This document shows, piece after piece, positions 1-64,000 of a DNA stretch of 64,000 nucleotides. The position numbers and the translations under genes were made by a program. Origin of the DNA: an uncultured Pseudomonadota bacterium (GTDB taxonomy: Bacteria; Vulcanimicrobiota; Vulcanimicrobiia; Eremiobacterales; Eremiobacteraceae). The stretch spans positions 1,568,001 to 1,632,000 of the forward strand of contig CAVTNB010000001.1 of the NCBI GenBank assembly GCA_963736005.1, read 5' to 3'. Below the pieces are notes generated by a model that saw nothing but the letters and a program-made list of their open reading frames with translations, did no database searches and had not been told where the DNA came from. How positions within the stretch are numbered: the first letter of the stretch is position 1; every line of letters starts with the position of its first letter.

Positions 1-1
1 G

Positions 2-838
2 ATGATCGACGCGTTGCGACGCGCCTCTGCATATCGCATTACGGCCGTCATTCCCTATTTCGGCTATGCCAAGCAAGACAAGAAAACCAAAGGCCGCGAG
101 CCCATCTCCGCCAAGCTCGTCGCCAATTTGCTGTCAACTGCGGGCGTGCAGCGTGTCCTCACCGTGGATCTTCACGCCGCACAGATTCAAGGTTTCTTCG
201 ACGAGCCAGTTGACAATTTAAGCGCGGGTTACATCCTAGCGAATTACCTGATCAACAATCGCAAACTGCAAGGGTCCTCGTGCGTCGTCGTGTCTCCCGA
301 CGCTGGCGGCGTTGCGCGGGCTGAAGCCTTTGCCAAGAAGCTTCAGACCTCGGTGGCGATTGTCTTCAAGCGGCGTCCGCGACCAGACGTCAATGAAGTG
401 AGTGAAGTCGTCGGTGAGCTGGAAGGCAAGACGGCCATCATTATCGATGACATGATCTCCACCGGCGGCACGCTCGTGAAGGCTGCCGAAGCGCTGATGG
501 AGCGCGGCGCGAAATCCATCGTTACCTGCGCCACGCATGGTATTTTTGCAGCCGACGCAGCCCAGAAACTGCTCGACTCCTGCATCAACGAAGTGATCGT
601 GACGGACACCATTCCCGTGCCGCCAGAAATTTGCGGCAGCAAGATCAAAGTGCTGAAAGTGGGCAAGCTCCTGGCCGATGCCATTAAGCGAATTTCGATG
701 AATCGTTCTGTGTCCGAAATCTACGAACAACAAGAAGAGGAGCTCGCGCGGTCGCAATCAGGTGACGGTGGTCCGCTCTTCAACATGAACGGGGTTGAAG
801 ATTCGGATGATGATTCAAATGAGAAAAAGAGCGCCTAA
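2..838 (+). CDS. prs: Ribose-phosphate pyrophosphokinase (5' partial)
   Basis: Motifs PYFGYAKQDKK, DLHAAQIQGFF, VSPDAGG, IIDDMISTGGT; synteny with rplY-pth. Confidence 0.97.
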   Translation: MIDALRRASAYRITAVIPYFGYAKQDKKTKGREPISAKLVANLLSTAGVQRVLTVDLHAAQIQGFFDEPVDNLSAGYILANYLINNRKLQGSSCVVVSPDAGGVARAEAFAKKLQTSVAIVFKRRPRPDVNEVSEVVGELEGKTAIIIDDMISTGGTLVKAAEALMERGAKSIVTCATHGIFAADAAQKLLDSCINEVIVTDTIPVPPEICGSKIKVLKVGKLLADAIKRISMNRSVSEIYEQQEEELARSQSGDGGPLFNMNGVEDSDDDSNEKKSA

Positions 839-857
839 GCTAACGTAAAGGAAACCA

Positions 858-1517
858 ATGCAACAGACTACAGTCAAAGCGACGCTGCGCGAGGCCGCAG
901 GCCGGCGAGCCGTCAAGAAAGTTCGCGCCACCGGCGGCATTCCGGGGGTTGTCTATGGAAAAGGCTTCGGCCCGCCGCTCCCCATCTTGGTCGACGCCAA
1001 AGATTTGCGTGCCGCGTTGACCGGGCACGGCGGCAGCGCCGTTTTGAATCTAGAAATCGAGGGCCGCGGCCAGACAACGGCAATCGTGCAAGAGCGCCAG
1101 CTCGACGTCATTACAAAGAGGTTGATTCACGTCGATCTGCACGCCATCAGCCTCGATGAAGTGGTCGAAGCGCATGTGCCGCTCGTCTTGGTCGGCACGC
1201 CGCCAGGTGTCAAAGAGGGCGGCATCTTGGACTTCGTCGTCCGCGAAGTCACCATCGAATCGTTGCCCACCGACATCCCCGATCAAATTCAAGTCGACGT
1301 CAGCGCGCTCAACATGTTCGATACGATTCACGCACGCGATCTCGTCGCGCCGGCAGGCGTGAAGATCACAGAGAATCCAGACGAGATCGTCGTGACGATC
1401 CTGCCGCCGTCGAAGGTCGAGGAAGCGCCGGTCGCCGCGGTAGCGGAGATCCCGGTGGAGCCCGAACTCATCGGCGAGAAGAAAGCTGCACCAGAAGAAG
1501 CCGAGGAAACGGAGTAG
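858..1517 (+). CDS. rplY: 50S ribosomal protein L25/Ctc
   Basis: IPGVVYG, HVDL and GVKEGG motifs; acidic tail; lies between prs and pth. Confidence 0.96.
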   Translation: MQQTTVKATLREAAGRRAVKKVRATGGIPGVVYGKGFGPPLPILVDAKDLRAALTGHGGSAVLNLEIEGRGQTTAIVQERQLDVITKRLIHVDLHAISLDEVVEAHVPLVLVGTPPGVKEGGILDFVVREVTIESLPTDIPDQIQVDVSALNMFDTIHARDLVAPAGVKITENPDEIVVTILPPSKVEEAPVAAVAEIPVEPELIGEKKAAPEEAEETE

Positions 1518-1559
1518 CCGAACCTGGCCAACGACGCGCCCCTTTCCAAGACGCTCGTC

Positions 1560-2147
1560 GTGGGTCTCGGGAACCCTGGCTCGCGATATTCGCGAACGCG
1601 GCACAATCTCGGTTTCCGAGTGGTCGAGTTGGTTGCGCAGCGCCACGGGGCCACCTCGTGGCGCTCGAAGTTTTCGGGTCGACTGGCCGAAGCACCGTCG
1701 CTCGGTGTCGTGCTCTTGCTCCCGCAAACATATATGAATGATTCGGGCGAGAGTGTCGCCCCGTGTGCTGCGTTCTTTCACATCCCGCCACCGCGCATTT
1801 TGATTGTCTGCGATGATCTGAACTTGCCGTTTGCCCGGCTGCGCATGCGGCGCAACGGGAGCGACGGCGGCCACAACGGATTGAAGTCGATCATCACCGC
1901 GCTCTCCAGTCAGGATTTTCCGCGTCTGCGCATTGGGATTGGACGAGCGCAGGGCGACCCGATCGACCATGTCATTGGCAAGTTCAGCAAGACCGAGGAA
2001 GCCGCACTGCCCGGAATTGTGGAACGAGCGGCTGCGGGCGTCGAACGCTTCTTGACCGATGGTGTCGACGCGGCAATCGCGACGATCAATGCGTTCGGCG
2101 GGGGATTACCGGAGGCAGCGGATGACGCCGAGTTGCAAACCGATTGA
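1560..2147 (+). CDS. pth: Peptidyl-tRNA hydrolase
   Basis: GLGNPG, TRHNLG, PQTYMNDSG, GGHNGLKS, RLRIGIG. Confidence 0.97.
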   Translation: MGLGNPGSRYSRTRHNLGFRVVELVAQRHGATSWRSKFSGRLAEAPSLGVVLLLPQTYMNDSGESVAPCAAFFHIPPPRILIVCDDLNLPFARLRMRRNGSDGGHNGLKSIITALSSQDFPRLRIGIGRAQGDPIDHVIGKFSKTEEAALPGIVERAAAGVERFLTDGVDAAIATINAFGGGLPEAADDAELQTD

Positions 2148-2377
2148 ACGCGCCGACTACTCCGGAGCCGTTCGGGCGGCTGCTGATCGCGGTCGGAGCG
2201 GTATTCATTGTGCTCGGTCTGCTACTAAGTTATATGCGAACGCTTCGCTTGGGTTCTCTGCCCGGCGATCTGCACTGGTCGGGTCGCGGCTGGCAAGTCT
2301 CGTTCCCGCTGGGAACGTCTATTTTGCTGTCCCTATTGCTGACGCTAGCGCTGAATCTGTTCTTGCGCCGTCGATAA
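2144..2377 (+). CDS. DUF2905 family small membrane protein
   Basis: LGSLPGD...FPLGTSILLSLLLT pattern, two hydrophobic segments. Confidence 0.85.
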   Translation: MNAPTTPEPFGRLLIAVGAVFIVLGLLLSYMRTLRLGSLPGDLHWSGRGWQVSFPLGTSILLSLLLTLALNLFLRRR

Positions 2378-2380
2378 CTA

Positions 2381-2460
2381 ATGTAGTGTTGCGAATTCCA
2401 ACTTGAATGTAGAGTCGCGAATTTAAGGGTTGAATGTAGAGTCGCGAATTTATTTGCGAC
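2381..2460 (+). repeat. GTAG-class REP-like palindrome with tandem partial copies
   Basis: GTAG-A-GTCGCGAAT-TT-ATTTGCGAC at 2436-2460; 23-bp direct repeat TTGAATGTAGAGTCGCGAATTTA at 2403-2425 and 2430-2452; degenerate copy at about 2381. Confidence 0.7.
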
Positions 2461-2490
2461 AAAAAGACCGGGGTAAACGTTAACAAAGAG

Positions 2491-3216
2491 ATGGACGGAT
2501 TCAAAGAGGCAACCCCAGAGAACGAACTGGCCGCGAAGGAATTCATGGGCCGCACCCTGGTTGTACGGCTCGACGAGATCACGGCGCAGGCCTCCACGCT
2601 CGTCTCTGACCTGGTGTTCATGCGACAGCTCGGCGTCCGACCGGTTGTCGTGCTCGATGCCATGCAGCATTCGGCGAGTTCTCGTTTGGTTGCGCTCATC
2701 AATCGCATTGGTGGGGATGCCGTTGCGCTCGACGGTACGTCGGCGAGCACGCTTGTCGTTGCCCGCGACACCCACGGCAGAAGCGCCGTACGTAGCGTGA
2801 ACGCTAGTTTATTGTTGCTGCTGCTCGAGCAAGGGTACATTCCTGTGTTCAGCGCTCAAGGGGCAACGGTTTCCGGCGCATCGGAGCCGCTTGATGCCGC
2901 GGACGCAGCACGCGAGCTGGCAGCCGCCATGCACGCAAAGCGGCTCCTCTACCCGAGCGGATCCGGCGGCATCCGCAGCGAGGATCACAGCGTCATCGAA
3001 GAATTGACGTCGTCCGAAGCGCTGGCGCTGGCGGAAACGGGCACGCTCGCGCCCGATCAATCGAAACAATTAGCCGCGGCGGCTTTGAGCGTTCGTTCGG
3101 GCGTCGATGCGGCGCAGTTGCTCGACCTCACCATTGCCCACGCGACGCTTGTAGAATTGCTCACCGCCCAGCACCTGGGCACGCAGGTCACCTCGCACGT
3201 CGTTTTGACGAATTAA
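2491..3216 (+). CDS. Amino-acid kinase (acetylglutamate kinase-like) fold protein with degenerate motifs
   Basis: ArgB-like segments (LGVRPVVV, GYIPV, DAADAA, GVDAAQLLD, LVELLT..LGT) but no KxGG or HGGG motif. Confidence 0.65.
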   Translation: MDGFKEATPENELAAKEFMGRTLVVRLDEITAQASTLVSDLVFMRQLGVRPVVVLDAMQHSASSRLVALINRIGGDAVALDGTSASTLVVARDTHGRSAVRSVNASLLLLLLEQGYIPVFSAQGATVSGASEPLDAADAARELAAAMHAKRLLYPSGSGGIRSEDHSVIEELTSSEALALAETGTLAPDQSKQLAAAALSVRSGVDAAQLLDLTIAHATLVELLTAQHLGTQVTSHVVLTN

Positions 3217-3229
3217 GGCGATATCACAA

Positions 3230-3254
3230 CGCGCGAATAAATTCGCGCGACTAC
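3230..3254 (-). repeat. GTAG-class REP-like palindrome between convergent genes
   Basis: Minus strand reads GTAG-T-CGCGCGAAT-TT-ATTCGCGCG; matches the 2436-2460 element. Confidence 0.7.
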
Positions 3255-3260
3255 GTACCC

Positions 3261-3905
3261 TTAAATTCGGAAGAGCTGAACAAAGCGGTCGAGTAATGCG
3301 CGTTGACCGCGAATACGCACCGTACCGTTTTTCAAAGCTTCCTTTGGAGTCACTTCCCCCGCCCAGAGCAGCCGAATAGCGGGACCCGCTTCGATGACGA
3401 GATCAGGCGATGGTAGCGTTCCCTTGCCGACGGTGACCGTACGGTTGCGGACCTGGGCGTTGACGACGATTTCGCCGACATGTAATTCAAAACCGATATC
3501 ATCCTGCGCAGCGGCGTCGGGGCGAAAGATCGCTCGCAGCGCTATCGCTATGGCATCGGCGGTCAAGATTTCATCAGGCCGCGGATCGCCAAGATGCTTC
3601 GCACCCCATCGTCCGAGTGCCATGACACCCTCTTCAAGACCACGTCCGTCCTCGGTGAGCTCGTAGACGACACCACCGCCCGACGGGCGGCCCTGAGCAC
3701 GCCGGCGCACGAGGCCAGATTCTTCGAGTTCCTTCAACCGTGTGGTAAGGATATTGCTCGGGATTTTTGGGAGGCCGCGCTGCAAGTCGCTGAAGCGCTT
3801 CGGCTCCACAAGCAGGTCGCGAACGATGAGCAGCGCCCACCGCTCACCCGCAATTTCAAGGGCACGCGCAAAGCCGCAGTATTGTCCGTAAACCCGGGTC
3901 GCCAC
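3261..3905 (-). CDS. HxlR-family winged-helix regulator with C-terminal SCP2-like domain
   Basis: YGQYCGFARALEIAGERWALLIVRDL...RFSDL...YELT. Confidence 0.9.
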   Translation of the reverse strand: MATRVYGQYCGFARALEIAGERWALLIVRDLLVEPKRFSDLQRGLPKIPSNILTTRLKELEESGLVRRRAQGRPSGGGVVYELTEDGRGLEEGVMALGRWGAKHLGDPRPDEILTADAIAIALRAIFRPDAAAQDDIGFELHVGEIVVNAQVRNRTVTVGKGTLPSPDLVIEAGPAIRLLWAGEVTPKEALKNGTVRIRGQRALLDRFVQLFRI

Positions 3906-4101
3906 GGTCCAATTCTAACACTAACTTGCTATTTTGTGTAGTACTTGCTTTTTACAAGTCTATGCAACACCATCTCGAGATCGGACTTCGAGATCAATGT
4001 GCAGGTGGCTGGATGCCAAGGGTTGAGAGGGCCTTGACTTTCAGGCCTACTATGAGTATCCTCATTGTATATACGTAATCCTGGTCTGTGGTGAGGCAGA
4101 A

Positions 4102-4353
4102 TTGATTCTCAAAGGTACAGCCCGGAAGTGGGGCAACAGTTTGGCCGTTCGGATACCGAAGACAGTGTCCGAAGATCTCGGCATCGAAGAGAATGCAGCC
4201 ATTAGCATGCTAATCGACGATGGCTCGTTAGTCATAACACCTGTGAGCGGTCGCAAAAAGCGCCTGCAAAAGGCGTTAGATCGCATTACGCACGAGAATC
4301 TACCCGACGAGAAGGAACCCTTTGGTCAATCAGTTGGCCGCGAGCGGTGGTGA
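4102..4353 (+). CDS. mazE: MazE/AbrB-fold antitoxin
   Basis: KWGNSLAVRIP; overlaps downstream mazF. Confidence 0.92.
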   Translation: MILKGTARKWGNSLAVRIPKTVSEDLGIEENAAISMLIDDGSLVITPVSGRKKRLQKALDRITHENLPDEKEPFGQSVGRERW

Positions 4354-4694
4354 GATCGCCTTCGGGGTACATACCAGATCGCGGCGATGTGATTAACGTC
4401 GACCTTTCTCCTCAATCGGGACGTGAACAGGCGGGTCGACGACCCGCCCTTGTTTTGTCACCCGCCGAGTACAACGGAAAAGTCGGATTGTGCATATGCT
4501 GCTCTGTCACTTCCAAGACGAAGGGTTATCCGTTTGAAGTCGATCTCGCAAAATCATCCGCACTCAGTGGAACCGTACTTGCGGATCATGTAGCAAGCAT
4601 CGATTGGCACGCGAGGAAAGCTTCGCGAATTGCCCGCGTCTCCAATTTGATACTCGAAAGAGTTGTAGCCAAGTTGAACGACCTCATTAGTTAA
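4347..4694 (+). CDS. mazF: MazF/PemK endoribonuclease toxin
   Basis: PDRGD...PQSGREQAGRRPALVLSP, KGYPFEV. Confidence 0.95.
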   Translation: MVRSPSGYIPDRGDVINVDLSPQSGREQAGRRPALVLSPAEYNGKVGLCICCSVTSKTKGYPFEVDLAKSSALSGTVLADHVASIDWHARKASRIARVSNLILERVVAKLNDLIS

Positions 4695-4775
4695 CGGGAT
4701 GCTTTGACACCAATGTAATGCAGACACCTGGCAGGTACTTGCAGTTAAACAAACCTTCGTGGTAAGATAAAGGCC

Positions 4776-5126
4776 ATGCCAGCTGTCGCCACCCGCCAAA
4801 GGGGCGCCGAGCGCCTCTTGGATCAAATCCGCTCCACCTTCGGGCTCACCGAGAGCGAACTTGCAGACCTGCTTGGCGTTCGACGTCAATCGGTTGCTGA
4901 ATGGCGCGAGTACGGCGTGCCGGCGCAGCGCATAGCGACGCTCGAGCATATCAGCGGTTTAGCCAAGGTGTTGCGCACGGAGCTGATCCCTTCTCACATC
5001 CCGGAGATCGTGCGACGCAAGGACGCCTGGCTTGACAATAAATCAATTCTTCAAACCATTGCGCATGATGGTGTCGACCGAGTCTACGCCTATCTTCACC
5101 GGCTGTTCAGCTATCGCGGGAGTTAG
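4776..5126 (+). CDS. HTH (Xre/MbcA-like) antitoxin
   Basis: N-terminal HTH (LTESELADLLGVRRQSV); coupled to the RES gene. Confidence 0.7.
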   Translation: MPAVATRQRGAERLLDQIRSTFGLTESELADLLGVRRQSVAEWREYGVPAQRIATLEHISGLAKVLRTELIPSHIPEIVRRKDAWLDNKSILQTIAHDGVDRVYAYLHRLFSYRGS

Positions 5127-5671
5127 TGGGCCTGCGCCACACTCGCAGGCACGGTACCTATTATCGCGTGTGCAAGCCCGACTGGGCTGATTGCTCGGAC
5201 ACCTCGTATGCCAAACGTTTCGGCGGCCGCTGGACGCCGCCGGAAGAATTCGGGGCGCTCTACTTGTGCGCCACGATTGAAGTAGCGGCCGCCGTGGCGC
5301 GGACGCATCACGTCGGACGAGCAATTCCCCTCTTCTCTTTGCGGCCGGCTCTCCGACCGCAGCTTCAATCTTTCGCGGTTACCGGAGCGCAGTATGTGGA
5401 CGTCGTGACAAACGAGGGCATCGCCGCCGCAAGCCTCCCGGCGACCTATCCCGAGGGGGTGAGCCATCAGCAATGCTGGCCCGTTGCTCGTCAGGCGCAC
5501 TCCGCCCGCGAGCGGGGGATCGCATGCAGATCCGCCGCCGAGGCTGGAGCTGATTTTTGGCTGGGTGAAGAGCTGGCCATCTTCGACAACGGGCCGATGC
5601 CAAAGACGGCCGGTCGACGACGCTCCTTCTCTGAATGGTATCCTGACGTGGTGCCGCCGCTGGGCCGCTGA
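5126..5671 (+). CDS. RES-domain toxin (putative NAD+ phosphorylase)
   Basis: GGRWTP, ALYL, E and GIACRSAA motifs of the RES family. Confidence 0.8.
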   Translation: MGLRHTRRHGTYYRVCKPDWADCSDTSYAKRFGGRWTPPEEFGALYLCATIEVAAAVARTHHVGRAIPLFSLRPALRPQLQSFAVTGAQYVDVVTNEGIAAASLPATYPEGVSHQQCWPVARQAHSARERGIACRSAAEAGADFWLGEELAIFDNGPMPKTAGRRRSFSEWYPDVVPPLGR

Positions 5672-5686
5672 CCTATCGGGGATTCC

Positions 5687-6415
5687 TCACGCGCAACCGC
5701 TAGGCCGCCGCGACGCGGACGCTCTAACGGAAACCTTTTTGAGCCGAGAGGGTGCGCTATCCATATCTGCAGACACGACAACTCGGGCATCGCCGACATC
5801 GTCGAACCGTCGTTGAGCGCGTTCAGGGAAAACTTTGACGTGTATGGCCAGCAGCCCACAGTTCCCAATGATGCTCAGCCTATGGGACCCGCGCTTGTGC
5901 GCATGCATGTTTCGGGTTCTCGCGGCGATTCTCGAATGGCTACCTTGAGCCACTACGAGGGCAAGCGCGACGTTGTCGCAAGTGCTACCATGCTCCACGG
6001 TGGCGTGTCCATCGGTGTCGATGTCGCTGAGCGGAAAAGTCTTCCCGTCAACGATTTCTTCTTGCTCAGTCATTATGGGCGTGGGGGCTGGTACCGGTAG
6101 CGCCATTGGGGTGGTTGGGGACGGATTGGTCGTTGAAGTAGGTGAGGGATACAGTCCCTGGGTTGGTGCGAAAGCGGTGGTGGGGTTAGGTGTGCTGTTA
6201 AGGTCAACAGCGGTGTTCGTGTCAATGACGGTAGCAGACTCGTTGTCTGTTTGACTGCCGGCCACGATTGATCCGCCTGCAGTGTTCGCAGAACTGCTAC
6301 CTGGCAGAGGTATGATATTGCTGGCGTAACCCGAGCCACTGCCGCATCCCGCGAGCGGGACGCAGAGTAAGAAAACAAGACCAATGGCTGCAATAGTTAA
6401 TTTGTTGATGGTGAT
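5687..6415 (-). CDS. Pro/Thr-rich putative lipoprotein, probable ATC start
   Basis: ORF 5687-6265 extends in frame to an ATC at 6415 after AAGGAAG, adding the signal peptide ITINKLTIAAIGLVFLLCVPLAGC (lipobox LAGC). Confidence 0.65.
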   Translation of the reverse strand: MTINKLTIAAIGLVFLLCVPLAGCGSGSGYASNIIPLPGSSSANTAGGSIVAGSQTDNESATVIDTNTAVDLNSTPNPTTAFAPTQGLYPSPTSTTNPSPTTPMALPVPAPTPIMTEQEEIVDGKTFPLSDIDTDGHATVEHGSTCDNVALALVVAQGSHSRIAARTRNMHAHKRGSHRLSIIGNCGLLAIHVKVFPERAQRRFDDVGDARVVVSADMDSAPSRLKKVSVRASASRRPSGCA

Positions 6416-6498
6416 GGGCTTCCTTGTCCGGGCTCATCATACCATGTCGCGCTGAAAAGGGGGTTAAATTTAGGTGATCATCCATTCGTAAATCGATT

Positions 6499-8355
6499 TT
6501 GTTCCTTGCCATCGTAGTCGTTGCGCTTGAGCATCTCTCGCAGCGCGCGCTTCCCTCGTTTGCTTCATCCATTCCGCTGACCATCGTCTATCCCGGTGAA
6601 GGTGACAAGCTCCCGTACGTGAGGGAGTCGTTCATCTTCGGCTCAACGGCGCCCGGCGCCACCGTGAGTGTGAATGGTGCGTCGGCTTTGGTTGCGCCAT
6701 CCGGTGGTTGGATCGCGTACGTGCCCTTTGCGCCCGGGGATTTTCATCTGCATGTCGTGGCACGCGATGCTAGCGCAACCGCGTCGCTGGATCGAGTCGT
6801 GAACGTGTCCTCGCCACTTTCCACGCTCCCCGCATCGCCAGCCCGGGTTGATGCAGTCGTTCATCCCATACCTGACGAGAACTTGACGCTGCATCCAGGG
6901 GACACGGTGGAGCTGTTCGTTAAAGCGAGCACGGACGCGCACGTGACAGCCTCCTTCGATGGCGGGAGAACAAACGCGCCCATGGTCGAGACTCATGCGC
7001 CTAGCTTGAACCCCACAGAAAAGGAAAGAATCCTCGGCGACGCGGTCGCTAGTGGCGAACCGGTTGGGGGTCTGTACGAAGGTGAGTTTCGCGTACCGAA
7101 TGCACCCGGCACGCTGTCGGTGGACTACACGGTGACGGCACCGGACGGATCCGTGGCCAGAGCAAGTGCGAAGGGCATCATCACCGTCTCACCATTGGGT
7201 TCGTTTCGGGTTGGCCATATCGTGCTCGCTGACCGTACGAAGGACATTGACGCGCGGCCTTACGGAGTCGTCGAATCGGAACCGGATGGCGGCTGGCTCT
7301 TTTTTCCGCCAGCGCAGACGCCATTTGAAGTCACCGGCAGCGCGGGCGATTATTATCGAGTCGCGCTCGGCGCGAACCAACAAGGTTGGATTGAAAAGAA
7401 ATCAATGGCGCTCGAGACACCCGGCACGCCGCGACCGCGCGCATCGGTGCAAGGTGTTGTCGTCCAAGACGGTGCGAGAGCGGGCACCGTGATGGTACAT
7501 TTAAGTGGGCGTGTGCCGTATTGGGTGAGCGAATCCGTCGACACGCCTGGCCTGCGCATCCGACTATTTGGGGCTGCCGCGGGCGGCGATTTTGTTCGCT
7601 ATGGAGCGGACCGTGGCAACATTGCTGAGGTGCGTTGGGATCAACTTGGAGGGGAAGTCGCTACCCTCGAGATCAAACTTCGCCAGCGCACCATGTGGGG
7701 CTACCACGCGCAGTGGAACGGCAACGATCTCGAACTGGTCGTCAAGAAGTCGCCACATTTCAAACCGGCGCCCGCTTCTGCGCTCAGCGGTCTTCTTGTG
7801 GTAATCGATCCTGGACACTCACCCGATAGCGGCTCGATAGGTCCATTAGGCACGCAAGAGCGAGACGTAAATCTTGGGATCGCCAAACGGCTTGCGGTGC
7901 ACCTAGAAAAAGTCGGGGCTCGTGCGGTTCTTACGCGCACTGCGAACGTTCCCGTCGGTCTCTACGCTCGCACGGATCTTGCAGCGCGCGTAGGAGCCGA
8001 CATTCTCATCAGCATCCACAATAACGCTCTACCCGATGGAGTCGACCCTTTCACCCATCACGGCTTTTCGGTCTATTACTATCAACCACAGAGCCTCAGT
8101 CTTGCTCGCGCGATTCACGACGCGTATCGCCGCGATACGCAACTTCCAGATTACGGCCTGTTCTACGACAATCTGGCGCTCGCTCGGCCGACCGAGGAAC
8201 CGGCCGTCCTCACGGAATCGGCCTTTATCATGTGGCCGCCAGAGGAAATGGATCTCATCAACCCTACTTTCCAAGACAAGCTCGCGGCCACGATAACCGA
8301 TGGCGTGAATCGCTGGGCCAGTGCAATGCGGACGCTCGAACTCAGAGGTTATTAG
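6499..8355 (+). CDS. N-acetylmuramoyl-L-alanine amidase (Amidase_3)
   Basis: VIDPGH, ERDVNL, ISIHNNA, AVLTESAF zinc-ligand motifs at the C-terminus. Confidence 0.9.
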   Translation: MFLAIVVVALEHLSQRALPSFASSIPLTIVYPGEGDKLPYVRESFIFGSTAPGATVSVNGASALVAPSGGWIAYVPFAPGDFHLHVVARDASATASLDRVVNVSSPLSTLPASPARVDAVVHPIPDENLTLHPGDTVELFVKASTDAHVTASFDGGRTNAPMVETHAPSLNPTEKERILGDAVASGEPVGGLYEGEFRVPNAPGTLSVDYTVTAPDGSVARASAKGIITVSPLGSFRVGHIVLADRTKDIDARPYGVVESEPDGGWLFFPPAQTPFEVTGSAGDYYRVALGANQQGWIEKKSMALETPGTPRPRASVQGVVVQDGARAGTVMVHLSGRVPYWVSESVDTPGLRIRLFGAAAGGDFVRYGADRGNIAEVRWDQLGGEVATLEIKLRQRTMWGYHAQWNGNDLELVVKKSPHFKPAPASALSGLLVVIDPGHSPDSGSIGPLGTQERDVNLGIAKRLAVHLEKVGARAVLTRTANVPVGLYARTDLAARVGADILISIHNNALPDGVDPFTHHGFSVYYYQPQSLSLARAIHDAYRRDTQLPDYGLFYDNLALARPTEEPAVLTESAFIMWPPEEMDLINPTFQDKLAATITDGVNRWASAMRTLELRGY

Positions 8356-8360
8356 GTCAC

Positions 8361-9503
8361 ATGACTAGGCAAGCCATGCTCGACCTTTCGGGATTGCGGG
8401 AGCGCACGAGCCAGAAATGGAGACAATATCCCAAGGATGTCTTGCCGGTCTTTGTCGCCGAGATGGATTACGCCCTGGCACCACCGATCGCACAAGCTCT
8501 TCACGATGCGATCGATCGCTCCGATACCGGATACGCGTGGCCGCACGAGCTGCGAGAGACGTTTTCCCGTTATGCGAGAAAAAGTTTCGATTGGACGGTG
8601 TCGCCAGAGCGCGTGGTAATCGTGAATGACGTCATGGGAGGCGTGAGCGAATCGCTGCGAACGTTAACGCATGCAGATGACGGCGTGGTGATTATGCCGC
8701 CGGTCTACCCTCCATTCTTTGAAATCGTGGCGTTGGCGCAACGGCGTATTGTTGAAGTGCCCTTGCTCCACGACGATCGTTACGCGATCGACTGGAATGC
8801 ACTTGAAATGGCATTCTCGCGAGCCGTTCGCTGCTTGCTGCTCTGCCATCCGCACAATCCGGTAGGTCGTGTCTTCACGCGTACCGAGCTAGAGCGACTC
8901 GCACAGCTTGCGCAGCACTACAGCGTTCTCGTCATCTCCGATGAGATCCACGCACCGCTCGTCTATTCCGGTACAACCCATGTGCCGTTCGCCGCAGTGG
9001 CCAAGCCGCTCGGCATCGATACCGTCACGCTGATGTCAGCGTCCAAGGGTTGGAACATTGCCGGTCTCAAATGCGCGCAGATGATTGCCGGCAGCGAACG
9101 AGTGCACGCGCAATTCAAGCAGCTTCCAGCCGACGTGACCGATCGCATTGGTCATCTCGGTGTCATCGCCACCGCAGCCGCGTACGAACACGGGCAATCT
9201 TGGTTGCGCGAAACACTCACGCTGCTCGATAGAAATCGACGGTTGGTCGCGACCTTGTTGGCCAAGCATCTACCGCAAATCGGTTATCGCGAGCCCGAAG
9301 CAACCTACCTTGCGTGGCTTGATTGCCGCGCACTGCAGCTCGGAGACGATCCTGCGCAAGCGTTTATCGAACGCGCCCATGTGGCACTTTCGCACGGCTC
9401 GGAATTCGGCGAAGCTGGACGGGGGTTCGCTCGACTCAACTTCGCGACCTCAAATGAAATTTTAGCAGAGGCAATCGAACGCATGGCCCGCACAGTCGCA
9501 TAG
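8361..9503 (+). CDS. MalY/PatB family PLP-dependent cystathionine beta-lyase
   Basis: SQKW, VAEMD, CHPHNPVG, ISDEIH, SASKGWNIAGLK, EATYLAWLD. Confidence 0.92.
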   Translation: MTRQAMLDLSGLRERTSQKWRQYPKDVLPVFVAEMDYALAPPIAQALHDAIDRSDTGYAWPHELRETFSRYARKSFDWTVSPERVVIVNDVMGGVSESLRTLTHADDGVVIMPPVYPPFFEIVALAQRRIVEVPLLHDDRYAIDWNALEMAFSRAVRCLLLCHPHNPVGRVFTRTELERLAQLAQHYSVLVISDEIHAPLVYSGTTHVPFAAVAKPLGIDTVTLMSASKGWNIAGLKCAQMIAGSERVHAQFKQLPADVTDRIGHLGVIATAAAYEHGQSWLRETLTLLDRNRRLVATLLAKHLPQIGYREPEATYLAWLDCRALQLGDDPAQAFIERAHVALSHGSEFGEAGRGFARLNFATSNEILAEAIERMARTVA

Positions 9504-9514
9504 ATATAGTATCT

Positions 9515-10381
9515 TCACGAATTTGCACCAGTGTAGTTGTCCAAGACTTCGTCGGCGCTGAGCACTCGTGGATAGATTGCCACTTCACCCAAGCCCCCGC
9601 TAAGAAAACTGACTCGGTCGCGCGTGCCGAGCCGAACTGGCGCGGTGCCGTGGATCGCATGGATATCGTACGAAGCATAGCGGGCGCCGCGCGATTTTCG
9701 CGGACTCGCGCGCAGCACGCCATTCTTATATAGAGAGACGCCGGCACTTGGATCAGTCGCATCACCCGGATCGTAGCACGCAACAACGTGTATCCAGGCA
9801 CCGGGCGCTAAGTCATCTTGAAAATATGCTCCTGCTCCTTCATTAGAAGTATGGGGCTGCCCGGTTGCATTCCAGATGTACGCGGAGATGCGATTCGGCC
9901 GAGTCGGCGAGTCTTTACTATAGAAGCGGAATCCCCACTCGAAGGCGCCGGGCTCTCCTTTCCCCAGCCAATGGATGTAGTGCTCATCAGTCTGGCCTGC
10001 AAAGGTCAGCACATCAGGACGCATCCACGCCTCGACGGTCAACCCTTGGCCACTCGTCGGTTGGCTGAAAACTGCACTGTCTGGAATCTCAACAAAAGCA
10101 TCGACGCCGTTGAGGTCGATGGCCGCGTCGACCTCACTCTGTAAAGCACCGCGCTGTCCGAACGTGATACCACCCTTAAATGCTCCATCGTGGTGCCCGT
10201 TGGTCGAATCGTGCGCAACCATGCCCACTTTCTCTTCGAAACGCCAATAACCAACAGGTCCCTTGGCCAGCACGCGAGCGTGGTACGGTGTCGATGCTCC
10301 AAGAGCCGTTTTCCCAAGGAGCGAGGCAACCCCCGCGGCCCCCATCATACGTAGCAAATCCCGACGCGTCTGTAGATACAT
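9515..10381 (-). CDS. Tat-exported LamG-like jelly-roll domain protein
   Basis: TRRDLL twin-arginine signal; VGYWRFEE, TVEAW, WIHVV, EVAIYPRVLS. Confidence 0.85.
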   Translation of the reverse strand: MYLQTRRDLLRMMGAAGVASLLGKTALGASTPYHARVLAKGPVGYWRFEEKVGMVAHDSTNGHHDGAFKGGITFGQRGALQSEVDAAIDLNGVDAFVEIPDSAVFSQPTSGQGLTVEAWMRPDVLTFAGQTDEHYIHWLGKGEPGAFEWGFRFYSKDSPTRPNRISAYIWNATGQPHTSNEGAGAYFQDDLAPGAWIHVVACYDPGDATDPSAGVSLYKNGVLRASPRKSRGARYASYDIHAIHGTAPVRLGTRDRVSFLSGGLGEVAIYPRVLSADEVLDNYTGANS

Positions 10382-10385
10382 AAGA

Positions 10386-10835
10386 TTACTTGGAAAAGAC
10401 CAGCTTGAGAGTGCCGTCGGTATCCTCGCTCACCGTGAGGTGAACGAGCCCGTGATCCATGACCATCTGCGTTGTTTGCGAGTGACCACACCCGACGCCG
10501 AAAGCAGTGGGCCGAGGAGCGTCGTGATTCATGACTCGAGTATATTCGTAAATCGTCGCGGTCCCATTCACCCTTACAAAATCAATCTGGTAAGGCTGGC
10601 AGTAGGCTGCTCCTTCTGAATAAATGGAGAGCACGTCGCCGTTGGCATACTTGATGGTTGCGCACAGATCCGTGTCACCACAATGATCGAATGAAGTTGC
10701 GACCGCCCCATCACTGAAAGTCATGCTTGAGGCTGCGCTCTCGTCGGCAAGCACAGCGGACGAGCTGAAAATGAAAAGAGCCACAAGCGTGGTAAGGAAT
10801 AATCGATTCGGATTCACGTGTTGAAACCTCCTCAA
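10386..10835 (-). CDS. Hypothetical secreted protein
   Basis: Hydrophobic signal peptide; co-oriented with and 4 bp from the LamG gene. Confidence 0.65.
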   Translation of the reverse strand: MRRFQHVNPNRLFLTTLVALFIFSSSAVLADESAASSMTFSDGAVATSFDHCGDTDLCATIKYANGDVLSIYSEGAAYCQPYQIDFVRVNGTATIYEYTRVMNHDAPRPTAFGVGCGHSQTTQMVMDHGLVHLTVSEDTDGTLKLVFSK

Positions 10836-10883
10836 ATTAACGAAGCCCAGACAAATGTATCCAGCCTCATAGTAACCGTTCGG

Positions 10884-11276
10884 CTAGGGCACTGGAAATG
10901 CTTGCGCGAGCGTGATCCTGAGATTTTCGAGATCGTCACCGGTAATAGTGCTCCAGATTATCTCGGGGTCGACCCGCCCATACTCATGTCGGAGAATATT
11001 GCCGATCCCTCGTATTTCCGACCAGGGGACCGCTGGGAAGCGTGTCGCCAGACGATGCTTGGGCGCAACGTTTTGTGCACTTTCAAGCTCAGCGATCTTG
11101 ATGCAGGCTTCTGAAATCGTTAGCAATTCTCGTTCGACCGCGCTCTGCGTCTTTTGATCGGTGATAAATTGTTCTTGATTTAGCCCGGCGACATATTCAT
11201 GAACGCGTGCAATTGCGGCGCGGATATCGGCCGCGCGCGTTGCGATGCTCTTTCCCGACCATTTGTTAGAAGGCAC
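10884..11276 (-). CDS. HepT/DUF86 HEPN ribonuclease toxin
   Basis: AVERELLTISEA, VPWSEIRGIGNILRHEY; GTG start at 11276 overlaps the MNT stop. Confidence 0.88.
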   Translation of the reverse strand: MPSNKWSGKSIATRAADIRAAIARVHEYVAGLNQEQFITDQKTQSAVERELLTISEACIKIAELESAQNVAPKHRLATRFPAVPWSEIRGIGNILRHEYGRVDPEIIWSTITGDDLENLRITLAQAFPVP

Positions 11277-11808
11277 TGACTGCCTCCAACTCGGCCGCCT
11301 CTGCAAAACGTAAGTGCCGAACGGTACGATCCGTAACGACATCTACCTGGCGATCAAGGGCATCCGTGAGAATTCGCCGCGTTGCTTCGAGATCGAAAAG
11401 AGTGAACCGCGCGCTTTGCGCCGGCTCGATGATGACATCGATGTCGCTTTTGGGTCCCGCGTCGCCACGAGCAACTGAACCGAAAACCCGAACGTGCGCC
11501 ACGCCTCGTTCGGTTAATGCCTGTCGACACTGCCGAATCTGTTTAATCACCAAAGCAAGATCGGGCGCTGATCCCATTCGTCGAGTTGCGTGCGCGTGGC
11601 CGCTGATAAAGTTGGGGGCAACCCCGAGGGCATCAGCAATACGCATGGCAGTGGTAAATCGAGGCTCTTTGGAATCTCCCGACTCGAGCTTTCTGATAGC
11701 GTTCTCGGTAACACCCGTTTTGCGCGCAAGCTCGGCCGCTGTGAGGCCCTTGGCCCGTCGGGTGGTCTTAATCCGCCGACCCATCGCGGTTCGTGTAGTA
11801 TGCTCCAT
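11266..11808 (-). CDS. Xre-HTH plus minimal nucleotidyltransferase (MntA-like) antitoxin
   Basis: N-terminal HTH; FGSVARGDAGPKSDID (GSx10DxD). Confidence 0.9.
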   Translation of the reverse strand: MEHTTRTAMGRRIKTTRRAKGLTAAELARKTGVTENAIRKLESGDSKEPRFTTAMRIADALGVAPNFISGHAHATRRMGSAPDLALVIKQIRQCRQALTERGVAHVRVFGSVARGDAGPKSDIDVIIEPAQSARFTLFDLEATRRILTDALDRQVDVVTDRTVRHLRFAEAAELEAVSAF

Positions 11809-11815
11809 GTAGCAT

Positions 11816-11844
11816 AGTATACCTTAGCTTGGAATCTTGGACAA
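11816..11844 (-). promoter_or_regulatory. sigma70-type promoter, likely leaderless MNT-HepT transcript
   Basis: TTGTCC-17 bp-TATACT, with the ATG 7 nt downstream. Confidence 0.65.
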
Positions 11845-11962
11845 GGAGAAATTAGCCAAGCCCCTATCAGTCAAAGGCTTAGACCATTTGAGCCTGCCTA
11901 TCGGGCAGGCGTCGAATGCCAGTCGCCCCAAACCTGAGCCCCAAGCAATGGGAGGTAACTTC

Positions 11963-12514
11963 ATGACTCAAGAGACCTTAAGCACCGCTGCCGCCATCGG
12001 CACCTTCATCGTCATCGCCGCGACTGCCCTCGCAGCCGTCGTGCAACTGCGCCACTTGCGGGCACAGAATCAGCTTACTGGCTTGCTCACGGTATTGGCG
12101 CGAGTGGAGGATCCGCAATTCAACGAGTGGGTGGATGCGGCGAGAGAAGTGATAAAAACACGCATGCCCGACCCCGCCTACCGGCGCGCGATCAGTGATG
12201 GGACTTTCGACCGCAAAGAAAACCCTTGGTTAAACCTTGCGAACTCGTACGACTGGGTTGGCAGCCTCGTCAAGCACAAGCTCATACCCGAGGAGTCGTT
12301 GCTAGATGTTTACTCCTTTAGGGTCACTCAAGCGTGGGATATCATCGAGGGTATAGTACCCTTGGTGCGCGGGCGTGCGGGTGCTGCCGTCTGGGAGAAT
12401 TTTGAATACCTCGTCGTTCGAGCGCGCCAGTGGAACGCGCAACATCCGCTGGGTACCTACCCCAAAGGCGTGCCAAGATGCAAGATTGATATCACGTGGC
12501 CCGAAGTCGCATAG
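11963..12514 (+). CDS. DUF4760-like membrane-anchored protein
   Basis: N-terminal TM helix; LANSYDWVGSLVKH, WENFEYL; SD GGAGGT before ATG 11963. Confidence 0.65.
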   Translation: MTQETLSTAAAIGTFIVIAATALAAVVQLRHLRAQNQLTGLLTVLARVEDPQFNEWVDAAREVIKTRMPDPAYRRAISDGTFDRKENPWLNLANSYDWVGSLVKHKLIPEESLLDVYSFRVTQAWDIIEGIVPLVRGRAGAAVWENFEYLVVRARQWNAQHPLGTYPKGVPRCKIDITWPEVA

Positions 12515-12550
12515 ACACACATTCACTGGATCCTCTGACGAGGCGTCATC

Positions 12551-15349
12551 TCAACTAGTGAGCGACTCGGCCTGTGCACCCAAAGGTCGACCAGCAGCGA
12601 GGGTAGCGGCGATCTCCACGCGCGAACGCAGTCCGCACTTGCCCAAAATATTTCCAACGTGGTATTCCACCGTGCGGCTGCTGATATGCAAGATCTCGCC
12701 AATCTCCGCGTTGGTCTTACCGCTTGCGATCAAGAATGCAACCGAGGCCTCGCGCGATGAAAGCGCACCATGGGCCTCACGCTTGCGCCCCGGCCGAAGT
12801 CCATGGGCGCGCGCAAGTGCACGCGCTCGATCCGCGGCAAACTCAGCCCCCATGGCATCAAAGGTTTCGATGGCGTCTAAGAACAGCTGGCGCTCGCCCG
12901 TTGCCTGCGCCACGATCAACTCCAGATGCGCGCGCCAAAATGGATATTCGCAATCGCGAGCAGCTTGCAAAAGCTGGTCTGCACCGCGAGAATCTCCGCG
13001 CGAGAGTGCCAAACACCCCTCTGCTTCGAGCAACGAGCGTTGCGCTATCGGCCAACCGCGAGTCGCGACAGTACGAAGATGTTCAAGGGCTGATTCGGAT
13101 GCCTCGAATTCGCCGAGTTGCGCGGCGAGTCGAACGATGCCGGCCAGCGCGCGGACGTGGTAGACTTCGCAAAAATCAGAAGGTGCAAGACCCGAGATCA
13201 CCTCGGTATATCGAGTCAGCGCTTCCCCATAGTGCCCGTGAAGCTCGGCCGAGAAACCAGCGCTAAAGGCGACCGCCTGTCGCGCAGTTGTGGAGAGGTC
13301 AAGCAGTCGCCCGTCATCGAGCACGCGCCTGGCGGACTCGAAATCACCGAGCATTGCATACAATTGGATCTGGAGACAGAGTAAACGAGAACGCAAAGTC
13401 AGCTTGTTCGCGGCGATCGAGGATTCCGCCGTGAGTGCTAATCCCAGTGCTTCTCGCAGATCGCCGCGATCGATTGCCACACTTGCGAGGTTTGAACGCA
13501 AGGCCGCCTCGATCGCCTTTGACTTGGGACCGCTCGCGTCCAGGCCGACTCGACACCAATGTTCGTATCGTTCCTTGTCGCCGGCCATATGGCTAACATA
13601 GCAGAGGATTGAGCAACAGCGCGCGAGCTCGTCAGAGAGATGCCATGCGGTCGCCCGGCGCGCGGCGGCCTCAAGGCTCTCCAGGCTCTCATGGACTTTG
13701 CCAGTGCGAGCGACGACAACACCGAGCCAACCTATCAGACGTATGAGAGATCGACGGTCCTGAGGCTCGTGGCAAAGAGCAACGCCTTGCTCCAAGATTT
13801 GCTTCGCGGTATCGAGATTGCCGCGTCGCTCTTCGATTGAACCCAGCAGGTAGTGGAGTCTTGGAAGAAGATCGGGTGCGACCGCGCGAGCCTCGCCTAT
13901 GGCTTCTTGAGCGAGCGGCAAGGCCACAGCATCATCGTCGGTCGCGTCCCAGATCGTTTCAGCATACAGCGTTCGAACTCTCGCTCGCACGCTTGGGGAT
14001 AAACGAAGAGCAAGCGTTTCAAATGGGGTGATTGTCGCCTTTGACTCGGAGGAGCGCCCCAGCGCGAGCAGCGCGGTAGCTTTTCCGGCGCTCGCTTCGA
14101 CTTCGATCTGGCTGCCCAATTCGCTGCGCTCGAAGGCGCTCTCAAAGGCCTGTAGTGCCTCGAGGGGCGCATGTCGTTCGAGGCTCTCCCAACCTATCTT
14201 GTTAAAGAGACTGGCCGCGTCGAAAAATCGGCATGCGCCGTCGAGATGCGCTGCGCGCTTCCAATCATTTTTGCAGCGGTCGGCAAGAACAGCATGCATC
14301 TCAATGCGTTCTTGCTCGTTGAGCATGGAGTAACACGCTTCGCGCAACAGATCATGACGGAACTGATAGCGTCCATCGATCTCCTCAAGGATTGCCTCAT
14401 TCACTAGTTCTGCTGTTGCGTGGGTGATTCGTCCAGGCGAACGCCGAGCGAGAATACTCAGATCCGTATTCGAGAGCGCATCGATATTGACCGAAAGCCA
14501 ACTCGCGACGGCGAATGCCTCGCGAGAAAGAGCAGTGATCCGCTGTCGGAGCACTTGACCCAGATCGCTCGAAGCTGAACCGTTTCCCAACATGGGCGCA
14601 ACGACAAGGAGCTCGGCATAGAGCGGGTTGCCGCCGGTGCGTCTGCACAATTCAGCAATTTCTAGATCGCCAAAATCAGCCTCAGGTCGCAGTCGGGTCA
14701 CGAGCAGCCTGAGGTCGTCCGATGAAAGACCTCCGAGATTGATGACGCGGCCAAGTTCAGCGCGCTCCAAGGCAGACGCAAGGTCGATGACGGACGGATT
14801 GCTGCGTCGTGCCGCGAGCTGCCAGTGAATGGGGAGATCGCACAAACGTGTCGCGCAGTAACGGATCGCCTCAAGAGTCTTTTCGTCTGCTAGGTGAACG
14901 TCGTCGATTTGGATGGTCAGTGGGGCCTCTGCCGCCGCAACTCCCAACGCGTCGCGAAAATACAAAAGCCAGTCGGACTCTGATGATCCAAGCAGCGCCT
15001 CAAGCTGTGTCCTAGGCACACGGGCCGCGCGGTGCAGCAAGTGCAAGAGTGCGATAAGCGGATCGAAGGAGATGGGTGTACTGGTGGGCACGCAGGCGAT
15101 GTTATAAGTATCAGCGAGCCCGCGACGGCGACCTTCAGCGAGCAGCCGGGTCTTGCCGATCCCGGGTTCCCCAAAGATGACGGTACAACTGCGCTCGGTC
15201 TCTGCGAGCGCCGCGAGCACGGCGTCCCGCCCGACCAAAGCGGCGGACGATATCCACGCGCCGCGCTTAGGACTGGGGATTCCACTAGTGAGTACGCGGG
15301 CATCCTCGCTTACCCTAGGATTTAGGCCGGTCTTAACCCCGTCTCTCAT
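12551..15349 (-). CDS. STAND/LAL-type regulator: AAA ATPase, helical repeats, LuxR HTH (true start may be about 100 nt downstream)
   Basis: LVGRD, GEPGIGKTRL, IDDVHLAD, TGGNPL, FRHDL, LSSRE...TNAEIG...SSRTVEYHV. Confidence 0.92.
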   Translation of the reverse strand: MRDGVKTGLNPRVSEDARVLTSGIPSPKRGAWISSAALVGRDAVLAALAETERSCTVIFGEPGIGKTRLLAEGRRRGLADTYNIACVPTSTPISFDPLIALLHLLHRAARVPRTQLEALLGSSESDWLLYFRDALGVAAAEAPLTIQIDDVHLADEKTLEAIRYCATRLCDLPIHWQLAARRSNPSVIDLASALERAELGRVINLGGLSSDDLRLLVTRLRPEADFGDLEIAELCRRTGGNPLYAELLVVAPMLGNGSASSDLGQVLRQRITALSREAFAVASWLSVNIDALSNTDLSILARRSPGRITHATAELVNEAILEEIDGRYQFRHDLLREACYSMLNEQERIEMHAVLADRCKNDWKRAAHLDGACRFFDAASLFNKIGWESLERHAPLEALQAFESAFERSELGSQIEVEASAGKATALLALGRSSESKATITPFETLALRLSPSVRARVRTLYAETIWDATDDDAVALPLAQEAIGEARAVAPDLLPRLHYLLGSIEERRGNLDTAKQILEQGVALCHEPQDRRSLIRLIGWLGVVVARTGKVHESLESLEAAARRATAWHLSDELARCCSILCYVSHMAGDKERYEHWCRVGLDASGPKSKAIEAALRSNLASVAIDRGDLREALGLALTAESSIAANKLTLRSRLLCLQIQLYAMLGDFESARRVLDDGRLLDLSTTARQAVAFSAGFSAELHGHYGEALTRYTEVISGLAPSDFCEVYHVRALAGIVRLAAQLGEFEASESALEHLRTVATRGWPIAQRSLLEAEGCLALSRGDSRGADQLLQAARDCEYPFWRAHLELIVAQATGERQLFLDAIETFDAMGAEFAADRARALARAHGLRPGRKREAHGALSSREASVAFLIASGKTNAEIGEILHISSRTVEYHVGNILGKCGLRSRVEIAATLAAGRPLGAQAESLTS

Positions 15350-15367
15350 AAGAAGTGAGGTCTAAGG

Positions 15368-15526
15368 ATGCTTAACGCACGTCGCTTGCTCATGCCCATC
15401 ATCGCCATTGCCCTGCTCTCGCTGACGGCTTGTAGCGCGGGTGGCTCAATGTTTGCCCAGCCGCAAAGTCATTCCCAAGGCGTTTCACGCACCGCTCAGG
15501 ACGATACGCCGCAAAACCCAAAGTAG
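15368..15526 (+). CDS. 52-aa putative lipopeptide, absent from the ORF track
   Basis: MLNARRLLMPIIAIALLSLTACSAGG...DDTPQNPK*; lipobox LTAC; divergent from the STAND-LuxR gene. Confidence 0.65.
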   Translation: MLNARRLLMPIIAIALLSLTACSAGGSMFAQPQSHSQGVSRTAQDDTPQNPK

Positions 15527-15608
15527 CAGTAACCACGACCTTTTTGCGAGACGCGTACTTGGACCTGTAGGCGCGTGAGTTTGACATGCCTAGCCCGCGC
15601 CATCCGCT

Positions 15609-15944
15609 ATGGAGGGAGCCTTCCGCATGAAGCTGATGCCTGAAAATCTCCACACGAATCTCGACGCGATAAGCCAAAATCTTTATGGAGTTCCGCTCGC
15701 CGTTATGCAAACAGCTGAGGTTTTGGGCGTCGGTCTGTTTGACGCGTGGAAGATTGTGCTCGAAGGCAAGGGGACGATATGGCATCCCAGCCCCATCAAC
15801 GACCCAGGCATGTCGGATTTCGCAGCTGGGTGCGCGATCTTTGCCGCTGCGACGCAGATCCGTGCCGGTGAGCTGCATAGTCTAGCCCTGAATCTTAGCG
15901 ATGCCCTCGTTGGTCGCGCAGTCTTAGCCGGTATTGAAAGGTAG
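15609..15944 (+). CDS. Hypothetical protein
   Basis: ORF with GGAG before ATG 15627; no recognised motif. Confidence 0.5.
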   Translation: MEGAFRMKLMPENLHTNLDAISQNLYGVPLAVMQTAEVLGVGLFDAWKIVLEGKGTIWHPSPINDPGMSDFAAGCAIFAAATQIRAGELHSLALNLSDALVGRAVLAGIER

Positions 15945-15968
15945 AATCGTCCAAGACCCGCTCAATTG

Positions 15969-16352
15969 TTAGTAGCCTGAAACAAGATCGAGGCCAGCAG
16001 CTTCAACGAAAGCTCGGAAGTCGCGATCTCGCGTGAGAAGAGGAACACCTCCATCAAGACAGCTCTGGGCGATCAGTGCATCGCCCAGGCGAGCCTTCCG
16101 TCGAGTAGCCAGTACTTTTGCCCGCAATTCCCCCGCTCGTCGCCAATACCCAGACTCGACGTCGATCATCGGCACGTCAGACAGCGTTTCGACGACCGCG
16201 GTGGGTAGTTCGGCATCGCTCAAAAGCTCTGTGAGCACGACAGGCACCATGAGTACTTGACGATCCGCCAGTGCCCGGTCGAGCATCTCCACATCCTCGC
16301 CTCGGCCGCCTCGAAGGAAAGCAACCCACGTGCTTGTGTCGGCCGCGATCAA
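15969..16352 (-). CDS. vapC: VapC-like PIN-domain toxin
   Basis: ADTSTW, VLTELL, GDALIA, LLTRDRDF. Confidence 0.9.
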   Translation of the reverse strand: MIAADTSTWVAFLRGGRGEDVEMLDRALADRQVLMVPVVLTELLSDAELPTAVVETLSDVPMIDVESGYWRRAGELRAKVLATRRKARLGDALIAQSCLDGGVPLLTRDRDFRAFVEAAGLDLVSGY

Positions 16353-16552
16353 CGGTCAGCCTTTAGCTGTGTCAAGGTACGCTTGAAGCGAACCTTGCCT
16401 CGCAACTGCCGTAGGCGAGCGTAGGTTCGCGATGCAGCCACGAGCTGCAACCCCGTGCAGACTGTCCTCGTGATGCCGACACCGCTGGCCTGTTGGGCCT
16501 TTTCAAGAAGCTGTTGTGGAACGTATACGGTGATCTTTTGTTGCTCGTCCAT
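16349..16552 (-). CDS. VapB-like (RHH) antitoxin
   Basis: KITVYVPQQLL; ends LKADR; overlaps the vapC start. Confidence 0.8.
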   Translation of the reverse strand: MDEQQKITVYVPQQLLEKAQQASGVGITRTVCTGLQLVAASRTYARLRQLRGKVRFKRTLTQLKADR

Positions 16553-16762
16553 TGGATCTCCTAGTATACCATACTTAATGCCAGCATGGAATATGGTACG
16601 TTAAAAACAAGTCACGTGCAAAGCCGACAAAAGAACCCACCACGCGCAATTAGCCCTGTTCGGATGGCTCTGTCCATGCCCGCTGCCTCATTTGGAAAGC
16701 GATATCTTAAGACTCGTAATCCTACGGGGTAATATTTTGCGCTTCCGCACTATACTGAGGTT

Positions 16763-16890
16763 GGCGGAGCAGCCGCAGATGCCGGAAATCACGTTTTCGT
16801 CACGCGGAGGTTCCGTCTGCCGGTGGGCCGCGGCTCGAGGGCAGGCATTTGAGTTCCTACATCGTGCGCCTGCGTCGCTGGCAGGCGCAG
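16763..16890 (+). ncRNA. Unidentified structured ncRNA, copy A
   Basis: -10 TATACT at 16751; stems GGCGGAGC/GTTCCGTC, CCGC/GCGG, CGGAAA-TCACG-TTTTCG; 3' hairpin; homologous to 21586-21725 with compensatory changes. Confidence 0.6.
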
Positions 16891-16902
16891 ATTAGGTTTC
16901 GA

Positions 16903-16973
16903 TTGTTTTTAACACGGTCCGAAGATACACTCTAAAGCTTAGACCGGTCGAGCACTCAAGTGCTCCGTTTTTT
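16903..16973 (+). promoter_or_regulatory. Promoter, about 35-nt transcript and intrinsic terminator
   Basis: TTGTTT-17-TACACT (16903-16931); GAGCAC-TCAA-GTGCTC followed by CGTTTTTT. Confidence 0.5.
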
Positions 16974-17045
16974 CTGTACAACGTATAACGCAATCAATGA
17001 CACTTGCGAACAAAATAGAGCACGTTGTCGCTAGCCGCCCCCAGT

Positions 17046-17348
17046 TTAACTGGCGATAGCGCGAATTTGCCTTGTCCTATTCGCTATTTTATCGCGCGTA
17101 ACGCGGACATCGTAACTCGCCTGCAGCCCAAGCCAGAACGCGGGCGTCGTCCCCGCAAAAAACGCCGATAACCGAAGTGCCGTATCCGCTGTAATTCCAC
17201 GTCGACCTCGGATGATGTCGTTGATGCGTGGCGCATCGGTATGTAGTGCAATGGCCAACTTGCGAGCGTTCAAACCATTTGGGACCATGTACTCTTCGTA
17301 CAGAATTTCACCGGGATGGATGGCCGCCAATTTTCGCTTTTTGCTCAT
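17046..17348 (-). CDS. higA: HigA antitoxin
   Basis: IHPGEIL, RRGITADTALRL, FWLGLQ. Confidence 0.93.
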   Translation of the reverse strand: MSKKRKLAAIHPGEILYEEYMVPNGLNARKLAIALHTDAPRINDIIRGRRGITADTALRLSAFFAGTTPAFWLGLQASYDVRVTRDKIANRTRQIRAIAS

Positions 17349-17363
17349 GCCTCTTTGATTTCC

Positions 17364-17639
17364 TTAGTGGTAGTCGGTAATTTCAACTTGATATGCGTCA
17401 GGTGCATCCCACAGGAAGCAAATGCGCCATTGGGCATTGATGCGAATGCTGAACTGTCCTGCGCGATCTCCCTTGAGCTTTTCGACTCTGCTGCCTGAGG
17501 TGTTAAATTCCTGAAGCGTTGTCGCCTGATTGAGCATTTCAAGCTTTCGGCGTGCCGAGCGTTCGATAGACTGGAATTTGCGAACGGGTTCTTGATTCCA
17601 GAGCGCCTCGGTCTCTGAGTCACGAAACCTTCGGATCAC
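17364..17639 (-). CDS. higB: HigB toxin
   Basis: ARRKL, LKGDRAGQFSIRINAQWRICF, EITDYH. Confidence 0.93.
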   Translation of the reverse strand: MIRRFRDSETEALWNQEPVRKFQSIERSARRKLEMLNQATTLQEFNTSGSRVEKLKGDRAGQFSIRINAQWRICFLWDAPDAYQVEITDYH

Positions 17640-17644
17640 GCCCT

Positions 17645-17673
17645 ATCGTAGCATATATAACATATAATGTAAA
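17645..17673 (-). promoter_or_regulatory. higBA promoter, near-leaderless
   Basis: TTTACA-17-TACGAT just upstream of GTG 17639; AT-rich TATAAC/GTTATA repeats. Confidence 0.6.
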
Positions 17674-17751
17674 GCGTTATATAGATTGGGATTTAAAGCA
17701 TCGCGTAAAGTACCTAAATGCGTGGCAGTCAACCGTCGAAAGCCAAGTAAA

Positions 17752-18096
17752 TCATCCAGACTCTTTGAACTTCGACGGAAGCCCGAATGTTCCGTCGACG
17801 ACTTCAGCGAAGGTCCGTTCCTCACGAAAGATGAGCCGCTTGTTCTGAGCCATGGTGAAATTATCGCGGGCCTCCGGATCAGCCTTCAGTCGCTGCCGGT
17901 AGCGTTCGTAGGACGCGAGACTATCAAAGGCAATCAACCCCCAAGCTATGTCGTTCGTTCCCTCGTGAGGAAGAAAATAGCCGACCAGATGGCCGCCGCA
18001 GCGAGGAATAATGCGGCCCCAGTTTTCGGCGTACTTCTTGAACTCGTCGCGCTGAAACGGATCGATCTGATAGCGGATGAAGCACGTAATCGTCAC
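17752..18096 (-). CDS. NIPSNAP family protein
   Basis: [29 protein letters not shown]. Confidence 0.88.
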
Positions 18097-18200
18097 AAGC
18101 GTGTTCTCCTTGCGGGCGAGAGCCTTTGATTGCCCATCCATGGATTCAAGACGTGTCTGGCCAGGTCCGGTCGCGGGTCCGACCGAACTCGTAGGCTACA

Positions 18201-20975
18201 ATGTCGCCCGGAACTGGGGCCACCCCTCGAGGTGAGAGCCCCGTTACTTTGCCTTCGGGTACTATCACGTTTTTGTTCTCGGATATCGAGGGCTCGACGC
18301 AACGTTGGGAGAGTCACCCCGGGGCGATGAAGCCAGCCGTTGCGCGCCACGAGCAGCTCGTGGCGGCGGTGATGGCGCAGCACGGCGGATATATTTTCAA
18401 GACGATGGGAGATGCGCTCTGCGTCGCCTTCCCGACTGCGCCTGACGCGGTGCGAGCTTCGATTGATGCGCAGCGCGCACTCGCGAACGAAGACTTCTCC
18501 GCCGTAAGCGGCCTACGAGTGCGCATGGGGTTGCATACTGGCTACGCGGAGGAACGTAACGGCGACTATTTCGGCCCCGCGGTCAACCGAGTCGCACGTC
18601 TCATGTCCATCGGCCATGGCGGCCAAGTGTTATTGTCGGCCGTGACGAGGGCGCTCGCGCACAACGATCTACCGCAGGGCTCTTCCCTCACGGACCTCGG
18701 GTCCCAGCGGCTGCGCGATCTGACCGAACCAGAGCAGGTCTGGCAATTGACCATTACCGGACTTGCGAACGAGTTCCCACCGCTGAGATCTCTCGACACG
18801 TTGCCCAACAATTTGCCCATGCAGGTCACGAGCTTTCGTGGCCGCGATCAGGATCTCGAAGACTTGAAAAATCTGATCGGTAAGCATCCGCTCGTAACGC
18901 TGCTGGGGTCGGGAGGTGTCGGCAAGACTCGCCTCGCCCTGCAGACGGGAGCGGAGCTGCTCGACCGCTTCCCCGATGGGGTTTGGCTTGCCGATCTTGC
19001 AACCATAACGGATCCGGAACTGGTCTCGAGCGTCGTCGCCAAAGTTCTGGGGATGAGCCAGCAGGAAGGCCAGCGAGTGGATGAGTCGCTGCCTCACTGG
19101 CTGCGACGGAAGAAGCTGCTCATCATCTTGGACAACTGCGAGCACGTCGTGGAGGCTACAGCCAAGCTGGCCGAAGCGATCATCCGCTCTTGCGCGGATG
19201 TGCGACTTCTCAGTACATCCCGTCAAGCGCTGGGCATTCGCGGTGAGGAAGTCCTCAGGGTTTCTTCGCTTGATGTGCCGCATCGAGTAGCCGATTGCAC
19301 GCCGGAGACGGCGATCACATTTGGCGCCGTTGCGCTTTTCGTCGATCGGGCCCGTTCGGTAGACAAATCGTTCGAGCTGACGGACGATAACGCACCAATC
19401 GTTGCAGACATTTGCCGGCGGCTCGATGGCATACCGCTCGCCATAGAGCTTGCCGCGGCTCGGGTGAAGGTGCTTTCCATCCCCAACTTGGCACAACGGC
19501 TCAACGAGCGTTTCAAGCTTCTCACCGGTGGCAGCCGCGATGCAGTTCCTCGACAGAGGACCTTGAGCGCCCTGATCGACTGGAGCTACGATCTTCTCAG
19601 CGCGCAAGAGCAGAAGCTGTTCTTGCGTGCGGGAGTCTTCGCCGGCGGTTTCAGGCTGGACGCTGCTACGGCCGTCTGCGGCGAGGGCATGGATGAGATC
19701 GATATCTTGGATCTGCTCTCTTCGTTGAGCGACAAGTCTCTGGTCGTTGCGGACACCGGCGGCGAGCAAGAGCGATACCACCTTTTGGAATCAACGCGCG
19801 CCTACGCTTTGGAGAAGCTGACCGCGTCGGGTGAACGCGAACGCCTGAGTCGCCGCCATGCGGAGTATTTCCGCGATCAAGCCCAGGCGGCGGATGAGCG
19901 CTATGGGATAGGTTCGACCTATGTCTGGCTTGCCAACGCGGAACTCGAGCTCGACAACTATCGTGCGGCGCTCGAATGGTCCATCACAGAGAACCACGAC
20001 ATGATCGTGGGCGGCGCGATCGCGGGGGCATTGGAGCAGGTCTGGTATCGCGGTGGGCTCACCACCGAAGGCCGCTACTGGATCTCCGCAGCGCTCGAAC
20101 GGGGCAACTATGCCGGACAGCCTTTGATCGCGGCGCGCTTGTGGCGCGCTCTTGGGTTCATCCGGTCGGGCAAGCCAGCATACGAAGCGGCGGAGCGAGC
20201 ACGCGTACTCTACGAGGAAGCTGGCGATAAGTGGGGAGCCGCTCGTGCTAAGGGGGACGCGGCGTTTGCATTGAGACAGATGGGTCGGCTTGACGAAGCA
20301 GTTGAGCTCCTTACGCAAGCGATAGACACATCGCGCTCCTTGGGAGACAAATTTGGAGTTCTCATGGGCCTGAGCACGAGAGGCGGATGCGCGTACAACC
20401 TCGGTGACTTCAAGTTGGGTCGAGAATATTATTCGCAGGCCCTCGCGCTGTCCAAAGAGCTAGCGAACGACATGCAGACCTCGTTTGTCCTGTCGAACCT
20501 TGCCGAACTTGAATTTGCAGATGGCCATGCCGATGAAGCGTTGCGGTCGGCAAAAGAGCTTGCAGAACAGCGCACACGCTCGCAAAACTTGACCAACCTC
20601 GCGACCAGCAAGACCAATGTTGCTGCCTATTGTATCTGGCTTGGTCAACTCGATGAAGCTTGCCAGTCGGCCAGGGAGGCGCTTTATATCTCGCGATCGA
20701 TAACAGCGCTCTACTCCACTTCGATCGCCTGCCAGCACCTCGGGCTTATCGCCAGCCTCCGCGGCCGGCCTCAGGTGGCAGCTTCGCTTCTTGGGTTTGT
20801 CAACGAGCAGTACCGCAAAATCGAGACCGAACGCGAACCAACCGAAAAATTGTGCTACGACAAGTTCATGGCATCGCTGCGGGAACAGCTCAGTGAAACG
20901 GAGATCGAAAAGCTTCTGGCCGAGGGCGCTCGATGGACAGAGGATAAGGCGATCGAGGTTGCGCTCGAGCTCTAA
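18201..20975 (+). CDS. Class III nucleotide cyclase, NB-ARC/STAND ATPase and TPR signalling protein
   Basis: FSDIEGST, KTMGDA, DYFGPAVNRVAR; GSGGVGKTRL, LDNCEH, LDGIPLAIELAAA; C-terminal helical repeats. Confidence 0.93.
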   Translation: MSPGTGATPRGESPVTLPSGTITFLFSDIEGSTQRWESHPGAMKPAVARHEQLVAAVMAQHGGYIFKTMGDALCVAFPTAPDAVRASIDAQRALANEDFSAVSGLRVRMGLHTGYAEERNGDYFGPAVNRVARLMSIGHGGQVLLSAVTRALAHNDLPQGSSLTDLGSQRLRDLTEPEQVWQLTITGLANEFPPLRSLDTLPNNLPMQVTSFRGRDQDLEDLKNLIGKHPLVTLLGSGGVGKTRLALQTGAELLDRFPDGVWLADLATITDPELVSSVVAKVLGMSQQEGQRVDESLPHWLRRKKLLIILDNCEHVVEATAKLAEAIIRSCADVRLLSTSRQALGIRGEEVLRVSSLDVPHRVADCTPETAITFGAVALFVDRARSVDKSFELTDDNAPIVADICRRLDGIPLAIELAAARVKVLSIPNLAQRLNERFKLLTGGSRDAVPRQRTLSALIDWSYDLLSAQEQKLFLRAGVFAGGFRLDAATAVCGEGMDEIDILDLLSSLSDKSLVVADTGGEQERYHLLESTRAYALEKLTASGERERLSRRHAEYFRDQAQAADERYGIGSTYVWLANAELELDNYRAALEWSITENHDMIVGGAIAGALEQVWYRGGLTTEGRYWISAALERGNYAGQPLIAARLWRALGFIRSGKPAYEAAERARVLYEEAGDKWGAARAKGDAAFALRQMGRLDEAVELLTQAIDTSRSLGDKFGVLMGLSTRGGCAYNLGDFKLGREYYSQALALSKELANDMQTSFVLSNLAELEFADGHADEALRSAKELAEQRTRSQNLTNLATSKTNVAAYCIWLGQLDEACQSAREALYISRSITALYSTSIACQHLGLIASLRGRPQVAASLLGFVNEQYRKIETEREPTEKLCYDKFMASLREQLSETEIEKLLAEGARWTEDKAIEVALEL

Positions 20976-21002
20976 CCGCCAAAGAAGCTAGCCGAGTCGT
21001 AA

Positions 21003-21503
21003 ATGAGTGGTTTTGATAAGCGCGAGACAGCCCTTAGACGGGTGAAAGATGAAGACTTCGCTTGGATGTTGGGGGGCGAGCCCGTTTGTCGCGCCGGCCT
21101 TAGGTTGCCTCCCGGAGGCGTCGATGATCCGGGTACGCTTAGTCACGTTCGTGACATTACAAAGCGCGTTCACGCTCAGGGCTGCAGTAGCGCCTGGATG
21201 ATTGTTTCAGGCGATGAGGTAGTTGGCTTGTGCGGCTATCACCACGCGCCAAAAAATGGCATGGTAGAAATCGGTTACAGCGTCGCAGGTAGCCGTCGAC
21301 GTTGCGGTCACGCTTCGCGCGCGGTTGAAGCAATGATTGTTGAGGCGATGGCCGAGGGCGTCCGGGTGCTAAAGGCCGAGACTTCCACCACAAATTACGC
21401 CTCCAACCGGGTCCTCGAGAAGAATGGTTTCGTACCATCCGAAACACGCCTCGATGCGGAAGACGGCGAGGTAATTACCTGGCGAAGGACCCTTAGGTCG
21501 TAG
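21003..21503 (+). CDS. GNAT (RimJ/RimL-like) acetyltransferase
   Basis: VEIGYSV, RRRCGHA, NYASNRVLEKNGF. Confidence 0.88.
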   Translation: MSGFDKRETALRRVKDEDFAWMLGGEPVCRAGLRLPPGGVDDPGTLSHVRDITKRVHAQGCSSAWMIVSGDEVVGLCGYHHAPKNGMVEIGYSVAGSRRRCGHASRAVEAMIVEAMAEGVRVLKAETSTTNYASNRVLEKNGFVPSETRLDAEDGEVITWRRTLRS

Positions 21504-21585
21504 CCCGGCATTCGGCCGCGAGCGCTTACTTAAGACTGGTAAAACCCCTGGGTTACAGCTCGCGCTTTCGTACTATACTTGAGAT

Positions 21586-21725
21586 GGCGGAGCAGCTGTT
21601 CGTGCCGAAAAATCACGTTTTCGTTCACAGCAGTCGTTTCCGTCTTGGCGGGCGGGATCAGCCTAAGGGCAAACGTAGATGCCTTTCATCGCGTCTGGTC
21701 GCGCCTGCGTCGGTGGCAGGCGCAG
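21586..21725 (+). ncRNA. Unidentified structured ncRNA, copy B
   Basis: -10 TATACT at 21574 with the same spacing as copy A; stems GGCGGAG/TTTCCGTC, GCTGT/ACAGC, CGAAAA-ATCACG-TTTTCG; same 3' hairpin. Confidence 0.6.
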
Positions 21726-21796
21726 ACTATCTAGAAGGCGGGCGCAAGTATCGGGCCGGAGATCTCGGAAATCCCTAAAGCATATTGGGACTAGTA

Positions 21797-22075
21797 CTAA
21801 GAGATGGCTTTGACCTCATCCAGCTTGACACCGCGGCCAGCCCGAAGACTCTTCCGCGCCTTTTCGACACGCATCAAAAACCGTGGATCATTTTCAAGCC
21901 GGTAGTCAAACCACTCGTCATCCGATTCGAAACCGATCAAAACACCCGCAGGCCTTCCATGGCGCGTGATTACGATTTCTTCCTTTGCTGCCTCGCGAAG
22001 AAATCGTGACAAATCATCCTTCATCTCAGACAGCGGAACCTTCCTTATTCTGGTTCGGCGAATTGTGCTAGCCAT
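21797..22075 (-). CDS. Phd/YefM antitoxin
   Basis: LSEMKDDLSRFL, IVITRHGRPAGVL. Confidence 0.85.
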   Translation of the reverse strand: MASTIRRTRIRKVPLSEMKDDLSRFLREAAKEEIVITRHGRPAGVLIGFESDDEWFDYRLENDPRFLMRVEKARKSLRAGRGVKLDEVKAIS

Positions 22076-22330
22076 TCTGTTGCCTCCGACTTTATTATGA
22101 TCGCCAGAATCTCAACCTTGGGTCTTTGACATCGTAGAACACTCGCGCCTCATCAGCGCGTAGCCTATACTCTGGTCGTCGAATACCCCGAAGCCTTTTG
22201 ATCCGGCTACGACTTTGTTTTCGCGGCTCGTGCTTTAGATGGGTTTCGATCGATGCAAGGACTTTAGCTCGAACATTCGCTTTGAGCCTTCTCAGATCTT
22301 CGACTGCGGAAAGGGATTACTTCGTGTCGC
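22045..22330 (-). pseudogene. RelE/ParE toxin pseudogene
   Basis: AVEDLRRL...RIKRLRG...EYRLRADEARVFYDV, frameshift near 22120, then KVEILAIIIKSEATEWL...*; no start codon. Confidence 0.8.
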
Positions 22331-22395
22331 GACGGCAGGTTCCCGAACTCGGCTCCGTTCGTGCTTGAGCGCAGTCGCCAAGCGAACATTGATTT

Positions 22396-22896
22396 CTAGT
22401 ACGTTCTCCGCGTACAGGACGCACCGTGCATGCTGCAGACTTGGAGATAGAGGCGGTCGACGAGGTCCCATTCTCTTGCGACCGTTGGGGTGTGCGGCAG
22501 CGACTCGATGATCTGCAGCGTCCCGCCGATATCGCCTGCCCCTTCAGACCAGGGTAAGAATCCGTAATGCATGCCGACTGCAGTCGCGTCCGCAAAGGAC
22601 ACCGAATAGAGCAGTCGAGGCGCACTGTCATCGCACGACTTGAACTCTTGTGCACCCTCCAGCGCGTAGTGGTTTATCGTGTTCCACGAAACCTTCGCCG
22701 AGTAGTCGTTGCTCGAACCCTCGTAACTTTGGACGTCCTTCGCCTTTGCGCTGATCGCGTTGGCGTCAGCAGCCAAATTTTTGCAGCCAGCATTGGCCGG
22801 CTGAGCAAAGAGTACCGTGCCGGCACATATCAAGAGCACAATGATGAAAGTAGAGCTTTGCAGCCTCATGCTTGAATTATAGGCCCATCCAATCAC
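22396..22896 (-). CDS. Hypothetical secreted protein
   Basis: Signal peptide MRLQSSTFIIVLLICAGTVLFAQPANA (start probably 22869). Confidence 0.6.
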   Translation of the reverse strand: MIGWAYNSSMRLQSSTFIIVLLICAGTVLFAQPANAGCKNLAADANAISAKAKDVQSYEGSSNDYSAKVSWNTINHYALEGAQEFKSCDDSAPRLLYSVSFADATAVGMHYGFLPWSEGAGDIGGTLQIIESLPHTPTVAREWDLVDRLYLQVCSMHGASCTRRTY

Positions 22897-23122
22897 AACG
22901 GAGATTGACCGCAGTCACCGTTTTCGGCCATTGGGGTACGATGGCACAAAAGCCTATCGGTAGCCATCTCCTTCAGAAGACCTTGGCCCAGAAGGTCGCG
23001 CCTGCCTAAAAGGCAGGCGACGACTTAGTATCACTTTGGTAAGGCCTAGTGTGACCCGGAATGATTCCAACGGCGACCTGTCACCAATAATTCTATTGCG
23101 TCGATGCTTACCGGGCGAGCTC

Positions 23123-23152
23123 AAAAAAGAAAACCACCCGCATAACGGGTGG
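23123..23152 (-). terminator. Intrinsic terminator
   Basis: CCACCCG-TTATG-CGGGTGG followed by TTTTCTTTTTT. Confidence 0.9.
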
Positions 23153-23171
23153 GTGCTAGTAGCAGTCTCTC
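23123..23171 (-). ncRNA. Antisense small RNA (putative antitoxin) to tRNA-like RNA 1
   Basis: Starts 7 nt after TATAAT; first 17 nt GAGAGACUGCUACUAGC pair with the RNA encoded at 23294-23310; ends in a terminator. Confidence 0.8.
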
Positions 23172-23178
23172 GCGGGTC

Positions 23179-23207
23179 ATTATAGCACATACACAAGCGT
23201 CGGGCAA
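23179..23207 (-). promoter_or_regulatory. sigma70 promoter with extended -10
   Basis: TTGCCC-17 bp-(TGC)TATAAT. Confidence 0.85.
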
Positions 23208-23256
23208 GATGGATTCACGCAGTCCTCACCGTCGTGAACCCTCCGCTGCGCGGAGC

Positions 23257-23322
23257 TGGAGGCAGCGGGGATCGAACCCGCAGCAGACGGTTTGAGAGAC
23301 TACTACTAGCCAGCTTGCCCCC
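23257..23322 (-). tRNA. Non-canonical D-armless tRNA-like RNA: Ala identity (G3.U70, A73) with CUC (Glu) anticodon loop; no encoded CCA
   Basis: GGGGGCA/UGCCUCC-A acceptor; GCGGG-UUCGAUC-CCCGC T arm; CU-CUC-AA 7-nt loop; 66 nt total. Confidence 0.78.
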
Positions 23323-23398
23323 AGCACCATCCTTATCGCGCACGGTTAAGCGAACGTCAAGCCTGAAAACTAACGAGCAGCTGGGCGTCGGCGTGGGA

Positions 23399-24133
23399 CT
23401 ACCGATTGTTCATGCGGTCGAAGATCCGGCGGCGATCTTCGTACGACGCATGCATGGCTTCTTCGGAAAAACCATACGACACCTCGATGCTTCCGGCGCG
23501 GAGTTGCGTAAACGCGGCGTCCGCAAATTCGTCGAGGGGCGTGGCCCATGTGTGGAGGCCTGGACCGCCAAGATCCGTGTTGACTGCGGGCGGTGCGATC
23601 TCGATGACCTCGACGGGCGTTGCGGCGAGCTGTCGGCGCAAGGAAAGCGTAAACGAAGCGATCGCAGCCTTGGTTGCGCAGTACACCGGTGTTGCGGCGA
23701 GCGGCACATACGCAAGCCCTGACGAGATGTTGATGATCGCAGGTTCCTGTTGTTTGCGAAGGTGCGGCAGCAAGAGCATGCTTAGGTGAATTGGTGCTTC
23801 TAAGTTGATCGCGATCTCATTGTGGCATGACGACCAATCGATGTCATCATTCAATGACAGCCACTGTTGAATGCCGGCGTTATTGACGAGAATGTCGAGT
23901 TTTGGGAAGGCTTTGATCGTCCAGGCCGCGAGTTGTTTGCGCTGGTCGGGATCTGCGACATCGCACACACGGGTGTGCAGTGAAGGATGAGCCTCGTGCG
24001 CCTCACGGAGCTTATCCTCGCGCCTGCCGCAGATAATGACCTCGTTGCCTTCGGTGAGGAAACGCTTGGCAAAGGCAAAGCCAATGCCGCTCGCGCCGCC
24101 CGTCAGGAGCATGGTGTGTCCGGTCAGTTTCAT
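23399..24133 (-). CDS. SDR family oxidoreductase (DltE-like)
   Basis: TGGASGIG, LVNNAG, YCATK. Confidence 0.92.
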   Translation of the reverse strand: MKLTGHTMLLTGGASGIGFAFAKRFLTEGNEVIICGRREDKLREAHEAHPSLHTRVCDVADPDQRKQLAAWTIKAFPKLDILVNNAGIQQWLSLNDDIDWSSCHNEIAINLEAPIHLSMLLLPHLRKQQEPAIINISSGLAYVPLAATPVYCATKAAIASFTLSLRRQLAATPVEVIEIAPPAVNTDLGGPGLHTWATPLDEFADAAFTQLRAGSIEVSYGFSEEAMHASYEDRRRIFDRMNNR

Positions 24134-24288
24134 GGGAAGAACTACGCCGCTCGGGGCAGGTTTCCGCTACTACGTTCGCCGGCGGGCAGGACGACCCGCG
24201 CATGCCGTACGCCTGGACGTAGCAAGGCGGGCGCCGTTCTCGCTCAAGAGATCCTCGCCGCAGCGATCCGAAGGCGAAGCCTTGAGAC

Positions 24289-24702
24289 CTAAATAGCGAT
24301 CGACGTGTGGCGTTTTGGACGCCCACCCTTTTTCCCGTTGGCTCTGGCGGCTGCTGATTTAGCTTTGCTTCTTGTACTGCCAGCCTTGGCGTACGGATCG
24401 TCACCAGTTACTGCGCGGCGCACCAGTCCTGCAACCGATATGTTGAGATCGTGCTCGGGCAGCTCAATGGCATCGCCGACGCGCGATAGCCTCAGTTTCT
24501 TGAGATCGGGCTTTGTAACATCGGCCAAGCTAGTAATCGACCTCACGGGTATCTTTAGCTCGGTGCGATTTCGCAGCCTAAGGTAGATATGACTGCTGTT
24601 TGGAAGAAAGCTCATGATGACCGCATCATTAGCTTGATTAAGCCTCCCGCGCTCGCGAGCTTTCGCGATCCCTTTTGCATCAAAACCTTTTATTCTAACC
24701 AT
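24289..24702 (-). CDS. DUF2442-family antitoxin-like protein
   Basis: GDAIELPEHDLNISV; C-terminal KSAAARANGKKGGRP; lies downstream of the DUF4160 remnant. Confidence 0.72.
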   Translation of the reverse strand: MVRIKGFDAKGIAKARERGRLNQANDAVIMSFLPNSSHIYLRLRNRTELKIPVRSITSLADVTKPDLKKLRLSRVGDAIELPEHDLNISVAGLVRRAVTGDDPYAKAGSTRSKAKSAAARANGKKGGRPKRHTSIAI

Positions 24703-24824
24703 AATAATTTCTCCATGCAGCCCAGGATATCGGCGCCGTCTTTACGGACATGCACGTGCGGTGGCGGGTGATCGTCGGTGTACACTAATACGTGATAGCC
24801 TTTGTGCTGTGCGACGGTGGGCAT
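24690..24824 (-). pseudogene. DUF4160-family toxin with internal deletion
   Basis: MPTV...YTDDHPPPHVHV, then an abrupt frame change to a C-terminal-like WAAWRNYG*. Confidence 0.7.
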
Positions 24825-24905
24825 GCGTGTACAGATCAGTATAACCTATCACGCTAGGTTTTTGCAAGATCTTTTGGATTTCCATTTTGACGCGCCTGCT
24901 TAAAA

Positions 24906-25047
24906 GGCGGGCGCAATTATCGCGCTGGAGATCTCAGAAATCTCAAAAGCATGTCGGCTCTAACACTAAGAAGTGGCTTTGACCGCGGCCAGTCCGAAGA
25001 CTCCCACCCGCCTTTTCGACGCGTACCAAGAACCTTGGGTCATTTTT
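24906..25047 (-). repeat. Degenerate copy of the 3' end and downstream flank of the 21797-22075 antitoxin gene
   Basis: Aligns by eye to 21737-21894 (GGCGGGCGCAA..GGAGATCTC..GGCTTTGACC..CCGCGGCCAG.CCGAAGACTC..CGCCTTTTCGAC). Confidence 0.8.
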
Positions 25048-25060
25048 GGAAATCGCGGGA

Positions 25061-25471
25061 TTAGCAAACGATGCAGCGGATATATTTGGTCGCCTTCGCG
25101 TATTCGTGAATCGGACTGTCTCTGGTTAAAAGCCGCGCGCCGTACGCAGCGGCCGTGGCGATCAAAATGCAGTCCGCAGGATCACCCTGAAATTTTCCTG
25201 GTAGCTCGGTTGCTGCCAAAGCAATAGCGGGCGTCAACGTGGCAGTCAGCACGCCCGGCTGGGCAAACAGTGCGCGAATGTAATCTTGTGCAGGGGTCGC
25301 GAGAATGAGCCGCCCCTTGCGCACGAGCATGCCTATTTCCCACGCGCTAATTGGCGAAAGCAGAAGCTCACCGCGCTTGGCGGCATCATCCACAGCTCCG
25401 GCGATAGCTGGTGCTATTTTACCCTCGACCGCCCAAACTGCAGCATGCGTGTCAAGCAAAATTGGGTTCAT
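25061..25471 (-). CDS. vapC: VapC-like PIN toxin
   Basis: LLDTHA, SPISAWEI, DPADCILIATA, LLTRD. Confidence 0.92.
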   Translation of the reverse strand: MNPILLDTHAAVWAVEGKIAPAIAGAVDDAAKRGELLLSPISAWEIGMLVRKGRLILATPAQDYIRALFAQPGVLTATLTPAIALAATELPGKFQGDPADCILIATAAAYGARLLTRDSPIHEYAKATKYIRCIVC

Positions 25472-25757
25472 CAGCTTTCCAGTGGGCGCTGACCGGACTC
25501 ACGAGGTCCTTTTCCTTGATTGTCAGGCCGGTAAGAGAGCCGCAGAAACCGCTAGATCCTGCTCGCACTGGCACGAGTCGAGCGACCGGCTTACGGTGCT
25601 TTGTAATCACGATTTCTATTCCTGATCGGCCAACTTCGTCCATAAGTTGGAGGCAGCGCGCTTTGAACTCCCCCGCCCCGACCTGCCTTGATCTCAACAT
25701 AAGGAATGAAATGGCTGACTTCTGGGGTTTGCGGTCCTTGTGTGAGTTTCTGGTCAT
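25452..25757 (-). CDS. Phd/YefM antitoxin
   Basis: GAGEFKARCLQLMDEV, VITKHRKPVARLVP. Confidence 0.9.
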   Translation of the reverse strand: MTRNSHKDRKPQKSAISFLMLRSRQVGAGEFKARCLQLMDEVGRSGIEIVITKHRKPVARLVPVRAGSSGFCGSLTGLTIKEKDLVSPVSAHWKADEPNFA

Positions 25758-25983
25758 AATTTATGACCATATTGTAGCACACGTCAGCTGAGCGCTACAA
25801 GGCCCTTCAAGGCGCTCGCAGAGCGTCGCCAGGCTTTCCGAGCGCCTGCCCTACCGGGCATGCGCTACGACGGCTCTTCCTCGCCAACCAGGGAGTAGGC
25901 AGCGAACGTTGGAACGCTGGGGATTCCACCGTGGAGCAGCCGTGGTGGAGAACGACGGCAAGGGATTCGAAGTGGGAAAAATC

Positions 25984-26265
25984 GTGTGCAGAAACATCAA
26001 AACTCTCTTTAATTTTAAACCGGCAGCAACGCGCGACGAAATCCACGCGGCTTCGGAACAATTTGTTCGCAAGATCAGCGGCTTTTCAAAACCCTCAAAA
26101 GCAAATGAAGCTGCGTTCGCGACCGCAGTCGATGAGATCACCGCCGCCTCCGCTCGCTTCCTCGTAAAGCTGCAGACTAGCGCCACGCCGCGAAATCGAC
26201 GAGTGGAAGCGTTGAAAGCCAAGAAGCGTGCGGCTCAGCGATTCGGGACCAACCGAGCAGCTTGA
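25984..26265 (+). CDS. DUF2277 family protein
   Basis: MCRNIKTLFNF...EIHAASEQFVRKISG. Confidence 0.85.
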   Translation: MCRNIKTLFNFKPAATRDEIHAASEQFVRKISGFSKPSKANEAAFATAVDEITAASARFLVKLQTSATPRNRRVEALKAKKRAAQRFGTNRAA

Positions 26266-26266
26266 G

Positions 26267-27235
26267 ATGAAACAAACGACTGCCTCAATGATGAACGCTC
26301 TTGTGGTCGATAGCTATGGCGATCCACGGAATGCCCGCATGGCCGAGGTCGAAACGCCGAAGGCGAAAGATGGTCAATTGCTCGTGCGGATACACGCTGC
26401 GGGCGTCAATCCATTTGACTATAAGTTAATCACCGGAATGGCCAAGGATTGGATGCCTCTCACCTTTCCGTATATTCCTGGCATGGACGGAGCCGGCATC
26501 GTTGCTGACGTGGGCGCCGGTGTGCAAGGTTGGCGCAGCGGCGATGCGCTGCTCGCGCAATTTCCCCGTGGGACGTTTGCACAATATGCAGTGATCTCTG
26601 CTAAGGATAAGAAGCTAGCGAGGAAGCCCGACGCATTAGACTTCGAGCATGCTGCCGCCATTCCCGAGGCGGGGCTAACGGCAAAGACGATGGTGCAAGC
26701 CGCCGGAATACATAAAGGGCAAAAAGTTTTGATTGTGGGTGCGAGCGGCGGTCTTGGACTCTTTGCGACACAATTGGCAAAGGCGGAGGGCGCTTGGGTG
26801 ATCGCGACAGGCACCGCTGCCGATGCTGATTACCTGCGACATCTCGGCGCGGATGTTATTATCGACTACAAATCTGGCGATACTATCGCCCAAACACTTT
26901 CGCGATATCCCGATGGCATCGACGTCGTGCTTGATGTGATTAGTACCGGCGACGCTGTTGTTCGCGACGCCGACGTCCTGCGCGCAGGCGGAACTATCGT
27001 GTCGTCGCTCGGTGGTCCAAGCCAAGACGCTTTCCCCGCGGGCGTGACAGTTCGCTACATTCAGCTAACGGCACAGGATGGCGATCTGGAGGAACTTGCA
27101 AGGCGCGCCGCAGACGGCACACTCCGCATAGAGATTGGGCAGATCTACGCCCTTTCGCAAGCGGCGCAGGCTTTGGCGGACCTGACCGATCCCGCAAAAC
27201 ACACGCGCGGCAAACTCGTCGTTCGCGTTCCGTAA
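26267..27235 (+). CDS. NADP-dependent MDR-family oxidoreductase
   Basis: AAGVNPFD, PGMDGAG, GASGGLG, RGKLVV. Confidence 0.9.
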   Translation: MKQTTASMMNALVVDSYGDPRNARMAEVETPKAKDGQLLVRIHAAGVNPFDYKLITGMAKDWMPLTFPYIPGMDGAGIVADVGAGVQGWRSGDALLAQFPRGTFAQYAVISAKDKKLARKPDALDFEHAAAIPEAGLTAKTMVQAAGIHKGQKVLIVGASGGLGLFATQLAKAEGAWVIATGTAADADYLRHLGADVIIDYKSGDTIAQTLSRYPDGIDVVLDVISTGDAVVRDADVLRAGGTIVSSLGGPSQDAFPAGVTVRYIQLTAQDGDLEELARRAADGTLRIEIGQIYALSQAAQALADLTDPAKHTRGKLVVRVP

Positions 27236-27254
27236 GGGTAGCACGAACGCAGCG

Positions 27255-28517
27255 CTAGCCGGTAAGCACGGACTTGAGGGCGCGCACCGTTTCGTCGACT
27301 TCCTCGATCGTGTTGTACTGCGCCAAGCCGATCCGCACGACGCCATCGTCTTCGTCGAGCCCAAGACTGCGCGCCACCTCCAGCGCAAAGTTGTGGCCCG
27401 ACCACACAAAGATGCCGCGTTTGGCAAGTTCGCGCGCAATGTCGGCAGACCGGCGCGAGGAGTGCGTCACCGAAACGGTTGGAACGCGATCCTCCATGTG
27501 GTCTGAGTCGGTGATACCTTGCACGGTGATGCCCGACAAAGCCGTGACACCGTCGATGAGCCGGCTTGTCAGCTCCCGTTCCCAAGTCGTAATCTGCTCG
27601 AACGCATTGACGATGCGTGCTCGCCTGTCTTGTGCAGGCGCGACAAGATTTCCAAGCCACTCAAAGTGCTCAACCGTTGCAATCGCCGCCGCCATCAATT
27701 CCAGTTGAGGAGTGCCAACCTCGAAGCGATCGGGAAGTTTGTCGGGAACCGGCCGGACCTTGTAGGCATACATATCGCGCAGCAAGTCTTCGCGACCCCA
27801 CAGCACCCCCAGGTGCGGACCGTAAAACTTGTAGGCAGAGCATGCCAGAAAATCGCAACCAAGAGCTGACGCGTCAATCAATCGGTGCGGTGCCAATTGG
27901 ACCGCATCGACGTACACCAGCGCTCCAGCCGCCCTGGCTTTGGCCGCCAGTGCCCGAACGTCATTGATCGACCCGGTGAGATTGCTTGCGTAGTTGAGCG
28001 CGACAACGCGGGTGCGCTCCGAGAGAATCGCGTCGAGTGCCTCCGGCTCTATTCGCCACGTGCTGTGATCAAACGGCAACCAGCGCACCACCATGCCGCG
28101 CTCCTCGGCCATCGCGAGCCACGGACCGATGTTGCCCTCGTGATCCATTCGGGTCAAGATCACTTCATCGCCGGGCCGAAATGTACGACCGAGACTGCGC
28201 GAAAACGTGTAGGTCAGACTCGTCATGCTCGGGCCGACGACGATTTCACGTTCGCTCCCAGCGCCGAGGAAGTCAGCGAGCGCACGGTACGCACCGTAAA
28301 ACATTTCGTCGGCTGCCAGGCTCGACGCAAAAAAGCCACCCAGATTTGCGTTGTTGACGCGAAAGAAGTGGTCGATCGCCTCTATCACCCGGCGCGGCAC
28401 TTGCGTGCCAGCCGGATTATCGAGATAGATCCGTGCCTGGCCATTATCGCCAACAGCAAGCGAAGGAAACTCCGCGCGGATCGACTCGATCGGAAACGTA
28501 CTCGTAAAAGACCTCAC
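27255..28517 (-). CDS. Cysteine desulfurase-like class V aminotransferase
   Basis: YLDNPAGTQVP, DHEGN, VDAVQ, CSAYKFYGPH. Confidence 0.9.
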   Translation of the reverse strand: MRSFTSTFPIESIRAEFPSLAVGDNGQARIYLDNPAGTQVPRRVIEAIDHFFRVNNANLGGFFASSLAADEMFYGAYRALADFLGAGSEREIVVGPSMTSLTYTFSRSLGRTFRPGDEVILTRMDHEGNIGPWLAMAEERGMVVRWLPFDHSTWRIEPEALDAILSERTRVVALNYASNLTGSINDVRALAAKARAAGALVYVDAVQLAPHRLIDASALGCDFLACSAYKFYGPHLGVLWGREDLLRDMYAYKVRPVPDKLPDRFEVGTPQLELMAAAIATVEHFEWLGNLVAPAQDRRARIVNAFEQITTWERELTSRLIDGVTALSGITVQGITDSDHMEDRVPTVSVTHSSRRSADIARELAKRGIFVWSGHNFALEVARSLGLDEDDGVVRIGLAQYNTIEEVDETVRALKSVLTG

Positions 28518-28549
28518 TGGACTAACCTCCGGGGTGCAGCCAATTTGCG

Positions 28550-30274
28550 GTGACGGGCGAGGTCGCCTCTAGATCGTTCGTGAATCCTCTTGCTAGCATG
28601 TCAAGGCGCAATGTGCCCACATCATCACGCGCTTCTCGGCAACTGGGTTATCTTGGTGCCGTTGCTGCCCTTGTTGCGGTGCTCGCAGGGTGCACCAAGG
28701 TTCAAACCAGCGTGGGCGGTCACACAGGCAATTCCTGGACAGTGCACGGGGTCTTGCGCGTGGGTTCCTATGAGGACCTTGACACCCTCAACCCGATTCT
28801 TTCCATTCAGCAGTTTGTGAGCGACGTTTCGCAGATGGTGTATTCGGGTTTGATCGATTACGATGACCACGGCAACGCGGTCCCTGACGTTGCACTTGTT
28901 GTGCCGACGGAGGCGAACGGGGGTATCAGCCCCGATGGACGGATAGTCACGTATCACTTGCGCCGCGGCGTAAAGTTCTCCGATGGCGTGCCGTTGACGA
29001 GTGCGGATGTTAAGTATACGTGGCAGCAGATCATGAATCCCAACAACAACGTTGGATACCGCTATCCTTACGACGATGTGGCCTCTATCGACACACCGGA
29101 TGACGCCACCGTCGTCGTGCACCTCAAAGCGCCCCTGGCGGCATTTGTCACGGCGTTCATGTGCAACGGCACTCTCGGCTCCATCGTGCCCAAGCATCTG
29201 CTCGCGCAGTATGCCGACCTCAACCACGTGGCGTTCAACACAAAACCGATTGGGAGCGGCCCATTCGTCGTAGAGCGTTGGGAGCCGGGATCGCTTTTGA
29301 CGCTGCGGGCGAATCCTTTGTATTGGCGCGGGCCGCCCAAGCTCCATAAAATTCTCTACCGGATCATTCCCAATCAAAACACACTGTTGATGAATGTCCT
29401 GGCCCACGATGTTGACCTCTACTACGACGCGCCCGAAGTCCAATTCGCAACTCTCAACAAGCTCAACGGATACCGGGTTACGCACGTGCCCAACATGAAC
29501 TACGAAGAAATCGTCTTCAATTGCGCGCGCTCGCCGTTCACGGACGTTCGAGTGCGCCAAGCAGTTGCATACGCGATTGATTGGCAAGTGCTGGTTCGCG
29601 ACGTTTATTTCGGGCTCGACCCGCCTGGAATGGCAGACACTCCCCCAGCTTCGTGGGCCTACGACCAAAGCGTCCTTCCCTACCCACACGATCTCTCGAA
29701 GGCGCGCGCGCTTCTGCGCGCCGCAGGATGGATTTCTGATTCGAGCGGTGCGGTGGTTCGCAATGGACAGCCGCTACGGGTCGATATGGTCACCGTCGCG
29801 GGCATAACATCACGGGCAAAGGTGGAAGAGCTCGTTCAGCAAGACTTGCGGGCCGTCGGCATCGCGCTCGACATTCACAACTATCCGGCCGATCTAATAT
29901 TTGCCAGCTACGGCTCGGGCGGTATCTTGGCGCGCGGGCAATTCGACCTCGCGCTGTACGGGTGGACATATTCCTATCCGGACCCTGACGACACGGTCAC
30001 CCTTGGACCGGGCGACGTCCCTCCGCATGGAGACAACTATGCGCACTTCGTCGACGCGAAGATTGGGGCATGGCAGCAAGCTGGACAACTCAGCTACGAT
30101 CGGACGAAGCGGCGGCCATACTACGTGCTCATCCAGCACCGCATCCACGACGTCGTGCCGTTTCACACCATCGTCTGGCGTTCCAACTTCGACGCGGTCA
30201 ACACCGACCTGCAGAATTTCAAGCCGGTACCGGTCGTCAGCGACTTTTGGAACTCATGGGAATGGCAGATCTAG
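28550..30274 (+). CDS. Peptide ABC transporter substrate-binding lipoprotein (family 5)
   Basis: Lipobox LAGC; TLNP, KFSDGVPLTSADV, IGSGPF, DVRVRQA. Confidence 0.9.
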   Translation: MTGEVASRSFVNPLASMSRRNVPTSSRASRQLGYLGAVAALVAVLAGCTKVQTSVGGHTGNSWTVHGVLRVGSYEDLDTLNPILSIQQFVSDVSQMVYSGLIDYDDHGNAVPDVALVVPTEANGGISPDGRIVTYHLRRGVKFSDGVPLTSADVKYTWQQIMNPNNNVGYRYPYDDVASIDTPDDATVVVHLKAPLAAFVTAFMCNGTLGSIVPKHLLAQYADLNHVAFNTKPIGSGPFVVERWEPGSLLTLRANPLYWRGPPKLHKILYRIIPNQNTLLMNVLAHDVDLYYDAPEVQFATLNKLNGYRVTHVPNMNYEEIVFNCARSPFTDVRVRQAVAYAIDWQVLVRDVYFGLDPPGMADTPPASWAYDQSVLPYPHDLSKARALLRAAGWISDSSGAVVRNGQPLRVDMVTVAGITSRAKVEELVQQDLRAVGIALDIHNYPADLIFASYGSGGILARGQFDLALYGWTYSYPDPDDTVTLGPGDVPPHGDNYAHFVDAKIGAWQQAGQLSYDRTKRRPYYVLIQHRIHDVVPFHTIVWRSNFDAVNTDLQNFKPVPVVSDFWNSWEWQI

Positions 30275-30381
30275 GCAGTTTTCGAATGCTAAGATTGGCT
30301 TTGACGTCCGGTTTGACGCCACGGCCAACCCAAAGACTCTTCCGCGGTCGTGGACACCAACGTATGGATATCGGCGCTCCC

Positions 30382-30846
30382 CTACTTGAAGAGGCGCTGA
30401 TCAATCGTCACCGGCTGAGGCCGGCCGACTCTGATCCTGCGAAAAGCGGCGTGCTCGGGATTGAGCAGATAGTTGAGTTCCAAAGGGACGATGGCAGACG
30501 GAACCTTGAGGACGGCCGTCTTCCCTCGTTTGATCCAATCGTCGCCAAATTCGCGCAAGACTTCCACTGGCGGATCGTAACGCTGCCAATGTTTCGGTAG
30601 CCGGGTGAGGGCGACCGTCTCGCTGGTAAGATCGTCAGGAACATCTGCCCAAATGGACATAATCTCCCGCGGCGCATGCAGCAAGCTGGTGTGAACGAGA
30701 TATTCGAGGGTTGCCAGGGCCAGCGTGTCGCTCGTATAGACGACGCGGACGCCGGAACTGTTCCAGCGTCCGCCGGCAAGACGTGCGCCTTCGCCCGTGA
30801 AGGCGTCAGGCAGGCGCCTTCGTCTGACAAGCCGCCAGACCCGCAC
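30382..30846 (-). CDS. RES-domain toxin
   Basis: GEGARLAGGRWN, YTS, LE, VPSAIVP, NYLLNP. Confidence 0.92.
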   Translation of the reverse strand: MRVWRLVRRRRLPDAFTGEGARLAGGRWNSSGVRVVYTSDTLALATLEYLVHTSLLHAPREIMSIWADVPDDLTSETVALTRLPKHWQRYDPPVEVLREFGDDWIKRGKTAVLKVPSAIVPLELNYLLNPEHAAFRRIRVGRPQPVTIDQRLFK

Positions 30847-31259
30847 TAACTGACGCCACCATAGTCGAGGCGAGTGAGCACTTGCTCCACCCGGCGCAAG
30901 CCCGAGTCGGTATCCAAGAATTCGACCGGCGCCTTCCCGCCGAGCGCGACGATGGGATCATGCAACCAGGCGATGACGGCATTGCGCCGGTTCTGAAAGA
31001 CTTCGAGCGCGAGCGTGAGGACGCGCGCGAGGCGCACTGCTCGATCAGATTCAACTGCATTCAACTTGCCTCGGCCACGTTTGCGCGCGAGCGTGCGGCT
31101 CGACACGCCGAGCGCGGCCGCCAGCTGTTGATGGTTCAGCCCGCCAGCTTCCGCCAGGCGCAACGCTGAGGCCGCCGGCAGCCCTTTGCGGGTGACGTCG
31201 ATGAGGTCAGGTTCCTGGCTGACAACTCCGAGAACCCGCGCGATGGATGCATTGGTCAT
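30846..31259 (-). CDS. Xre/MbcA/ParS antitoxin
   Basis: GVSSRTLAR, ESDRAVRLA, WL..P..ALGGKAP. Confidence 0.92.
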   Translation of the reverse strand: MTNASIARVLGVVSQEPDLIDVTRKGLPAASALRLAEAGGLNHQQLAAALGVSSRTLARKRGRGKLNAVESDRAVRLARVLTLALEVFQNRRNAVIAWLHDPIVALGGKAPVEFLDTDSGLRRVEQVLTRLDYGGVS

Positions 31260-31265
31260 GTCGCT

Positions 31266-31298
31266 GACAATTGTCCCATGAATTTAGACAATTGTCAA
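31266..31298 (-). promoter_or_regulatory. xre-res promoter with twin palindromic operators
   Basis: TTGACA-17-GACAAT overlapped by two perfect GACAATTGTC palindromes (31266-31275, 31287-31296). Confidence 0.75.
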
Positions 31299-31426
31299 GT
31301 CGACGACGAACATATGACATCCCTTCTTGCGTCAGGGTTTCGCGCCTGCCACGAAGGCAGGCGCGGGTGAGAGCATCTTGACAACCGAACGTTTTGAAAT
31401 CTCGATGTGATTTAACGGAGATCATT

Positions 31427-31807
31427 ATGACGGGCAAAGCGAGCGGGTTCGGTGCACTTGTTTTGTTTTCAGCGAACCTCGATCGCGCGGTTGCATTCTA
31501 TCGGGCAATTGGCATACCGCTCGACACAGAGCAGCACGACGACGGACCTCCGCACTATGCGTGCGAGCTGGGCGACACGCATTTCGCTGTTTTCCCCGCG
31601 CCGACGGGCACCGCACCCCCCTACCGCGCTGGTGGTTGTACCTTTCCAGGTTTCGTGGTCGAATCGGTGGTGGAGTCTCTCAATGCTGCGAGGTTGCTTG
31701 AGGCGCCCGTCCGACAAGAGCCCGAGCACTACGCATGGGGACTACGTGCGGTCATCGAGGATCCGGACGGCCGCCCCATTGAGATCTTCGAGCGACCTAC
31801 CCCTTGA
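31427..31807 (+). CDS. VOC/glyoxalase family protein
   Basis: NLDRAVAFY, WGLRAVIEDPDGRPIE. Confidence 0.88.
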   Translation: MTGKASGFGALVLFSANLDRAVAFYRAIGIPLDTEQHDDGPPHYACELGDTHFAVFPAPTGTAPPYRAGGCTFPGFVVESVVESLNAARLLEAPVRQEPEHYAWGLRAVIEDPDGRPIEIFERPTP

Positions 31808-32735
31808 TGAGCGATTCCATTTGTGATGCGGCCTCCCGCTGAAGAGTGGGGACGGCGCGGGTGTAGACATCAAGCGTCATCTGAGCGCTGGAGTGGCCGA
31901 GGCGCTCAGATACCACCTTCACATTGATGCCGCTCGAAAGAGCGAGTGTAGCGGAAGTGTGCCTGAGGTCGTGAAATCGGACGCGCGTGATACCAGCTTC
32001 CTTTAAGAGTGGTTGAAACACGCCGCGCACAAAGCGATCTTTGGCGAGTGGCTCGCCATCACGATCGACAAAGACCCAAGGAGCATCTGGCTGGTGATGC
32101 TTGTGTTGCAGCAGCACCTTGCAGAGCGCGTCCCCGATATCGATGCGTCGTTTTCGGGAAGACTTCGGGGGTAATAAGACCACTCTCCCTTGATCATCTC
32201 GCGCGAGCGAGACTCGAACAAAAAGAGAAGACGTCTCGAAATCGATCGCGTCCCAGCACAAGCCGAAGATCTCACCTTGACGCATGCCTGTGGCGAGCGC
32301 CAGGAAGAGGAGGAGGTAGTAATCACCTTTCTTAGCTGCCTGCAGGAGGCGCCTTACTTCTTGCACGTCGAGAACTCGCCGCTCGCGGGTTTCATGGCGC
32401 GGCTTGTCTTTTCGAAAACATGGGTTGACGGTGATGAGCTCATCTTCAATGGCTTCAGCAAACACCTGACGCAACACCCGAAAGATCAGCTGACGCATGC
32501 GCGAGCCGACGTCCTCGCCAAGCCGATCCAGCACTTCACGCACGTGTCTGCGCTTGACGAGTCGGACGTGAAGGCCACCAACAAGAGGGATAAGATGCTT
32601 GCGAACGAGCCCTTCATACAGTTGGTACGTCTTGTAGCGACGCGTCTTGCGAATACGTTCAACCCACGCTTCCAAGTACGCGGCCAGAGTCAGCTTTCGG
32701 TTCAATACACGGTCCTCGATGGGACCGTCACGCAA
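31797..32735 (-). mobile_element. Phage/ICE-type tyrosine integrase, N-terminally truncated
   Basis: TGMRQGE, FHDLRHT, RLGHS, VY catalytic residues; no arm-binding N-terminus. Confidence 0.88.
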
Positions 32736-32756
32736 GATGGGGAAAAATCAAGAGCG

Positions 32757-34391
32757 CTAGGTGTGAAAACTGACGGCTTCGACCAAGCTGCTCACCGGCA
32801 GCGAGAACTTTCCGTTGCTGCACGGTATTGTCGTTACGGTTTTAGCGCCGTTGTCCCCGAACTGCGTTAGGGTGACGCTCGCTACGGACGACGGCAATGT
32901 TAGGGTCAACGTTTCCGTTGTTGGAGCTAGATCTGTATCGGTTGTCCAGTCCCACTGCAGCGTGCCGAGCCAAGGAACCAGGATGTACGTTCCGTTGGAC
33001 TTCTGAAAAAGATCTTGCCACAGCTTTCCCGTCGTGTCGCCGGTCAACGTGTAGGCGAGCGGCGTCTGCGGTGAGATTCCAGTGTCGGCGAAATACGACA
33101 TGAGCTGCATGAGGCGCGTCCATGCAGGCTTAGGGTTGTAGCTCGCATCGAGCAGGCCGTAACATTCCAACGCCGTCGTGATACCATCGCATTGCGAGGT
33201 CGGGTAGTCGAAGAGCTCGTAGAAATAGACGCGCGAGATATTGATTCCTGGATTGAGACGGAATAAAATCTGACGCCCGATGTAGCGTTCTTGAGCGAGC
33301 CGTGATTCGCCAGCGTATTCCGTATACGGTGGCCCGGTGGTATAGCCGGTCTCCGTTGTGACAATCGGCGCCCCGCCGCCCACCGTTCGCTCGCTCGACA
33401 TACCGGATTGCGTGTCCCCGTTCTCAGGATTGTTTGGCGTTGCGTAGTCGTGGAGGGCGCCCTTAGTGATGTAGGCCGAATCGTCGGGGAACCCCGAATA
33501 GTTTGCAAAGGCAGCGGCCGGACCATAGACATCGACTCCCGTGGATCGCAAGGTGGAGATTTCCGGCGTCCAAATATTAAGCACCCCCGGAGCCCACGGA
33601 TAACTCACTCCGGACGTTCCGTAGATGGTGCAATTCCCACCGCCATCGTTGCATTCGTTTGGCCCTTCATAGGCATCAATCGCGCTTGCGGCCAGGCCGA
33701 CATTGGACGGATAGCCCGACGTGCAACCGCCTGCACCCCCGTTGCAACCACTGGTGCCGGTCGTCCAACCCATCCAGGGGTTCGTGAGTATGTCCATCTT
33801 TTTTCCCGCCGCCGCCAACTGATTGAAGCGCGCGGCGTAGTTTCCGGTACACCAAGGTTCGGCTGTGCCGTAGTTGCAAAAGCCGAAGCGCAGGTGGATG
33901 ATAGACGAATTGATGAGCGCGGGGGACCAACGGGCGTAGTCGGTATCCCAGACCGTATTGTGATATTCTAAATGTAGGTTCACGCCGACAGCGTCGTTGA
34001 ATGCCGCCGCCGCGAGTGGGGTCACCCCCGAGGGGACGGGCGTCGGCGTTGGATCTGGTGTTGGTGTCGCCGTTGGTGGGGGTGTCGGCGTTGGGGTCGG
34101 ATGGAGTGTCGGTGTCGCCGTTGGTACCGGTGTCGGCGTTTGCGTGGGGTCGGTCGTTGGAGTTGACGTGGGCGCAGGTGAGTGCGTCGGCGTTGAGGTG
34201 GGCCGCGCTGTTGGACTCTGCGAAGGCCTGGGGGTAGGGGGATCCGTTGCCGTCGATGTCGGCAATGGTGACGGTGTCGGAGTGCTGTGGGGGGCGATCG
34301 TGCGCAACGGCGTTGGAACGGCAGAAACTGCGGAAGAACCACCGCAGCCGCACATGAAGGCAGCGATCAAACTCATGAGTGCAGCGCACAC
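32757..34391 (-). CDS. Secreted/lipoprotein clan GH-A-like glycoside hydrolase with Pro-Thr linker
   Basis: Cys lipobox-like start; PT repeats; AYEGPNE and VTTETGY candidate catalytic glutamates. Confidence 0.6.
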   Translation of the reverse strand: MCAALMSLIAAFMCGCGGSSAVSAVPTPLRTIAPHSTPTPSPLPTSTATDPPTPRPSQSPTARPTSTPTHSPAPTSTPTTDPTQTPTPVPTATPTLHPTPTPTPPPTATPTPDPTPTPVPSGVTPLAAAAFNDAVGVNLHLEYHNTVWDTDYARWSPALINSSIIHLRFGFCNYGTAEPWCTGNYAARFNQLAAAGKKMDILTNPWMGWTTGTSGCNGGAGGCTSGYPSNVGLAASAIDAYEGPNECNDGGGNCTIYGTSGVSYPWAPGVLNIWTPEISTLRSTGVDVYGPAAAFANYSGFPDDSAYITKGALHDYATPNNPENGDTQSGMSSERTVGGGAPIVTTETGYTTGPPYTEYAGESRLAQERYIGRQILFRLNPGINISRVYFYELFDYPTSQCDGITTALECYGLLDASYNPKPAWTRLMQLMSYFADTGISPQTPLAYTLTGDTTGKLWQDLFQKSNGTYILVPWLGTLQWDWTTDTDLAPTTETLTLTLPSSVASVTLTQFGDNGAKTVTTIPCSNGKFSLPVSSLVEAVSFHT

Positions 34392-34748
34392 GCTTATACT
34401 TGCTCTAGAGATATGCAGACCGACTTCTCCAGCGAGCCCTGCTATTACGCAATGAAGCCGTTCATATCGAATGGCTACTTACGCATCGTATACGGCTATG
34501 TGCAGGCTGGCTGTGAGCACGCTCACTCGTACTTGAGGCAGTCGCAAGCGAGCATCGGCAACTGTATCACGAAACACGCCGTAGTAACCTCAGGCGCGCA
34601 TCGCTGATGGTCACGGAAACCATGGCCGTGAACACCAGATTTCAGCAATCCATGAGTTAGACCGCCATCTCTTCAATTCCCGGCTGGGGAGGCTCCAGCG
34701 TTACAGGCGGCGTCGCTCAAGTCTCTTGACAAACAAACCTGTGCGGAC

Positions 34749-36293
34749 CTAGAGGGGGGAGCCTCGCTCAACAGTCGTGAGCCAGCGCTGTTTCCGAACA
34801 GGCTCTACTCCGCTCAAAAGTAAGCTGCAGCTAAACCACAGCGTCAGGGCGACGCCGCACCACGTCGGCAGTTTGCGCAACAGGTAGTAGGAGACCGGAG
34901 TGTGGTCACGTGTTGCTGCGGTATTGTTCACCTCTTCGGCTTCGAACGAAGCAATAGCGTTGGCATGGTGAACAACATTGATGTTTGCGAGGCGTGCCGC
35001 CTCATCGGCAGGACGAAAAGCGAGCGAGAGCGCTATGAGCGCAGCGATCAGCGTGGTGACGATGGCCGCGCTGGTTGCCGCTGTTCGGATGCCCGCCACG
35101 CGCGCGGGAAAGAAAACCACGCACCACGCGGCTGTGAGCATGAGGAGCATTGAGGAGAGAGCTGTTAGGCCAGCTAGCTTTATGGAGGGGAACGGTACCG
35201 TGAGCAATGCGGCGGCGAGCAGAGGAGTAACCAAGATGCGAGTTCGGGATGCCAACACGATAGCGGCTAACAGCGCCACACTGACTTGGTTCATGTGAAC
35301 ATACGTGCCGCCGAATACCGCGAACGCCGCGGGAAGCAAGATAACCGCACCGGTCGCAAGCACACGTTGCCCGGACCGGGCGAGAACGAATAAACAGAGG
35401 GCGAGTAAGACGACGAAGGAGATGCTTCCCGCCACGAGTGCGATCGGCGCGCTTGCGCCCAACGCATGAAGCAGCCATGTGAGGCTGTATTGAAACGGAG
35501 CGTTGAGTTCCGCGCGCGCTTGGATCTGCAGGACAGAAAGGTACTCAATCATGCCGTGCCATCCAACTGCTACGATGCCACACAACGCCAGAGCCGCGAC
35601 GATCATGGTGAGCATGAACCGAGCGCGCGGAACAAAAAGGAATGTTGCGATGACAATCGGGAGGCCGAACTGTGGTTGAATGAGTGCCACCGTGGCCGCA
35701 AGCGCCGCCCGTCGTTGCTTACCTAGTCGTAAGAGGAGCGCCGCCGCCGCCACAGCTGCAATGGCGAGCGGCGCCAACTGTCCATATGGTGCCGCTCCGT
35801 AGGTAACTCCCACAAAAGCGACCGCGAAGGCTGCGATCAGCGGCAGCGCGGACATGCGAGCCAGGCAATACCCGATCACCCCTGTCGCGCACAGCAAAAG
35901 AAACCCAAAGATCATAACTGCGACCCGCGCGGGTACTGTAGCGAGCGCAGCCAGGGGGATAAAGTCATAGCCGGGCAGCGGTGCGGCATTGACCCCTTGT
36001 TGCAGCTCGGTTTTCCAGCGGGGATCGATGCTTGCAAGCTGGCGTTCGCAGCCGAGCAGCGGCCCGACACGATAGGGATCTTGACGATGCAAGACGACCT
36101 GGCCGGCACAGTAAAAAGCCCCAAGGTCCTCCGGAACAAAAGCAGTTGTCGCGTAGGCGCGCAAGTGCCCAACAAGGATAAACGCGGTTAGGATGGCGAG
36201 CATCACGAGAAAAAGCCTCTCGACGAGAGAGCCGCCCTGTGCTGCGATCTCCCCTTCCGCATGGACGCTATTACCAATTTCCGCGAGACTCAC
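34749..36293 (-). CDS. GT87-like integral membrane glycosyltransferase
   Basis: EDLGAFYCAG..DPY, APLP, GQ and QPQ motifs; many TM helices. Confidence 0.7.
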   Translation of the reverse strand: MSLAEIGNSVHAEGEIAAQGGSLVERLFLVMLAILTAFILVGHLRAYATTAFVPEDLGAFYCAGQVVLHRQDPYRVGPLLGCERQLASIDPRWKTELQQGVNAAPLPGYDFIPLAALATVPARVAVMIFGFLLLCATGVIGYCLARMSALPLIAAFAVAFVGVTYGAAPYGQLAPLAIAAVAAAALLLRLGKQRRAALAATVALIQPQFGLPIVIATFLFVPRARFMLTMIVAALALCGIVAVGWHGMIEYLSVLQIQARAELNAPFQYSLTWLLHALGASAPIALVAGSISFVVLLALCLFVLARSGQRVLATGAVILLPAAFAVFGGTYVHMNQVSVALLAAIVLASRTRILVTPLLAAALLTVPFPSIKLAGLTALSSMLLMLTAAWCVVFFPARVAGIRTAATSAAIVTTLIAALIALSLAFRPADEAARLANINVVHHANAIASFEAEEVNNTAATRDHTPVSYYLLRKLPTWCGVALTLWFSCSLLLSGVEPVRKQRWLTTVERGSPL

Positions 36294-36344
36294 TTCACGA
36301 CTCCGACCATCGCGTGTCCAACAAACTTACGGGCTCCACCTGAG

Positions 36345-37535
36345 TTATTCGAAACTGGCATCGCCATCGTAGGCGGACGGATCCCAAAAGCGCGCATCAC
36401 GTAACTCTGTATCCAAACCCGGATCAGCCGCGCAGTAATAGAACTTCCAATTCGACAGTTTTCTACGGTAGGGCGCGCAGTCGTCAAAGGCCCGCATCTT
36501 GGGCACCCCGCGACCGAGATTTTCTAGGATATACACGTCTTCTTTGGCACATCGCTGTAGCGCGGCCGCAAGTAGTGTGGGCAATAGATCCGGTTCGGGT
36601 TCAATGCACTGATAATCGACCAGACGCATGGCGCGAATGCCCTGCGTATCATTATGTGGCAAAGCGGGAAGCCGGAAAGCGTGGTCCTGACGAGTGAGCG
36701 TGCAATACGCATGCAACTTGTTATTTCGGCACGCGGTAAATACCCACAATCGTCCTTTGCGCATTGGCGCGCCAAAGTGCCACGAAAGGGCACGGCTGGT
36801 GCGCTCAGCGAGCAGCTTCTCTGGGTTTCGCCGAACGAGCTCGTCCCAAAAGGCATCAAATCGTGCGTCGAATCGGTCCGTGGTTTCTATGGTGAACGAA
36901 CCTGCATTTTTTGGGAGCGTGTAGTTCGATAGAGTATCTCTTAACCACAAGGCTGCGCTGGCTGGATATGATAGCGACCGCGTAAACGGAAGCCGTAGCC
37001 TCTCCAAGGCTCGTTGCGTGAATCCCCGGTATCCAGTGACCAAATATGCCATGCTCTCCCATTCACCCAATGGAATGCGAGATGAAAGCTGACTAAACGG
37101 AGCATGTGCGTCACGGCTGACCGTGTTGTTGATAAACAAATCAACGGGCTGACTGAAATACTCGTCCATCAGCTGAAGCGCAAATCCGCGGTATGGCGCC
37201 GCGACGAACCAAAAGCGTCCGGCGGCTGAGACGAGGTCGTCCCCCCGAAACTTGAAAAGCGCCCAAACCGTCCCCATAGTACCGACCATCTCACCACTTC
37301 GGCTTTCGAGCACCCAGCCGATCGGAAAATCGTTAGCGAAGCGAGTCCGTAGCGGATTGTCAAGCCAGAGGCGGCGCCAGTCTTCCCGCGCTGGAACGTC
37401 CGAGGCATGCGCCAACGCGAGCTGTTGAATTTTTTCGTAATCATCCAAGCACGCAAGCCGTAATCGTGGAGGCCCAAGCGCCGGGCTCATCGGCGAAAGG
37501 TTTTCGATTGTTGTGCTCACCGCTACGCCCCGCAT
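36345..37535 (-). CDS. GNAT-fold acyltransferase-like protein (paralogue 2)
   Basis: WLDNP, IGWVLE, WFVAAPYRG; clearly paralogous to 37551-38735. Confidence 0.6.
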   Translation of the reverse strand: MRGVAVSTTIENLSPMSPALGPPRLRLACLDDYEKIQQLALAHASDVPAREDWRRLWLDNPLRTRFANDFPIGWVLESRSGEMVGTMGTVWALFKFRGDDLVSAAGRFWFVAAPYRGFALQLMDEYFSQPVDLFINNTVSRDAHAPFSQLSSRIPLGEWESMAYLVTGYRGFTQRALERLRLPFTRSLSYPASAALWLRDTLSNYTLPKNAGSFTIETTDRFDARFDAFWDELVRRNPEKLLAERTSRALSWHFGAPMRKGRLWVFTACRNNKLHAYCTLTRQDHAFRLPALPHNDTQGIRAMRLVDYQCIEPEPDLLPTLLAAALQRCAKEDVYILENLGRGVPKMRAFDDCAPYRRKLSNWKFYYCAADPGLDTELRDARFWDPSAYDGDASFE

Positions 37536-37550
37536 TCGATCGTCGGATGT

Positions 37551-38735
37551 TTATTCAAAACTCGCATCCCCATCGTAGGCGGATGGCTCCCAGCATTTCG
37601 GCTGGCATAGTTCCTCATCTAAGGCCGGATCGGACGCGCGGTAAGCGAACTTCCAGTTGTCGAGCTTCGAACTGTAGGGTGCGCACTCGTCGAAGACGCG
37701 CATCTTCGGCACTCCGCGTCCCAAATTTTCTAGGAAATCAACATGCTCGATGGTGCATCGCGCAAGCGCGGCCGTCAACAGACCGGGCAGCAGATCGACG
37801 TCCGCTTCGATGCTCTGATAATCGGCTAAGCGCATGCCCCGAAACGTTTTCGTGTCGCCGTTAGGCAGCTCGAACGTGTGGTCTTGCTGCGTGAGCACGC
37901 AATACGCCCGAAGCTGCCGGTTTCGCGACGCAGTAAATATCCACAATCGACCTCTGCGCATTGGTATGGCAAAATGCCATGAAAGCGTTTTGCTATCCCG
38001 CTGCGCCATCAGTTTGTCATGGCCTTGTCGGAGCAATTCGCTCCAGAGTAGATCAAAGCGGGAGTCGAATCGGTTCACGTTCTCGATCGCAAATGAGCCT
38101 GGCAGGCGCGGAACCCGTTTGTTAAACAAGGCTTCCTTGAATCGGAGTGCGGCGCCAGCGGAGCCCGCCAGGGGCGCTGCGAACGGCACGCCCCGCCTTC
38201 GTAATGCCTTCTCTGCAAATTCGCGGTATGAGGTGACCCAATACGAAACAGTCTGCCAATCCCCCAACGGAATTCGAGACGAAAGCAGGTCAAACGTCTC
38301 GCTTGCGTCCGGGCTGACCGTCGTGTTGATGAATAGATCAGCGGGCTGACTAAAATACTCATCCATCAGTTGAAGCGCAAATCCACGATATGGCGTTGCG
38401 ACGAGCCACGTGCGCCCAACCGCCGAGACGAGATCGTCGCCGCGGAATTTGTACAGTGTTGGCACCGATCCTAGAATTCCAACTATTTCCCCGGCTGTCG
38501 CCTCGAGCACCCAGCCGATCGGAAAAGCTTTGCCCGTCCGAGACCAAAGCGGGTTATCGGCCCATATTCCGCGCCAGTCCTCGTACGGAAGGGACCTGAA
38601 AGCGCTCGTCGATAAGAACTCGGTAGTTTCTTCGTAATCGTCAAATCGGAGAAGGCGTAGCTTCGGAGCGGAAGTCGCGTAGCCAGACGCCGTAAGCGAT
38701 TGCGCGCGTGGAGATGTTTCGACAGCATTGCTCAT
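37551..38735 (-). CDS. GNAT-fold acyltransferase-like protein (paralogue 1)
   Basis: WADNP, IGWVLE, WLVATPYRG; ATGA-coupled to the P450 gene. Confidence 0.6.
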   Translation of the reverse strand: MSNAVETSPRAQSLTASGYATSAPKLRLLRFDDYEETTEFLSTSAFRSLPYEDWRGIWADNPLWSRTGKAFPIGWVLEATAGEIVGILGSVPTLYKFRGDDLVSAVGRTWLVATPYRGFALQLMDEYFSQPADLFINTTVSPDASETFDLLSSRIPLGDWQTVSYWVTSYREFAEKALRRRGVPFAAPLAGSAGAALRFKEALFNKRVPRLPGSFAIENVNRFDSRFDLLWSELLRQGHDKLMAQRDSKTLSWHFAIPMRRGRLWIFTASRNRQLRAYCVLTQQDHTFELPNGDTKTFRGMRLADYQSIEADVDLLPGLLTAALARCTIEHVDFLENLGRGVPKMRVFDECAPYSSKLDNWKFAYRASDPALDEELCQPKCWEPSAYDGDASFE

Positions 38736-39970
38736 GCGTTGGTCCCATACAAGAGCGGCAGTGATTTCAGACCGCGCAAGCCCAGGTTCTCGCGCCAGAC
38801 GAGTTTCTCGCCGGTGAGTCCAAGCACAGGGAATCGGCGCAAGAGCGTTTCGAAGGCGATTTGTCCTTCGAGGCGCGCCAGTGGCGCGCCGAAACAGAAA
38901 TGGGCCGCCCATCCGAATGCGAGATGCCGGTTGTCCGGCCGATCGAAGTCGAGCCGATCCGGATCGGGAAATCGCTCGGGGTCCCGGTTACCGGCGGCCA
39001 TGACCGCAATCACCGCCTCCCTTTTGCGAATTTGCTTCCCGCCGAGCACGACGTCGTCCGGTGCTAGGCGCGCAGTATGCTGACTTGGGCTTTCATACCG
39101 CAGCAGTTCCTCGACAGCCGCAGCCATGATCTGGCTGTCGGTTCGGAGACGCGTCATTTGGTCCGGATTACGCAACAGCGAAAGCATGCCGTTGGCAATC
39201 AGGTTGGTGGTGGTTTCCTGGCCTCCAACCATCGTGACGATGGAGTTTGCGGCGACCTCTGCGTCGGTTAGGCGATCGCCGTCCACTTCGCTGGACATCA
39301 GCGCATGAACCAATCCGTCGCGAGGGTTTTTCCGCTGCTCGCGGATGGCATTTTCGAAATAAGCGGTGAGATTTTCGAGCGCGCGCTGCACGCCGCCAAG
39401 CCGGTCGGGATTGTGTTGAAAATTGCCGAGCATCTCGGCAAACGTGGCGGACCAATCTTTCAGTTTTTCGTGATCTTCCACCGGCACGCCCAGCATTTCG
39501 GCTGTCACGATGGCGGGAAGCGGCGCAGCGAAGTCGGCGAGCAGGTCCATGCGCCCCGTGCCGCGTGCGAGGATGTCGTCGATGAGCTTTGTCGCGATTT
39601 CCTGAATGTGATCGCGTAGGGCGCGAACACGCTCGGGCATGAAAGCCGGTGCAGCCAATTTGCGCAGGCGCGTGTGCGCCGGCGGATCGAGGAAAAGCAT
39701 CTGCTTGACCATCACCTTGGCGATCGGGCTCACCTCCGGCGCGCCCAAAGCCTCAAAGAAATCGGGTGATGGTGCACGATCGGCGGAAAATCGCGTGAGG
39801 ACGGTGATCACATCCGCATATCGCGTAACTATCCAGGCATGGAGATAGGGATCCCAATGAACGGGGTCCTCCGTGCGGAGGCGGCGATAGAGCGGATAGG
39901 GATTCGCAAGCACCTCCGGATCCAGAAGATGGTAAAGACTCAGCGGGACTTGGACCGCCGCATCCGCCAT
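38732..39970 (-). CDS. Cytochrome P450
   Basis: DPPAHTRLR, GGQETT, EELLR, HLAFGWAAHFCFG. Confidence 0.95.
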   Translation of the reverse strand: MADAAVQVPLSLYHLLDPEVLANPYPLYRRLRTEDPVHWDPYLHAWIVTRYADVITVLTRFSADRAPSPDFFEALGAPEVSPIAKVMVKQMLFLDPPAHTRLRKLAAPAFMPERVRALRDHIQEIATKLIDDILARGTGRMDLLADFAAPLPAIVTAEMLGVPVEDHEKLKDWSATFAEMLGNFQHNPDRLGGVQRALENLTAYFENAIREQRKNPRDGLVHALMSSEVDGDRLTDAEVAANSIVTMVGGQETTTNLIANGMLSLLRNPDQMTRLRTDSQIMAAAVEELLRYESPSQHTARLAPDDVVLGGKQIRKREAVIAVMAAGNRDPERFPDPDRLDFDRPDNRHLAFGWAAHFCFGAPLARLEGQIAFETLLRRFPVLGLTGEKLVWRENLGLRGLKSLPLLYGTNA

Positions 39971-39984
39971 GGAGTGATCTTCCT

Positions 39985-41814
39985 TTACTGAGACTTGGTC
40001 AGCCGCGCGACTTCGGTCGACAAGTCGGCGACGGTTGGTGCGGTGAAGAGCTGCCGAAGCGTCAATTTCACACCGAAAACATCCCGAATACGCGCCACGA
40101 GCTGTACGCCCAGCATCGAATGACCGCCCACCATGAAGAAGTTGTCGCCAGCTTCGATGCCTGGCCGCCCCAAGAGAGACGCGACCAATGCGGAGATCTG
40201 CTGCTGCAAACCGTTGTGCTCGCTGGGGGCTTCGTTCGAAACCACGCGGTCTGGCAAGAGATTGTCGGCGCAGGGTGGGGGAAGGGCTGACGTATCAAGC
40301 TTTCCGTTCGCTGTCAGCGGCAACTCGAGAATTGATACAAAGAACGCAGGGACCATGTAATCGGGTAGGCGGGCTGCGAGAAATTCGCGGAGCTCCTGGG
40401 CCGTCAGGCGTGCATCGCAGGCGGGAACGACATAGGCGATCAAAGTGGGTCCGGCATCGCCGATATCCTGCACTGATACGGCGCTGGCCTCGATTCCAGC
40501 AAAGCGGTTAAGGGAAGTAACGATCTCACAAAGCTCGATGCGATATCCGCGGATCTTCACCTGATCGTCGAGGCGACCAAGAAATGCGATGTCCCCATTT
40601 TCCAAAAGGCGGGCGCGGTCACCCGTGCGATAGATGCGCGCAAGCTCTCCGGATGCAGACAAGTACGTGACAAATCGGTTTGCGGTGAGCTCCGGAAGGT
40701 TGCGATATCCGCGACCAACCAGCGCACCGCCAATGCACAGTTCTCCCTCTTCGCCGGGTGCTACCGCTCGGAGCGCATCGTCGAGGATCAGTGCTGTCGC
40801 ATTCGCAATTGGCCGGCCAATGGATGGCTGACCGCCGGCGTCTCCATCCGGCGACACGATGCCCGATGTCGCCACCACCGTGCACTCGGTCGGGCCGTAG
40901 TTGTTGACCACAAGAAATGGTAACTCGGCCGCGGGCCGGTGGTGAAGCGTATCGCCCCCGGTCAGCAGCGTGCGAAGAGCCGTCTCCGCGGGCCAGCTTG
41001 CCCGAAGCAGTTGCTCGGCGATGGCGGTCGGGGCGAAACCAATGGTTATCTTTTGCGCGACGATCCAGTCACGAAGCGCCTGCGGCGAACGGCGAGTCAA
41101 TTCATCAGCAATATGCAGGCTCGCGCCCGCCGTAAGGTACGGCCAAATTTCCCAAACCGCCGCGTCAAATCCAAGACCGGCAACCTGGCTGGCGCGGTCA
41201 GTTGCCGTCACCTTAAATGCCAACTGATGCCAGTCAATGAGATTGCTCAGACTCGCGTGGGTTATCTCGACCCCTTTGGGATGCCCCGTCGAACCCGACG
41301 TATAGATAACATAGGCCAGACTTTTCGGATCGGTTTGGAATTTTGTGAACGCGATCGAACCGGGCTTGTCCGGGATGTCAACTTCTATCACGCGCCATGG
41401 GCCTGCCGGCAAACTCTGTACCTTGTGCGAATCGGTAAGCAGCACGAGAGCCCCAGCGTCGGCGAGAATAGCGCCAACTCGATCCGCGGGGTTGGACGAG
41501 TCCAACGGTACGTACGCAGCGCCGCTTTTCATCACCGCCAACGCGGTGACGATAAACTGGGCCGAGCGTTCCAGAAACAGTCCGATGCAGTGCTCCTGGC
41601 CCGCGCCAGCTTGTTGCAGTCGCGCCGCCAACAGGTCGGACTGACGCTCGATCTCCCCGTACGTCAGCTGAGCCTGTCCATCCACTATGGCAATGTGGTT
41701 TGGCGCGATCGTGGCGCGGCGAGCGATCCGAGCGGGAATTGAATCGGCGAGATGAGAGATTGGGGAATTTTCTCTTCCCGGCTCGATGTCGCTTTGCAGA
41801 ACGAATGACGCCAT
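39985..41814 (-). CDS. Stand-alone NRPS adenylation-thiolation didomain (Leu-type code)
   Basis: YTSGSTGHPKG, YGPTE, YRTGD, NGK; carrier motif DNFFMVGGHSML; manual code DAWFLGNVVK. Confidence 0.93.
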   Translation of the reverse strand: MASFVLQSDIEPGRENSPISHLADSIPARIARRATIAPNHIAIVDGQAQLTYGEIERQSDLLAARLQQAGAGQEHCIGLFLERSAQFIVTALAVMKSGAAYVPLDSSNPADRVGAILADAGALVLLTDSHKVQSLPAGPWRVIEVDIPDKPGSIAFTKFQTDPKSLAYVIYTSGSTGHPKGVEITHASLSNLIDWHQLAFKVTATDRASQVAGLGFDAAVWEIWPYLTAGASLHIADELTRRSPQALRDWIVAQKITIGFAPTAIAEQLLRASWPAETALRTLLTGGDTLHHRPAAELPFLVVNNYGPTECTVVATSGIVSPDGDAGGQPSIGRPIANATALILDDALRAVAPGEEGELCIGGALVGRGYRNLPELTANRFVTYLSASGELARIYRTGDRARLLENGDIAFLGRLDDQVKIRGYRIELCEIVTSLNRFAGIEASAVSVQDIGDAGPTLIAYVVPACDARLTAQELREFLAARLPDYMVPAFFVSILELPLTANGKLDTSALPPPCADNLLPDRVVSNEAPSEHNGLQQQISALVASLLGRPGIEAGDNFFMVGGHSMLGVQLVARIRDVFGVKLTLRQLFTAPTVADLSTEVARLTKSQ

Positions 41815-41926
41815 GGATGTTACCCTCGGCCTCTAGAAAAACAAAAATAATTCTCACCGCGGCGGAATGAGGTCATGCGAACTTCTGCCAATTCACGACA
41901 CGACTCCGACACCGTATGCAACGAGC

Positions 41927-43114
41927 TTACCGAGACCATGTGCAAGGGTCCATCCCAAACGCTAGGGATTTAGAGTCGCTCGCATTTCCTGCGGTAAATT
42001 GCGCATAGATTCTCTCTGTCTCGGAAGCAACATGGTCCCATGAATACTCAATTGCAGTCGCTAAGCCCCCGCGTCGTAAAGCGTTCCAGCGAGGTGGATC
42101 GCCCATCAGCCTTGTTATCTCTTCTTCCAAAGCTCGGGTGTCTCCGACCGGCACGAGGATGCCATTGCGCCCGCTTTCGATATAGGACATTGGACCAGGC
42201 GTAGCCGCCACCACCGGTACCACCCCACATGCCATCGCCTCGAGCGGCGCGATTGCAAAGCCTTCAAACAATGACGGAAAGGCTAAGATGTGGTAGCCCG
42301 CGAGAAGACTTGGTAGCCGGTCGTTTTCATACGCCGGCACCACGTGGATGCGGTTTCGGATCTCGCTCGGATATTCGGCGAGCACGCTTTCCCGATCCAC
42401 CATCGTTCCGAATAATCCCAACGTCGAATGGGGATTCTTGCTCAACACGGAGCGCATCGCTACGCGTAGATAGGTCGCCCCCTTTAAGTCGCTATAACGC
42501 CCAATGAAGGCAACGTTCTTTGGCGAGCCAATGGGAAGTTTTTGATTCAGTAGCGACTTCGCACTCTGGACAAAGCAATCCCCAATACCGTTTCTTACGC
42601 GAACGGCACGGCTGGGATCAACACCAAGGCGCTCAACTGCATATTGGAGCTCGACACCGTTAAGAAATAGCGCTGCGTTCGCAAGTGAAAGCGACGTCCG
42701 GCATTCCCATAATCGAAATCCGCCCTTGTAGATGGGATACGTCCAAGAAAGCTTCAGAGCCCCGGATCTGCTTGCCTCTACGCGGGCTTCGTGGAGGAGG
42801 TGCTCGAGACCATGGCTGCGCGCGATGACAACCTGCGGCGACGTGCGCGGCAACACTTTCCGAAGGACGCTCAAAACCCAACCATCGCGCGACGATAAGT
42901 CTAAAACATCATAGGGCGGATGTGTGGCAATAAACGACGCAACAAACCACGGGTACAAGTAGGGTTTGAACCGGTCTGGAGCGGACACTCGCTCAAACGA
43001 CAGTATGTCGACCGTGTGACCGCGGCGGCGGAGTGCGTCCGCCAGCTGGCAAGTAACACCCCCCGTGCCGGTTTTTGGATCCAGATCTTGATGAATGGAC
43101 ATCAATACGCGCAT
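41927..43114 (-). CDS. GT4 glycosyltransferase
   Basis: FPSLFEGFAIAPLEAMACG. Confidence 0.9.
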   Translation of the reverse strand: MRVLMSIHQDLDPKTGTGGVTCQLADALRRRGHTVDILSFERVSAPDRFKPYLYPWFVASFIATHPPYDVLDLSSRDGWVLSVLRKVLPRTSPQVVIARSHGLEHLLHEARVEASRSGALKLSWTYPIYKGGFRLWECRTSLSLANAALFLNGVELQYAVERLGVDPSRAVRVRNGIGDCFVQSAKSLLNQKLPIGSPKNVAFIGRYSDLKGATYLRVAMRSVLSKNPHSTLGLFGTMVDRESVLAEYPSEIRNRIHVVPAYENDRLPSLLAGYHILAFPSLFEGFAIAPLEAMACGVVPVVAATPGPMSYIESGRNGILVPVGDTRALEEEITRLMGDPPRWNALRRGGLATAIEYSWDHVASETERIYAQFTAGNASDSKSLAFGMDPCTWSR

Positions 43115-43123
43115 GGTCTTGGA

Positions 43124-44653
43124 CTACCCAGCCCGTCCGGATCGCAGGAACTGCTCTTTCATCCACTTGGAAAACCGAGGGAGATCAAAGAATTGCTTCT
43201 TTCCGTCGAAGAAAATTCTGCTCCCATCAATGGAGAGCGTGTGCAAACCATGCGGGAAGGGGCCACGCCGATCCGGCCTGAGCACAGCAACGGTTTCTTC
43301 TTCGTAATAACCCGGTGTGCAGACACGGACAAGGTTCAGCGCTAACGCTGCGCCGTATGTAGTGGAGCAATCTTGCGCCGGCCGATACAGCTTCCCGCCC
43401 GATACAAACGGCGTGCCTCCTGACCGCGAGGATCGTATGTCGATCTTGACGGGATTGAGGGGATGAGGGACCCACGGTCCCTCGAGTTGCGCCGAATATA
43501 GTAGGCAAAGGTTGTCATCGGTTCCGACGGCAAGATCCGTGTACGCAATCCAATAGAACCCATCATGCTTGAACAGCGTGGGATCGGCGATCCGCGTGCC
43601 TCTGTCTATGACGCACATGGCGCGCGCTTCGGTTCCGGAAAGGAGTTCAAAAAGGATCAGTTCTCTGAATGCGGCCATTTCTGGCAGCAAAAACGTGCGT
43701 TCATGCTCCCGGTAAATAAATGGGTATGACAAATGCGCAACCCCAACGTTCAAATCTACCGCTTGCTCGTTGGAGACTTTCCCCCGGTCGAACGCCACCG
43801 TGCGCAGCGTGCCCAGGCGCGTACGGTAGTCATATCGCTCGCAGAGAAACACGTTCGATTGGCCAGGCAAGGGAAAGGGGTCGGCAAGATATGCGTCGCG
43901 CGATGGCGACACAATCCATGAATCTGCGCGCAGAATTTGAGAACGAGTCAATGAATCAATGGGAGTATTGAGCACGCCGATCGCCCAGCGCTCGTTGCAG
44001 GCCGCGTGCCGCACGGTCATGATGGCCTTCGCAAAGCGCGCTCTGAGCAGTCCGACTGCCACGTGCGTTCTCGTACGGGTCGGAATTCTCGGAGTAATGT
44101 TCCAACGTTTTACCGTCGCATATCCGTTCTCGCGAAGAGCGGATGCCATGAGATGCGCCGCAACGTGACCGACTCGATTCAGCAGGTCCTTGTACCGCCG
44201 GCAACTTGAAATATGCGCTTCCCCAATGACCGTCCAACCGCGGCCGTCGGCTGCACGTTCAACTAAGAAAATGGATGCGACAAACGGAGCGCGGTGGCAT
44301 CGCTCTAAGAAGCAAAACGGATTGAGTATTGGCTCGCCGCTGTTATCCACCACTCGCCAAAAACGTCCGGCGGAAACTCCGACGAGGTCACAGCCGAAGA
44401 AATCGATAGCAATATCCGCTGCGTCCTGATTCCAAGTCGAGGCACGTGCGGATCGCTTGGCTTCCCACCACTGGAGTCTGCTGCCCAATACCGTGGCCAT
44501 CCACTGCTTAGGCGCTGACAAAGCTCGACCGTGACCGGATACTGTGGCTAGCGCCGAAACAGACGAACCAAGGAGAACGCCAAATGGGGAGGTCGGCTCT
44601 ACGCCTTGGAAACAAATCCGCGGCGCCAGTTTAGGGCTTCGGAGAGCATTCAT
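43124..44653 (-). CDS. GINT1-like / five-bladed beta-propeller carbohydrate-active protein
   Basis: YLADPF, HLSYPF, ADPTLF, HPLNPV, YRPAQDC; ATG 44653 follows the flippase stop. Confidence 0.7.
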   Translation of the reverse strand: MNALRSPKLAPRICFQGVEPTSPFGVLLGSSVSALATVSGHGRALSAPKQWMATVLGSRLQWWEAKRSARASTWNQDAADIAIDFFGCDLVGVSAGRFWRVVDNSGEPILNPFCFLERCHRAPFVASIFLVERAADGRGWTVIGEAHISSCRRYKDLLNRVGHVAAHLMASALRENGYATVKRWNITPRIPTRTRTHVAVGLLRARFAKAIMTVRHAACNERWAIGVLNTPIDSLTRSQILRADSWIVSPSRDAYLADPFPLPGQSNVFLCERYDYRTRLGTLRTVAFDRGKVSNEQAVDLNVGVAHLSYPFIYREHERTFLLPEMAAFRELILFELLSGTEARAMCVIDRGTRIADPTLFKHDGFYWIAYTDLAVGTDDNLCLLYSAQLEGPWVPHPLNPVKIDIRSSRSGGTPFVSGGKLYRPAQDCSTTYGAALALNLVRVCTPGYYEEETVAVLRPDRRGPFPHGLHTLSIDGSRIFFDGKKQFFDLPRFSKWMKEQFLRSGRAG

Positions 44654-44655
44654 AG

Positions 44656-45972
44656 CTAGCGGCTCTTCATCCAAGCGAGATCCGAGAGCGAGATGATGAG
44701 CCGGGGCACACGGACTCCAAGCGTCAGCGGCATCGCCAGTAAAACGCAACCCAAGCGTACCAGCGCAGCAATCAGCAACGAGAGGGCGGCGCCAACTGTT
44801 CCGTAAGCGGGAACGAGCAGCAACATCGAGCCTAGTGAAACTCCAAATCCAAGGGTTTGGATAAGGGTTACCATACCTGGCCGTCCGCTCCCGACGTACA
44901 GCTGGTAGAGCAGTTGGACGACATTGGAACAAACACCAGCGATCAGCAAGATACTCAGCGGGCCGCTTGCACCGGCGAACTTCGCGCCATAAAGAAGCGA
45001 AAGCAGATGCGGCCCGAGCAGACCAATGCAAAGAGCCGCCGCCGCATTGATTGTACCAAGGACCCTCACGGCTGCGGCGACGGTCTCGGTGATGGCCTGC
45101 GTTGGACGGGCCGCAAGTGACGGAAAGAGCACCGTCGTCGCCGACGCTGGCAGCACATTGAGTAGTCGCGATAGGCTCAGCCCGACAACATACACTCCCA
45201 ACGCAGCAGGCGGCATCATCGCCGCAATGACAATTTGATCGAGATATGGTGAAAGCGTTGCCAGTACATCGTCCCCGTAGATGCGTATACCGTAGTGGAG
45301 CAGCCGGATGAATTGCTGCGCCTGAAGGTTCACCCATGCGGTGGTTCGATACCCAACAAGGAGAGCAAGATACGCAAAGACGAGCACGGAGGGGCCAAGG
45401 TAGGCAGCAGCTGCAGTCGCAGGAGTAAGGTGCTTCAGCGCGATCAAGAGGCCTAGCACGACCAAGGTGCAGACGCTCTGCAGATATGCAGATTGATTTG
45501 CCGCCACGAAACGCGCCCGCGCTTCAAGAACCGCTGTGAACGTTGAGGATGCGCTGATCAGCGGTGTGACGACAAGGAAAGCCCGTCCAAGCTCGATGAT
45601 GTTGCTGCTATACTTTGTCAACCACAGAGGCTCAAGGAACCACCCGGCGACCATGGCGACCAAGCCGGCAAAGAATGTTAGCTGAAGATTTATCGAGATG
45701 TAATCCCGCTCGTGCTCGGGGTCTGCTTTGACATTGAAGATGAGGGAACCGTGAAGCCCAAGCGTCGCCAGTCCCGCGAGGATTTGGGGCGCCACGATGA
45801 GTGCCGCTAGCTCTCCGCGCCCTTGCGGTCCGAGCAATGCCGCCGTCAGGAGGCCGGTACAGATATTGACAGCGATCGACACCGAACGCAGCATCGTCAC
45901 CTGCGCGATCGCCATGCGCCGGCTGCCGGTTGGCAAGAGACGAAAGATTGGTAGCAGAGCGTTGATTCGCAC
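44656..45972 (-). CDS. Wzx-type oligosaccharide flippase
   Basis: ALLGPQGRG, YLDQIVI, TVLFP, YGTVGAA; multiple TM helices. Confidence 0.88.
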   Translation of the reverse strand: MRINALLPIFRLLPTGSRRMAIAQVTMLRSVSIAVNICTGLLTAALLGPQGRGELAALIVAPQILAGLATLGLHGSLIFNVKADPEHERDYISINLQLTFFAGLVAMVAGWFLEPLWLTKYSSNIIELGRAFLVVTPLISASSTFTAVLEARARFVAANQSAYLQSVCTLVVLGLLIALKHLTPATAAAAYLGPSVLVFAYLALLVGYRTTAWVNLQAQQFIRLLHYGIRIYGDDVLATLSPYLDQIVIAAMMPPAALGVYVVGLSLSRLLNVLPASATTVLFPSLAARPTQAITETVAAAVRVLGTINAAAALCIGLLGPHLLSLLYGAKFAGASGPLSILLIAGVCSNVVQLLYQLYVGSGRPGMVTLIQTLGFGVSLGSMLLLVPAYGTVGAALSLLIAALVRLGCVLLAMPLTLGVRVPRLIISLSDLAWMKSR

Positions 45973-45975
45973 GAG

Positions 45976-46320
45976 TTAGTCGGTGTGTCGATATGCCCGT
46001 TCTATGTACAGGGCAATAGTCGGGCGGGACTTATGCTTGATTGAGAAGATTCGAACAGCGAGCGGAAGATCGATGACGAAGTCTGCTTCTCCAGCTGCAA
46101 AGATGGCCTGTGACTGGGCGATGATACTCTCCACCACACTGCTTAGACCGAAAGGTAAACTGCGGCAACTTTGACTGCCATTCGATTCACGCTCGCTGGC
46201 AAAGACTCTACCATCGCCGTCCAGCAAGAACAGCATACCGCCTCGGCGCGAGGAAACCAGGCCGCGAGATGACCAGTGAGACATGCATTGTATCGTACAC
46301 GTGGAGCGCCCAATATGCAT
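45976..46320 (-). CDS. Small protein resembling the N-terminal domain of the 56653-57237 regulator
   Basis: LFLLDGDGRV / LP..L..VVESII / LAVRIFSI / IALYIER pattern. Confidence 0.5.
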   Translation of the reverse strand: MHIGRSTCTIQCMSHWSSRGLVSSRRGGMLFLLDGDGRVFASERESNGSQSCRSLPFGLSSVVESIIAQSQAIFAAGEADFVIDLPLAVRIFSIKHKSRPTIALYIERAYRHTD

Positions 46321-46329
46321 CCCAATGTA

Positions 46330-47313
46330 TTAGGGTTTTTGCACTTGGCTGGGAGTCATCCGAGCTTCGAATGACGCGGGTTTAACGATCGCTTTACTCA
46401 CAGCTGGGGTAAGCACCGTTCTTACGCCCAAGTATCGGCCGATAATAACAGGTTTCAATGCCGCCCATGCTGACTGACTCATTGCCGCTAGTCTCACGCA
46501 CTGAGCGGCACCCGGCAGACCTCTGTGGCCGATAAGGACAGACCAAACGAGGAAAAGGGCCCATCGCCACCGCGGCAGATATTCTAAAATACCGACCGTT
46601 TCGTTATGCGCTTCGTTCTTCACGGCTTCAAGTGACCTGTCCAGGCGCGCGTCGTCGTCGAAGCGCTCTGCGCTGAAGTGGTCCACAGCAACGGCGGGAT
46701 CGTACAGTATTCGCCAACCGATCCGCCGGAGTCGAAGAGAAAAACACATTTCATTGTGCACTTGCGCACCAAAGCCAAGCAGCCGGCTGTCGAACCGAAG
46801 AGATCCTATAGCGCTCACCCGATAACTCATGTTGACCCCTTTTAGCACATCGACGTAACGGGCCGGTCCAACGCCGCGATGGTGATTGCCGATGCGCCGC
46901 CCGAACCACTGGATTTTGCCAACAACCGAACTATCGCGATAGACGTGGCCATTTTGAAGATAGTCGCGTCCACCAACGCCCGCGACGTTTGGGGCGGCCA
47001 CGAAATGCTGCTCGATGCGCTGCAGCCAATCGGGATGTGGTGCCGCATCGTCATCAGTTATGGCGACGACCTCACCGTCCACGCGACCGAGTCCTACGTT
47101 TAGTGCGGCAACCTGCCCTTGCACGGTGACTGTCACAACCTCCAAGGGTAACCGAAAAGAAAAATGTGTGAAGAGTTCTTGCGTTTCCACGTCGGACTCT
47201 CGCACAACGACGAGCACTTGGTCTGCGCCACGCGTTTGCCGTTCCAATGCGTGAAGACATCTTGCCAAGTATGCAGGCCGCCGATATGTCGGTACCAGCA
47301 CCGTGAGTTTCAC
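46330..47313 (-). CDS. GT2 glycosyltransferase
   Basis: VLVPTYRR, ITDDDA, GVNMSYR. Confidence 0.9.
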   Translation of the reverse strand: MKLTVLVPTYRRPAYLARCLHALERQTRGADQVLVVVRESDVETQELFTHFSFRLPLEVVTVTVQGQVAALNVGLGRVDGEVVAITDDDAAPHPDWLQRIEQHFVAAPNVAGVGGRDYLQNGHVYRDSSVVGKIQWFGRRIGNHHRGVGPARYVDVLKGVNMSYRVSAIGSLRFDSRLLGFGAQVHNEMCFSLRLRRIGWRILYDPAVAVDHFSAERFDDDARLDRSLEAVKNEAHNETVGILEYLPRWRWALFLVWSVLIGHRGLPGAAQCVRLAAMSQSAWAALKPVIIGRYLGVRTVLTPAVSKAIVKPASFEARMTPSQVQKP

Positions 47314-48488
47314 AAGATTTCTCCATACACAGACTTCACTTGCCTCGCAATGATCGGCCAGCTGAAATGCTCGCGGGCGTAGGCTACGCACGCATCAGCC
47401 GAAGGCAGCGATAAGGTACCCGATAGGGCTGCGCGCAAGCCCCGAGCGATAGCTGCTGAGCTAGCGTCTTCGAAAATGAGATCCCGGGAGAGTCCGGAGA
47501 CGACTTCTGGAAGGCCGCCGATCGGTGTGACAAGCGCAGGCGTGCCGCATGCAAGCGACTCAGCAACGACTAAGCCGAACCCTTCAAGCGCCATGCTTGG
47601 AACGACCGAAATATCGGCAGCGCGATAGTACAGCGGAAGCTCTGCTTCGGGCACCCTGCCGGTAAAAATGATGGAATCAGCGAGCTCGCACTCCTGTGCT
47701 TGTTGTTTGAGCGCATCAGCGAGGTGCCCGCTACCGACGATGACCAAAACAGCTCCGGCATTGGCTTTCCTGAGGTGAGAGAAACTCGCAATGAGGTTCT
47801 CCAGACCCATGCGTTTCGCAAGTCGCCTTACAGCCACGATGACCGGCCGATCCAGCGGCAAACCAAGGCGAATGCGCGCGTCGGGCCGCGAGGGCGACGG
47901 ATTGAACGTCTCCACATCCACGCCGCCCGGAATCACCCGGATCTTTTCGAGCGGAACGCCATACGCTTGATGCAGAATATCTCTGAATGCACGCGTGAGC
48001 ACGATGGCCCTTTCGGCGCGCGCGTACACCAATTTTTCAATGACGAATTGACTCGACGTAACGAGCGGGGAGCCACCCTCGAGCCGAGATTCCGCGGCCC
48101 ACGGCCCTTGGAAATGAACGATCATGGGGAGATGGTTGAGCAGATTGAGACAGGCAAAAGTAAAAAGCGGGAAATGCGAGGCTACAATATCTACCCGATT
48201 TCTTGCGAGGATTTCGCCGACCGCCGAACGCGCCGCGCATAGACGCTCCTTGAGCGACGCATTGTTTGCGCAGATGATGCGGATCCCGTCGCAGCGTGGT
48301 TCCGTTATGACGCTTCGGCCGGTCACAATGCCGTGAACGGTCATGCGCTCCAACTTGAAATAATCGACGAGCGTCGAAAAGAAACGGCTGGAGCCTCCTC
48401 CGATACCATCGGGGAACCACTCTAACCCAATTTGAAGAGTTGACATAGTCGCGGCTTCGTCAATCGTCGCCGCGGAGAGTGTCTGCAT
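47310..48488 (-). CDS. GT4 glycosyltransferase
   Basis: VRRLAKRMG, EGFGLVVAESLACG. Confidence 0.9.
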   Translation of the reverse strand: MQTLSAATIDEAATMSTLQIGLEWFPDGIGGGSSRFFSTLVDYFKLERMTVHGIVTGRSVITEPRCDGIRIICANNASLKERLCAARSAVGEILARNRVDIVASHFPLFTFACLNLLNHLPMIVHFQGPWAAESRLEGGSPLVTSSQFVIEKLVYARAERAIVLTRAFRDILHQAYGVPLEKIRVIPGGVDVETFNPSPSRPDARIRLGLPLDRPVIVAVRRLAKRMGLENLIASFSHLRKANAGAVLVIVGSGHLADALKQQAQECELADSIIFTGRVPEAELPLYYRAADISVVPSMALEGFGLVVAESLACGTPALVTPIGGLPEVVSGLSRDLIFEDASSAAIARGLRAALSGTLSLPSADACVAYAREHFSWPIIARQVKSVYGEIL

Positions 48489-48663
48489 GCGCGTTTTATT
48501 GTAGCGCGATTGCGCCAAGCTCCCATCCCTAACGCTAGGGACCGAGAGCATAACAACGCTAACACCGTTGTGCTCTTACCGATAAATCCCGGCGGGTAGG
48601 GATGATTACAAAATCATCCCGATGGTAGTATGTAGTCGCCAATCACGCACGGACGGTTGTAAA

Positions 48664-49812
48664 ATGCGACTTCTCGCGGAGATTCGAACACTGGTGGTTC
48701 GTAGATTATTTGTTGTGAGCATGCCAGCGCTCATCGTTGCCCTATGCTTGTGTGCGTTGCCCGCATTGGCGCAGCTTCATCCCGGCGATACTGTCGCGAT
48801 CACCGTCTACAACCATCCCGACTTATCCGCGCAGGTCGCCGTGGACGGCTCAGGATATATTTCGTTGCCTCTTGCAGGCACTATCGATGCGCGCAACGCC
48901 GAACCCGAGGAACTCGCGCGGCGAGTTCGCGTGGCTCTGTCGCGCTATATCCCCAAGGTCGCGGTGGGTGTACAGATAGTCTCTCGCAATCAAGCCGTTT
49001 TCGTCTCAGGGGGCCCGGGGGGCGTGCTGCCATACACGCCGGGGGAAACACTGGCTGCCGCGCTCGCGCAATTACAATCACCGCAGGGATCAACTCCGAA
49101 CACGACTTCCACCACGCCGGCAAATCTAGCGACTCACGATCTCTCGCATGGCCGCGTCGATTTGCACCGGGTGACTATCCTGCGCGACGACCACGTCCTG
49201 GGGCCTATCGATATTCAGGTGCTTGAGGCGAACGGTGGCTCAGGTCCCGCACTCTTAGCCGGAGACACGATCCGGCTCGTAGACAAAACCATCCGGGTAG
49301 ACGTTCGCGGCGAGGTGCGCGAACCCGGGGTTGCCTATTTGGATGCCGATGAGCCGCTCACCGATGCGGTGCTTCAAGTCGGTGGCTATCTGCCCACGTC
49401 CGCATCGTCAAACTTTACGCTGCAGCGGGGAGATCGACAACAATACGTGACCGCAGGCGGACCCGAGCTTTCGGAACCGGCGCAGAATGGCGACGTTCTC
49501 ACAATCCCACGAGCGCCACGCATTGGTGTCCTGGGCGCGGTGCTGCACCCTGGGGACGTTGTCCTCACTGGGGATACTTCGCTCCTTAGTGCTCTGTACG
49601 ACGCGGGCGGACCGGTGAAGTACGCAAACATTTCTCGGATACTGGTTTTCCATGCGGGGGCGCAGAGCTCGTACGATATTACGGCGCTGACCCACGGGTC
49701 GGTGCAGAATAATCCGAGTTTAGAAGACGGAGATACGGTGTTCGTTCCCGAGGGGCACAAAATTGATTTCGGCATGGTTTGGCAAGCCCTCGCTGCCATG
49801 ATCCGCCTCTAA
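48664..49812 (+). CDS. Polysaccharide export protein (Wza/SLBB)
   Basis: LHPGD..I.V, VDGSGYISLPLAG, SLBB repeats. Confidence 0.88.
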   Translation: MRLLAEIRTLVVRRLFVVSMPALIVALCLCALPALAQLHPGDTVAITVYNHPDLSAQVAVDGSGYISLPLAGTIDARNAEPEELARRVRVALSRYIPKVAVGVQIVSRNQAVFVSGGPGGVLPYTPGETLAAALAQLQSPQGSTPNTTSTTPANLATHDLSHGRVDLHRVTILRDDHVLGPIDIQVLEANGGSGPALLAGDTIRLVDKTIRVDVRGEVREPGVAYLDADEPLTDAVLQVGGYLPTSASSNFTLQRGDRQQYVTAGGPELSEPAQNGDVLTIPRAPRIGVLGAVLHPGDVVLTGDTSLLSALYDAGGPVKYANISRILVFHAGAQSSYDITALTHGSVQNNPSLEDGDTVFVPEGHKIDFGMVWQALAAMIRL

Positions 49813-49819
49813 TACCGCA

Positions 49820-50527
49820 ATGCTCCTTGTGCAAGAGTCCTCTGCATTACGGATGATCGATGCCGGAGAAGGGCACTTGATCTATGGCCTGCTGCCGTCG
49901 CGCGTCGCCATACCGTCGGTTCCGCGGGCGTGGCACGTTTACAAACGTATAACCGATGTCAGCATGGCGCTTGGACTGCTCATCCTCACCGCGCCCGCCA
50001 TTATCGCCGCCGCAATAGCGATAGTCCTTGTGTCGAGGGGATCCCCTATCTTTTCACAAGCGCGCGTGGGTAAGGACGGCAGAATTTTCAAAATGTATAA
50101 GTTGCGGACTATGTTCCACGGCGCCCATCTGCTGCACGACAAAATGCGCGCGCTCAATAGCGTGAACGGCCCCGTCTTGAAAATAAAGAATGACCCACGG
50201 GTTATTCCCATAGGCTCGTTCCTCCGCCGCTATAGCATCGATGAACTACCGAATCTATGGAATGTCTTGCTTGGCGAAATGTCGCTCGTCGGGCCACGAC
50301 CGCCCTTGCCAAGCGAAGTTGCAAATTACGACGTTCGCGCATTCCGCCGGTTGACACTGAAGCCGGGTGTCACGTGCCTCTGGCAGATCTCGGGTCGCTC
50401 AGATCTTTCTTTTGATCAGTGGATTGACCTTGATAACCGCTACATCGACAACTGGTCGCCTTTTCTGGACCTGCAGATTATTGCCGCAACCGTGCCGGCG
50501 GTTCTGAAAGCTCGGGGTGCATACTAA
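49820..50527 (+). CDS. Priming phosphoglycosyl transferase (WcaJ/WbaP C-terminal type)
   Basis: KLRTM, DPRV, SIDELP, MSLVGPRP, KPGVT. Confidence 0.93.
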   Translation: MLLVQESSALRMIDAGEGHLIYGLLPSRVAIPSVPRAWHVYKRITDVSMALGLLILTAPAIIAAAIAIVLVSRGSPIFSQARVGKDGRIFKMYKLRTMFHGAHLLHDKMRALNSVNGPVLKIKNDPRVIPIGSFLRRYSIDELPNLWNVLLGEMSLVGPRPPLPSEVANYDVRAFRRLTLKPGVTCLWQISGRSDLSFDQWIDLDNRYIDNWSPFLDLQIIAATVPAVLKARGAY

Positions 50528-51675
50528 TGAGAGCGAGCGAGCCCCGAATCGCTATCGTAAGCGACGCGATGACACAACGCGGTGGTGCTGAGAGAGTTGT
50601 GGAGGCGCTCGCAGAGCTGTTCCCCGATGCGCCGATTTTTCCCATTCTTTATTCCGCACAGACGGGACCGCGGTCGCTGCAGTCGCGTGTACGCCCCTCG
50701 TTTTTGAATGCGCTCCCTGGAGCTCAACGGCACCACCGTTGGTACTTTCCGTTGTTTCCGCTTGCCGTTGAGAGCTTCGACCTCAGCGGCTACGATATCA
50801 TTATCTCTTCGCACCACTGCGCCGCAAAGGGCGTCCTCCGCAGCGGGTGCCAGACCCACATCTGCTACTGCCATTCGCCAATGCGCGCGTTGTGGGAGCG
50901 AACGCACGAGGAAGTCAACACGCTGCCCTCACCGATGCGCCTTGGGGCCGACATTATGCTTTCTCGCATGCGCCAGTGGGATTACATTGCCGCTTCGCGC
51001 GTGGACCGCTTCATTGCGAACAGCTTCGAAACGCGCAATCGCATCGCAAAACATTACGGTCGTGAAAGCACAGTCGTCAATCCACCCATCGATGTGGAGA
51101 AATTCAAGCCGCTAGGAAGGGTGGGAAACCCAGGAACCTATTATATCGTGGCGTCGCGACCGGTCCCATACAAGCGAATTGACATCGCGGTCGGCGCTGC
51201 CAGAAAACTTCGTCGAAGATTGGTCGTCGTAGGCGGTCAAAAGCCAGACCACGCGGCAGATGATGGATGCGTTCAGTTTCTCGGCCATGTTTCGGACCAG
51301 CGTCTGGTGGAACTTATTCGTGGTGCTCGCGCGATGATTGCTCCCCAGCATGAGGACTTCGGGATGGCCCTTCTCGAGGCCAATGCATGCGGACGACCCG
51401 TCATTTCCTTAGCGCGCGGCGGCGCTGTGGAGACGGTCATTGATGGAACAACAGGAGTTCTGGTCAAGGAGCAAAGCGTCGACGCGTTTGCCGCAGCGCT
51501 AGAGCGTTTCGAGCTCATGAGCTTCGATCCGCACGCAATCCGGCGCCACGCCGAGAGGTTTAGCAAGAGCTCCTTCATGCAGGCGTTCGAGAACATTGTC
51601 TATGCCGCGCACGAACAGTCCGCGTTTTATTGGCAATTTCCGAATGCTCCTCTGGCCGTTAGAGCCGGCGTGTAA
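50527..51675 (+). CDS. GT4 glycosyltransferase (WbaZ-like)
   Basis: RGGAERV, YCHSPMR, EDFGMALLEANACG. Confidence 0.9.
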   Translation: MRASEPRIAIVSDAMTQRGGAERVVEALAELFPDAPIFPILYSAQTGPRSLQSRVRPSFLNALPGAQRHHRWYFPLFPLAVESFDLSGYDIIISSHHCAAKGVLRSGCQTHICYCHSPMRALWERTHEEVNTLPSPMRLGADIMLSRMRQWDYIAASRVDRFIANSFETRNRIAKHYGRESTVVNPPIDVEKFKPLGRVGNPGTYYIVASRPVPYKRIDIAVGAARKLRRRLVVVGGQKPDHAADDGCVQFLGHVSDQRLVELIRGARAMIAPQHEDFGMALLEANACGRPVISLARGGAVETVIDGTTGVLVKEQSVDAFAAALERFELMSFDPHAIRRHAERFSKSSFMQAFENIVYAAHEQSAFYWQFPNAPLAVRAGV

Positions 51676-51696
51676 AACCAGGCGGGGACAATTCCT

Positions 51697-53049
51697 ATGG
51701 AAATCAGATCAGTTTTGCAGACACTTTGGCACCAGCGGTCGGCCATTGCGATGGTGCTTGCAGTTGGTGTCGCTGTTGCGTTGGCTGCCGACATGCGCGT
51801 GCAGCCCACATACACGGCGACTGCCTCCGTGTTGATGGTGCCGGGTACCAACGAGAGCGACGGCGCTCCAACGACGACGACAAAGCCGTTGCTCTCTGAC
51901 GACCTTCCAATGCTTGCGCAAACCAACACCGTACTGGATCGAGTGTCGCGCGACATGGGGAGCTCCGTCGGTCCGGAATCACTGTATCGTCGCATTCGGA
52001 CGGATGTTTATCAAAACTCGAACGTCATGACGATCCGGTTTGCCGATGCTAGCGCGCAGCAAGCGGTGAGGGGAGCCAACGCGGTCGCCGACGAGGTAGT
52101 GCACTACTATCGCGAAATAGCGACGAGTCGTTTCGATTCGCTCGCCGCGGATATCAAACAGCAAATCGCAGGCCGACAGCAGGAGCTACAAACCATCGAT
52201 GCGGCGCTGAAAAAGTCGACGGCAGCCTACCCGTATATTGAGGATGGAGCCGGTTCGAGCGACGCCACATCAATGAATGCGCGCCTTATCCATTTGCTGG
52301 CCGAACGCGATGAGCTCTTGGCAACGTTGTCCGGTGATGCCGCTCAAGCTGACGTCACGGATCAGCGCACGAGCGAGGTCACTCCCCTTGCGCGTCAACA
52401 AGCGGCCAATGATGATCCAATGTATCGAAATGTACGGGAGCAGTACGGCAGAGACGCGACACAGCTTCGTCTCGATCAGACGCGATTTTCATCCAACTAT
52501 CCCGGACTCGCCGAACTCCAAGACATAGTCAACCGTGAGCAGGCGCGGCTTTTCGGCGATGAGCACAGACTTGCAGCACAGTCGCTTTCAGGAACACAGC
52601 CGTATGCTGACGCACTGGCCGAACAAAACCATGCCCACTCCCTTGTCGCAAATGATCGAGCGAAGCTTCAACAGCTTCAGAGTACGATTGTCGCATTGCA
52701 AGCCCAGCTTGGGAAAGCATCATCGCGCGGCACGGAAGTGGAAGCCTTACGCCGCCAGCGTGCATCGGCCGAAAGCGCCTATCAGCTCCTTTCGACACGC
52801 TTGATTACGGCGCTCGCCGACCGAGCAGCCGCCGCCTCAACAGGCTCGCTGATGGTCTTCGATCGCGCATCGTACGCGGGGCGCTCGCCCTATACCCGAC
52901 CTGCGGTGATAACAACGGCGGTAATGATCGTCACGCTATGGATAGCGATCACGCTTGCCTTCCTTCTCGAGGCGCTCGATCGTCGATTCCGTACGCCCGC
53001 AACTATTGAAAGTGTTTATGGTTCTCCAGTTCTTGGAGTCGTAGGGTAA
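51697..53049 (+). CDS. Polysaccharide co-polymerase (Wzz/GumC-like)
   Basis: Two TM helices flanking a coiled coil; PTYTATA; PVLG. Confidence 0.85.
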   Translation: MEIRSVLQTLWHQRSAIAMVLAVGVAVALAADMRVQPTYTATASVLMVPGTNESDGAPTTTTKPLLSDDLPMLAQTNTVLDRVSRDMGSSVGPESLYRRIRTDVYQNSNVMTIRFADASAQQAVRGANAVADEVVHYYREIATSRFDSLAADIKQQIAGRQQELQTIDAALKKSTAAYPYIEDGAGSSDATSMNARLIHLLAERDELLATLSGDAAQADVTDQRTSEVTPLARQQAANDDPMYRNVREQYGRDATQLRLDQTRFSSNYPGLAELQDIVNREQARLFGDEHRLAAQSLSGTQPYADALAEQNHAHSLVANDRAKLQQLQSTIVALQAQLGKASSRGTEVEALRRQRASAESAYQLLSTRLITALADRAAAASTGSLMVFDRASYAGRSPYTRPAVITTAVMIVTLWIAITLAFLLEALDRRFRTPATIESVYGSPVLGVVG

Positions 53050-53061
53050 GGAGTACTCATC

Positions 53062-53934
53062 ATGGCCAATAATGATCAGTCCTACCAATCGCTGCGCGTC
53101 ATGCTCGATGCCAAATTGCCCAATACGGCTATGGTCGTCGTCTCATCGGCTTGTGGTGAAGATGGCCAAGCAGAGTTGGCGCATGGCCTTGCGCATGCGT
53201 TCATTGATTCGGGCCGGAAAACTGCGCTCATCAGCCTTTACAGTCCTGGTGACGCTCGCTCGCGCTGTATGACCGATCTCGATCCTCGCACTTTCGCCGG
53301 TCACTTTTTTCAAGCTCCACTCACACCCATTGCATTGGATTCCCTCGTTGCCGATGTGCGAGCCGAACACGAAATCGTGATCGTAGCCAGTCCCCCCATA
53401 ATCACAGAAAGCGCGTCGCTGCATTTGTGTCGGATCGCCGATGGTGTGCTGCTTGCCGTGCGACTGGGCCGAAAAGTGACGGCCGACGATGAGAACACCG
53501 TGGCGCAGCTGCAACGTGTCGCAGCGACGCTCCTAGGAGTCATCGCGGTTCGCCCGCCAGCGGAAAGAGCCACGGAATCTCCCGACATCGCCATCGCCCG
53601 AGACAAAGATCTCGAAACCGCACCAATGCTCAAGGTTCGCGCCTGGATTGCGACCGCGTTGCGATCACCGATTCTCGCGCGCCACTGGTTTATCGACCGT
53701 ATCAACGCCCGTAATGGTGAAGCCGGGCATGTATCGCTCGGAATGTTTCGTTTGTGGCCATCGCGCAGCTTCAATCGATCGCGGGAATCATCTCCGCCGC
53801 CAACGACAGAACCTTTTCCGCTACCCGAGCTGCACCAAGCTCCTCCTATCGCTATGGAGATTCCTAGTTTGCCTCTACCCCCCTACTATACCAATCTCTT
53901 GGATGAATGCGACCGCAGCGCACGCGCAGGGTAA
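53062..53934 (+). CDS. CpsD/CapB BY-kinase-like protein with degenerate Walker A
   Basis: SYQSLR, SSACGEDGQAE, IVIVASPP, ADGVLL. Confidence 0.7.
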   Translation: MANNDQSYQSLRVMLDAKLPNTAMVVVSSACGEDGQAELAHGLAHAFIDSGRKTALISLYSPGDARSRCMTDLDPRTFAGHFFQAPLTPIALDSLVADVRAEHEIVIVASPPIITESASLHLCRIADGVLLAVRLGRKVTADDENTVAQLQRVAATLLGVIAVRPPAERATESPDIAIARDKDLETAPMLKVRAWIATALRSPILARHWFIDRINARNGEAGHVSLGMFRLWPSRSFNRSRESSPPPTTEPFPLPELHQAPPIAMEIPSLPLPPYYTNLLDECDRSARAG

Positions 53935-53967
53935 GATACAAAGCCACTGAGCGAAAGTAATCACGTC

Positions 53968-55335
53968 ATGACGAACCACACAAATTTGAAATCACGTGCC
54001 ATGTGGTGGTACTGCAGCGCCATTTTGGTCTTTTGGGTGGTTTATCCAGAGATTCGGCGGCTGCTGGATTGGCGCGCTGGGTTTCATGCCTCTCAGATCC
54101 TGGATATTGTGCCGTTGCTCGGCATGGCTGTCTTTGCGCTGGCACTGACGTTTCGCGGACCCATCGTTGTATCGCCGCGCATAGTTCTGCTCTCGTGGAT
54201 TTGGATAGGCAGCTTCGTCTATGCGGGGGTGATTGGGTTGCTTTTGGGGCACGGCTCATCCTCGTTGTACGACTTCTTGCAGTTTGTGGCACCCGTGGTC
54301 ATCGCACTATGGCTTGCGTCCAGCACCCACGCCTTTGCGCACGCGTTCGAACGGTTGTCCACACTCATTCTATGGATCGCCGTCGCCGTGAGCATATATG
54401 GAATTTTTCAATTTGCAGCTTTGCCACCGTGGGACGCCGCCTGGGTGAGGGACGTCGCCACCATCCGCCACATGGTCACCAATGGAGGGTCGCAGCCGTT
54501 TGAGGTACGCGTATTCAGCGTGCTCAATTCCGCCGGACCGTGCGCAAGTTTTCTCGCGGTAGCAATCGCTCTGAATCTTTACCGATTGAAAGATAAACAG
54601 GTCGTTCCGCTGGTTGGTATGGCGTTGTGCGTCGTTACGCTGATGTTAACGCTGGAACGTTCAGCCTGGATCTCGTTGGCGGTTGCCATCGCCGTGTATT
54701 TGCTCTTCAGCCCAAACGCGTGGCGCACGGCCTCCGTAGGGCTCGCCTGCGGCATTAGCGTGGCAGCGTTCTTTTGGCTCACATCTCCTTGGGTGACTTC
54801 GCACACCGGCCAAAATAGCATCGCCGAACGCTTCGGCACCTTTAGTCAGCTCGATAGGGATTCTTCGCTAAACGCTCGTGTGGCGTCAACGACCGACCTA
54901 TTGAGCGACGGCATAACATACCCCATGGGAGAGGGTCTGGGGATCATCGGTGCGGCAGCGCAGCTCACAAGCTTTACGGAATCGATCAATGCGATAGACG
55001 GTGGATTGCAAGCGCGCTTTGCCGAGATGGGCTTCGCCGGATTCATCGGGTACATCGCGACCTTACTGCTGGCGTTGACTTTCGTGCTCGCGAGGTGGAG
55101 ACAAGCGAGACGGTCGGGAAACCATACCGAATGCGCTGCTTTTGCTGCGCTTCTCGCGGTTCAGATGATGCTGATCGTGTTGGATTTTTCCATCGACTCC
55201 CATACCGGTTTGCTAGGCGCGTTGTTCTGGCTGACTGTGGGAATTTCGTTGTCGCGCCAAAATGCTCCGGCCAAAGAGGTTGCCGGCGAGGCAACCTTTA
55301 CTCGCCATGTTCCCACGCTGGCTAGCGTCGGTTAA
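53968..55335 (+). CDS. Wzy polymerase / O-antigen ligase family protein
   Basis: RVFSVLN, LTLERSAW, SLNAR, GEGLG; multiple TM helices. Confidence 0.8.
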   Translation: MTNHTNLKSRAMWWYCSAILVFWVVYPEIRRLLDWRAGFHASQILDIVPLLGMAVFALALTFRGPIVVSPRIVLLSWIWIGSFVYAGVIGLLLGHGSSSLYDFLQFVAPVVIALWLASSTHAFAHAFERLSTLILWIAVAVSIYGIFQFAALPPWDAAWVRDVATIRHMVTNGGSQPFEVRVFSVLNSAGPCASFLAVAIALNLYRLKDKQVVPLVGMALCVVTLMLTLERSAWISLAVAIAVYLLFSPNAWRTASVGLACGISVAAFFWLTSPWVTSHTGQNSIAERFGTFSQLDRDSSLNARVASTTDLLSDGITYPMGEGLGIIGAAAQLTSFTESINAIDGGLQARFAEMGFAGFIGYIATLLLALTFVLARWRQARRSGNHTECAAFAALLAVQMMLIVLDFSIDSHTGLLGALFWLTVGISLSRQNAPAKEVAGEATFTRHVPTLASVG

Positions 55336-56552
55336 GTTCGGCCTGCGACTACCGGTATGTTTGTTTCGGCGATCGCTGCACGCGGCGGAAGAGCAGCAGC
55401 CTTGGACCATGTGCGTTTCAAGCTGGCGCGCCGAATGATTTCAAAAAACGCGTTTGCCAGCCGATCGGCATCGTGCCGCTGAGCGTAAACTCTCGCTGCG
55501 GCCCCAGCGCGCCGTAAGGCAACTGGATCGGCCGCGTACGCAACCATCGCCGCCGCAAAGGCGTCGACATTTCCGGCCGGGACGACAGTTCCGGTAACGG
55601 CTGGCAAAACGGCTTCGTTTGCCCCACCCTCGTCGAAACACAACACCGGAACGCCGTACAGGGCAGCCTCGACTGAGGTTCGCCCGAATCCTTCCGCGGA
55701 CGAAGCGTTGCAGAGGAGGTCGCTTGCCGCGTAGGCGACTCTCGGATCATCGAGCCACGGAATGAACGACACGCGTTCCGTGATGCCAAGTTGTGCGGTG
55801 AGTCTTGCGAGTTCGGGTACAAAACCGTGATCCTGTAGAAACGTCGGTGATCCCACGATCGCAAAATGGACGTTGGAGATTTGACTTTCGCACACGCGCG
55901 CTGCAGCGCGGACAAAACAATCTTGGCCCTTTATACGAGCAATACGACCCACAATCGAAAAAATCAACTTCTCGGGCGGAAGGCCGAGCGATGCCTTGGC
56001 CGTTTCCGCCGACGGCGCAGGACCATAAGTAGGGAGATCGAGGGGCGGGACCAACGCCGTCGAGCGCGGGAGCCCAAGGTGGCGTACGACTGCTCGCGAG
56101 CAGCCGATTCGCTCTGTCGCGCAGGTTCGGCTAACGAAACGAATGAGTTTGAGCGTGAAACCGTCCGGGAGTTCTTTTAACCATGTAACGACAGGAATGC
56201 CGCACAAACGCGCGGCGATCGCTCCCGCGATATGTGCCTTCATGCTGTTCGTTACGACAACGTCGACATCAACCAACCTTAACAGCTTCCGCAGGCGGAA
56301 TACTTGCAGGATCCCATCCAACGCGTGGCTCGCATCGATGTCCGCGCGCGACGCGGCCATCAGTCGGCGCGATGCCGGGACGATATGCACAGGAATGTTG
56401 AGGGCCCTCACGCGGTCTGCGTACGCACCCTCTTCAAACAGGAAAACGTAGGGATCTATATCACTTGGTATCCGGCGTAAGTAAGCCTCGAGGCTTCTCT
56501 CCGCCCCGGCTGGCACTCCGCCATAATGATTAATGAAGGCAACTCTTATCAT
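55332..56552 (-). CDS. GT4 glycosyltransferase
   Basis: GAERS, GRIARIKGQ, EGFGRTSVEA. Confidence 0.9.
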   Translation of the reverse strand: MIRVAFINHYGGVPAGAERSLEAYLRRIPSDIDPYVFLFEEGAYADRVRALNIPVHIVPASRRLMAASRADIDASHALDGILQVFRLRKLLRLVDVDVVVTNSMKAHIAGAIAARLCGIPVVTWLKELPDGFTLKLIRFVSRTCATERIGCSRAVVRHLGLPRSTALVPPLDLPTYGPAPSAETAKASLGLPPEKLIFSIVGRIARIKGQDCFVRAAARVCESQISNVHFAIVGSPTFLQDHGFVPELARLTAQLGITERVSFIPWLDDPRVAYAASDLLCNASSAEGFGRTSVEAALYGVPVLCFDEGGANEAVLPAVTGTVVPAGNVDAFAAAMVAYAADPVALRRAGAAARVYAQRHDADRLANAFFEIIRRASLKRTWSKAAALPPRAAIAETNIPVVAGRT

Positions 56553-56607
56553 GTCGGCACGATCAGCGAGTACTGCAGGGGTTCAATGGTAACATGAATG
56601 TGGGTCC

Positions 56608-56637
56608 CATTCACCCCTCACCGGCGGGGATATTGCG
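56608..56637. promoter_or_regulatory. Candidate LuxR-family operator box, repeated at 57480-57509
   Basis: CATTCACCCCTCACCGGCGGGGATATTGCG versus CATTCACCCCCTACCAGTGGGGATATCGCG (25/30 identical). Confidence 0.55.
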
Positions 56638-56652
56638 GACCTTTGCTCTTCT

Positions 56653-57237
56653 CTACGCGTTGCTCCTGAGGGCCGGCTGCCAATTGAAGATCTTTGCCAG
56701 CATGTCTGCGCGATTGCGGGCGTTGGTCTTATTGTTGATGTGCTTGAAATGATCGAAAACCGTCACTTCTGCAATGTGGAGGTCCTCCGCGATTTCAGCT
56801 GCGCTCATACCGTCGAGTATCAAGTCAAGCACCTCTACTTCACGTGGCGTAAGCGAAAACCGTGTTACGGCCTCCTTTAGATCCTCGCGGCGCGCTTCTT
56901 TTTCGAAAAGGATCGCGTAGAAGCTGCCGACCTCTCCTGAGAGCGCGATGACGCGCAGAACGAGCCCGAACACAGGCCCAACCGGCTGCTCAAAAGCTGC
57001 AGCATTCTCACCCCGCCGTCGAATGATTTCAGCAACCGTGTCTCTTAGGGCGTCTGGCAGCATTCTCGGGTCATATGCCTGAAAATGTGTCTTCAACAGT
57101 GCTAGAGCACGTGAGTCGGCAAAGGCGACGTTGAGATCAGCATCTAGAACAATGACGTAAGGCCGAGATCGTCGCTTCAGCAGCGCTTTAAAGAGGTCAT
57201 CCGTTTGATGAGCTGATTGCGCCGCAAGAGAGCCCAT
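56653..57237 (-). CDS. LuxR-family HTH regulator with N-terminal sensor-like domain
   Basis: LTPREVEVL..G.SAAEIA..L.IAEVTV..H. Confidence 0.9.
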   Translation of the reverse strand: MGSLAAQSAHQTDDLFKALLKRRSRPYVIVLDADLNVAFADSRALALLKTHFQAYDPRMLPDALRDTVAEIIRRRGENAAAFEQPVGPVFGLVLRVIALSGEVGSFYAILFEKEARREDLKEAVTRFSLTPREVEVLDLILDGMSAAEIAEDLHIAEVTVFDHFKHINNKTNARNRADMLAKIFNWQPALRSNA

Positions 57238-57653
57238 AAGAAAACCTCAGGAATGTCATAGTGACATCTTTGGGATCTCCGTGGAACTGAGCCTCTCCTT
57301 GGATTCCATCCAGGCTGCGACGATAGCTACGATATTACTGCGCACACGAATTGGTGTAAACAGTCATTGGTCCTGTATCCGGTTTTGCGACAAGTGGTTA
57401 AGCAATTTTTTTTCAGACTCGAACTGTTTCGGCGTGCCAGCGACGGAATCGTTTCGCTAAACGAATATCTTGCAGTAGACATTCACCCCCTACCAGTGGG
57501 GATATCGCGACATCACTTTGGGCCGACGAATAGCGCGAAGAGCACCTTATATTAAAGAGAATTCGCGGGAAGACCGGTGCGAATGCCAGCGGGCACGAAT
57601 TGATTCAACGCTTCGCCCATGTCCCGTTTCAACTTCAGTGAAAGCAGCCTGGT

Positions 57654-58418
57654 ATGGGATCGAACCTGAAACACAAATGGCATGAGCTTCGGAACACGGC
57701 GGATGCGTGGCAACTTCGCCTGAACGAAATCTCTCCCAGTGCACTGCAGAAGGGGTGCTTCTCCTGGCTTTCGATTGAAGAGCAGGCACATTGCGAGAGG
57801 TTTCGATCGGAACGGTCGCGACACGAGTATCTGGCGGCGCGTGCGCTATGCCGCGCGACGCTGTCGCGGTACACCGGCGTCGACCCCTCCCATTGGCGTT
57901 TCGGAACAAGTTCGCATGGCAAGCCAAAGATTATTGGACCGGCAGACTTCAAATCGCTGCGATTTAATTTGGCGCACACGAGTGGTTTGGTGATTTGCTT
58001 GGTTTCGCGCGCGGGCGAGGTGGGGGTAGACGCCGAGGAAACTTCACGCCTCGTCGACATCGCGCAAGTGGCTCGACATTTTCTTTCTCATCGGGAGCAG
58101 GCATGTTTGGCAAATCTGCCTGCGCATCTGCGCATCGCGCGATTCTTCAAGCAATGGGTATTGAGGGAAGCGTATCTCAAGGGCATCGGAAAGGGCATCG
58201 CTCCCGCGCCGGAACGGTTCACGGTCAGGCTCGGCGAAAACGATCAGCCGCTGCCAATCCGAAACTGGCAGTTTTTCTTATGCCGGCCAAGTGCAAAGCA
58301 TGTAGCTGCGGCGGCCGTCCGCCAGCGACGCGGAGCGGCTCCGGTTTCCGTCCGCTGGTTGAAGGCCGATGACCTATTCTTAGCTGGCGTCCCCAGCAAG
58401 GGAATCCAGCGGCGTTGA
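57654..58418 (+). CDS. Sfp-type 4'-phosphopantetheinyl transferase
   Basis: HGKP, FNLAHT, VGVDAE, WVLREAYLKG. Confidence 0.92.
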   Translation: MGSNLKHKWHELRNTADAWQLRLNEISPSALQKGCFSWLSIEEQAHCERFRSERSRHEYLAARALCRATLSRYTGVDPSHWRFGTSSHGKPKIIGPADFKSLRFNLAHTSGLVICLVSRAGEVGVDAEETSRLVDIAQVARHFLSHREQACLANLPAHLRIARFFKQWVLREAYLKGIGKGIAPAPERFTVRLGENDQPLPIRNWQFFLCRPSAKHVAAAAVRQRRGAAPVSVRWLKADDLFLAGVPSKGIQRR

Positions 58419-58522
58419 AGATCGCAAGTCCGTGGGATAGGGCTCCCGGCATGTCTTAGACGATCCGGTGAGCACGTTTCTCCGCTCTCTGCCAGCAATT
58501 TCTTAACACGAGCGGGCACTCA

Positions 58523-59056
58523 TCAAAGGCCGGTTGGGGTCCCGCCTCGGTTCGGCATCGCCATGGGATAGTGCGGCAGCTCGTTGTCGAGCTGTCCAAC
58601 CACTGCTTCCAGCGATTCCCGCAGCTTCTCGATTTCGTCCTTGCCAAACCGCTTCTCCCAGTGCATCTCGACGTCAGCGAGAAGCGGCTGCCACACCTTC
58701 CGGAGTTTGCGACTCCGTGCCGTGAGGCGAATGATCTTTGCCCGGTTGTCGGATGGACCCGGTTCCACAACGACCCAGCCGTGCCGCTCAAGGCACGCTA
58801 CCATGGTGTGGATCACCGATTTCGATACGCCGGAGAGCGCCGGGAGCCGCCGTTTGTCCACCCCCTGCTCACCGACGAATCGCAGGACGTTCGACCACAT
58901 CGCGAGCGAGGGCGCCGTCGTACCCACGCTCGCTGTGGTTCGAGTGAGATTGACCTCTCGGTCGAGTTCGATCGTGAACGCAATCAGCACTTGGGAGAGA
59001 AGAGCCGACAGAGGTAAACGTGAGGCTAGCGCAGAGCGCTTCAAACGGCGAGACAT
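58523..59056 (-). CDS. MarR-family winged-helix regulator
   Basis: SGVSKS..LERHGWV..DNRAKIIRLT. Confidence 0.75.
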   Translation of the reverse strand: MSRRLKRSALASRLPLSALLSQVLIAFTIELDREVNLTRTTASVGTTAPSLAMWSNVLRFVGEQGVDKRRLPALSGVSKSVIHTMVACLERHGWVVVEPGPSDNRAKIIRLTARSRKLRKVWQPLLADVEMHWEKRFGKDEIEKLRESLEAVVGQLDNELPHYPMAMPNRGGTPTGL

Positions 59057-59132
59057 CCCGCAAAATCCGACACTGCTGTTGTGGCTCCCTTCGTAGTCGT
59101 TTCGTCGCGGGCGTCTGAATCGTCCGTCTCAG

Positions 59133-59179
59133 AAAAAAGAAAACCACCCGCAACTGGGTGGTATCCGTATTGGCCTGTC
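59133..59179 (-). ncRNA. Antisense small RNA (putative antitoxin) to tRNA-like RNA 2
   Basis: Starts 7 nt after TACCAT; GACAGGCCAAUACGG pairs with the RNA encoded at 59307-59320; terminator CCACCC-AGTTGC-GGGTGG-TTTTCTTTTTT. Confidence 0.75.
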
Positions 59180-59186
59180 GTTGGCG

Positions 59187-59215
59187 ATGGTAGCATATTT
59201 AGGACCTTGATGCAA
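59187..59215 (-). promoter_or_regulatory. sigma70 promoter with extended -10
   Basis: TTGCAT-17 bp-(TGC)TACCAT; same geometry as 23179-23207. Confidence 0.8.
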
Positions 59216-59269
59216 GTTAGAGAGGATCACGAGGCCTGACGCCGTGATCCCCTCCGAGCGAGCTCGGGC

Positions 59270-59335
59270 TAGAGGCGGCGGGAATCGAACCCGCCGTACG
59301 CGGTTTGACAGACCAATCGGTTTCATTTTGCCAGG
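59270..59335 (-). tRNA. Second D-armless tRNA-like RNA, GUC (Asp) anticodon loop, 5' acceptor strand degenerate
   Basis: GCGGG-UUCGAUU-CCCGC T arm; 3' strand CGCCUCU-A keeps U70 and A73; UGGU-CUGUCAA-ACCG arm; 5' CCUGGCA pairs only at positions 4-6. Confidence 0.65.
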
Positions 59336-59402
59336 GCGCTTTGCGCTGTGTGGTCGAAACTATGCGCCCGCCACTTCCGACGCGTGCTGGAGGATGCTGG
59401 TA

Positions 59403-60857
59403 ATGAAGTCTTTGGATGTTTCCCGGGTGTCTTTGCGGCTGGGCAATGCGCTTGTTGAGTCCGCTGGAGAATATGTCGACGTCACTGATCCTTCGACTGG
59501 GGACGTTCTTGCGCGCGTGCCACGCACCACACCTGAGGAAATCGATCGAGCCGTAGACTGCGCGCGGGCGGCCTATGACGGATGGTCAGCGCTCCCGGTT
59601 GTCGAACGCGCCCATCGCTTTTTCTCGTTTGCAACCTTGCTCGACAAGCACAAAGAAGAACTGGCGCGGCTTGTTTGTCAGGAGAACGGTAAGTCGCTGG
59701 CAGACGCGAGGGCCGAGGTGCGGCGGGCGATCGAGTTGGTTGAATTTGCGTGCGGCACACCCACGCTGCTCATGGGCGACAGCCTCGAAGACGTCGCGCG
59801 CGGCATCGATTCGCAAAGCATCCGTCAGCCCCTGGGCGTGTGCGTCGGCATCACACCGTTTAACTTTCCCGCGATGGTGCCGCTGTGGATGTATCCGCTG
59901 GCGATTGCAGCCGGCAACACGTTCGTCCTCAAGCCATCGCCGCTGACGCCGCTCTCTGCCATGCGAGCAGCCGACCTATTCTACGAGTGCGACTTCCCAA
60001 CCGGTACCTTGAACGTCGTGCACGGCGACAAGGATGCGGTTGACGCACTCATCACGCACAAGGACGTGCGCGCCGTATCGTTTGTCGGATCGTCGAAAGT
60101 TGCTCGACACGTCCAACAGCTCGCGGTCGAACACCACAAGCGCGTCCAAGCGCTGGGCGGTGCGAAGAACCATCTCGTTGTCATGCCCGACGGAGTGAGT
60201 GAGACCACACGCGATGCAATCATGTCCTCGGCGTTCGGTGGCGCAGGCGAGCGCTGCCTGGCCGGGTCGGTGGTGGTGGCGGTTGGTACCGCCGGCGACA
60301 AACTCATGCCCCTGCTGCGCGACGCCTGCAACCGTCTTACGCTTGGGATCGCGCTGGACGAGCGCACAGGGATGGGACCAATCATCAGCCCCGAGGCGAA
60401 GGCGCGGATCGAAGGCTATATAGATGAAGGTACGCGCAGCGGCTTCGACGTTGTTTGCGACGGCCGCAAGGCGCACGCCCCAAATGCCGGCGGGACGTTC
60501 TTGGGTCCGACTATTTTCGATCGAGTCGATCCAAACTCGCGCGTCGCACGCGAAGAAATCTTTGGACCAGTTCTATCCATCATCCGAGCACCGGACCTCG
60601 AGAGCGCGATTCGTCTTGCCAACTCATCGCCGTACGGCAATGCGGCATCGATCTTTACCCAAAGCGGAGGCGCGGCACGAACGTTTGCGTCGCAAATCGA
60701 AGCGGGCATGGTGGGCATCAATGTCGGCGTGGCTGCACCCATGGCGTTTTTCCCGTTCGGCGGCGTCAAGGACTCGCTGTTCGGCGACCTGCGCATGCAC
60801 GGCAAAGATGGCGCGGCATTCTACACACAGCAGAAAGTGGTGATTACGCGCTGGTGA
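59403..60857 (+). CDS. mmsA: CoA-acylating (methyl)malonate-semialdehyde dehydrogenase
   Basis: ITPFNFPAM, SFVGS, ALGGAKNH, AGERCLA, EEIFGPV; SD GGAGG. Confidence 0.92.
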   Translation: MKSLDVSRVSLRLGNALVESAGEYVDVTDPSTGDVLARVPRTTPEEIDRAVDCARAAYDGWSALPVVERAHRFFSFATLLDKHKEELARLVCQENGKSLADARAEVRRAIELVEFACGTPTLLMGDSLEDVARGIDSQSIRQPLGVCVGITPFNFPAMVPLWMYPLAIAAGNTFVLKPSPLTPLSAMRAADLFYECDFPTGTLNVVHGDKDAVDALITHKDVRAVSFVGSSKVARHVQQLAVEHHKRVQALGGAKNHLVVMPDGVSETTRDAIMSSAFGGAGERCLAGSVVVAVGTAGDKLMPLLRDACNRLTLGIALDERTGMGPIISPEAKARIEGYIDEGTRSGFDVVCDGRKAHAPNAGGTFLGPTIFDRVDPNSRVAREEIFGPVLSIIRAPDLESAIRLANSSPYGNAASIFTQSGGAARTFASQIEAGMVGINVGVAAPMAFFPFGGVKDSLFGDLRMHGKDGAAFYTQQKVVITRW

Positions 60858-62168
60858 ACGGCCTCAATGATTCCATCCACAAAGAATTATCTCGACTCGA
60901 GGTGGTCGCCGAGGCCAATCGCTGTCTGTTCTGCTATGATGCGCCCTGTATGCGCGCGTGCCCGACCCACATCGACGTCGCATCGTTCATCAAGAAGATT
61001 ACCACCGGCAACCTGCTTGGCAGCGCCCGCACGATCATGGACGCCAATCCCATGGGCGCCAGCTGCGCTCGCGTCTGTCCGACGGAGAATCTGTGCGAGG
61101 GCGCGTGCGTCTACACAAAAGATAGCTGGCCATCCGAATCGGGGACCTCCAGCGCTACGCTACCGATTGGGCGCGCGAGAACGGCGTCCGGCTCTTTGAA
61201 CCAGGGACGCCGACCGGCAAGAAGGTTGCCATCATCGGCGGCGGACCAGCGGGGCTTTCGGCAGCGCGCGAGCTGCGCCGCATGGGTCACGCCGTCACAA
61301 TCTATGAGAGCAAAAAGGACGCAGGCGGCCTCAACACCTATGGCATCGTGCCGTTCCGGCTGGCGTTGGATGTCGCGCTGTGGGAGGCGCAGCAGGTCAT
61401 CGATATGGGCGTCGATATGCGAACGGGCGTCACCGTCGGCAAGGATGTCGCGCTCGACGAGCTCTTGAAAAATTTCGATGCGACCATCGTAGCCTGCGGC
61501 ATGGGCAACGTTCCCAAGCTCGGCATCCCCGGTGAAGACTTGCAAGGCGTGTTGGATGCCCTGGATGTCATCGAGCGTGCGAAGATCGACGGCTCCGTGC
61601 GGGAGCTCGGATCGAGCATCGCGGTGATTGGGGCGGAAACACCGCCATCGATGCGCTCACGTGCGCGAAGCGGCTTGGGATCGAACGGGTCACGATGTAC
61701 TACCGGCGCACCGAGGACGAGATGACCGCCTATCCTTTCGAATACGAATTCGCAAAGCAGGAGGGCATCGAGTTCCGTTGGCACTGTTCTCCAAAACGCA
61801 TTCTCGGTACAAACGGGAGAGTCAGCGGTGTTGAGTTCGTCCGAACGCGCCACCAAGCCGCCGGCGGCAGCTCGCGTTCCGCACCCGCCGAGGTGCCAGA
61901 CTCTGAGTTCGTCGCGGAAGTGGACACCGTGATCCGCGCTATCGGTCAGAGCAGGCGCGTGGACCTTTTCGATCAGCTCGGCATCAAACACGAGGGCGGG
62001 GTCGTGCAAGTCGACAGTGACCTGCGAACGAGTCGAGCAGGCATCTTCGCAGCCGGCGATTGTATTTTTGCGAAAGGCAGTCGCGAAGCGATGGTCGTCG
62101 AAGCCGCAGAGCAAGGCAAGATTGCTGCCCGCAGCGTCAACCGTGTATTGGAGCAACGTCATGGCTGA
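60854..62168 (+). pseudogene. preT: Dihydropyrimidine dehydrogenase subunit A, split by two single-base deletions (possible sequencing errors)
   Basis: RCLFCYDAPC...CPT; frame changes near 61130 and 61630; GPAGLSAA, FAAGDC. Confidence 0.85.
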
Positions 62169-63420
62169 TCTCAATGTGAACCTTGCGGGCATCAAGAGCC
62201 CGAACCCATTCTGGCTAGCGTCAGCGCCGCCGACGAACAGCGGGTATCAAGTGATGCGCGCGTTCGAAGCCGGCTGGGGCGGTGCGGTGTGGAAAACGCT
62301 TGGCGATCCGATCGTGAACGTAACCTCGCGATTTGCGGGCCTTGATTGGAAAGGCGAGCGCATGATCGGCATGAACAACATCGAGCTCATCACCGACCGC
62401 TCGCTCGAGGACAACTTGCGTGAAATCAGGGAAGTGAAGAAGCGATTTCCCGAACGCCCGATTATTGCTTCGCTGATGGAAGAACCCAAACGCGACAAGT
62501 GGCACGAGCTTGTCAACAAGGTGCAAGACGCAGGCGTCGATGGGTTCGAACTCAACTTCGGCTGCCCGCACGGCATGTCCGAGCGTGGCATGGGATCCGC
62601 GGTCGGTCAAGTACCCGAGTTGATCGCGCAGAATACTGCGTGGGTAGTTGAAGCCTCCAAGGTGCCGGTGATCGTGAAGCTCACCCCCAACATCACCGAT
62701 ATTCGTTACTGCGCTCGCGGTGCGACGCAAGGCGGAGCGCACGCGATTAGCCTGATCAATACCATAAACAGTCTCATCGGCGTGGATCTCGATACCTGGA
62801 AGCCGATCCCACAAGTAGACGGTATGAGCACCCACGGTGGGTACTGCGGACCGGCAGTAAAGCCAATCGCCCTCAACATGGTCGCAGAGTGCGCGCGCGA
62901 TCCTCAGGTTCGCATTCCAGTCTCGGGCATCGGTGGCATCGCAACCTGGCAGGATGCCGTCGAATTCATGCTCATGGGCGCCACCACAGTGCAGGTATGC
63001 ACGGCGGTCATGCATCACGGCTTCCGCATTGTCGAAGACATGATCGATGGATTGAACAACTACTTGAATGGACGCCAAATCAAGTCAGCGAGCGATCTCA
63101 TCGGCAAGTCTGTCCAGACTATGACCACGTGGGAAAATCTCAACCTGCGGTACAAACTGATCGCGCGCATCGATCAGGACAAGTGCATCCACTGCAACAA
63201 GTGCTGGGTTGCATGCGAAGATGCGGCGCATCAGTGCATCGATCGCGTCGAGCAACCCAGTGGCGTCACGAACCTCGTCGTCGACGAGAAGGAATGTGTA
63301 GGCTGCAACTTGTGCTACATGGTGTGCCCCGTGGAGGACTGCATTTCAATGATCGAAGTCGACACCGGCTTGCCCTCGCAAACCTGGAAGCAACGCCAAG
63401 CGGCTCAGGCAGCATCCTGA
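62161..63420 (+). CDS. preA: Dihydropyrimidine dehydrogenase subunit B
   Basis: NPFWLASAPPT, ELNFGCPHG, KLTPN, SGIGG, two 4Fe-4S motifs. Confidence 0.95.
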   Translation: MADLNVNLAGIKSPNPFWLASAPPTNSGYQVMRAFEAGWGGAVWKTLGDPIVNVTSRFAGLDWKGERMIGMNNIELITDRSLEDNLREIREVKKRFPERPIIASLMEEPKRDKWHELVNKVQDAGVDGFELNFGCPHGMSERGMGSAVGQVPELIAQNTAWVVEASKVPVIVKLTPNITDIRYCARGATQGGAHAISLINTINSLIGVDLDTWKPIPQVDGMSTHGGYCGPAVKPIALNMVAECARDPQVRIPVSGIGGIATWQDAVEFMLMGATTVQVCTAVMHHGFRIVEDMIDGLNNYLNGRQIKSASDLIGKSVQTMTTWENLNLRYKLIARIDQDKCIHCNKCWVACEDAAHQCIDRVEQPSGVTNLVVDEKECVGCNLCYMVCPVEDCISMIEVDTGLPSQTWKQRQAAQAAS

Positions 63421-64000
63421 TGGGCACGCTCATCCGCGGCGGCACCATCGTCACCGCGACGGACGTCAATCGGGCGGACATCCTCGTTGAAGGCGAGACG
63501 GTTTCGCAACTTGCTAAGCGCGTGACCGAATCAGGCCATGACGTGGTGGATGCTTCTGGATGCTATGTCTTCCCCGGCGGCATCGATCCGCACACGCATC
63601 TCGACATGCCGTTCGGCGGCACCGTCACGGCTGACGACTTTGAGTCAGGCACCATTGCCGCCGCGCTTGGAGGCACGACGACTATCATCGATTTTGCCTT
63701 GCATCAGCGCGGAGATTCGCTTCACAACGCGCTCAAAAAATGGCACGCCAAGGCAAAAGGTAAGGCCGTTATCGACTATGCCTTTCATTTGACGATTGCT
63801 GACGGTCGCGATGAAACGATGAACGAGATCCGCGAACTGATCGAGCAGGAGGGCGTCAATTCATTCAAGGTGTTCATGGCCTACAAGGGCGTCCTGCAAG
63901 TCGACGACGAGACAATTTTCAAAACGCTCAAGGCGGCCGCGGCGTACGGCGGTCTCGTCCAGCTCCACGCGGAAAACGGCGACGTCATCGACGTCATGAT
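63420..64000 (+). CDS. hydA: Dihydropyrimidinase (3' partial)
   Basis: MGTLIRGG...PGGIDPHTHLDMPFGG...GGTTTIIDF; runs off the window. Confidence 0.93.
   Translation, partial: MGTLIRGGTIVTATDVNRADILVEGETVSQLAKRVTESGHDVVDASGCYVFPGGIDPHTHLDMPFGGTVTADDFESGTIAAALGGTTTIIDFALHQRGDSLHNALKKWHAKAKGKAVIDYAFHLTIADGRDETMNEIRELIEQEGVNSFKVFMAYKGVLQVDDETIFKTLKAAAAYGGLVQLHAENGDVIDVM

What the first reader, a model, noticed from the sequence alone, without database searches (positions are those of the whole stretch)
23123..23360. Candidate RNA-only toxin-antitoxin system: mis-charging tRNA-like RNA plus its own antisense sRNA
Seen (minus strand): TTGACG (-35-like, 23355-23360; -10 unclear), then a 66-nt tRNA-like RNA (23322-23257), two hairpins, a strong promoter TTGCCC-17-TATAAT, an approximately 48-nt RNA and an intrinsic terminator. 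The sRNA's first 17 nt are complementary (16 Watson-Crick plus 1 G-U) to the 5' strand and loop of the anticodon arm, and it begins with GAG, the codon read by the CUC anticodon. The whole architecture recurs at 59133-59335 with a different anticodon and a matching different sRNA. Established: G3.U70 is the main AlaRS identity element, and bacterial AlaRS ignores the anticodon. Inference: the RNA is charged with Ala and inserts Ala at GAG codons (or stalls ribosomes), and the separately transcribed sRNA neutralises it. Its position inside a dense TA island fits this. The RNA-only TAs I know (CreTA, SdsR/RyeA) and allo-tRNAs (8/4 and 9/3 folds) differ from this 7/5, D-armless design; novelty still needs a database check.
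Basis: partly seen in the sequence, partly recalled or inferred. Interest (0 to 1): 0.95.

Follow-up and report, generated by a model that had tools for sequence, protein, structure and literature searches.

The report
Mis-sense tRNA with antisense partner RNA
A soil bacterium carries a small tRNA-like gene built to accept alanine but shaped to read another amino acid's codon, next to its own tiny antisense RNA gene; the pair is kept across one class of its phylum and looks like an undescribed RNA-only poison-and-antidote switch.

Summary
Window 23123-23360 (-) holds two RNA genes. One is a 66-nt tRNA-like RNA with a GGGG/CUCC acceptor (G3.U70, A73) and a CUC anticodon-like loop. The other is a 49-nt sRNA with its own TTGCCC-17-TATAAT promoter and terminator. 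The first 17 nt of the sRNA pair with nt 13-29 of the tRNA-like RNA.

It belongs to a family not in Rfam. The family was found in 62 of 151 sampled genomes of one class of Eremiobacterota/Vulcanimicrobiota, often in several copies.

- The cloverleaf and the tRNA-sRNA duplex both co-vary.
- G3.U70 is nearly invariant, and none of 60 loops carries an alanine anticodon.
- Every well-scoring tRNA-like gene found by a tRNA-only model has an sRNA downstream.
- sRNA genes often outlive decayed tRNA-like genes. The second window copy (59133-59335) is one such case.
- A second scaffold, an Arg-type tRNA body with Val or Ser anticodons, has the same design.

Best reading (about 45%): an RNA-only toxin-antitoxin-like pair in which the toxin is a mis-sense tRNA. 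Expression, charging and toxicity are untested. The scan noted one such pair before on other DNA (e1-2187166) and read it as a dead tRNA.

The parts
23355..23360 (-). P1 -35 box TTGACG of the tRNA-like gene
   Evidence: Read. A CTTGAC/CTTGTC box at the same distance recurs upstream of most of the 73 modules listed.
23332..23337 (-). P1 -10-like box GATAAG, 17 nt after the -35 box and 9 nt before G1
   Evidence: The (C)GTGAT(A/G)NG motif is conserved 9-10 nt before G1 across the modules listed (read by eye). It lacks the final T, so the sigma-70 scan does not find it.
23257..23322 (-). 66-nt tRNA-like RNA. Acceptor GGGGGCA/UGCCUCC with G3.U70 and A73; 2-bp D remnant; long anticodon-type arm with loop CUCUCAA (CUC); T arm GCGGG-UUCGAUC-CCCGC; no encoded CCA
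   Evidence: Rfam tRNA 30.2 bits against a gathering score of 29. R3 tRNA-like model 69 bits. The cloverleaf co-varies in 24 family-f1 sequences.
23294..23310 (-). Target of the sRNA inside the tRNA-like RNA: nt 13-29, covering the D remnant 3' side, the anticodon-arm 5' strand and the loop up to CUC
   Evidence: It corresponds to the long-range helix predicted by RNAalifold.
23241..23255 (-). Trailer hairpin 1 (CUCCGC-GCA-GCGGAG), 1 nt after the discriminator-proximal G
   Evidence: A hairpin lies at this place in the other family-f1 modules of A3.
23211..23240 (-). Trailer hairpin 2. Its loop is partly complementary to the anticodon arm (GGACUGC with GUAGUCU)
   Evidence: 12 of 21 family-f1 modules have a 9-nt or longer exact complement at this place. 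Its function is unknown.
23179..23207 (-). P2 promoter of the sRNA: TTGCCC-17 nt-TATAAT with TG before the -10 box
   Evidence: 10 of 12 matches; shuffles give a mean of 0.2. TTG, TA and the final T are invariant in 9 of 9 modules. The spacer is 17 nt in 61 of 73 modules.
23123..23171 (-). About 49-nt sRNA: 17-nt seed (23171-23155) plus an intrinsic terminator (stem-loop 23152-23134, U run 23133-23123)
   Evidence: The seed starts 7 nt after the -10 box. In 44 of 73 modules the complement starts 4-7 nt after the -10 box. The ends are inferred, not mapped.
59270..59335 (-). Copy 2: decayed tRNA-like gene. T arm and GUC loop are intact, but the 5' acceptor strand is mutated (3 of 7 pairs, no G3.U70)
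   Evidence: R3 scores only 44.2 bits. The same-genus counterpart in G002 carries further deletions.
59187..59215 (-). Copy 2 P2: TTGCAT-17-TACCAT
   Evidence: It is below the threshold of the scan.
59133..59181 (-). Copy 2 sRNA: seed GACAGGCCAAUACGG (59179-59165), complementary to its own tRNA-like arm with one G.U and one bulge, plus a terminator (59162-59143)

Best explanation
A self-contained two-gene RNA module.

Gene 1 has a weak-looking promoter (P1) and makes a tRNA-shaped RNA. The top half of this RNA carries the alanine identity set (G1-C72, G2-C71, G3.U70, A73). Its anticodon-type loop carries a non-alanine triplet: CUC here, and mostly GUC, GAU or GAC in relatives.

Gene 2 has a near-consensus promoter (P2) and its own terminator. 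It makes a roughly 50-nt sRNA whose 5' end is antisense to the D arm, the anticodon-arm 5' strand and the loop of gene 1's RNA.

Inferred mechanism:
- The tRNA-like RNA is trimmed by RNase P and a 3' nuclease, receives CCA and is alanylated by AlaRS, which ignores the anticodon.
- If left free it harms the cell. The most likely route is entering translation as a mis-sense decoder, placing Ala at GAG here. An alternative is tying up translation factors.
- The sRNA, made in excess, opens the D and anticodon arms into a 17-40-bp duplex. The acceptor/T half stays intact, decoding is blocked, and the duplex probably exposes the RNA to a double-strand RNase.
- If sRNA synthesis stops, the stable tRNA fold outlasts it. 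This is toxin-antitoxin (type VIII-like) logic.

Shown: anatomy, conservation, covariation of both folds, selection on the Ala identity set, and the decay asymmetry. Inferred: transcription, processing, charging, decoding, toxicity and relative stabilities.
For: 1. Family. Model R1 finds modules in 17 of 32 genomes of the family (41 matches) and in 62 of 151 sampled genomes of the class.
2. Duplex. RNAalifold on 9 modules predicts the arm-sRNA helix without prompting. On 87 matches the model's pairs are 94.5% paired, 23 of 24 pairs show compensatory change, and the covariation score is 0.609 against 0.168 in shuffles (0 of 500 reach it). Slid partners give 38-44% paired (the alignment was fitted to the model).
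3. Cognate specificity. The module's own sRNA region gives the best duplex in 43 of 73 cases and a top-3 duplex in 57 of 73. It gives the strictly longest run in 38 of 72. 59 of 72 modules have an uninterrupted run of 13 nt or more; the 46 true tRNAs of this genome reach at most 12.
4. The cloverleaf is also selected. Family f2: 38 sequences, 95.3% paired, G3.U70 in 38 of 38. Family f1: 24 sequences, 91.3% paired, 18 of 23 pairs compensatory, G.U in 22 of 23. Pairs 1-4 stay fixed while pairs 5-7 co-vary.
5. Anticodon-like triplets. 0 of 60 are NGC. They are GAU 23, GUC 18, GAC 10, GCG 2, and one each of ACC, CUC, GUA and GCC, plus 3 from misaligned rows. A37 occurs in 54 of 60 loops. The codons they would read rank 2-9 of 61 in this genome by a rough count.
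6. Two promoters.
7. Asymmetry. In 32 family-f1 genomes, all 26 tRNA-only model hits of 50 bits or more lie in full modules. The 2 weaker hits are decayed genes. In 5 family-f2 genomes, 13 of 14 strong hits have an sRNA 43-58 nt downstream and the 14th has drifted. Conversely, 12 loci keep an intact-looking sRNA gene beside a decayed or missing tRNA-like gene.
8. The same design on an Arg-type tRNA body carrying GCU or GAC, at 9 loci.
9. No conserved neighbouring protein and no conserved ORF inside the module.
Against: - There is no expression, end-mapping, charging or toxicity data of any kind.
- The anticodon-type arm is non-canonical: 7-8 bp with an internal loop, a short or 2-bp D arm, and only 0-2 nt of variable region. 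C33 replaces the near-universal U33 in 17 of 60 loops. Ribosomal decoding is therefore uncertain.
- Synthetases that read the anticodon (ValRS, IleRS, AspRS) might compete with AlaRS. For GAC and GAU with A73 they could charge the cognate amino acid. This rests on recalled identity rules.
- The loop triplets are few and largely inherited, so their match to frequent codons is weak evidence.
- Some modules hold the same chromosomal place across families. Copy 2 and the modules in L052, L058, L086 and L106 all sit beside an aldehyde dehydrogenase gene. Most neighbours are housekeeping genes. No match was found on viral contigs. This suits a stable chromosomal function as well as an addiction module.
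- sRNA genes that persist without a tRNA-like partner could also mean the sRNA has a role of its own.
Confidence: 0.45

Rival explanations
1. A regulated but non-toxic special-purpose tRNA. It would be either an Ala-accepting RNA used outside normal decoding (for example as an alanine donor for cell-envelope or peptide chemistry) or a conditional source of adaptive mistranslation. The sRNA would be its off-switch.
For: The Ala identity set and the cloverleaf are conserved. Some modules are syntenic across families and sit among housekeeping genes. The odd anticodon arm and C33 argue against efficient decoding.
Against: No partner enzyme gene is conserved nearby. Distribution is patchy: 62 of 151 genomes, and absent from 2 of the 3 other genomes of the same genus. 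Genomes carry up to 6-7 divergent copies, each with a private sRNA. The tRNA-like gene often decays while the sRNA stays. The Arg-type scaffold with the same design does not fit an alanine-donor role.
Confidence: 0.2
2. The sRNA is the working regulator, with targets elsewhere, and the tRNA-like RNA is its dedicated sponge or decoy.
For: sRNA genes survive where the tRNA-like gene is gone. The earlier scan note e1-2187166 reached this reading.
Against: Seeds differ between modules, even syntenic ones, and co-vary with their own tRNA-like arm. A seed kept for an outside target should stay constant. In this genome the best complement to the first 24 nt of sRNA1 is its own tRNA-like gene (17 nt), and all others are 11 nt or less. 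A sponge would not need an invariant AlaRS identity set.
Confidence: 0.12
3. A single P1 transcript with two alternative folds, cloverleaf or long-range helix. The tRNA-like part would act as a processing or stability signal (t-element-like), and there would be no separate sRNA.
For: No terminator lies between the tRNA-like gene and the sRNA. The full 200-nt stretch folds into the long-range helix with z = -4.0. Trailer hairpin 2 carries a second short complement.
Against: P2 is conserved in sequence and in its 17-nt spacing, and the complementarity begins 4-7 nt after the -10 box in 44 of 73 modules. Orphan units keep P2 plus the sRNA plus the terminator. Nothing else on the transcript needs releasing.
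Confidence: 0.1
4. A mini-tmRNA: a tRNA-like domain without a message part. It would bind SmpB, be alanylated, and block or tune ribosome rescue. The sRNA would keep it in check.
For: The Rfam tmRNA model aligns end to end, with the middle deleted, to 6 of 20 module loci at 27-31.9 bits, E 4e-9 to 5e-7. The acceptor GGGGGCG/CGCCUCC-A of several modules equals that of this genome's tmRNA. True tmRNA genes from metagenomes share the T arm and acceptor pattern used for the scans.
Against: All these scores are below the gathering score of 47. The resemblance is limited to the acceptor and T arm, which tRNA-Ala shares. The modules have a real D stem and an anticodon-type 7-nt loop with A37. The Arg-type scaffold cannot be a tmRNA mimic.
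Confidence: 0.08
5. Chance or decay: a dying extra tRNA copy, or an integration-site remnant, that happens to lie beside an unrelated small terminator unit.
For: Copy 2 and several relatives are indeed decayed. One module pair flanks an integrase gene (L053).
Against: The family is wide, both folds co-vary, and both promoters are conserved. The tRNA-like RNA does not resemble this genome's tRNA-Glu(CUC) or its tmRNA 3' end. Among the 30 neighbouring proteins scanned, only 1 is an integrase.
Confidence: 0.03

Closest known systems
Type VIII toxin-antitoxin systems (RNA toxin plus RNA antitoxin: SdsR/RyeA, CreT/CreA)
   Same: Both partners would be RNAs, no protein is encoded, and the toxin acts on translation. 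CreT toxins sequester tRNAs, according to the title and abstract of PMC8501985 seen in the listing.
   Different: Here the putative toxin is itself tRNA-shaped with an aminoacylation identity set. The antitoxin is a same-strand, separately promoted neighbour that pairs in trans. RyeA/SdsR overlap on opposite strands (recalled). CreA works through Cascade as a transcriptional repressor (abstracts). No Cas genes are involved here.
Type I toxin-antitoxin loci with a nearby, non-overlapping antisense sRNA (tisB/istR-1, shoB/ohsC, zor/orz; recalled, no paper read)
   Same: A short, strongly promoted sRNA encoded beside its target, with a limited 5' complementary stretch and pair-specific seeds.
   Different: Type I toxins are small peptides. 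No conserved ORF exists in these modules.
allo-tRNAs and other irregular tRNAs found near toxin-antitoxin genes (Mukai et al. 2017, PMC5389517; passages read)
   Same: Odd tRNAs from soil bacteria, some with G3:U70 and non-alanine anticodons (GCG, UUA). Amber-suppressor versions were active in E. coli, two variants were lethal there, and the authors suggested links to TA systems.
   Different: allo-tRNAs have 8/4 or 9/3 acceptor/T branches, whereas these are 7/5. The passages found for my terms mention no antisense RNA ('antisense' occurs 0 times in that paper).
tmRNA tRNA-like domain (Rfam RF00023)
   Same: GGGG...CUCC-A acceptor with G3.U70, a tmRNA-like T arm, and sub-threshold end-to-end matches.
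   Different: No message-like domain, tag ORF or pseudoknots. Has a D stem and an anticodon-type loop. Scores 27-32 against a gathering score of 47.
Natural mis-sense tRNAs (for example the bacterial tRNA-ProX type and eukaryotic G3:U70-bearing non-Ala tRNAs; recalled. Related title PMC7337962 seen only in the listing)
   Same: A tRNA whose identity set and anticodon disagree.
   Different: As far as I recall, none of these is described with a dedicated co-evolving antisense sRNA gene.
tRNA-like processing signals (t-elements, mascRNA-type modules), as met in earlier notes of this scan
   Same: An acceptor/T-arm mimic that RNase P or RNase Z could cut.
   Different: Those lack an anticodon arm and sit inside longer transcripts. 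These have their own promoter, an anticodon-type arm and a private antisense RNA.

Membership tests
tRNA (Rfam RF00005) | Score at or above the curated gathering score | tested here: met
   Copy 1 scores 30.2 bits against 29, which is marginal. Copy 2 has no hit. At E up to 0.01 the tRNA model hit no module in the 20 relatives' loci scanned. Its only hit there was a true tRNA-Pro next to the module in L033.
tRNA (Rfam RF00005) | Canonical cloverleaf: 7-bp acceptor, 4-bp D stem with 7-11-nt loop, 5-bp anticodon stem, 7-nt loop with U33 and R37, variable region of 4 nt or more, 5-bp T stem | tested here: inconclusive
   Acceptor, T arm and 7-nt loop are met. The D arm is reduced (2-4 bp, 4-5-nt loop), the anticodon arm is 7-8 bp with an internal loop, and the variable region is 0-2 nt. 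C33 occurs in 17 of 60 loops. ARAGORN calls copy 1 nothing but called 8 tRNAs at module positions in 7 of 20 relatives' loci.
tRNA (Rfam RF00005) | Aminoacylated and used by the ribosome | not testable with these tools
   No RNA or biochemical data.
tmRNA (Rfam RF00023) | Gathering score; message-like domain with tag ORF; pseudoknots | tested here: not met
   27-31.9 bits against 47 in 6 of 20 loci, with the middle of the model deleted. The genome has its own tmRNA elsewhere.
allo-tRNA | 8/4 or 9/3 acceptor/T-stem branch | tested here: not met
   A 7/5 branch is supported by covariation. The definition is taken from the abstract of PMC5389517.
Type I toxin-antitoxin | Toxin is a small protein whose mRNA is bound by the antisense RNA | tested here: not met
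   No ORF is conserved between the two window copies or among relatives.
Type VIII toxin-antitoxin (RNA-RNA) | Both genes give non-coding RNAs | tested here: inconclusive
   Both have conserved promoters and no ORF. No transcript data are available.
Type VIII toxin-antitoxin (RNA-RNA) | Toxin RNA arrests growth and the antitoxin RNA relieves it | not testable with these tools
   Only indirect evidence. No well-scoring tRNA-like gene lacks an sRNA (0 of 26 in f1; 1 drifted pair among 14 in f2), while 12 sRNA genes lack a sound tRNA-like partner.
AlaRS substrates (tRNA-Ala identity; rules recalled) | G3.U70 in a regular acceptor helix with A73 | tested here: met
   G3.U70 in 38 of 38 (f2) and 22 of 23 (f1). 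The discriminator (column 75 of A5, column 72 of A6) is A and invariant in both alignments. In the window, copy 1 meets the rule and copy 2 does not.
Integration-site (att) remnant of a tRNA or tmRNA gene | Duplicate of the 3' part of a resident tRNA or tmRNA, with an integrase nearby | tested here: not met
   The sequence differs from the resident tmRNA and tRNAs. Only 1 of the 30 neighbouring proteins scanned is an integrase. The window's integrase lies 8.5 kb away.

The most novel reading that the evidence does not exclude
Bacteria of one soil phylum keep families of RNA-only addiction or suicide modules in which the poison is a deliberately mis-sense tRNA: an alanine- or arginine-type body joined to another amino acid's anticodon. 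When its short-lived private antisense RNA is no longer made, this tRNA corrupts the proteome. It would be the first natural case of a tRNA acting as a toxin-antitoxin toxin, and the first of a dedicated co-evolving anti-tRNA sRNA.
Probability: 0.35. Interest if true: 0.95.

Novelty: new variant of a known kind. Interest (0 to 1): 0.85.

Why it matters
If the reading holds, it adds a new kind of toxin, a mischarging or mis-sense tRNA, to toxin-antitoxin biology. It also shows that cells can hold a dangerous decoder safely with nothing but a 50-nt antisense RNA.

It would explain why tRNA finders report 'extra' tRNA genes with odd shapes and clashing identity in soil metagenomes. It would also give synthetic biology a ready-made, sequence-programmable on/off switch for a tRNA.

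Even if the RNA is not toxic, a conserved gene pair made of a tRNA-like RNA and its private anti-tRNA sRNA is a regulatory layout I could not find in Rfam or in the papers searched. The phylum has a cultured member (Vulcanimicrobium alpinus; title and abstract of PMC9758169 in the listing), so the idea can be tested directly.

Tried and rejected
- RNA evidence: the look-up of sequencing runs listed no RNA holder. Expression remains open.
- Viral contigs: 0 matches to the T-arm/acceptor pattern.
- Phylum-wide R1 search: of the hits outside the class, I read four family-f6 loci and all are true tRNA-Glu genes plus a terminator, so they are false positives. I did not read the f11 and f18 hits or the other f6 hits.
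Only 80 loci of each scan were listed and searched with R1. Of 31 metagenome loci given to ARAGORN, 8 are true tmRNA genes and 6 are tRNA-Ala genes. The pattern is therefore not specific to the family.
- RNAduplex with the whole 175-nt downstream region has a high background (non-cognate mean -33.5 kcal/mol). Copy 1 itself (-33.8) does not stand out by energy, so I switched to uninterrupted runs.
- Run lengths that allow one mismatch are also noisy. True tRNAs reach 17 that way.
- Automatic loop finding picked wrong hairpins. I replaced it with alignment columns.
- The mid-hairpin complement shows only a weak cognate excess: 8.95 against 7.6 nt, best or tied in 7 of 21.
- Downstream genes of the two window copies are unrelated, so I rejected a leader or attenuator role.
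- Literature: six searches and passages of PMC5389517 showed no description of such a pair. Subscription journals and bioRxiv supplements were not searchable.
- Earlier scan notes: the sequence look-ups found nothing. A word search found e1-2187166.
Full report
**What is in the window**

- TTGACG (23360-23355), 17 nt, then GATAAG (23337-23332).
- Nine bases later, a 66-nt tRNA-like RNA (23322-23257).
- Two hairpins (23255-23241 and 23240-23211).
- TTGCCC-17-TATAAT (23207-23179).
- Seven bases later, a 49-nt unit (23171-23123) that ends in an intrinsic terminator.

The consensus scan finds exactly this promoter and this terminator in 23050-23450. Shuffles give a mean of 0.2 promoters and 0.4 terminators. 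Rfam's tRNA model matches 23257-23322 at 30.2 bits, just above its gathering score of 29, and nothing else in the 64 kb reaches a gathering score. ARAGORN calls no tRNA in the window.

The first 17 nt of the small unit pair without interruption (16 Watson-Crick pairs plus 1 G.U) with nt 13-29 of the tRNA-like RNA. By the same measure, the 46 true tRNAs of this genome reach at most 12 nt against their own downstream DNA. The next best complement to the sRNA's first 24 nt anywhere in the 2.84-Mb assembly is 11 nt.

The second copy (59335-59133) has the same layout, with a GUC loop and a matching but different seed. Its 5' acceptor strand is mutated, leaving 3 of 7 pairs and no G3.U70. Its same-genus counterpart in G002 carries further deletions. 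A third unit outside the window (G000:C1, about 579.4 kb) is an sRNA gene with no tRNA-like gene upstream.

**It is a family**

BLAST against relatives found modules whose arm and seed sequences differ but still match each other.

RNAalifold on nine of them predicted a 16-pair helix between the arm and the sRNA 5' end without any prompting. 20 of the 24 predicted pairs show compensatory change.

A covariance model built on that helix plus the T arm (R1) matched as follows.
- 17 of 32 genomes of the family, 41 matches, up to 6 per genome.
- 62 of 151 sampled genomes of the class: f1 15 of 31, f2 46 of 116, f3 0 of 3.

These tallies include the unpublished genomes G008 and G129, with one match each. 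No alignment or count below uses their loci.

In a phylum-wide sample there were also low-scoring hits outside the class. The four family-f6 loci I read are true tRNA-Glu genes.

Record titles from a pattern scan of named genomes place the carriers in Eremiobacterota/Vulcanimicrobiota (WPS-2). 65 of the 80 listed loci bear such names. Some of the other 15 are the same organisms under different labels. Others among the 15 are true tRNAs.

The same pattern is common in soil and peat metagenome contigs and absent from the viral collection. It also hits true tmRNA and tRNA-Ala genes of other organisms.

**Both folds are under selection**

On the 87 matches collected from 72 loci:
- The model's pairs are 94.5% paired, and 23 of 24 have compensatory changes.
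- The covariation score is 0.609 against 0.168 in shuffles (0 of 500 reach it).
- With the partner slid by 1-3 columns, pairing falls to 38-44%.
- This alignment was fitted to the model, which favours it. The unfitted result is.

The tRNA-like part on its own also folds as a cloverleaf that co-varies.
- f2: 38 sequences, 95.3% of cells paired against 37-54% when slid, with compensatory change in all four helices.
- f1: 24 sequences, 91.3% paired, 18 of 23 pairs compensatory.

The RNA therefore has two conserved and mutually exclusive states: a tRNA fold, and a duplex with the sRNA.

73 of the 87 matches have at least 6 of 7 acceptor pairs.

The module's own sRNA region gives:
- the most stable duplex in 43 of 73 cases, and one of the top three in 57 of 73;
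- the strictly longest run in 38 of 72 distinct modules.

Most exceptions are close relatives that share seeds.

**What kind of tRNA-like RNA**

- G1-C72, G2-C71 and G3.U70 are fixed or nearly so, while pairs 5-7 co-vary freely. G3.U70 holds in 38 of 38 and in 22 of 23. The discriminator is A and invariant in both alignments.
- The next bases are mostly GCC, so CCA is not encoded.
- By established identity rules (recalled: G3.U70 is the main AlaRS element and bacterial AlaRS ignores the anticodon), this is an alanine acceptor.
- The 7-nt loop has A37 in 54 of 60 cases and U33 in 42 of 60, with C33 in 17.
- The triplet at positions 34-36 is never NGC. It is GAU 23, GUC 18, GAC 10, GCG 2, and one each of ACC, CUC, GUA and GCC. 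Three further rows are misaligned.
- ARAGORN reads several relatives as tRNA-Ile, Val, Asp, Gly or Arg.
- The arm is not canonical. The D arm is short (2 bp here, 3-4 bp elsewhere, with a GG loop). The anticodon-type arm is two stems around an internal loop. The variable region is almost absent.
- Rfam's tmRNA model aligns end to end, with the middle skipped, to 6 of 20 loci, but only at 27-32 bits against a gathering score of 47.
- The RNA does not resemble this genome's own tRNA-Glu(CUC), tRNA-Ala genes or tmRNA beyond the shared alanine acceptor.

**Two promoters**

P2 (TTGC[G/A]A, 17 nt, TA[T/G]NNT):
- It is conserved in place. TTG, TA and the final T are invariant in 9 of 9 modules.
- The spacer is 17 nt in 61 of 73 modules.
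- The complement starts 4-7 nt after the -10 box in 44 of 73.

P1:
- A CTTGAC/CTTGTC box, about 17 nt, then (C)GTGAT(A/G)NG, ending 9-10 nt before G1 in most modules (read by eye).
- It lacks the final T of a sigma-70 -10 box, so it looks weaker than P2.

No terminator separates the two genes. P1 transcripts may therefore read through into the sRNA.

**Context**

- The genes flanking the two window copies are unrelated.
- Around relatives, the neighbours are GroEL, DnaB, NusA, solute-binding proteins, dehydrogenases and the like. Only 1 of the 30 scanned proteins is an integrase.
- No ORF is conserved inside the module.
- Copy 1 does lie in a stretch rich in PIN, Phd/YefM and RES-Xre genes, but that is not a family trait.
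- Copy 2 and the modules in L052, L058, L086 and L106 all sit beside an aldehyde dehydrogenase gene. At least one chromosomal site has therefore been held for a long time.
- Tandem arrays exist, for example five units in G051.

**Decay asymmetry**

Models of the tRNA-like part alone, which are blind to the sRNA, gave the following.
- In 32 f1 genomes: 28 hits of 44 bits or more, clearly separated from true tRNAs at 39.3 bits or less. All 26 hits of 50 bits or more lie in full modules. The other two are copy 2 and a truncated remnant.
- In five f2 genomes: 13 of 14 strong hits have a complementary sRNA 43-58 nt downstream. The 14th pair has drifted.

Conversely, 12 loci keep an intact-looking promoter-sRNA-terminator unit beside a truncated, deleted or absent tRNA-like gene. 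These include copy 2, the G000 orphan, and the G002 counterpart of copy 1.

This is what one expects if losing the sRNA alone is not tolerated while losing the tRNA-like gene is. The samples are modest and the genomes are related.

**A second scaffold**

One R1 hit (L100) is a canonical 7/5 tRNA with G73 and no G3.U70.
- Its nearest paralogues in its own genome are the tRNA-Arg genes: 80% identity to tRNA-Arg(CCU), and a 27-nt stretch of the T arm and acceptor 3' strand identical to tRNA-Arg(UCU) and tRNA-Arg(UCG).
- Its loop nevertheless reads GCU, a serine codon family.

A BLAST with this module found eight more Arg-type bodies in other genomes. These carry GAC. Each is followed by TTGACG-17-TAGAGT and an sRNA with 13-20 nt of uninterrupted complement to its D-stem 3' strand and anticodon arm. 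True tRNA-Arg genes in the same loci reach only 7-10 nt.

The helix is 81% paired against 32-41% when slid, with 7 compensatory pairs (a MAFFT alignment with some rows poorly aligned).

The common denominator of the two scaffolds is a tRNA body of one type, an anticodon of another, and a private antisense sRNA. A tmRNA-mimic or alanine-donor reading does not explain this.

**Mechanism, and how sure I am**

I take the anatomy as settled at about 0.9: two RNA genes, and one antisense pairing that unfolds the decoding half of a tRNA-like RNA while leaving the acceptor/T half free.

The function is inferred. The reading that fits most facts is a toxin-antitoxin-like pair with a mis-sense tRNA as toxin, at about 0.45. 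Under this reading the tRNA is alanylated and reads GAG here. The facts it fits are the private seeds, the multiple divergent copies, the patchy spread, the weak-against-strong promoters, the decay asymmetry, the absence of alanine anticodons and the second scaffold.

Against it stand:
- the lack of any RNA or biochemical data (no RNA run was listed);
- the non-canonical arm and frequent C33;
- possible cognate charging by anticodon-reading synthetases;
- the stable chromosomal places of some modules.

Rivals are a non-toxic regulated tRNA (0.2), an sRNA regulator with a tRNA-like sponge (0.12), a single transcript with alternative folds (0.1), a tmRNA-domain mimic (0.08), and decay or chance (0.03).

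**Known or new**

- Rfam has no family for the sRNA or the module.
- Six full-text searches found no such pair.
- The nearest printed work I could read is Mukai et al. 2017. It describes irregular tRNAs near TA loci, some with G3:U70 and non-alanine anticodons, but with 8/4 or 9/3 folds and no antisense partner (PMC5389517, passages).
- This scan met one such pair before on other DNA (e1-2187166). That note read it as a dead tRNA-Val copy beside a conserved mini-RNA. My data agree that sRNA units outlive tRNA-like genes. They contradict 'dead copy' as a description of the family. I could not check that note's own locus.
- I file the finding as a new variant of RNA-only (type VIII-like) toxin-antitoxin logic with a new kind of toxin. 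Toxicity is untested.

Noticed in passing
L100:1474-1700; L409, L410, L412, L413, L414, L418, L419, L422 (about 1340-1770 in each): A second scaffold with the same design. Arg-type tRNA bodies carry GCU or GAC triplets, and each has its own promoter and an sRNA antisense to its D/anticodon region.
   Followed up: partly
G000:C1:579307-579505 (outside the window): An orphan sRNA gene (TATAAT promoter, seed, terminator) with no tRNA-like gene upstream. The upstream DNA looks like coding sequence. It lies about 1 kb from tRNA-Pro(GGG).
   Followed up: partly
L417:2219-2400, L424:2136-2320, L415:905-790: True tRNA-Ser(CGA) genes are followed, after their terminator, by a 13-18-nt complement to their own variable arm. 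No obvious promoter precedes it. This could be another anti-tRNA unit or an inverted fragment.
   Followed up: no
L245 (G051:C3:689300-691000): A tandem array of five Ala-type modules about 310 nt apart. One has lost its 5' half and one pair has drifted out of complementarity.
   Followed up: partly
window 15969-32735: A stretch rich in toxin-antitoxin and mobile genes: PIN at 15969-16352(-) and 25061-25471(-), Phd/YefM at 21797-22075(-), RES at 30382-30846(-) with an Xre-type antitoxin at 30846-31259(-), and a tyrosine integrase at 31797-32735(-).
   Followed up: no
window 23211-23240 and the matching hairpin in f1 relatives: The loop of the second trailer hairpin carries a short exact complement (9-11 nt in 12 of 21 modules) to the anticodon-arm 5' strand and loop. 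This is a second, cis-encoded anti-anticodon element of unknown role.
   Followed up: partly
window 59403-60857 (+); L052, L058, L086, L106: An aldehyde dehydrogenase gene lies beside a module in this genome (copy 2) and in genomes of another family. In L086 and L106 the tRNA-like RNA has a full canonical D arm, G3.U70 and a GCC triplet.
   Followed up: partly
L002 (G002:C5:790959-791098): In the same-genus genome G002, the sRNA half of copy 1 is kept at 89% identity, but the tRNA-like gene is replaced by the 3' end of a homologue of the 166-aa protein that lies downstream in this genome (window 22396-22896). This points to a local rearrangement.
   Followed up: no
L303, L288, L297, L298 and others (metagenome contigs): True tmRNA genes (tags ADHQDLALAA, ADNEGLALAA) from soil metagenomes share the T arm, the acceptor 3' strand and the non-encoded CCA ('...CUCCA GCC') with the modules.
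   Followed up: no

What the first reader, a model, noticed from the sequence alone, without database searches (positions are those of the whole stretch)
23257..23322. 66-nt D-armless tRNA mimic with alanine acceptor stem and glutamate anticodon
Seen: acceptor GGGGGCA/UGCCUCC (G1-C72, G2-C71, G3.U70) with discriminator A; canonical T arm GCGGG-UUCGAUC-CCCGC. Only 34 nt lie between them, versus about 41 in tRNA. They form an unpaired AGCUGGCU loop carrying a GG (G18G19-like), an extended imperfect stem (AGUAG/CUGCU) and a classic 7-nt loop CU-CUC-AA. No CCA is encoded. Inference: it resembles the tRNA-like domain of tmRNA, which also has G3.U70 and no D stem, but capped by an anticodon loop; it might therefore engage SmpB or EF-Tu, or derive from tmRNA.
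Basis: partly seen in the sequence, partly recalled or inferred. Interest (0 to 1): 0.85.

Follow-up and report, generated by a model that had tools for sequence, protein, structure and literature searches.

The report
tRNA-like RNA gene with built-in antisense partner
The flagged 66-base tRNA look-alike is real, but it is only the front part of a roughly 200-base RNA gene unit, found in one poorly studied soil bacterial phylum, that also encodes a short RNA matching the look-alike's own anticodon arm.

Summary
On the minus strand, 23322->23257 encodes a 66-nt tRNA-like RNA with acceptor stem GGGGGCA/UGCCUCC (G3.U70), discriminator A, a canonical T arm and no CCA. It is the weakest of 46 Rfam tRNA matches in the genome (30.2 bits; real tRNAs score 52.6 or more), and ARAGORN ignores it. 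It is neither an isolated oddity nor a copy of the host ssrA end. It is the 5' domain of a conserved module of about 200 nt: promoter P1, tRNA-like RNA, hairpins H1 and H2, an internal sigma70-type promoter P2 (TTGCCC-N17-TATAAT), a 17-nt segment b' complementary to the 5' side and loop of the anticodon-like arm, and a terminator. Related modules occur in 14 of 32 genomes of the host's GTDB family (one of the 14 unpublished) and, in a diverged form, in a sister family (20 of 71 sampled). All named records are Vulcanimicrobiota/Eremiobacterota. None turned up in 70 genomes of 19 other families of the phylum, or among 30 viral pattern hits. Covariation supports the cloverleaf, and G3.U70 and A73 are fixed. 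The b/b' pairing is specific to each module (-47 versus -29 kcal/mol). My best reading is a tRNA/tmRNA-mimicking small RNA held in check by its own antisense RNA. Its function is unknown. A toxin-antitoxin-like role is the boldest option still open.

The parts
23332..23360 (-). P1, upstream promoter-like site: TTGACG (23360-23355), 17-nt spacer, GATAAG (23337-23332). The tRNA-like RNA starts 9 nt further on.
   Evidence: Read. The same layout (TTGaCg ... GTGATAa, about 8-10 nt before GGUUGGGGG) recurs upstream of most of the 33 homologues printed. The consensus scan did not list it, because the -10 is weak.
23257..23322 (-). tRNA-like RNA of 66 nt: acceptor 5' strand 23322-23316, remnant of the mini D arm 23315-23308, anticodon-like arm 23306-23282 (loop CUCUCAA), T arm 23281-23265, acceptor 3' strand 23264-23258, discriminator A at 23257.
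   Evidence: Rfam RF00005 30.2 bits. Own model R1 91.4 bits. Covariation.
23294..23310 (-). Segment b: the 5' strand plus the 5' half of the loop of the anticodon-like arm. It is the target of b' and of the H2 loop.
   Evidence: Inverted repeat I1, 17 nt, 94% complementary to 23155-23171. Cognate versus non-cognate duplex energies.
23241..23255 (-). Hairpin H1 (CUCCGC-GCA-GCGGAG), directly after the discriminator.
   Evidence: Read. A hairpin stands at this place in every member printed.
23211..23240 (-). Hairpin H2. Its loop (23232-23220) carries a short copy of the anti-loop sequence.
   Evidence: H2 loop against anticodon-like loop: cognate -15.7, non-cognate -10.3 (sd 3.6), shuffled -7.7 kcal/mol; the cognate ranks first in 7 of 15.
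23179..23207 (-). P2, internal sigma70-type promoter: TTGCCC, 17 nt, TG-n-TATAAT.
   Evidence: 10 of 12 hexamer matches, with TG. TTG of the -35 and TA...T of the -10 are invariant in 14 of 14 aligned modules while the spacer sequence varies. The motif regex finds it in 29 of the 30 hits analysed; one of these 29 (L239) is doubtful, and L228:5011 has none.
23155..23171 (-). Segment b' (GAGAGACUGCUACUAGC), complementary to b. It begins about 7 nt after the -10 of P2, so it would form the 5' end of a short RNA of about 50 nt.
   Evidence: The host genome holds no other site within 2 mismatches.
23123..23152 (-). Intrinsic terminator (8-bp stem with 6 G-C pairs, then UUUUCUUUUUU).
   Evidence: A soil metatranscriptome contig ends at 23131.
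59133..59336 (-). Second, 5'-truncated copy of the module. It keeps part of b, the loop, the T arm, H1, H2, P2 (TTGCAT-N17-TACCAT), b' (GACAGGCCAAU) and the terminator. The acceptor 5' strand and P1 are gone, replaced by the divergent promoter region of an aldehyde dehydrogenase gene.
   Evidence: R1 67.5 bits.

Best explanation
The 66-nt element is the 5' domain of a free-standing RNA gene module of about 200 nt (23360->23123, minus strand). The module belongs to a family found only in Vulcanimicrobiota/Eremiobacterota among the genomes searched. Promoter P1 makes a compact tRNA-like RNA that keeps the alanine identity set (G3.U70, A73), a canonical T arm, a miniature D arm and a long anticodon-like arm with a 7-nt loop. 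Inference: because most real tRNA genes of this organism also lack CCA, the RNA is probably trimmed by the tRNA-processing enzymes, given CCA, and recognised by AlaRS. Just downstream on the same strand, a strong sigma70-type promoter P2 drives a short RNA whose 5' end (b', 17-24 nt) is complementary to the 5' strand and loop of that module's own anticodon-like arm. Transcripts reading through from P1 carry the same b'. In family f1 the loop of hairpin H2 carries a shorter copy. Inference: pairing starts at the loop and unzips the anticodon-like arm into a long duplex, which masks or destroys the tRNA-like RNA. The two would then form an RNA/anti-RNA pair with a private specificity for each module. 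Shown here: the structure, its conservation, the module-specific complementarity and the conserved promoters. Not shown: that P2 fires, that the RNA is processed or charged, and what the free tRNA-like RNA does.
For: Module and family. BLAST and model R1 find full modules with the same order of parts in relatives. Members score about 49-131 bits; clear tRNA false positives score 40 or less in family f1.

Structure. Acceptor stem plus 3-bp extension, anticodon-like arm and T stem are 96.7% paired, against 39-54% slid. Twelve of 23 pairs change on both sides, and 7 of 8 pairs of the anticodon-like arm covary. The mini D stem is 93.2% paired. A consensus-type copy folds into the four-arm cloverleaf as its minimum-energy structure.

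Alanine identity. The G.U at acceptor position 3 is present in 14 of 14 rows with letters, while positions 4, 6 and 7 covary. The discriminator is A in 14 of 14, and all 33 aligned hits have A there. The first five acceptor pairs match each lineage's own tmRNA: f1 GGGGG/CCUCC, f2 GGGGC/GCUCC.

b/b' pairing. In the 14 modules of alignment A1, cognate duplexes average -42.3 against -22.9 (sd 6.1) kcal/mol, and the cognate is best in 13 of 14 rows. In 30 hits, -47.4 against -28.6 (sd 7.7), with the cognate first in 22 of 30. The host genome has no other site within 2 mismatches. A DNA variant in run X1 turns the single G.U of the duplex into G-C.

P2. TTG...TA...T is invariant in 14 of 14 with a variable 17-nt spacer, and b' starts about 6-8 nt after the -10.

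CCA. About 30 of 46 real tRNA genes lack an encoded CCA by a loose test.

Free-standing unit. Neighbouring genes differ and are often convergent.
Against: No direct evidence shows that P2 is used or that two separate RNAs exist. The RNA data are weak. The only RNA library holding the element gives read-length contigs at depth about 2. One contig (23131-23281) bridges P2. The other, from a G022-type module, runs about 34 nt upstream of the predicted P1 start, so it may come from DNA in the library or from a longer transcript.

The leader GUU pairs with A73-G-C and extends the acceptor helix by 3 bp in 14 of 15 members. This could hinder RNase P and 3' processing, and so charging.

The full-length transcript folds best as one long-range b/b' helix (minimum free energy -92 kcal/mol, z -3.9), which fits a single-RNA model equally well.

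In 8 of 30 hits the cognate is not the top-ranked partner, because many loops are shared. Sister family f2 lacks H2.
Confidence: 0.5

Rival explanations
1. RNA-RNA toxin-antitoxin or abortive-infection-like module. This is a special case of the best explanation. The stable alanine-accepting tRNA mimic is harmful when free, for example by inserting Ala at GAC, AUC, GUC or GAG codons or by jamming AlaRS, EF-Tu or the ribosome. The short, strongly expressed b' RNA neutralises it.
For: Each module has a private b/b' specificity. P2 is strong and P1 weak. Copy number is 1-5 per genome and presence is patchy even within a genus: G000 has one intact copy, G002 only remnants, G001 and G003 none. Decayed copies keep P2-b'-terminator. 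Modules lie beside toxin-antitoxin genes and flank an integrase island. Anticodon-loop features are kept: U33 in 24 of 31, G34 in 29 of 31, A37 in 29 of 31. tRNAs with the AlaRS identity set and non-Ala anticodons are reported to mistranslate (titles and abstract openings in the listing: PMC12084884, 10.1101/2022.11.23.517754, PMC5389508).
Against: Nothing here tests toxicity, charging or decoding. There is no variable loop and the anticodon-like arm is long, so the geometry is not canonical. The f2 array sits at one conserved locus in 4 genomes, which looks more like a housekeeping gene than a selfish one.
Confidence: 0.2
2. One structured RNA, not two. The P1 transcript runs to the terminator and toggles between a tRNA-like fold and a long b/b' helix, as a conformational switch or processing signal. 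Under this reading the P2-like hexamers are conserved for some other reason.
For: The full-length minimum-energy fold uses b/b' (z -3.9). There is no terminator between the tRNA-like part and b'. An RNA-library contig bridges P2. Both the local stem and b/b' covary.
Against: TTGnnn-N17-TAnnnT is kept with a constant spacer length and free spacer sequence, in 14 of 14 aligned modules and in both families. That is what a promoter looks like, not an RNA motif. b' starts at the expected transcription start. G002 keeps P2-b'-terminator alone at 89% identity.
Confidence: 0.2
3. A working translation factor: a reduced tmRNA (tRNA-like domain only, as in jakobid mitochondria) or a special alanine tRNA, for instance an Ala donor outside the ribosome.
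For: G3.U70 and A73 are invariant. The acceptor stem matches the lineage's own tmRNA. The Rfam tmRNA model is the best match for the G026 copies. Jakobid mitochondrial tmRNAs lack the mRNA-like domain, keep G.U and A, and get CCA after transcription (passages read in PMC3590771).
Against: The host has a complete tmRNA with tag ANSEYALAA and 46 tRNAs, including three tRNA-Ala and tRNA-Glu(CUC). Presence is patchy and copies decay. This reading gives no reason for a dedicated antisense RNA. The GGUUUCGAC stretch that follows the acceptor strand in the host tmRNA is absent from the element.
Confidence: 0.07
4. A relic: a tRNA or tmRNA gene fragment left by an integrative element (an att-site duplicate), or a decaying tRNA pseudogene.
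For: Two modules in direct orientation flank an integrase plus Xre/RES island in G026. There is a local rearrangement between G000 and G002 at the module. Copy 2 is truncated.
Against: The element is not identical to the host ssrA or tRNA-Ala 3' ends. It has complete covarying helices, its own promoters and terminator, and a co-evolving complementary segment. It is conserved across two GTDB families.
Confidence: 0.03

Closest known systems
tRNA-like domain of tmRNA, including the reduced tmRNAs of jakobid mitochondria that lack the mRNA-like domain (PMC3590771, passages read)
   Same: Acceptor stem with G.U at the third pair and discriminator A. Canonical T arm. D region reduced to a GG-containing loop or mini stem. 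A helix that abuts the T arm with no variable loop. In the jakobid case there is also no coding part and CCA is added after transcription. The acceptor stem nearly equals the host's own tmRNA.
   Different: No tag reading frame and no pseudoknots. No GGUUUCGAC stretch as in the host tmRNA. Rfam tmRNA scores stay below the gathering score. The host already has a full tmRNA. The element is multi-copy and patchy, and it carries a dedicated antisense partner.
C4 RNA of phages P1/P7 and CI RNA of satellite phage P4
   Same: Small processed RNAs. From my recollection, not from any call: their loops pair with complementary sites placed on the same strand of the same transcription unit. They are RNase P substrates with an acceptor-like stem (PMC5499578, passage read).
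   Different: According to that passage, these RNAs lack a T-loop equivalent, whereas this family has a canonical one. No Rfam family other than tRNA matched the element in 22700-23800 at E up to 10. There is no phage context: 0 of 30 viral pattern hits pass the b/b' test. No regulated downstream genes are present.
Canonical tRNA(Ala), and tRNAs with the AlaRS identity set and non-Ala anticodons that mistranslate (listing)
   Same: G3.U70 and A73, T loop UUCGAUY, a 7-nt loop with U33 and A37 in most members, and no encoded CCA, as in most tRNA genes of this genome.
   Different: The D arm is miniature, there is no variable loop, and the anticodon-like arm has 5+3 bp. The Rfam score is 30.2 against 52.6 or more for the 45 real tRNAs. 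ARAGORN rejects all f1 copies. Leader-trailer pairing extends the acceptor helix.
Small-RNA/anti-small-RNA (sponge) pairs and RNA-RNA toxin-antitoxin systems; this comparison comes from my own knowledge, not from any call
   Same: A structured RNA and a short RNA with a single-stranded 5' seed, a terminator hairpin and a U tail. The pair is encoded together, with extended complementarity that is specific to each pair.
   Different: The partner is encoded on the same strand as a separate complementary segment, not as a true cis-antisense transcript. The target is a tRNA mimic. No protein or peptide gene belongs to the module.

Membership tests
tRNA (Rfam RF00005 / ARAGORN) | Score comparable with the genome's real tRNAs, and detection by a tRNA finder. 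| tested here: not met
   30.2 bits, just over the gathering score of 29, but last of 46 hits; the 45 real tRNAs score 52.6-75.8. ARAGORN finds 0 genes in the window and calls none of the f1 modules in 16 loci. It of the f2-type elements tRNA-Ile or tRNA-Val.
tRNA (Rfam RF00005 / ARAGORN) | Full cloverleaf geometry: 3-4-bp D stem with an 8-11-nt loop, 5-bp anticodon stem, 4-5-nt variable region. | tested here: not met
   The mini D arm has a 3-bp stem and a 4-nt loop, and is partly deleted in the window copy. The anticodon-like arm has 5+3 bp. No nucleotide separates it from the T stem.
tRNA(Ala) identity | G3.U70 pair and discriminator A73. | tested here: met
   G.U in 14 of 14 rows with letters. 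A73 in 14 of 14, and all 33 aligned hits have A after the 3' strand. Actual charging cannot be tested with these tools.
tmRNA (RF00023) | tRNA-like domain: G3.U70 acceptor stem, T arm, reduced D region. | tested here: met
   The tmRNA model aligns its two ends to the three G026 copies at 28.2-38.5 bits.
tmRNA (RF00023) | mRNA-like region with a tag reading frame, pseudoknots, encoded CCA, and a score over the gathering threshold. | tested here: not met
   A 66-nt RNA has no room for an ORF or pseudoknots. GCU follows A73. Scores stay under 47. The real tmRNA is at G000:C3:145744-146094, at 166.7 bits with tag ANSEYALAA.
Reduced (tRNA-like-domain-only) tmRNA of jakobid type | Works with SmpB and EF-Tu on stalled ribosomes. 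| not testable with these tools
   Only the structural likeness is seen.
C4 / CI antisense RNAs | Match to the Rfam family, and a phage immunity context. | tested here: not met
   No such family matched in 22700-23800 at E up to 10, nor in L220 and L236 at E up to 0.1. No viral pattern hit passes the b/b' test (0 of 30).
att-site duplicate of a tRNA or tmRNA gene | Identity with the 3' end of a host tRNA or tmRNA gene. | tested here: not met
   The T arm of the element (GCGGGUUCGAUCCCCGC) differs from that of ssrA (ACCGGUUCAACUCCGGU) and from those of the three tRNA-Ala genes.
Bacterial Y RNA (YrlA-like, partner of Rsr/Ro) | An rsr (TROVE-domain) gene in the genome, and a stem formed by the two RNA ends. 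| tested here: not met
   No TROVE match in the host genome, which is 84% complete; the control rings in Deinococcus. The architecture is different.

The most novel reading that the evidence does not exclude
A natural RNA-only addiction or defence module. A stable, AlaRS-chargeable tRNA mimic with Asp-, Ile-, Val- or Glu-type anticodon loops would mistranslate or jam translation when free. It is kept silent by a labile, strongly transcribed antisense RNA that unzips its anticodon arm. Each paralogue has its own private b/b' 'address'. The mimic may have evolved from the tRNA-like domain of tmRNA or from tRNA(Ala).
Probability: 0.15. Interest if true: 0.95.

Novelty: new variant of a known kind. 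Interest (0 to 1): 0.72.

Why it matters
If the reading holds, one uncultured-majority soil phylum carries a family of small RNAs that keep the alanine identity of tRNA and tmRNA, lie outside the normal tRNA set, and each come with a dedicated RNA aimed at their own anticodon arm. I know of no described system in which a tRNA mimic is paired with a same-strand, separately promoted antisense partner. The searches brought up none, judging from titles and abstract openings only. The family gives a clean natural case for asking several questions. What can a tRNA shape do outside decoding? How is an RNA-RNA pair kept orthogonal among paralogues? Can tmRNA-like domains evolve into regulators or toxins? 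It also matters for annotation: tRNA finders sometimes call these elements tRNA-Ile or tRNA-Val.

Tried and rejected
1. The public-collection pattern was too loose. Only 4 pass the b/b' filter. The rest are ordinary tRNA or tmRNA ends followed by promoters.

2. Viral contigs: 30 stretches, 0 pass.

3. Leader or attenuator for a downstream gene: rejected. The two window copies have unrelated downstream ORFs. In relatives the downstream gene is often convergent.

4. Antiterminator idea (b/b' extending into the terminator's 5' strand): plausible by eye in the G026 copies but not in the window copy. Dropped.

5. MITE with terminal inverted repeats: rejected, because the repeats (b/b') vary while the interior is conserved.

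6. Conserved protein partner: none among the 98 flanking ORFs scanned out of 154 called at 20 loci.

7. Other targets for b or b' in the host: none within 2 mismatches. The hits with 3-4 mismatches are about as many as I expect by chance, by my own estimate.

8. Expression. One RNA run (X9) holds two read-length contigs of family members and no cover of the flanks. One contig reaches upstream of the predicted start, so transcription is not shown.

9. Earlier notes of this scan: nothing for this genome or sequence. One loosely parallel note turned up.

10. Literature: two searches brought up no description of this element, judging from titles and abstract openings only.

11. My first T-loop regular expression mis-set several f2 members; the analysis was redone. 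Three variant T loops were still left out there, so one search covers 30 of the 33 R1 hits.

12. A short ORF starting at the ATG that overlaps the -10 of P2 was considered by eye only. It has no conserved frame in the G026 copies. Not pursued.
Full report
**Observation.** The element lies on the minus strand, 23322->23257.
- acceptor stem GGGGGCA/UGCCUCC with G3.U70, and discriminator A;
- T arm GCGGG-UUCGAUC-CCCGC;
- 34 nt between the acceptor 5' strand and the T arm, holding a GG-containing stretch, the stem AGUAG/CUGCU and the 7-nt loop CUCUCAA;
- GCU, not CCA, after the discriminator.

Rfam's tRNA model matches exactly these coordinates at 30.2 bits, against a gathering score of 29. ARAGORN reports nothing in the window. 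In the whole genome the element is the last of 46 matches to the tRNA model; the other 45 score 52.6-75.8 bits. ARAGORN finds 46 ordinary tRNAs, including tRNA-Glu(CUC) and three tRNA-Ala, plus one tmRNA. Folded alone, the 66-mer is no more stable than shuffled sequence (z -1.5). So the case for it rests on comparison with relatives.

**Context in the window.** Upstream lies a promoter-like site that I call P1: TTGACG, 17 nt, GATAAG, ending 9 nt before G1. Downstream come, in order:
- two hairpins, H1 and H2;
- a near-consensus sigma70-type promoter P2 (TTGCCC-N17-TG-n-TATAAT);
- a 17-nt segment b' (23171->23155) that is 94% complementary to segment b (23310->23294), the 5' strand plus the 5' half of the loop of the anticodon-like arm;
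- a strong intrinsic terminator.

The whole unit folds far better than shuffles (-92 kcal/mol, z -3.9), and the predicted structure uses the b/b' helix. The window holds a second, diverged copy at about 59336->59133. It shares the loop, T arm, H1, H2, P2, b' and terminator. Its b and b' have different sequences yet still pair (AUUGGUCUGUC with GACAGGCCAAU). Its acceptor 5' strand and P1 have been replaced by the divergent promoter region of an aldehyde dehydrogenase gene.

**A family.** BLAST of the unit against 61 related genomes found partial matches in 12. Their flanks all show the same order of parts. I aligned 14 full modules (A1) and 15 5' domains (A2) and built covariance model R1.
- In the host, R1 scores 91.4 and 67.5 bits for the two copies. 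The next hit is tRNA-Phe at 38.7.
- In the host's GTDB family f1, hits of 48.8 bits or more occur in 14 of 32 genomes, with 1-5 copies each. One of the 14, G008, is an unpublished genome. Leaving out both unpublished genomes (G008 and G011) gives 13 of 30.
- In an even sample of 151 genomes of the phylum, hits at E of 1e-5 or better, not counting G000, occur in 4 of 9 f1 genomes, 20 of 71 genomes of sister family f2, and 0 of 70 genomes of 19 other families.

The f2 elements (42-54 bits) form a diverged subfamily. It has a 4-bp D stem (UCGA-UGGUG-UCGA), acceptor stem GGGGCGC/GCGCUCC, promoter TTGCGA-N17-TAGGCT, b', a conserved ACACAUCGAAACGCGCG stretch and a terminator, but no H2. These units often stand in tandem arrays; G051 has five R1 matches within about 1.5 kb. 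ARAGORN calls three of them tRNA-Ile(GAU) or tRNA-Val(GAC).

Only four pass the b/b' test, and all four are MAGs labelled Vulcanimicrobiota or Candidatus Eremiobacteraeota. None of the 30 viral stretches passes.

**Structure by covariation.** On A2, the acceptor stem with a 3-bp leader-trailer extension, the anticodon-like arm (5+3 bp) and the T stem together give 96.7% standard pairs over 338 cells. With partners slid by 1-3 columns the figure is 39-54%. Twelve of 23 pairs change on both sides, and no shuffle in 500 reaches the observed covariation score. Seven of the eight pairs of the anticodon-like arm covary. The mini D stem (GGC-UGGU-GCC type) is 93.2% paired and all three of its pairs covary. 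The G026a copy folds into this four-arm cloverleaf as its minimum-energy structure.

The window copy has lost two bases of the mini D arm. A close DNA variant in run X1 has them. So 'D-armless' describes this copy, not the family.

The pair at acceptor position 3 is G.U in all 14 rows with letters, while positions 4, 6 and 7 covary. The discriminator is A throughout. In each lineage the first five acceptor pairs are those of its own tmRNA: f1 GGGGG/CCUCC, f2 GGGGC/GCUCC. In the host they are also those of tRNA-Ala(UGC/GGC).

The loop has 7 nt in 31 of 33 aligned hits, with U33 in 24, G34 in 29 and A37 in 29 of those 31. The middle triplets are GUC 11, GAU 11, GAC 5, and GUA, CUC, GCG and UUC once each. 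The 'glutamate anticodon' is therefore a one-off.

**The complementary partner.** In the 14 modules of A1, RNAduplex energies between the b region and the b' region average -42.3 kcal/mol for cognate pairs and -22.9 (sd 6.1) for the 182 non-cognate pairs. The cognate is the best partner in 13 of 14 rows. Over 30 R1 hits from both families the figures are -47.4 against -28.6 (sd 7.7), with the cognate first in 22 of 30. Three further hits with variant T loops were left out of that count. One of the 30, L239, has a poor b/b' duplex (-17.7): its anticodon-like loop and mini D arm look like the family, but I could not confirm its P2 and b'.

In f1 the H2 loop holds a 7-10-nt copy of the 5' part of b'. 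Cognate pairs average -15.7, non-cognate -10.3 (sd 3.6) and shuffled loops -7.7 (sd 2.9). The cognate ranks first in 7 of 15, and these are the members whose loops have diverged. The host genome, which is 84% complete, holds no other site within two mismatches of b or b'. The X1 variant changes the U of the only G.U in the copy-1 duplex to C.

P2 keeps TTG and TA...T invariant in 14 of 14 modules, with a free spacer sequence. By my count of the strings printed, the spacer is 17 nt in all but one confirmed module. b' begins 6-8 nt after the -10. Both the local stem and the b/b' helix are thus under selection. The two are mutually exclusive for the 5' strand of the anticodon-like arm.

**What it is not.**
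- It is not an attachment-site duplicate of ssrA or of a tRNA gene: the T arms differ, and ssrA encodes CCA.
- It is not a tmRNA: it has no tag frame and no pseudoknots, its Rfam scores stay below the gathering score, and the host has a full tmRNA.
- It is not a leader for a downstream gene: neighbours vary and are often convergent.
- It is not a Y RNA: the genome shows no TROVE-domain gene, and the architecture differs.
- It is not phage-borne as far as the scan shows.

**Most likely mechanism.** Shown here: a conserved, free-standing module encoding a tRNA-like RNA with a fixed alanine identity set, and a promoter-preceded segment complementary to that RNA's own anticodon-like arm.

Inferred: P1 makes the tRNA-like RNA. 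About 30 of 46 real tRNA genes here also lack CCA by a loose test, so the cell's 3'-trimming and CCA-adding route could mature it and AlaRS could recognise it. P2, and read-through from P1, supply b'. This RNA would nucleate on the loop and unzip the arm into a duplex of 17-24 bp, masking or destroying the tRNA-like RNA. I put 0.5 on this RNA/anti-RNA reading.

The single-RNA switch (0.2) is the main rival. A toxin-antitoxin-like version of the best reading (0.2 when scored as a rival; 0.15 in the stricter form given as the novel case) is suggested by several features: private specificities, a strong P2 against a weak P1, patchy and decaying copies that keep P2-b'-terminator, and neighbourhoods with toxin-antitoxin genes and an integrase island.

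Against charging: the leader GUU pairs with A73-G-C in 14 of 15 members. Against a purely selfish element: the f2 array sits beside the same radical-SAM plus UDG gene pair in four genomes.

**Expression.** The only RNA run holding the element (X9, a soil metatranscriptome kept as contigs) gives a 151-nt contig over 23131-23281 that bridges P2. It gives another contig that belongs to a G022-type module, and nothing on the flanks. The second contig reaches about 34 nt upstream of the predicted P1 start. Depth is about 2 and DNA carry-over cannot be excluded. I count this as a weak hint only.

**Comparison with what is known.** The closest structure is the tRNA-like domain of tmRNA. The closest precedent for a version without a coding part is the reduced tmRNA of jakobid mitochondria, which keeps G.U and A and receives CCA after transcription (PMC3590771, passages read). 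From my recollection, the closest architecture is that of the C4 and CI RNAs of phages P1/P7 and P4. These are RNase P substrates, but they lack a T-loop equivalent (PMC5499578, passage read). That tRNAs with AlaRS identity and other anticodons mistranslate is taken from titles and abstract openings only. An earlier AI note of this scan (e1-1565463) describes a cassette after ssrA in a Patescibacteria genome with a spare tmRNA end, a terminator and an antisense copy. That is a loose parallel which I did not test.

**Verdict.** This is a lineage-restricted family of RNA modules not described in the papers my searches brought up. I class it as a new variant of known kinds (tRNA/tmRNA mimic plus antisense control). 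Its function is unknown.

Noticed in passing
window 22373-23361 versus L009 (G002:C5): Local rearrangement between two species of one genus. In G000 the order is B (22373-23019, a 166-aa ORF with no Pfam match), A (the module's 3' part, 23064-23225), the tRNA-like domain, then C (SDR gene). In G002 the order is A, B, C, with the tRNA-like domain, H1 and half of H2 missing. The break lies in the H2 loop.
   Followed up: partly
L220 (G026:C1:320500-336500), 6106-10833: Two modules in direct orientation flank about 4.5 kb carrying a tyrosine integrase (6323-7300), an Xre/RES toxin-antitoxin pair (8206-9086) and unknown ORFs, like an island inserted at a tRNA gene. A third, convergent module lies 1 kb away, beyond a 235-aa ORF with no Pfam match.
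   Followed up: partly
L231, L233, L236, L238 (family f2): The tandem arrays of f2-type modules sit next to the same gene pair (a radical-SAM protein plus a uracil-DNA glycosylase superfamily protein) in four genomes, so this locus looks vertically inherited.
   Followed up: no
window 18201-20975 (+); also L224:5444-7456, L227:6750-9929, L221:3484-4830: Large adenylate/guanylate-cyclase proteins lie within a few kb of modules at four f1 loci; three also carry NB-ARC and/or TPR (STAND-type) domains and one a response-regulator receiver domain. This may only reflect many paralogues of that protein in these genomes.
   Followed up: no
window 21797-22075 (-), 24289-24702 (-), 25061-25471 (-): Toxin-antitoxin-type genes surround copy 1: a Phd/YefM antitoxin, a DUF2442 protein and a PIN-domain (VapC-like) protein.
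   Followed up: no
window 23302-23309, as seen in DNA run X1: A close variant in an aquatic metagenome restores the mini D arm (AGC-UGGU-GCU) and turns the b/b' G.U pair into G-C. Its other changes fall in the two promoter spacers and in the SDR gene.
   Followed up: partly
L230 (G009:C15) 4980-5295: Two modules in tandem. The second (48.8 bits) starts inside the terminator of the first and has no acceptor 5' strand or P1 of its own.
   Followed up: no
L237 (G141) and L239 (G158): A third variant with acceptor stems GGGGAGU/ACUCUCC and GGGGAUG/CAUCUCC, followed by A-CC (possibly an encoded CCA). L237 has P2 and a matching b'. L239's b' was not found.
   Followed up: no
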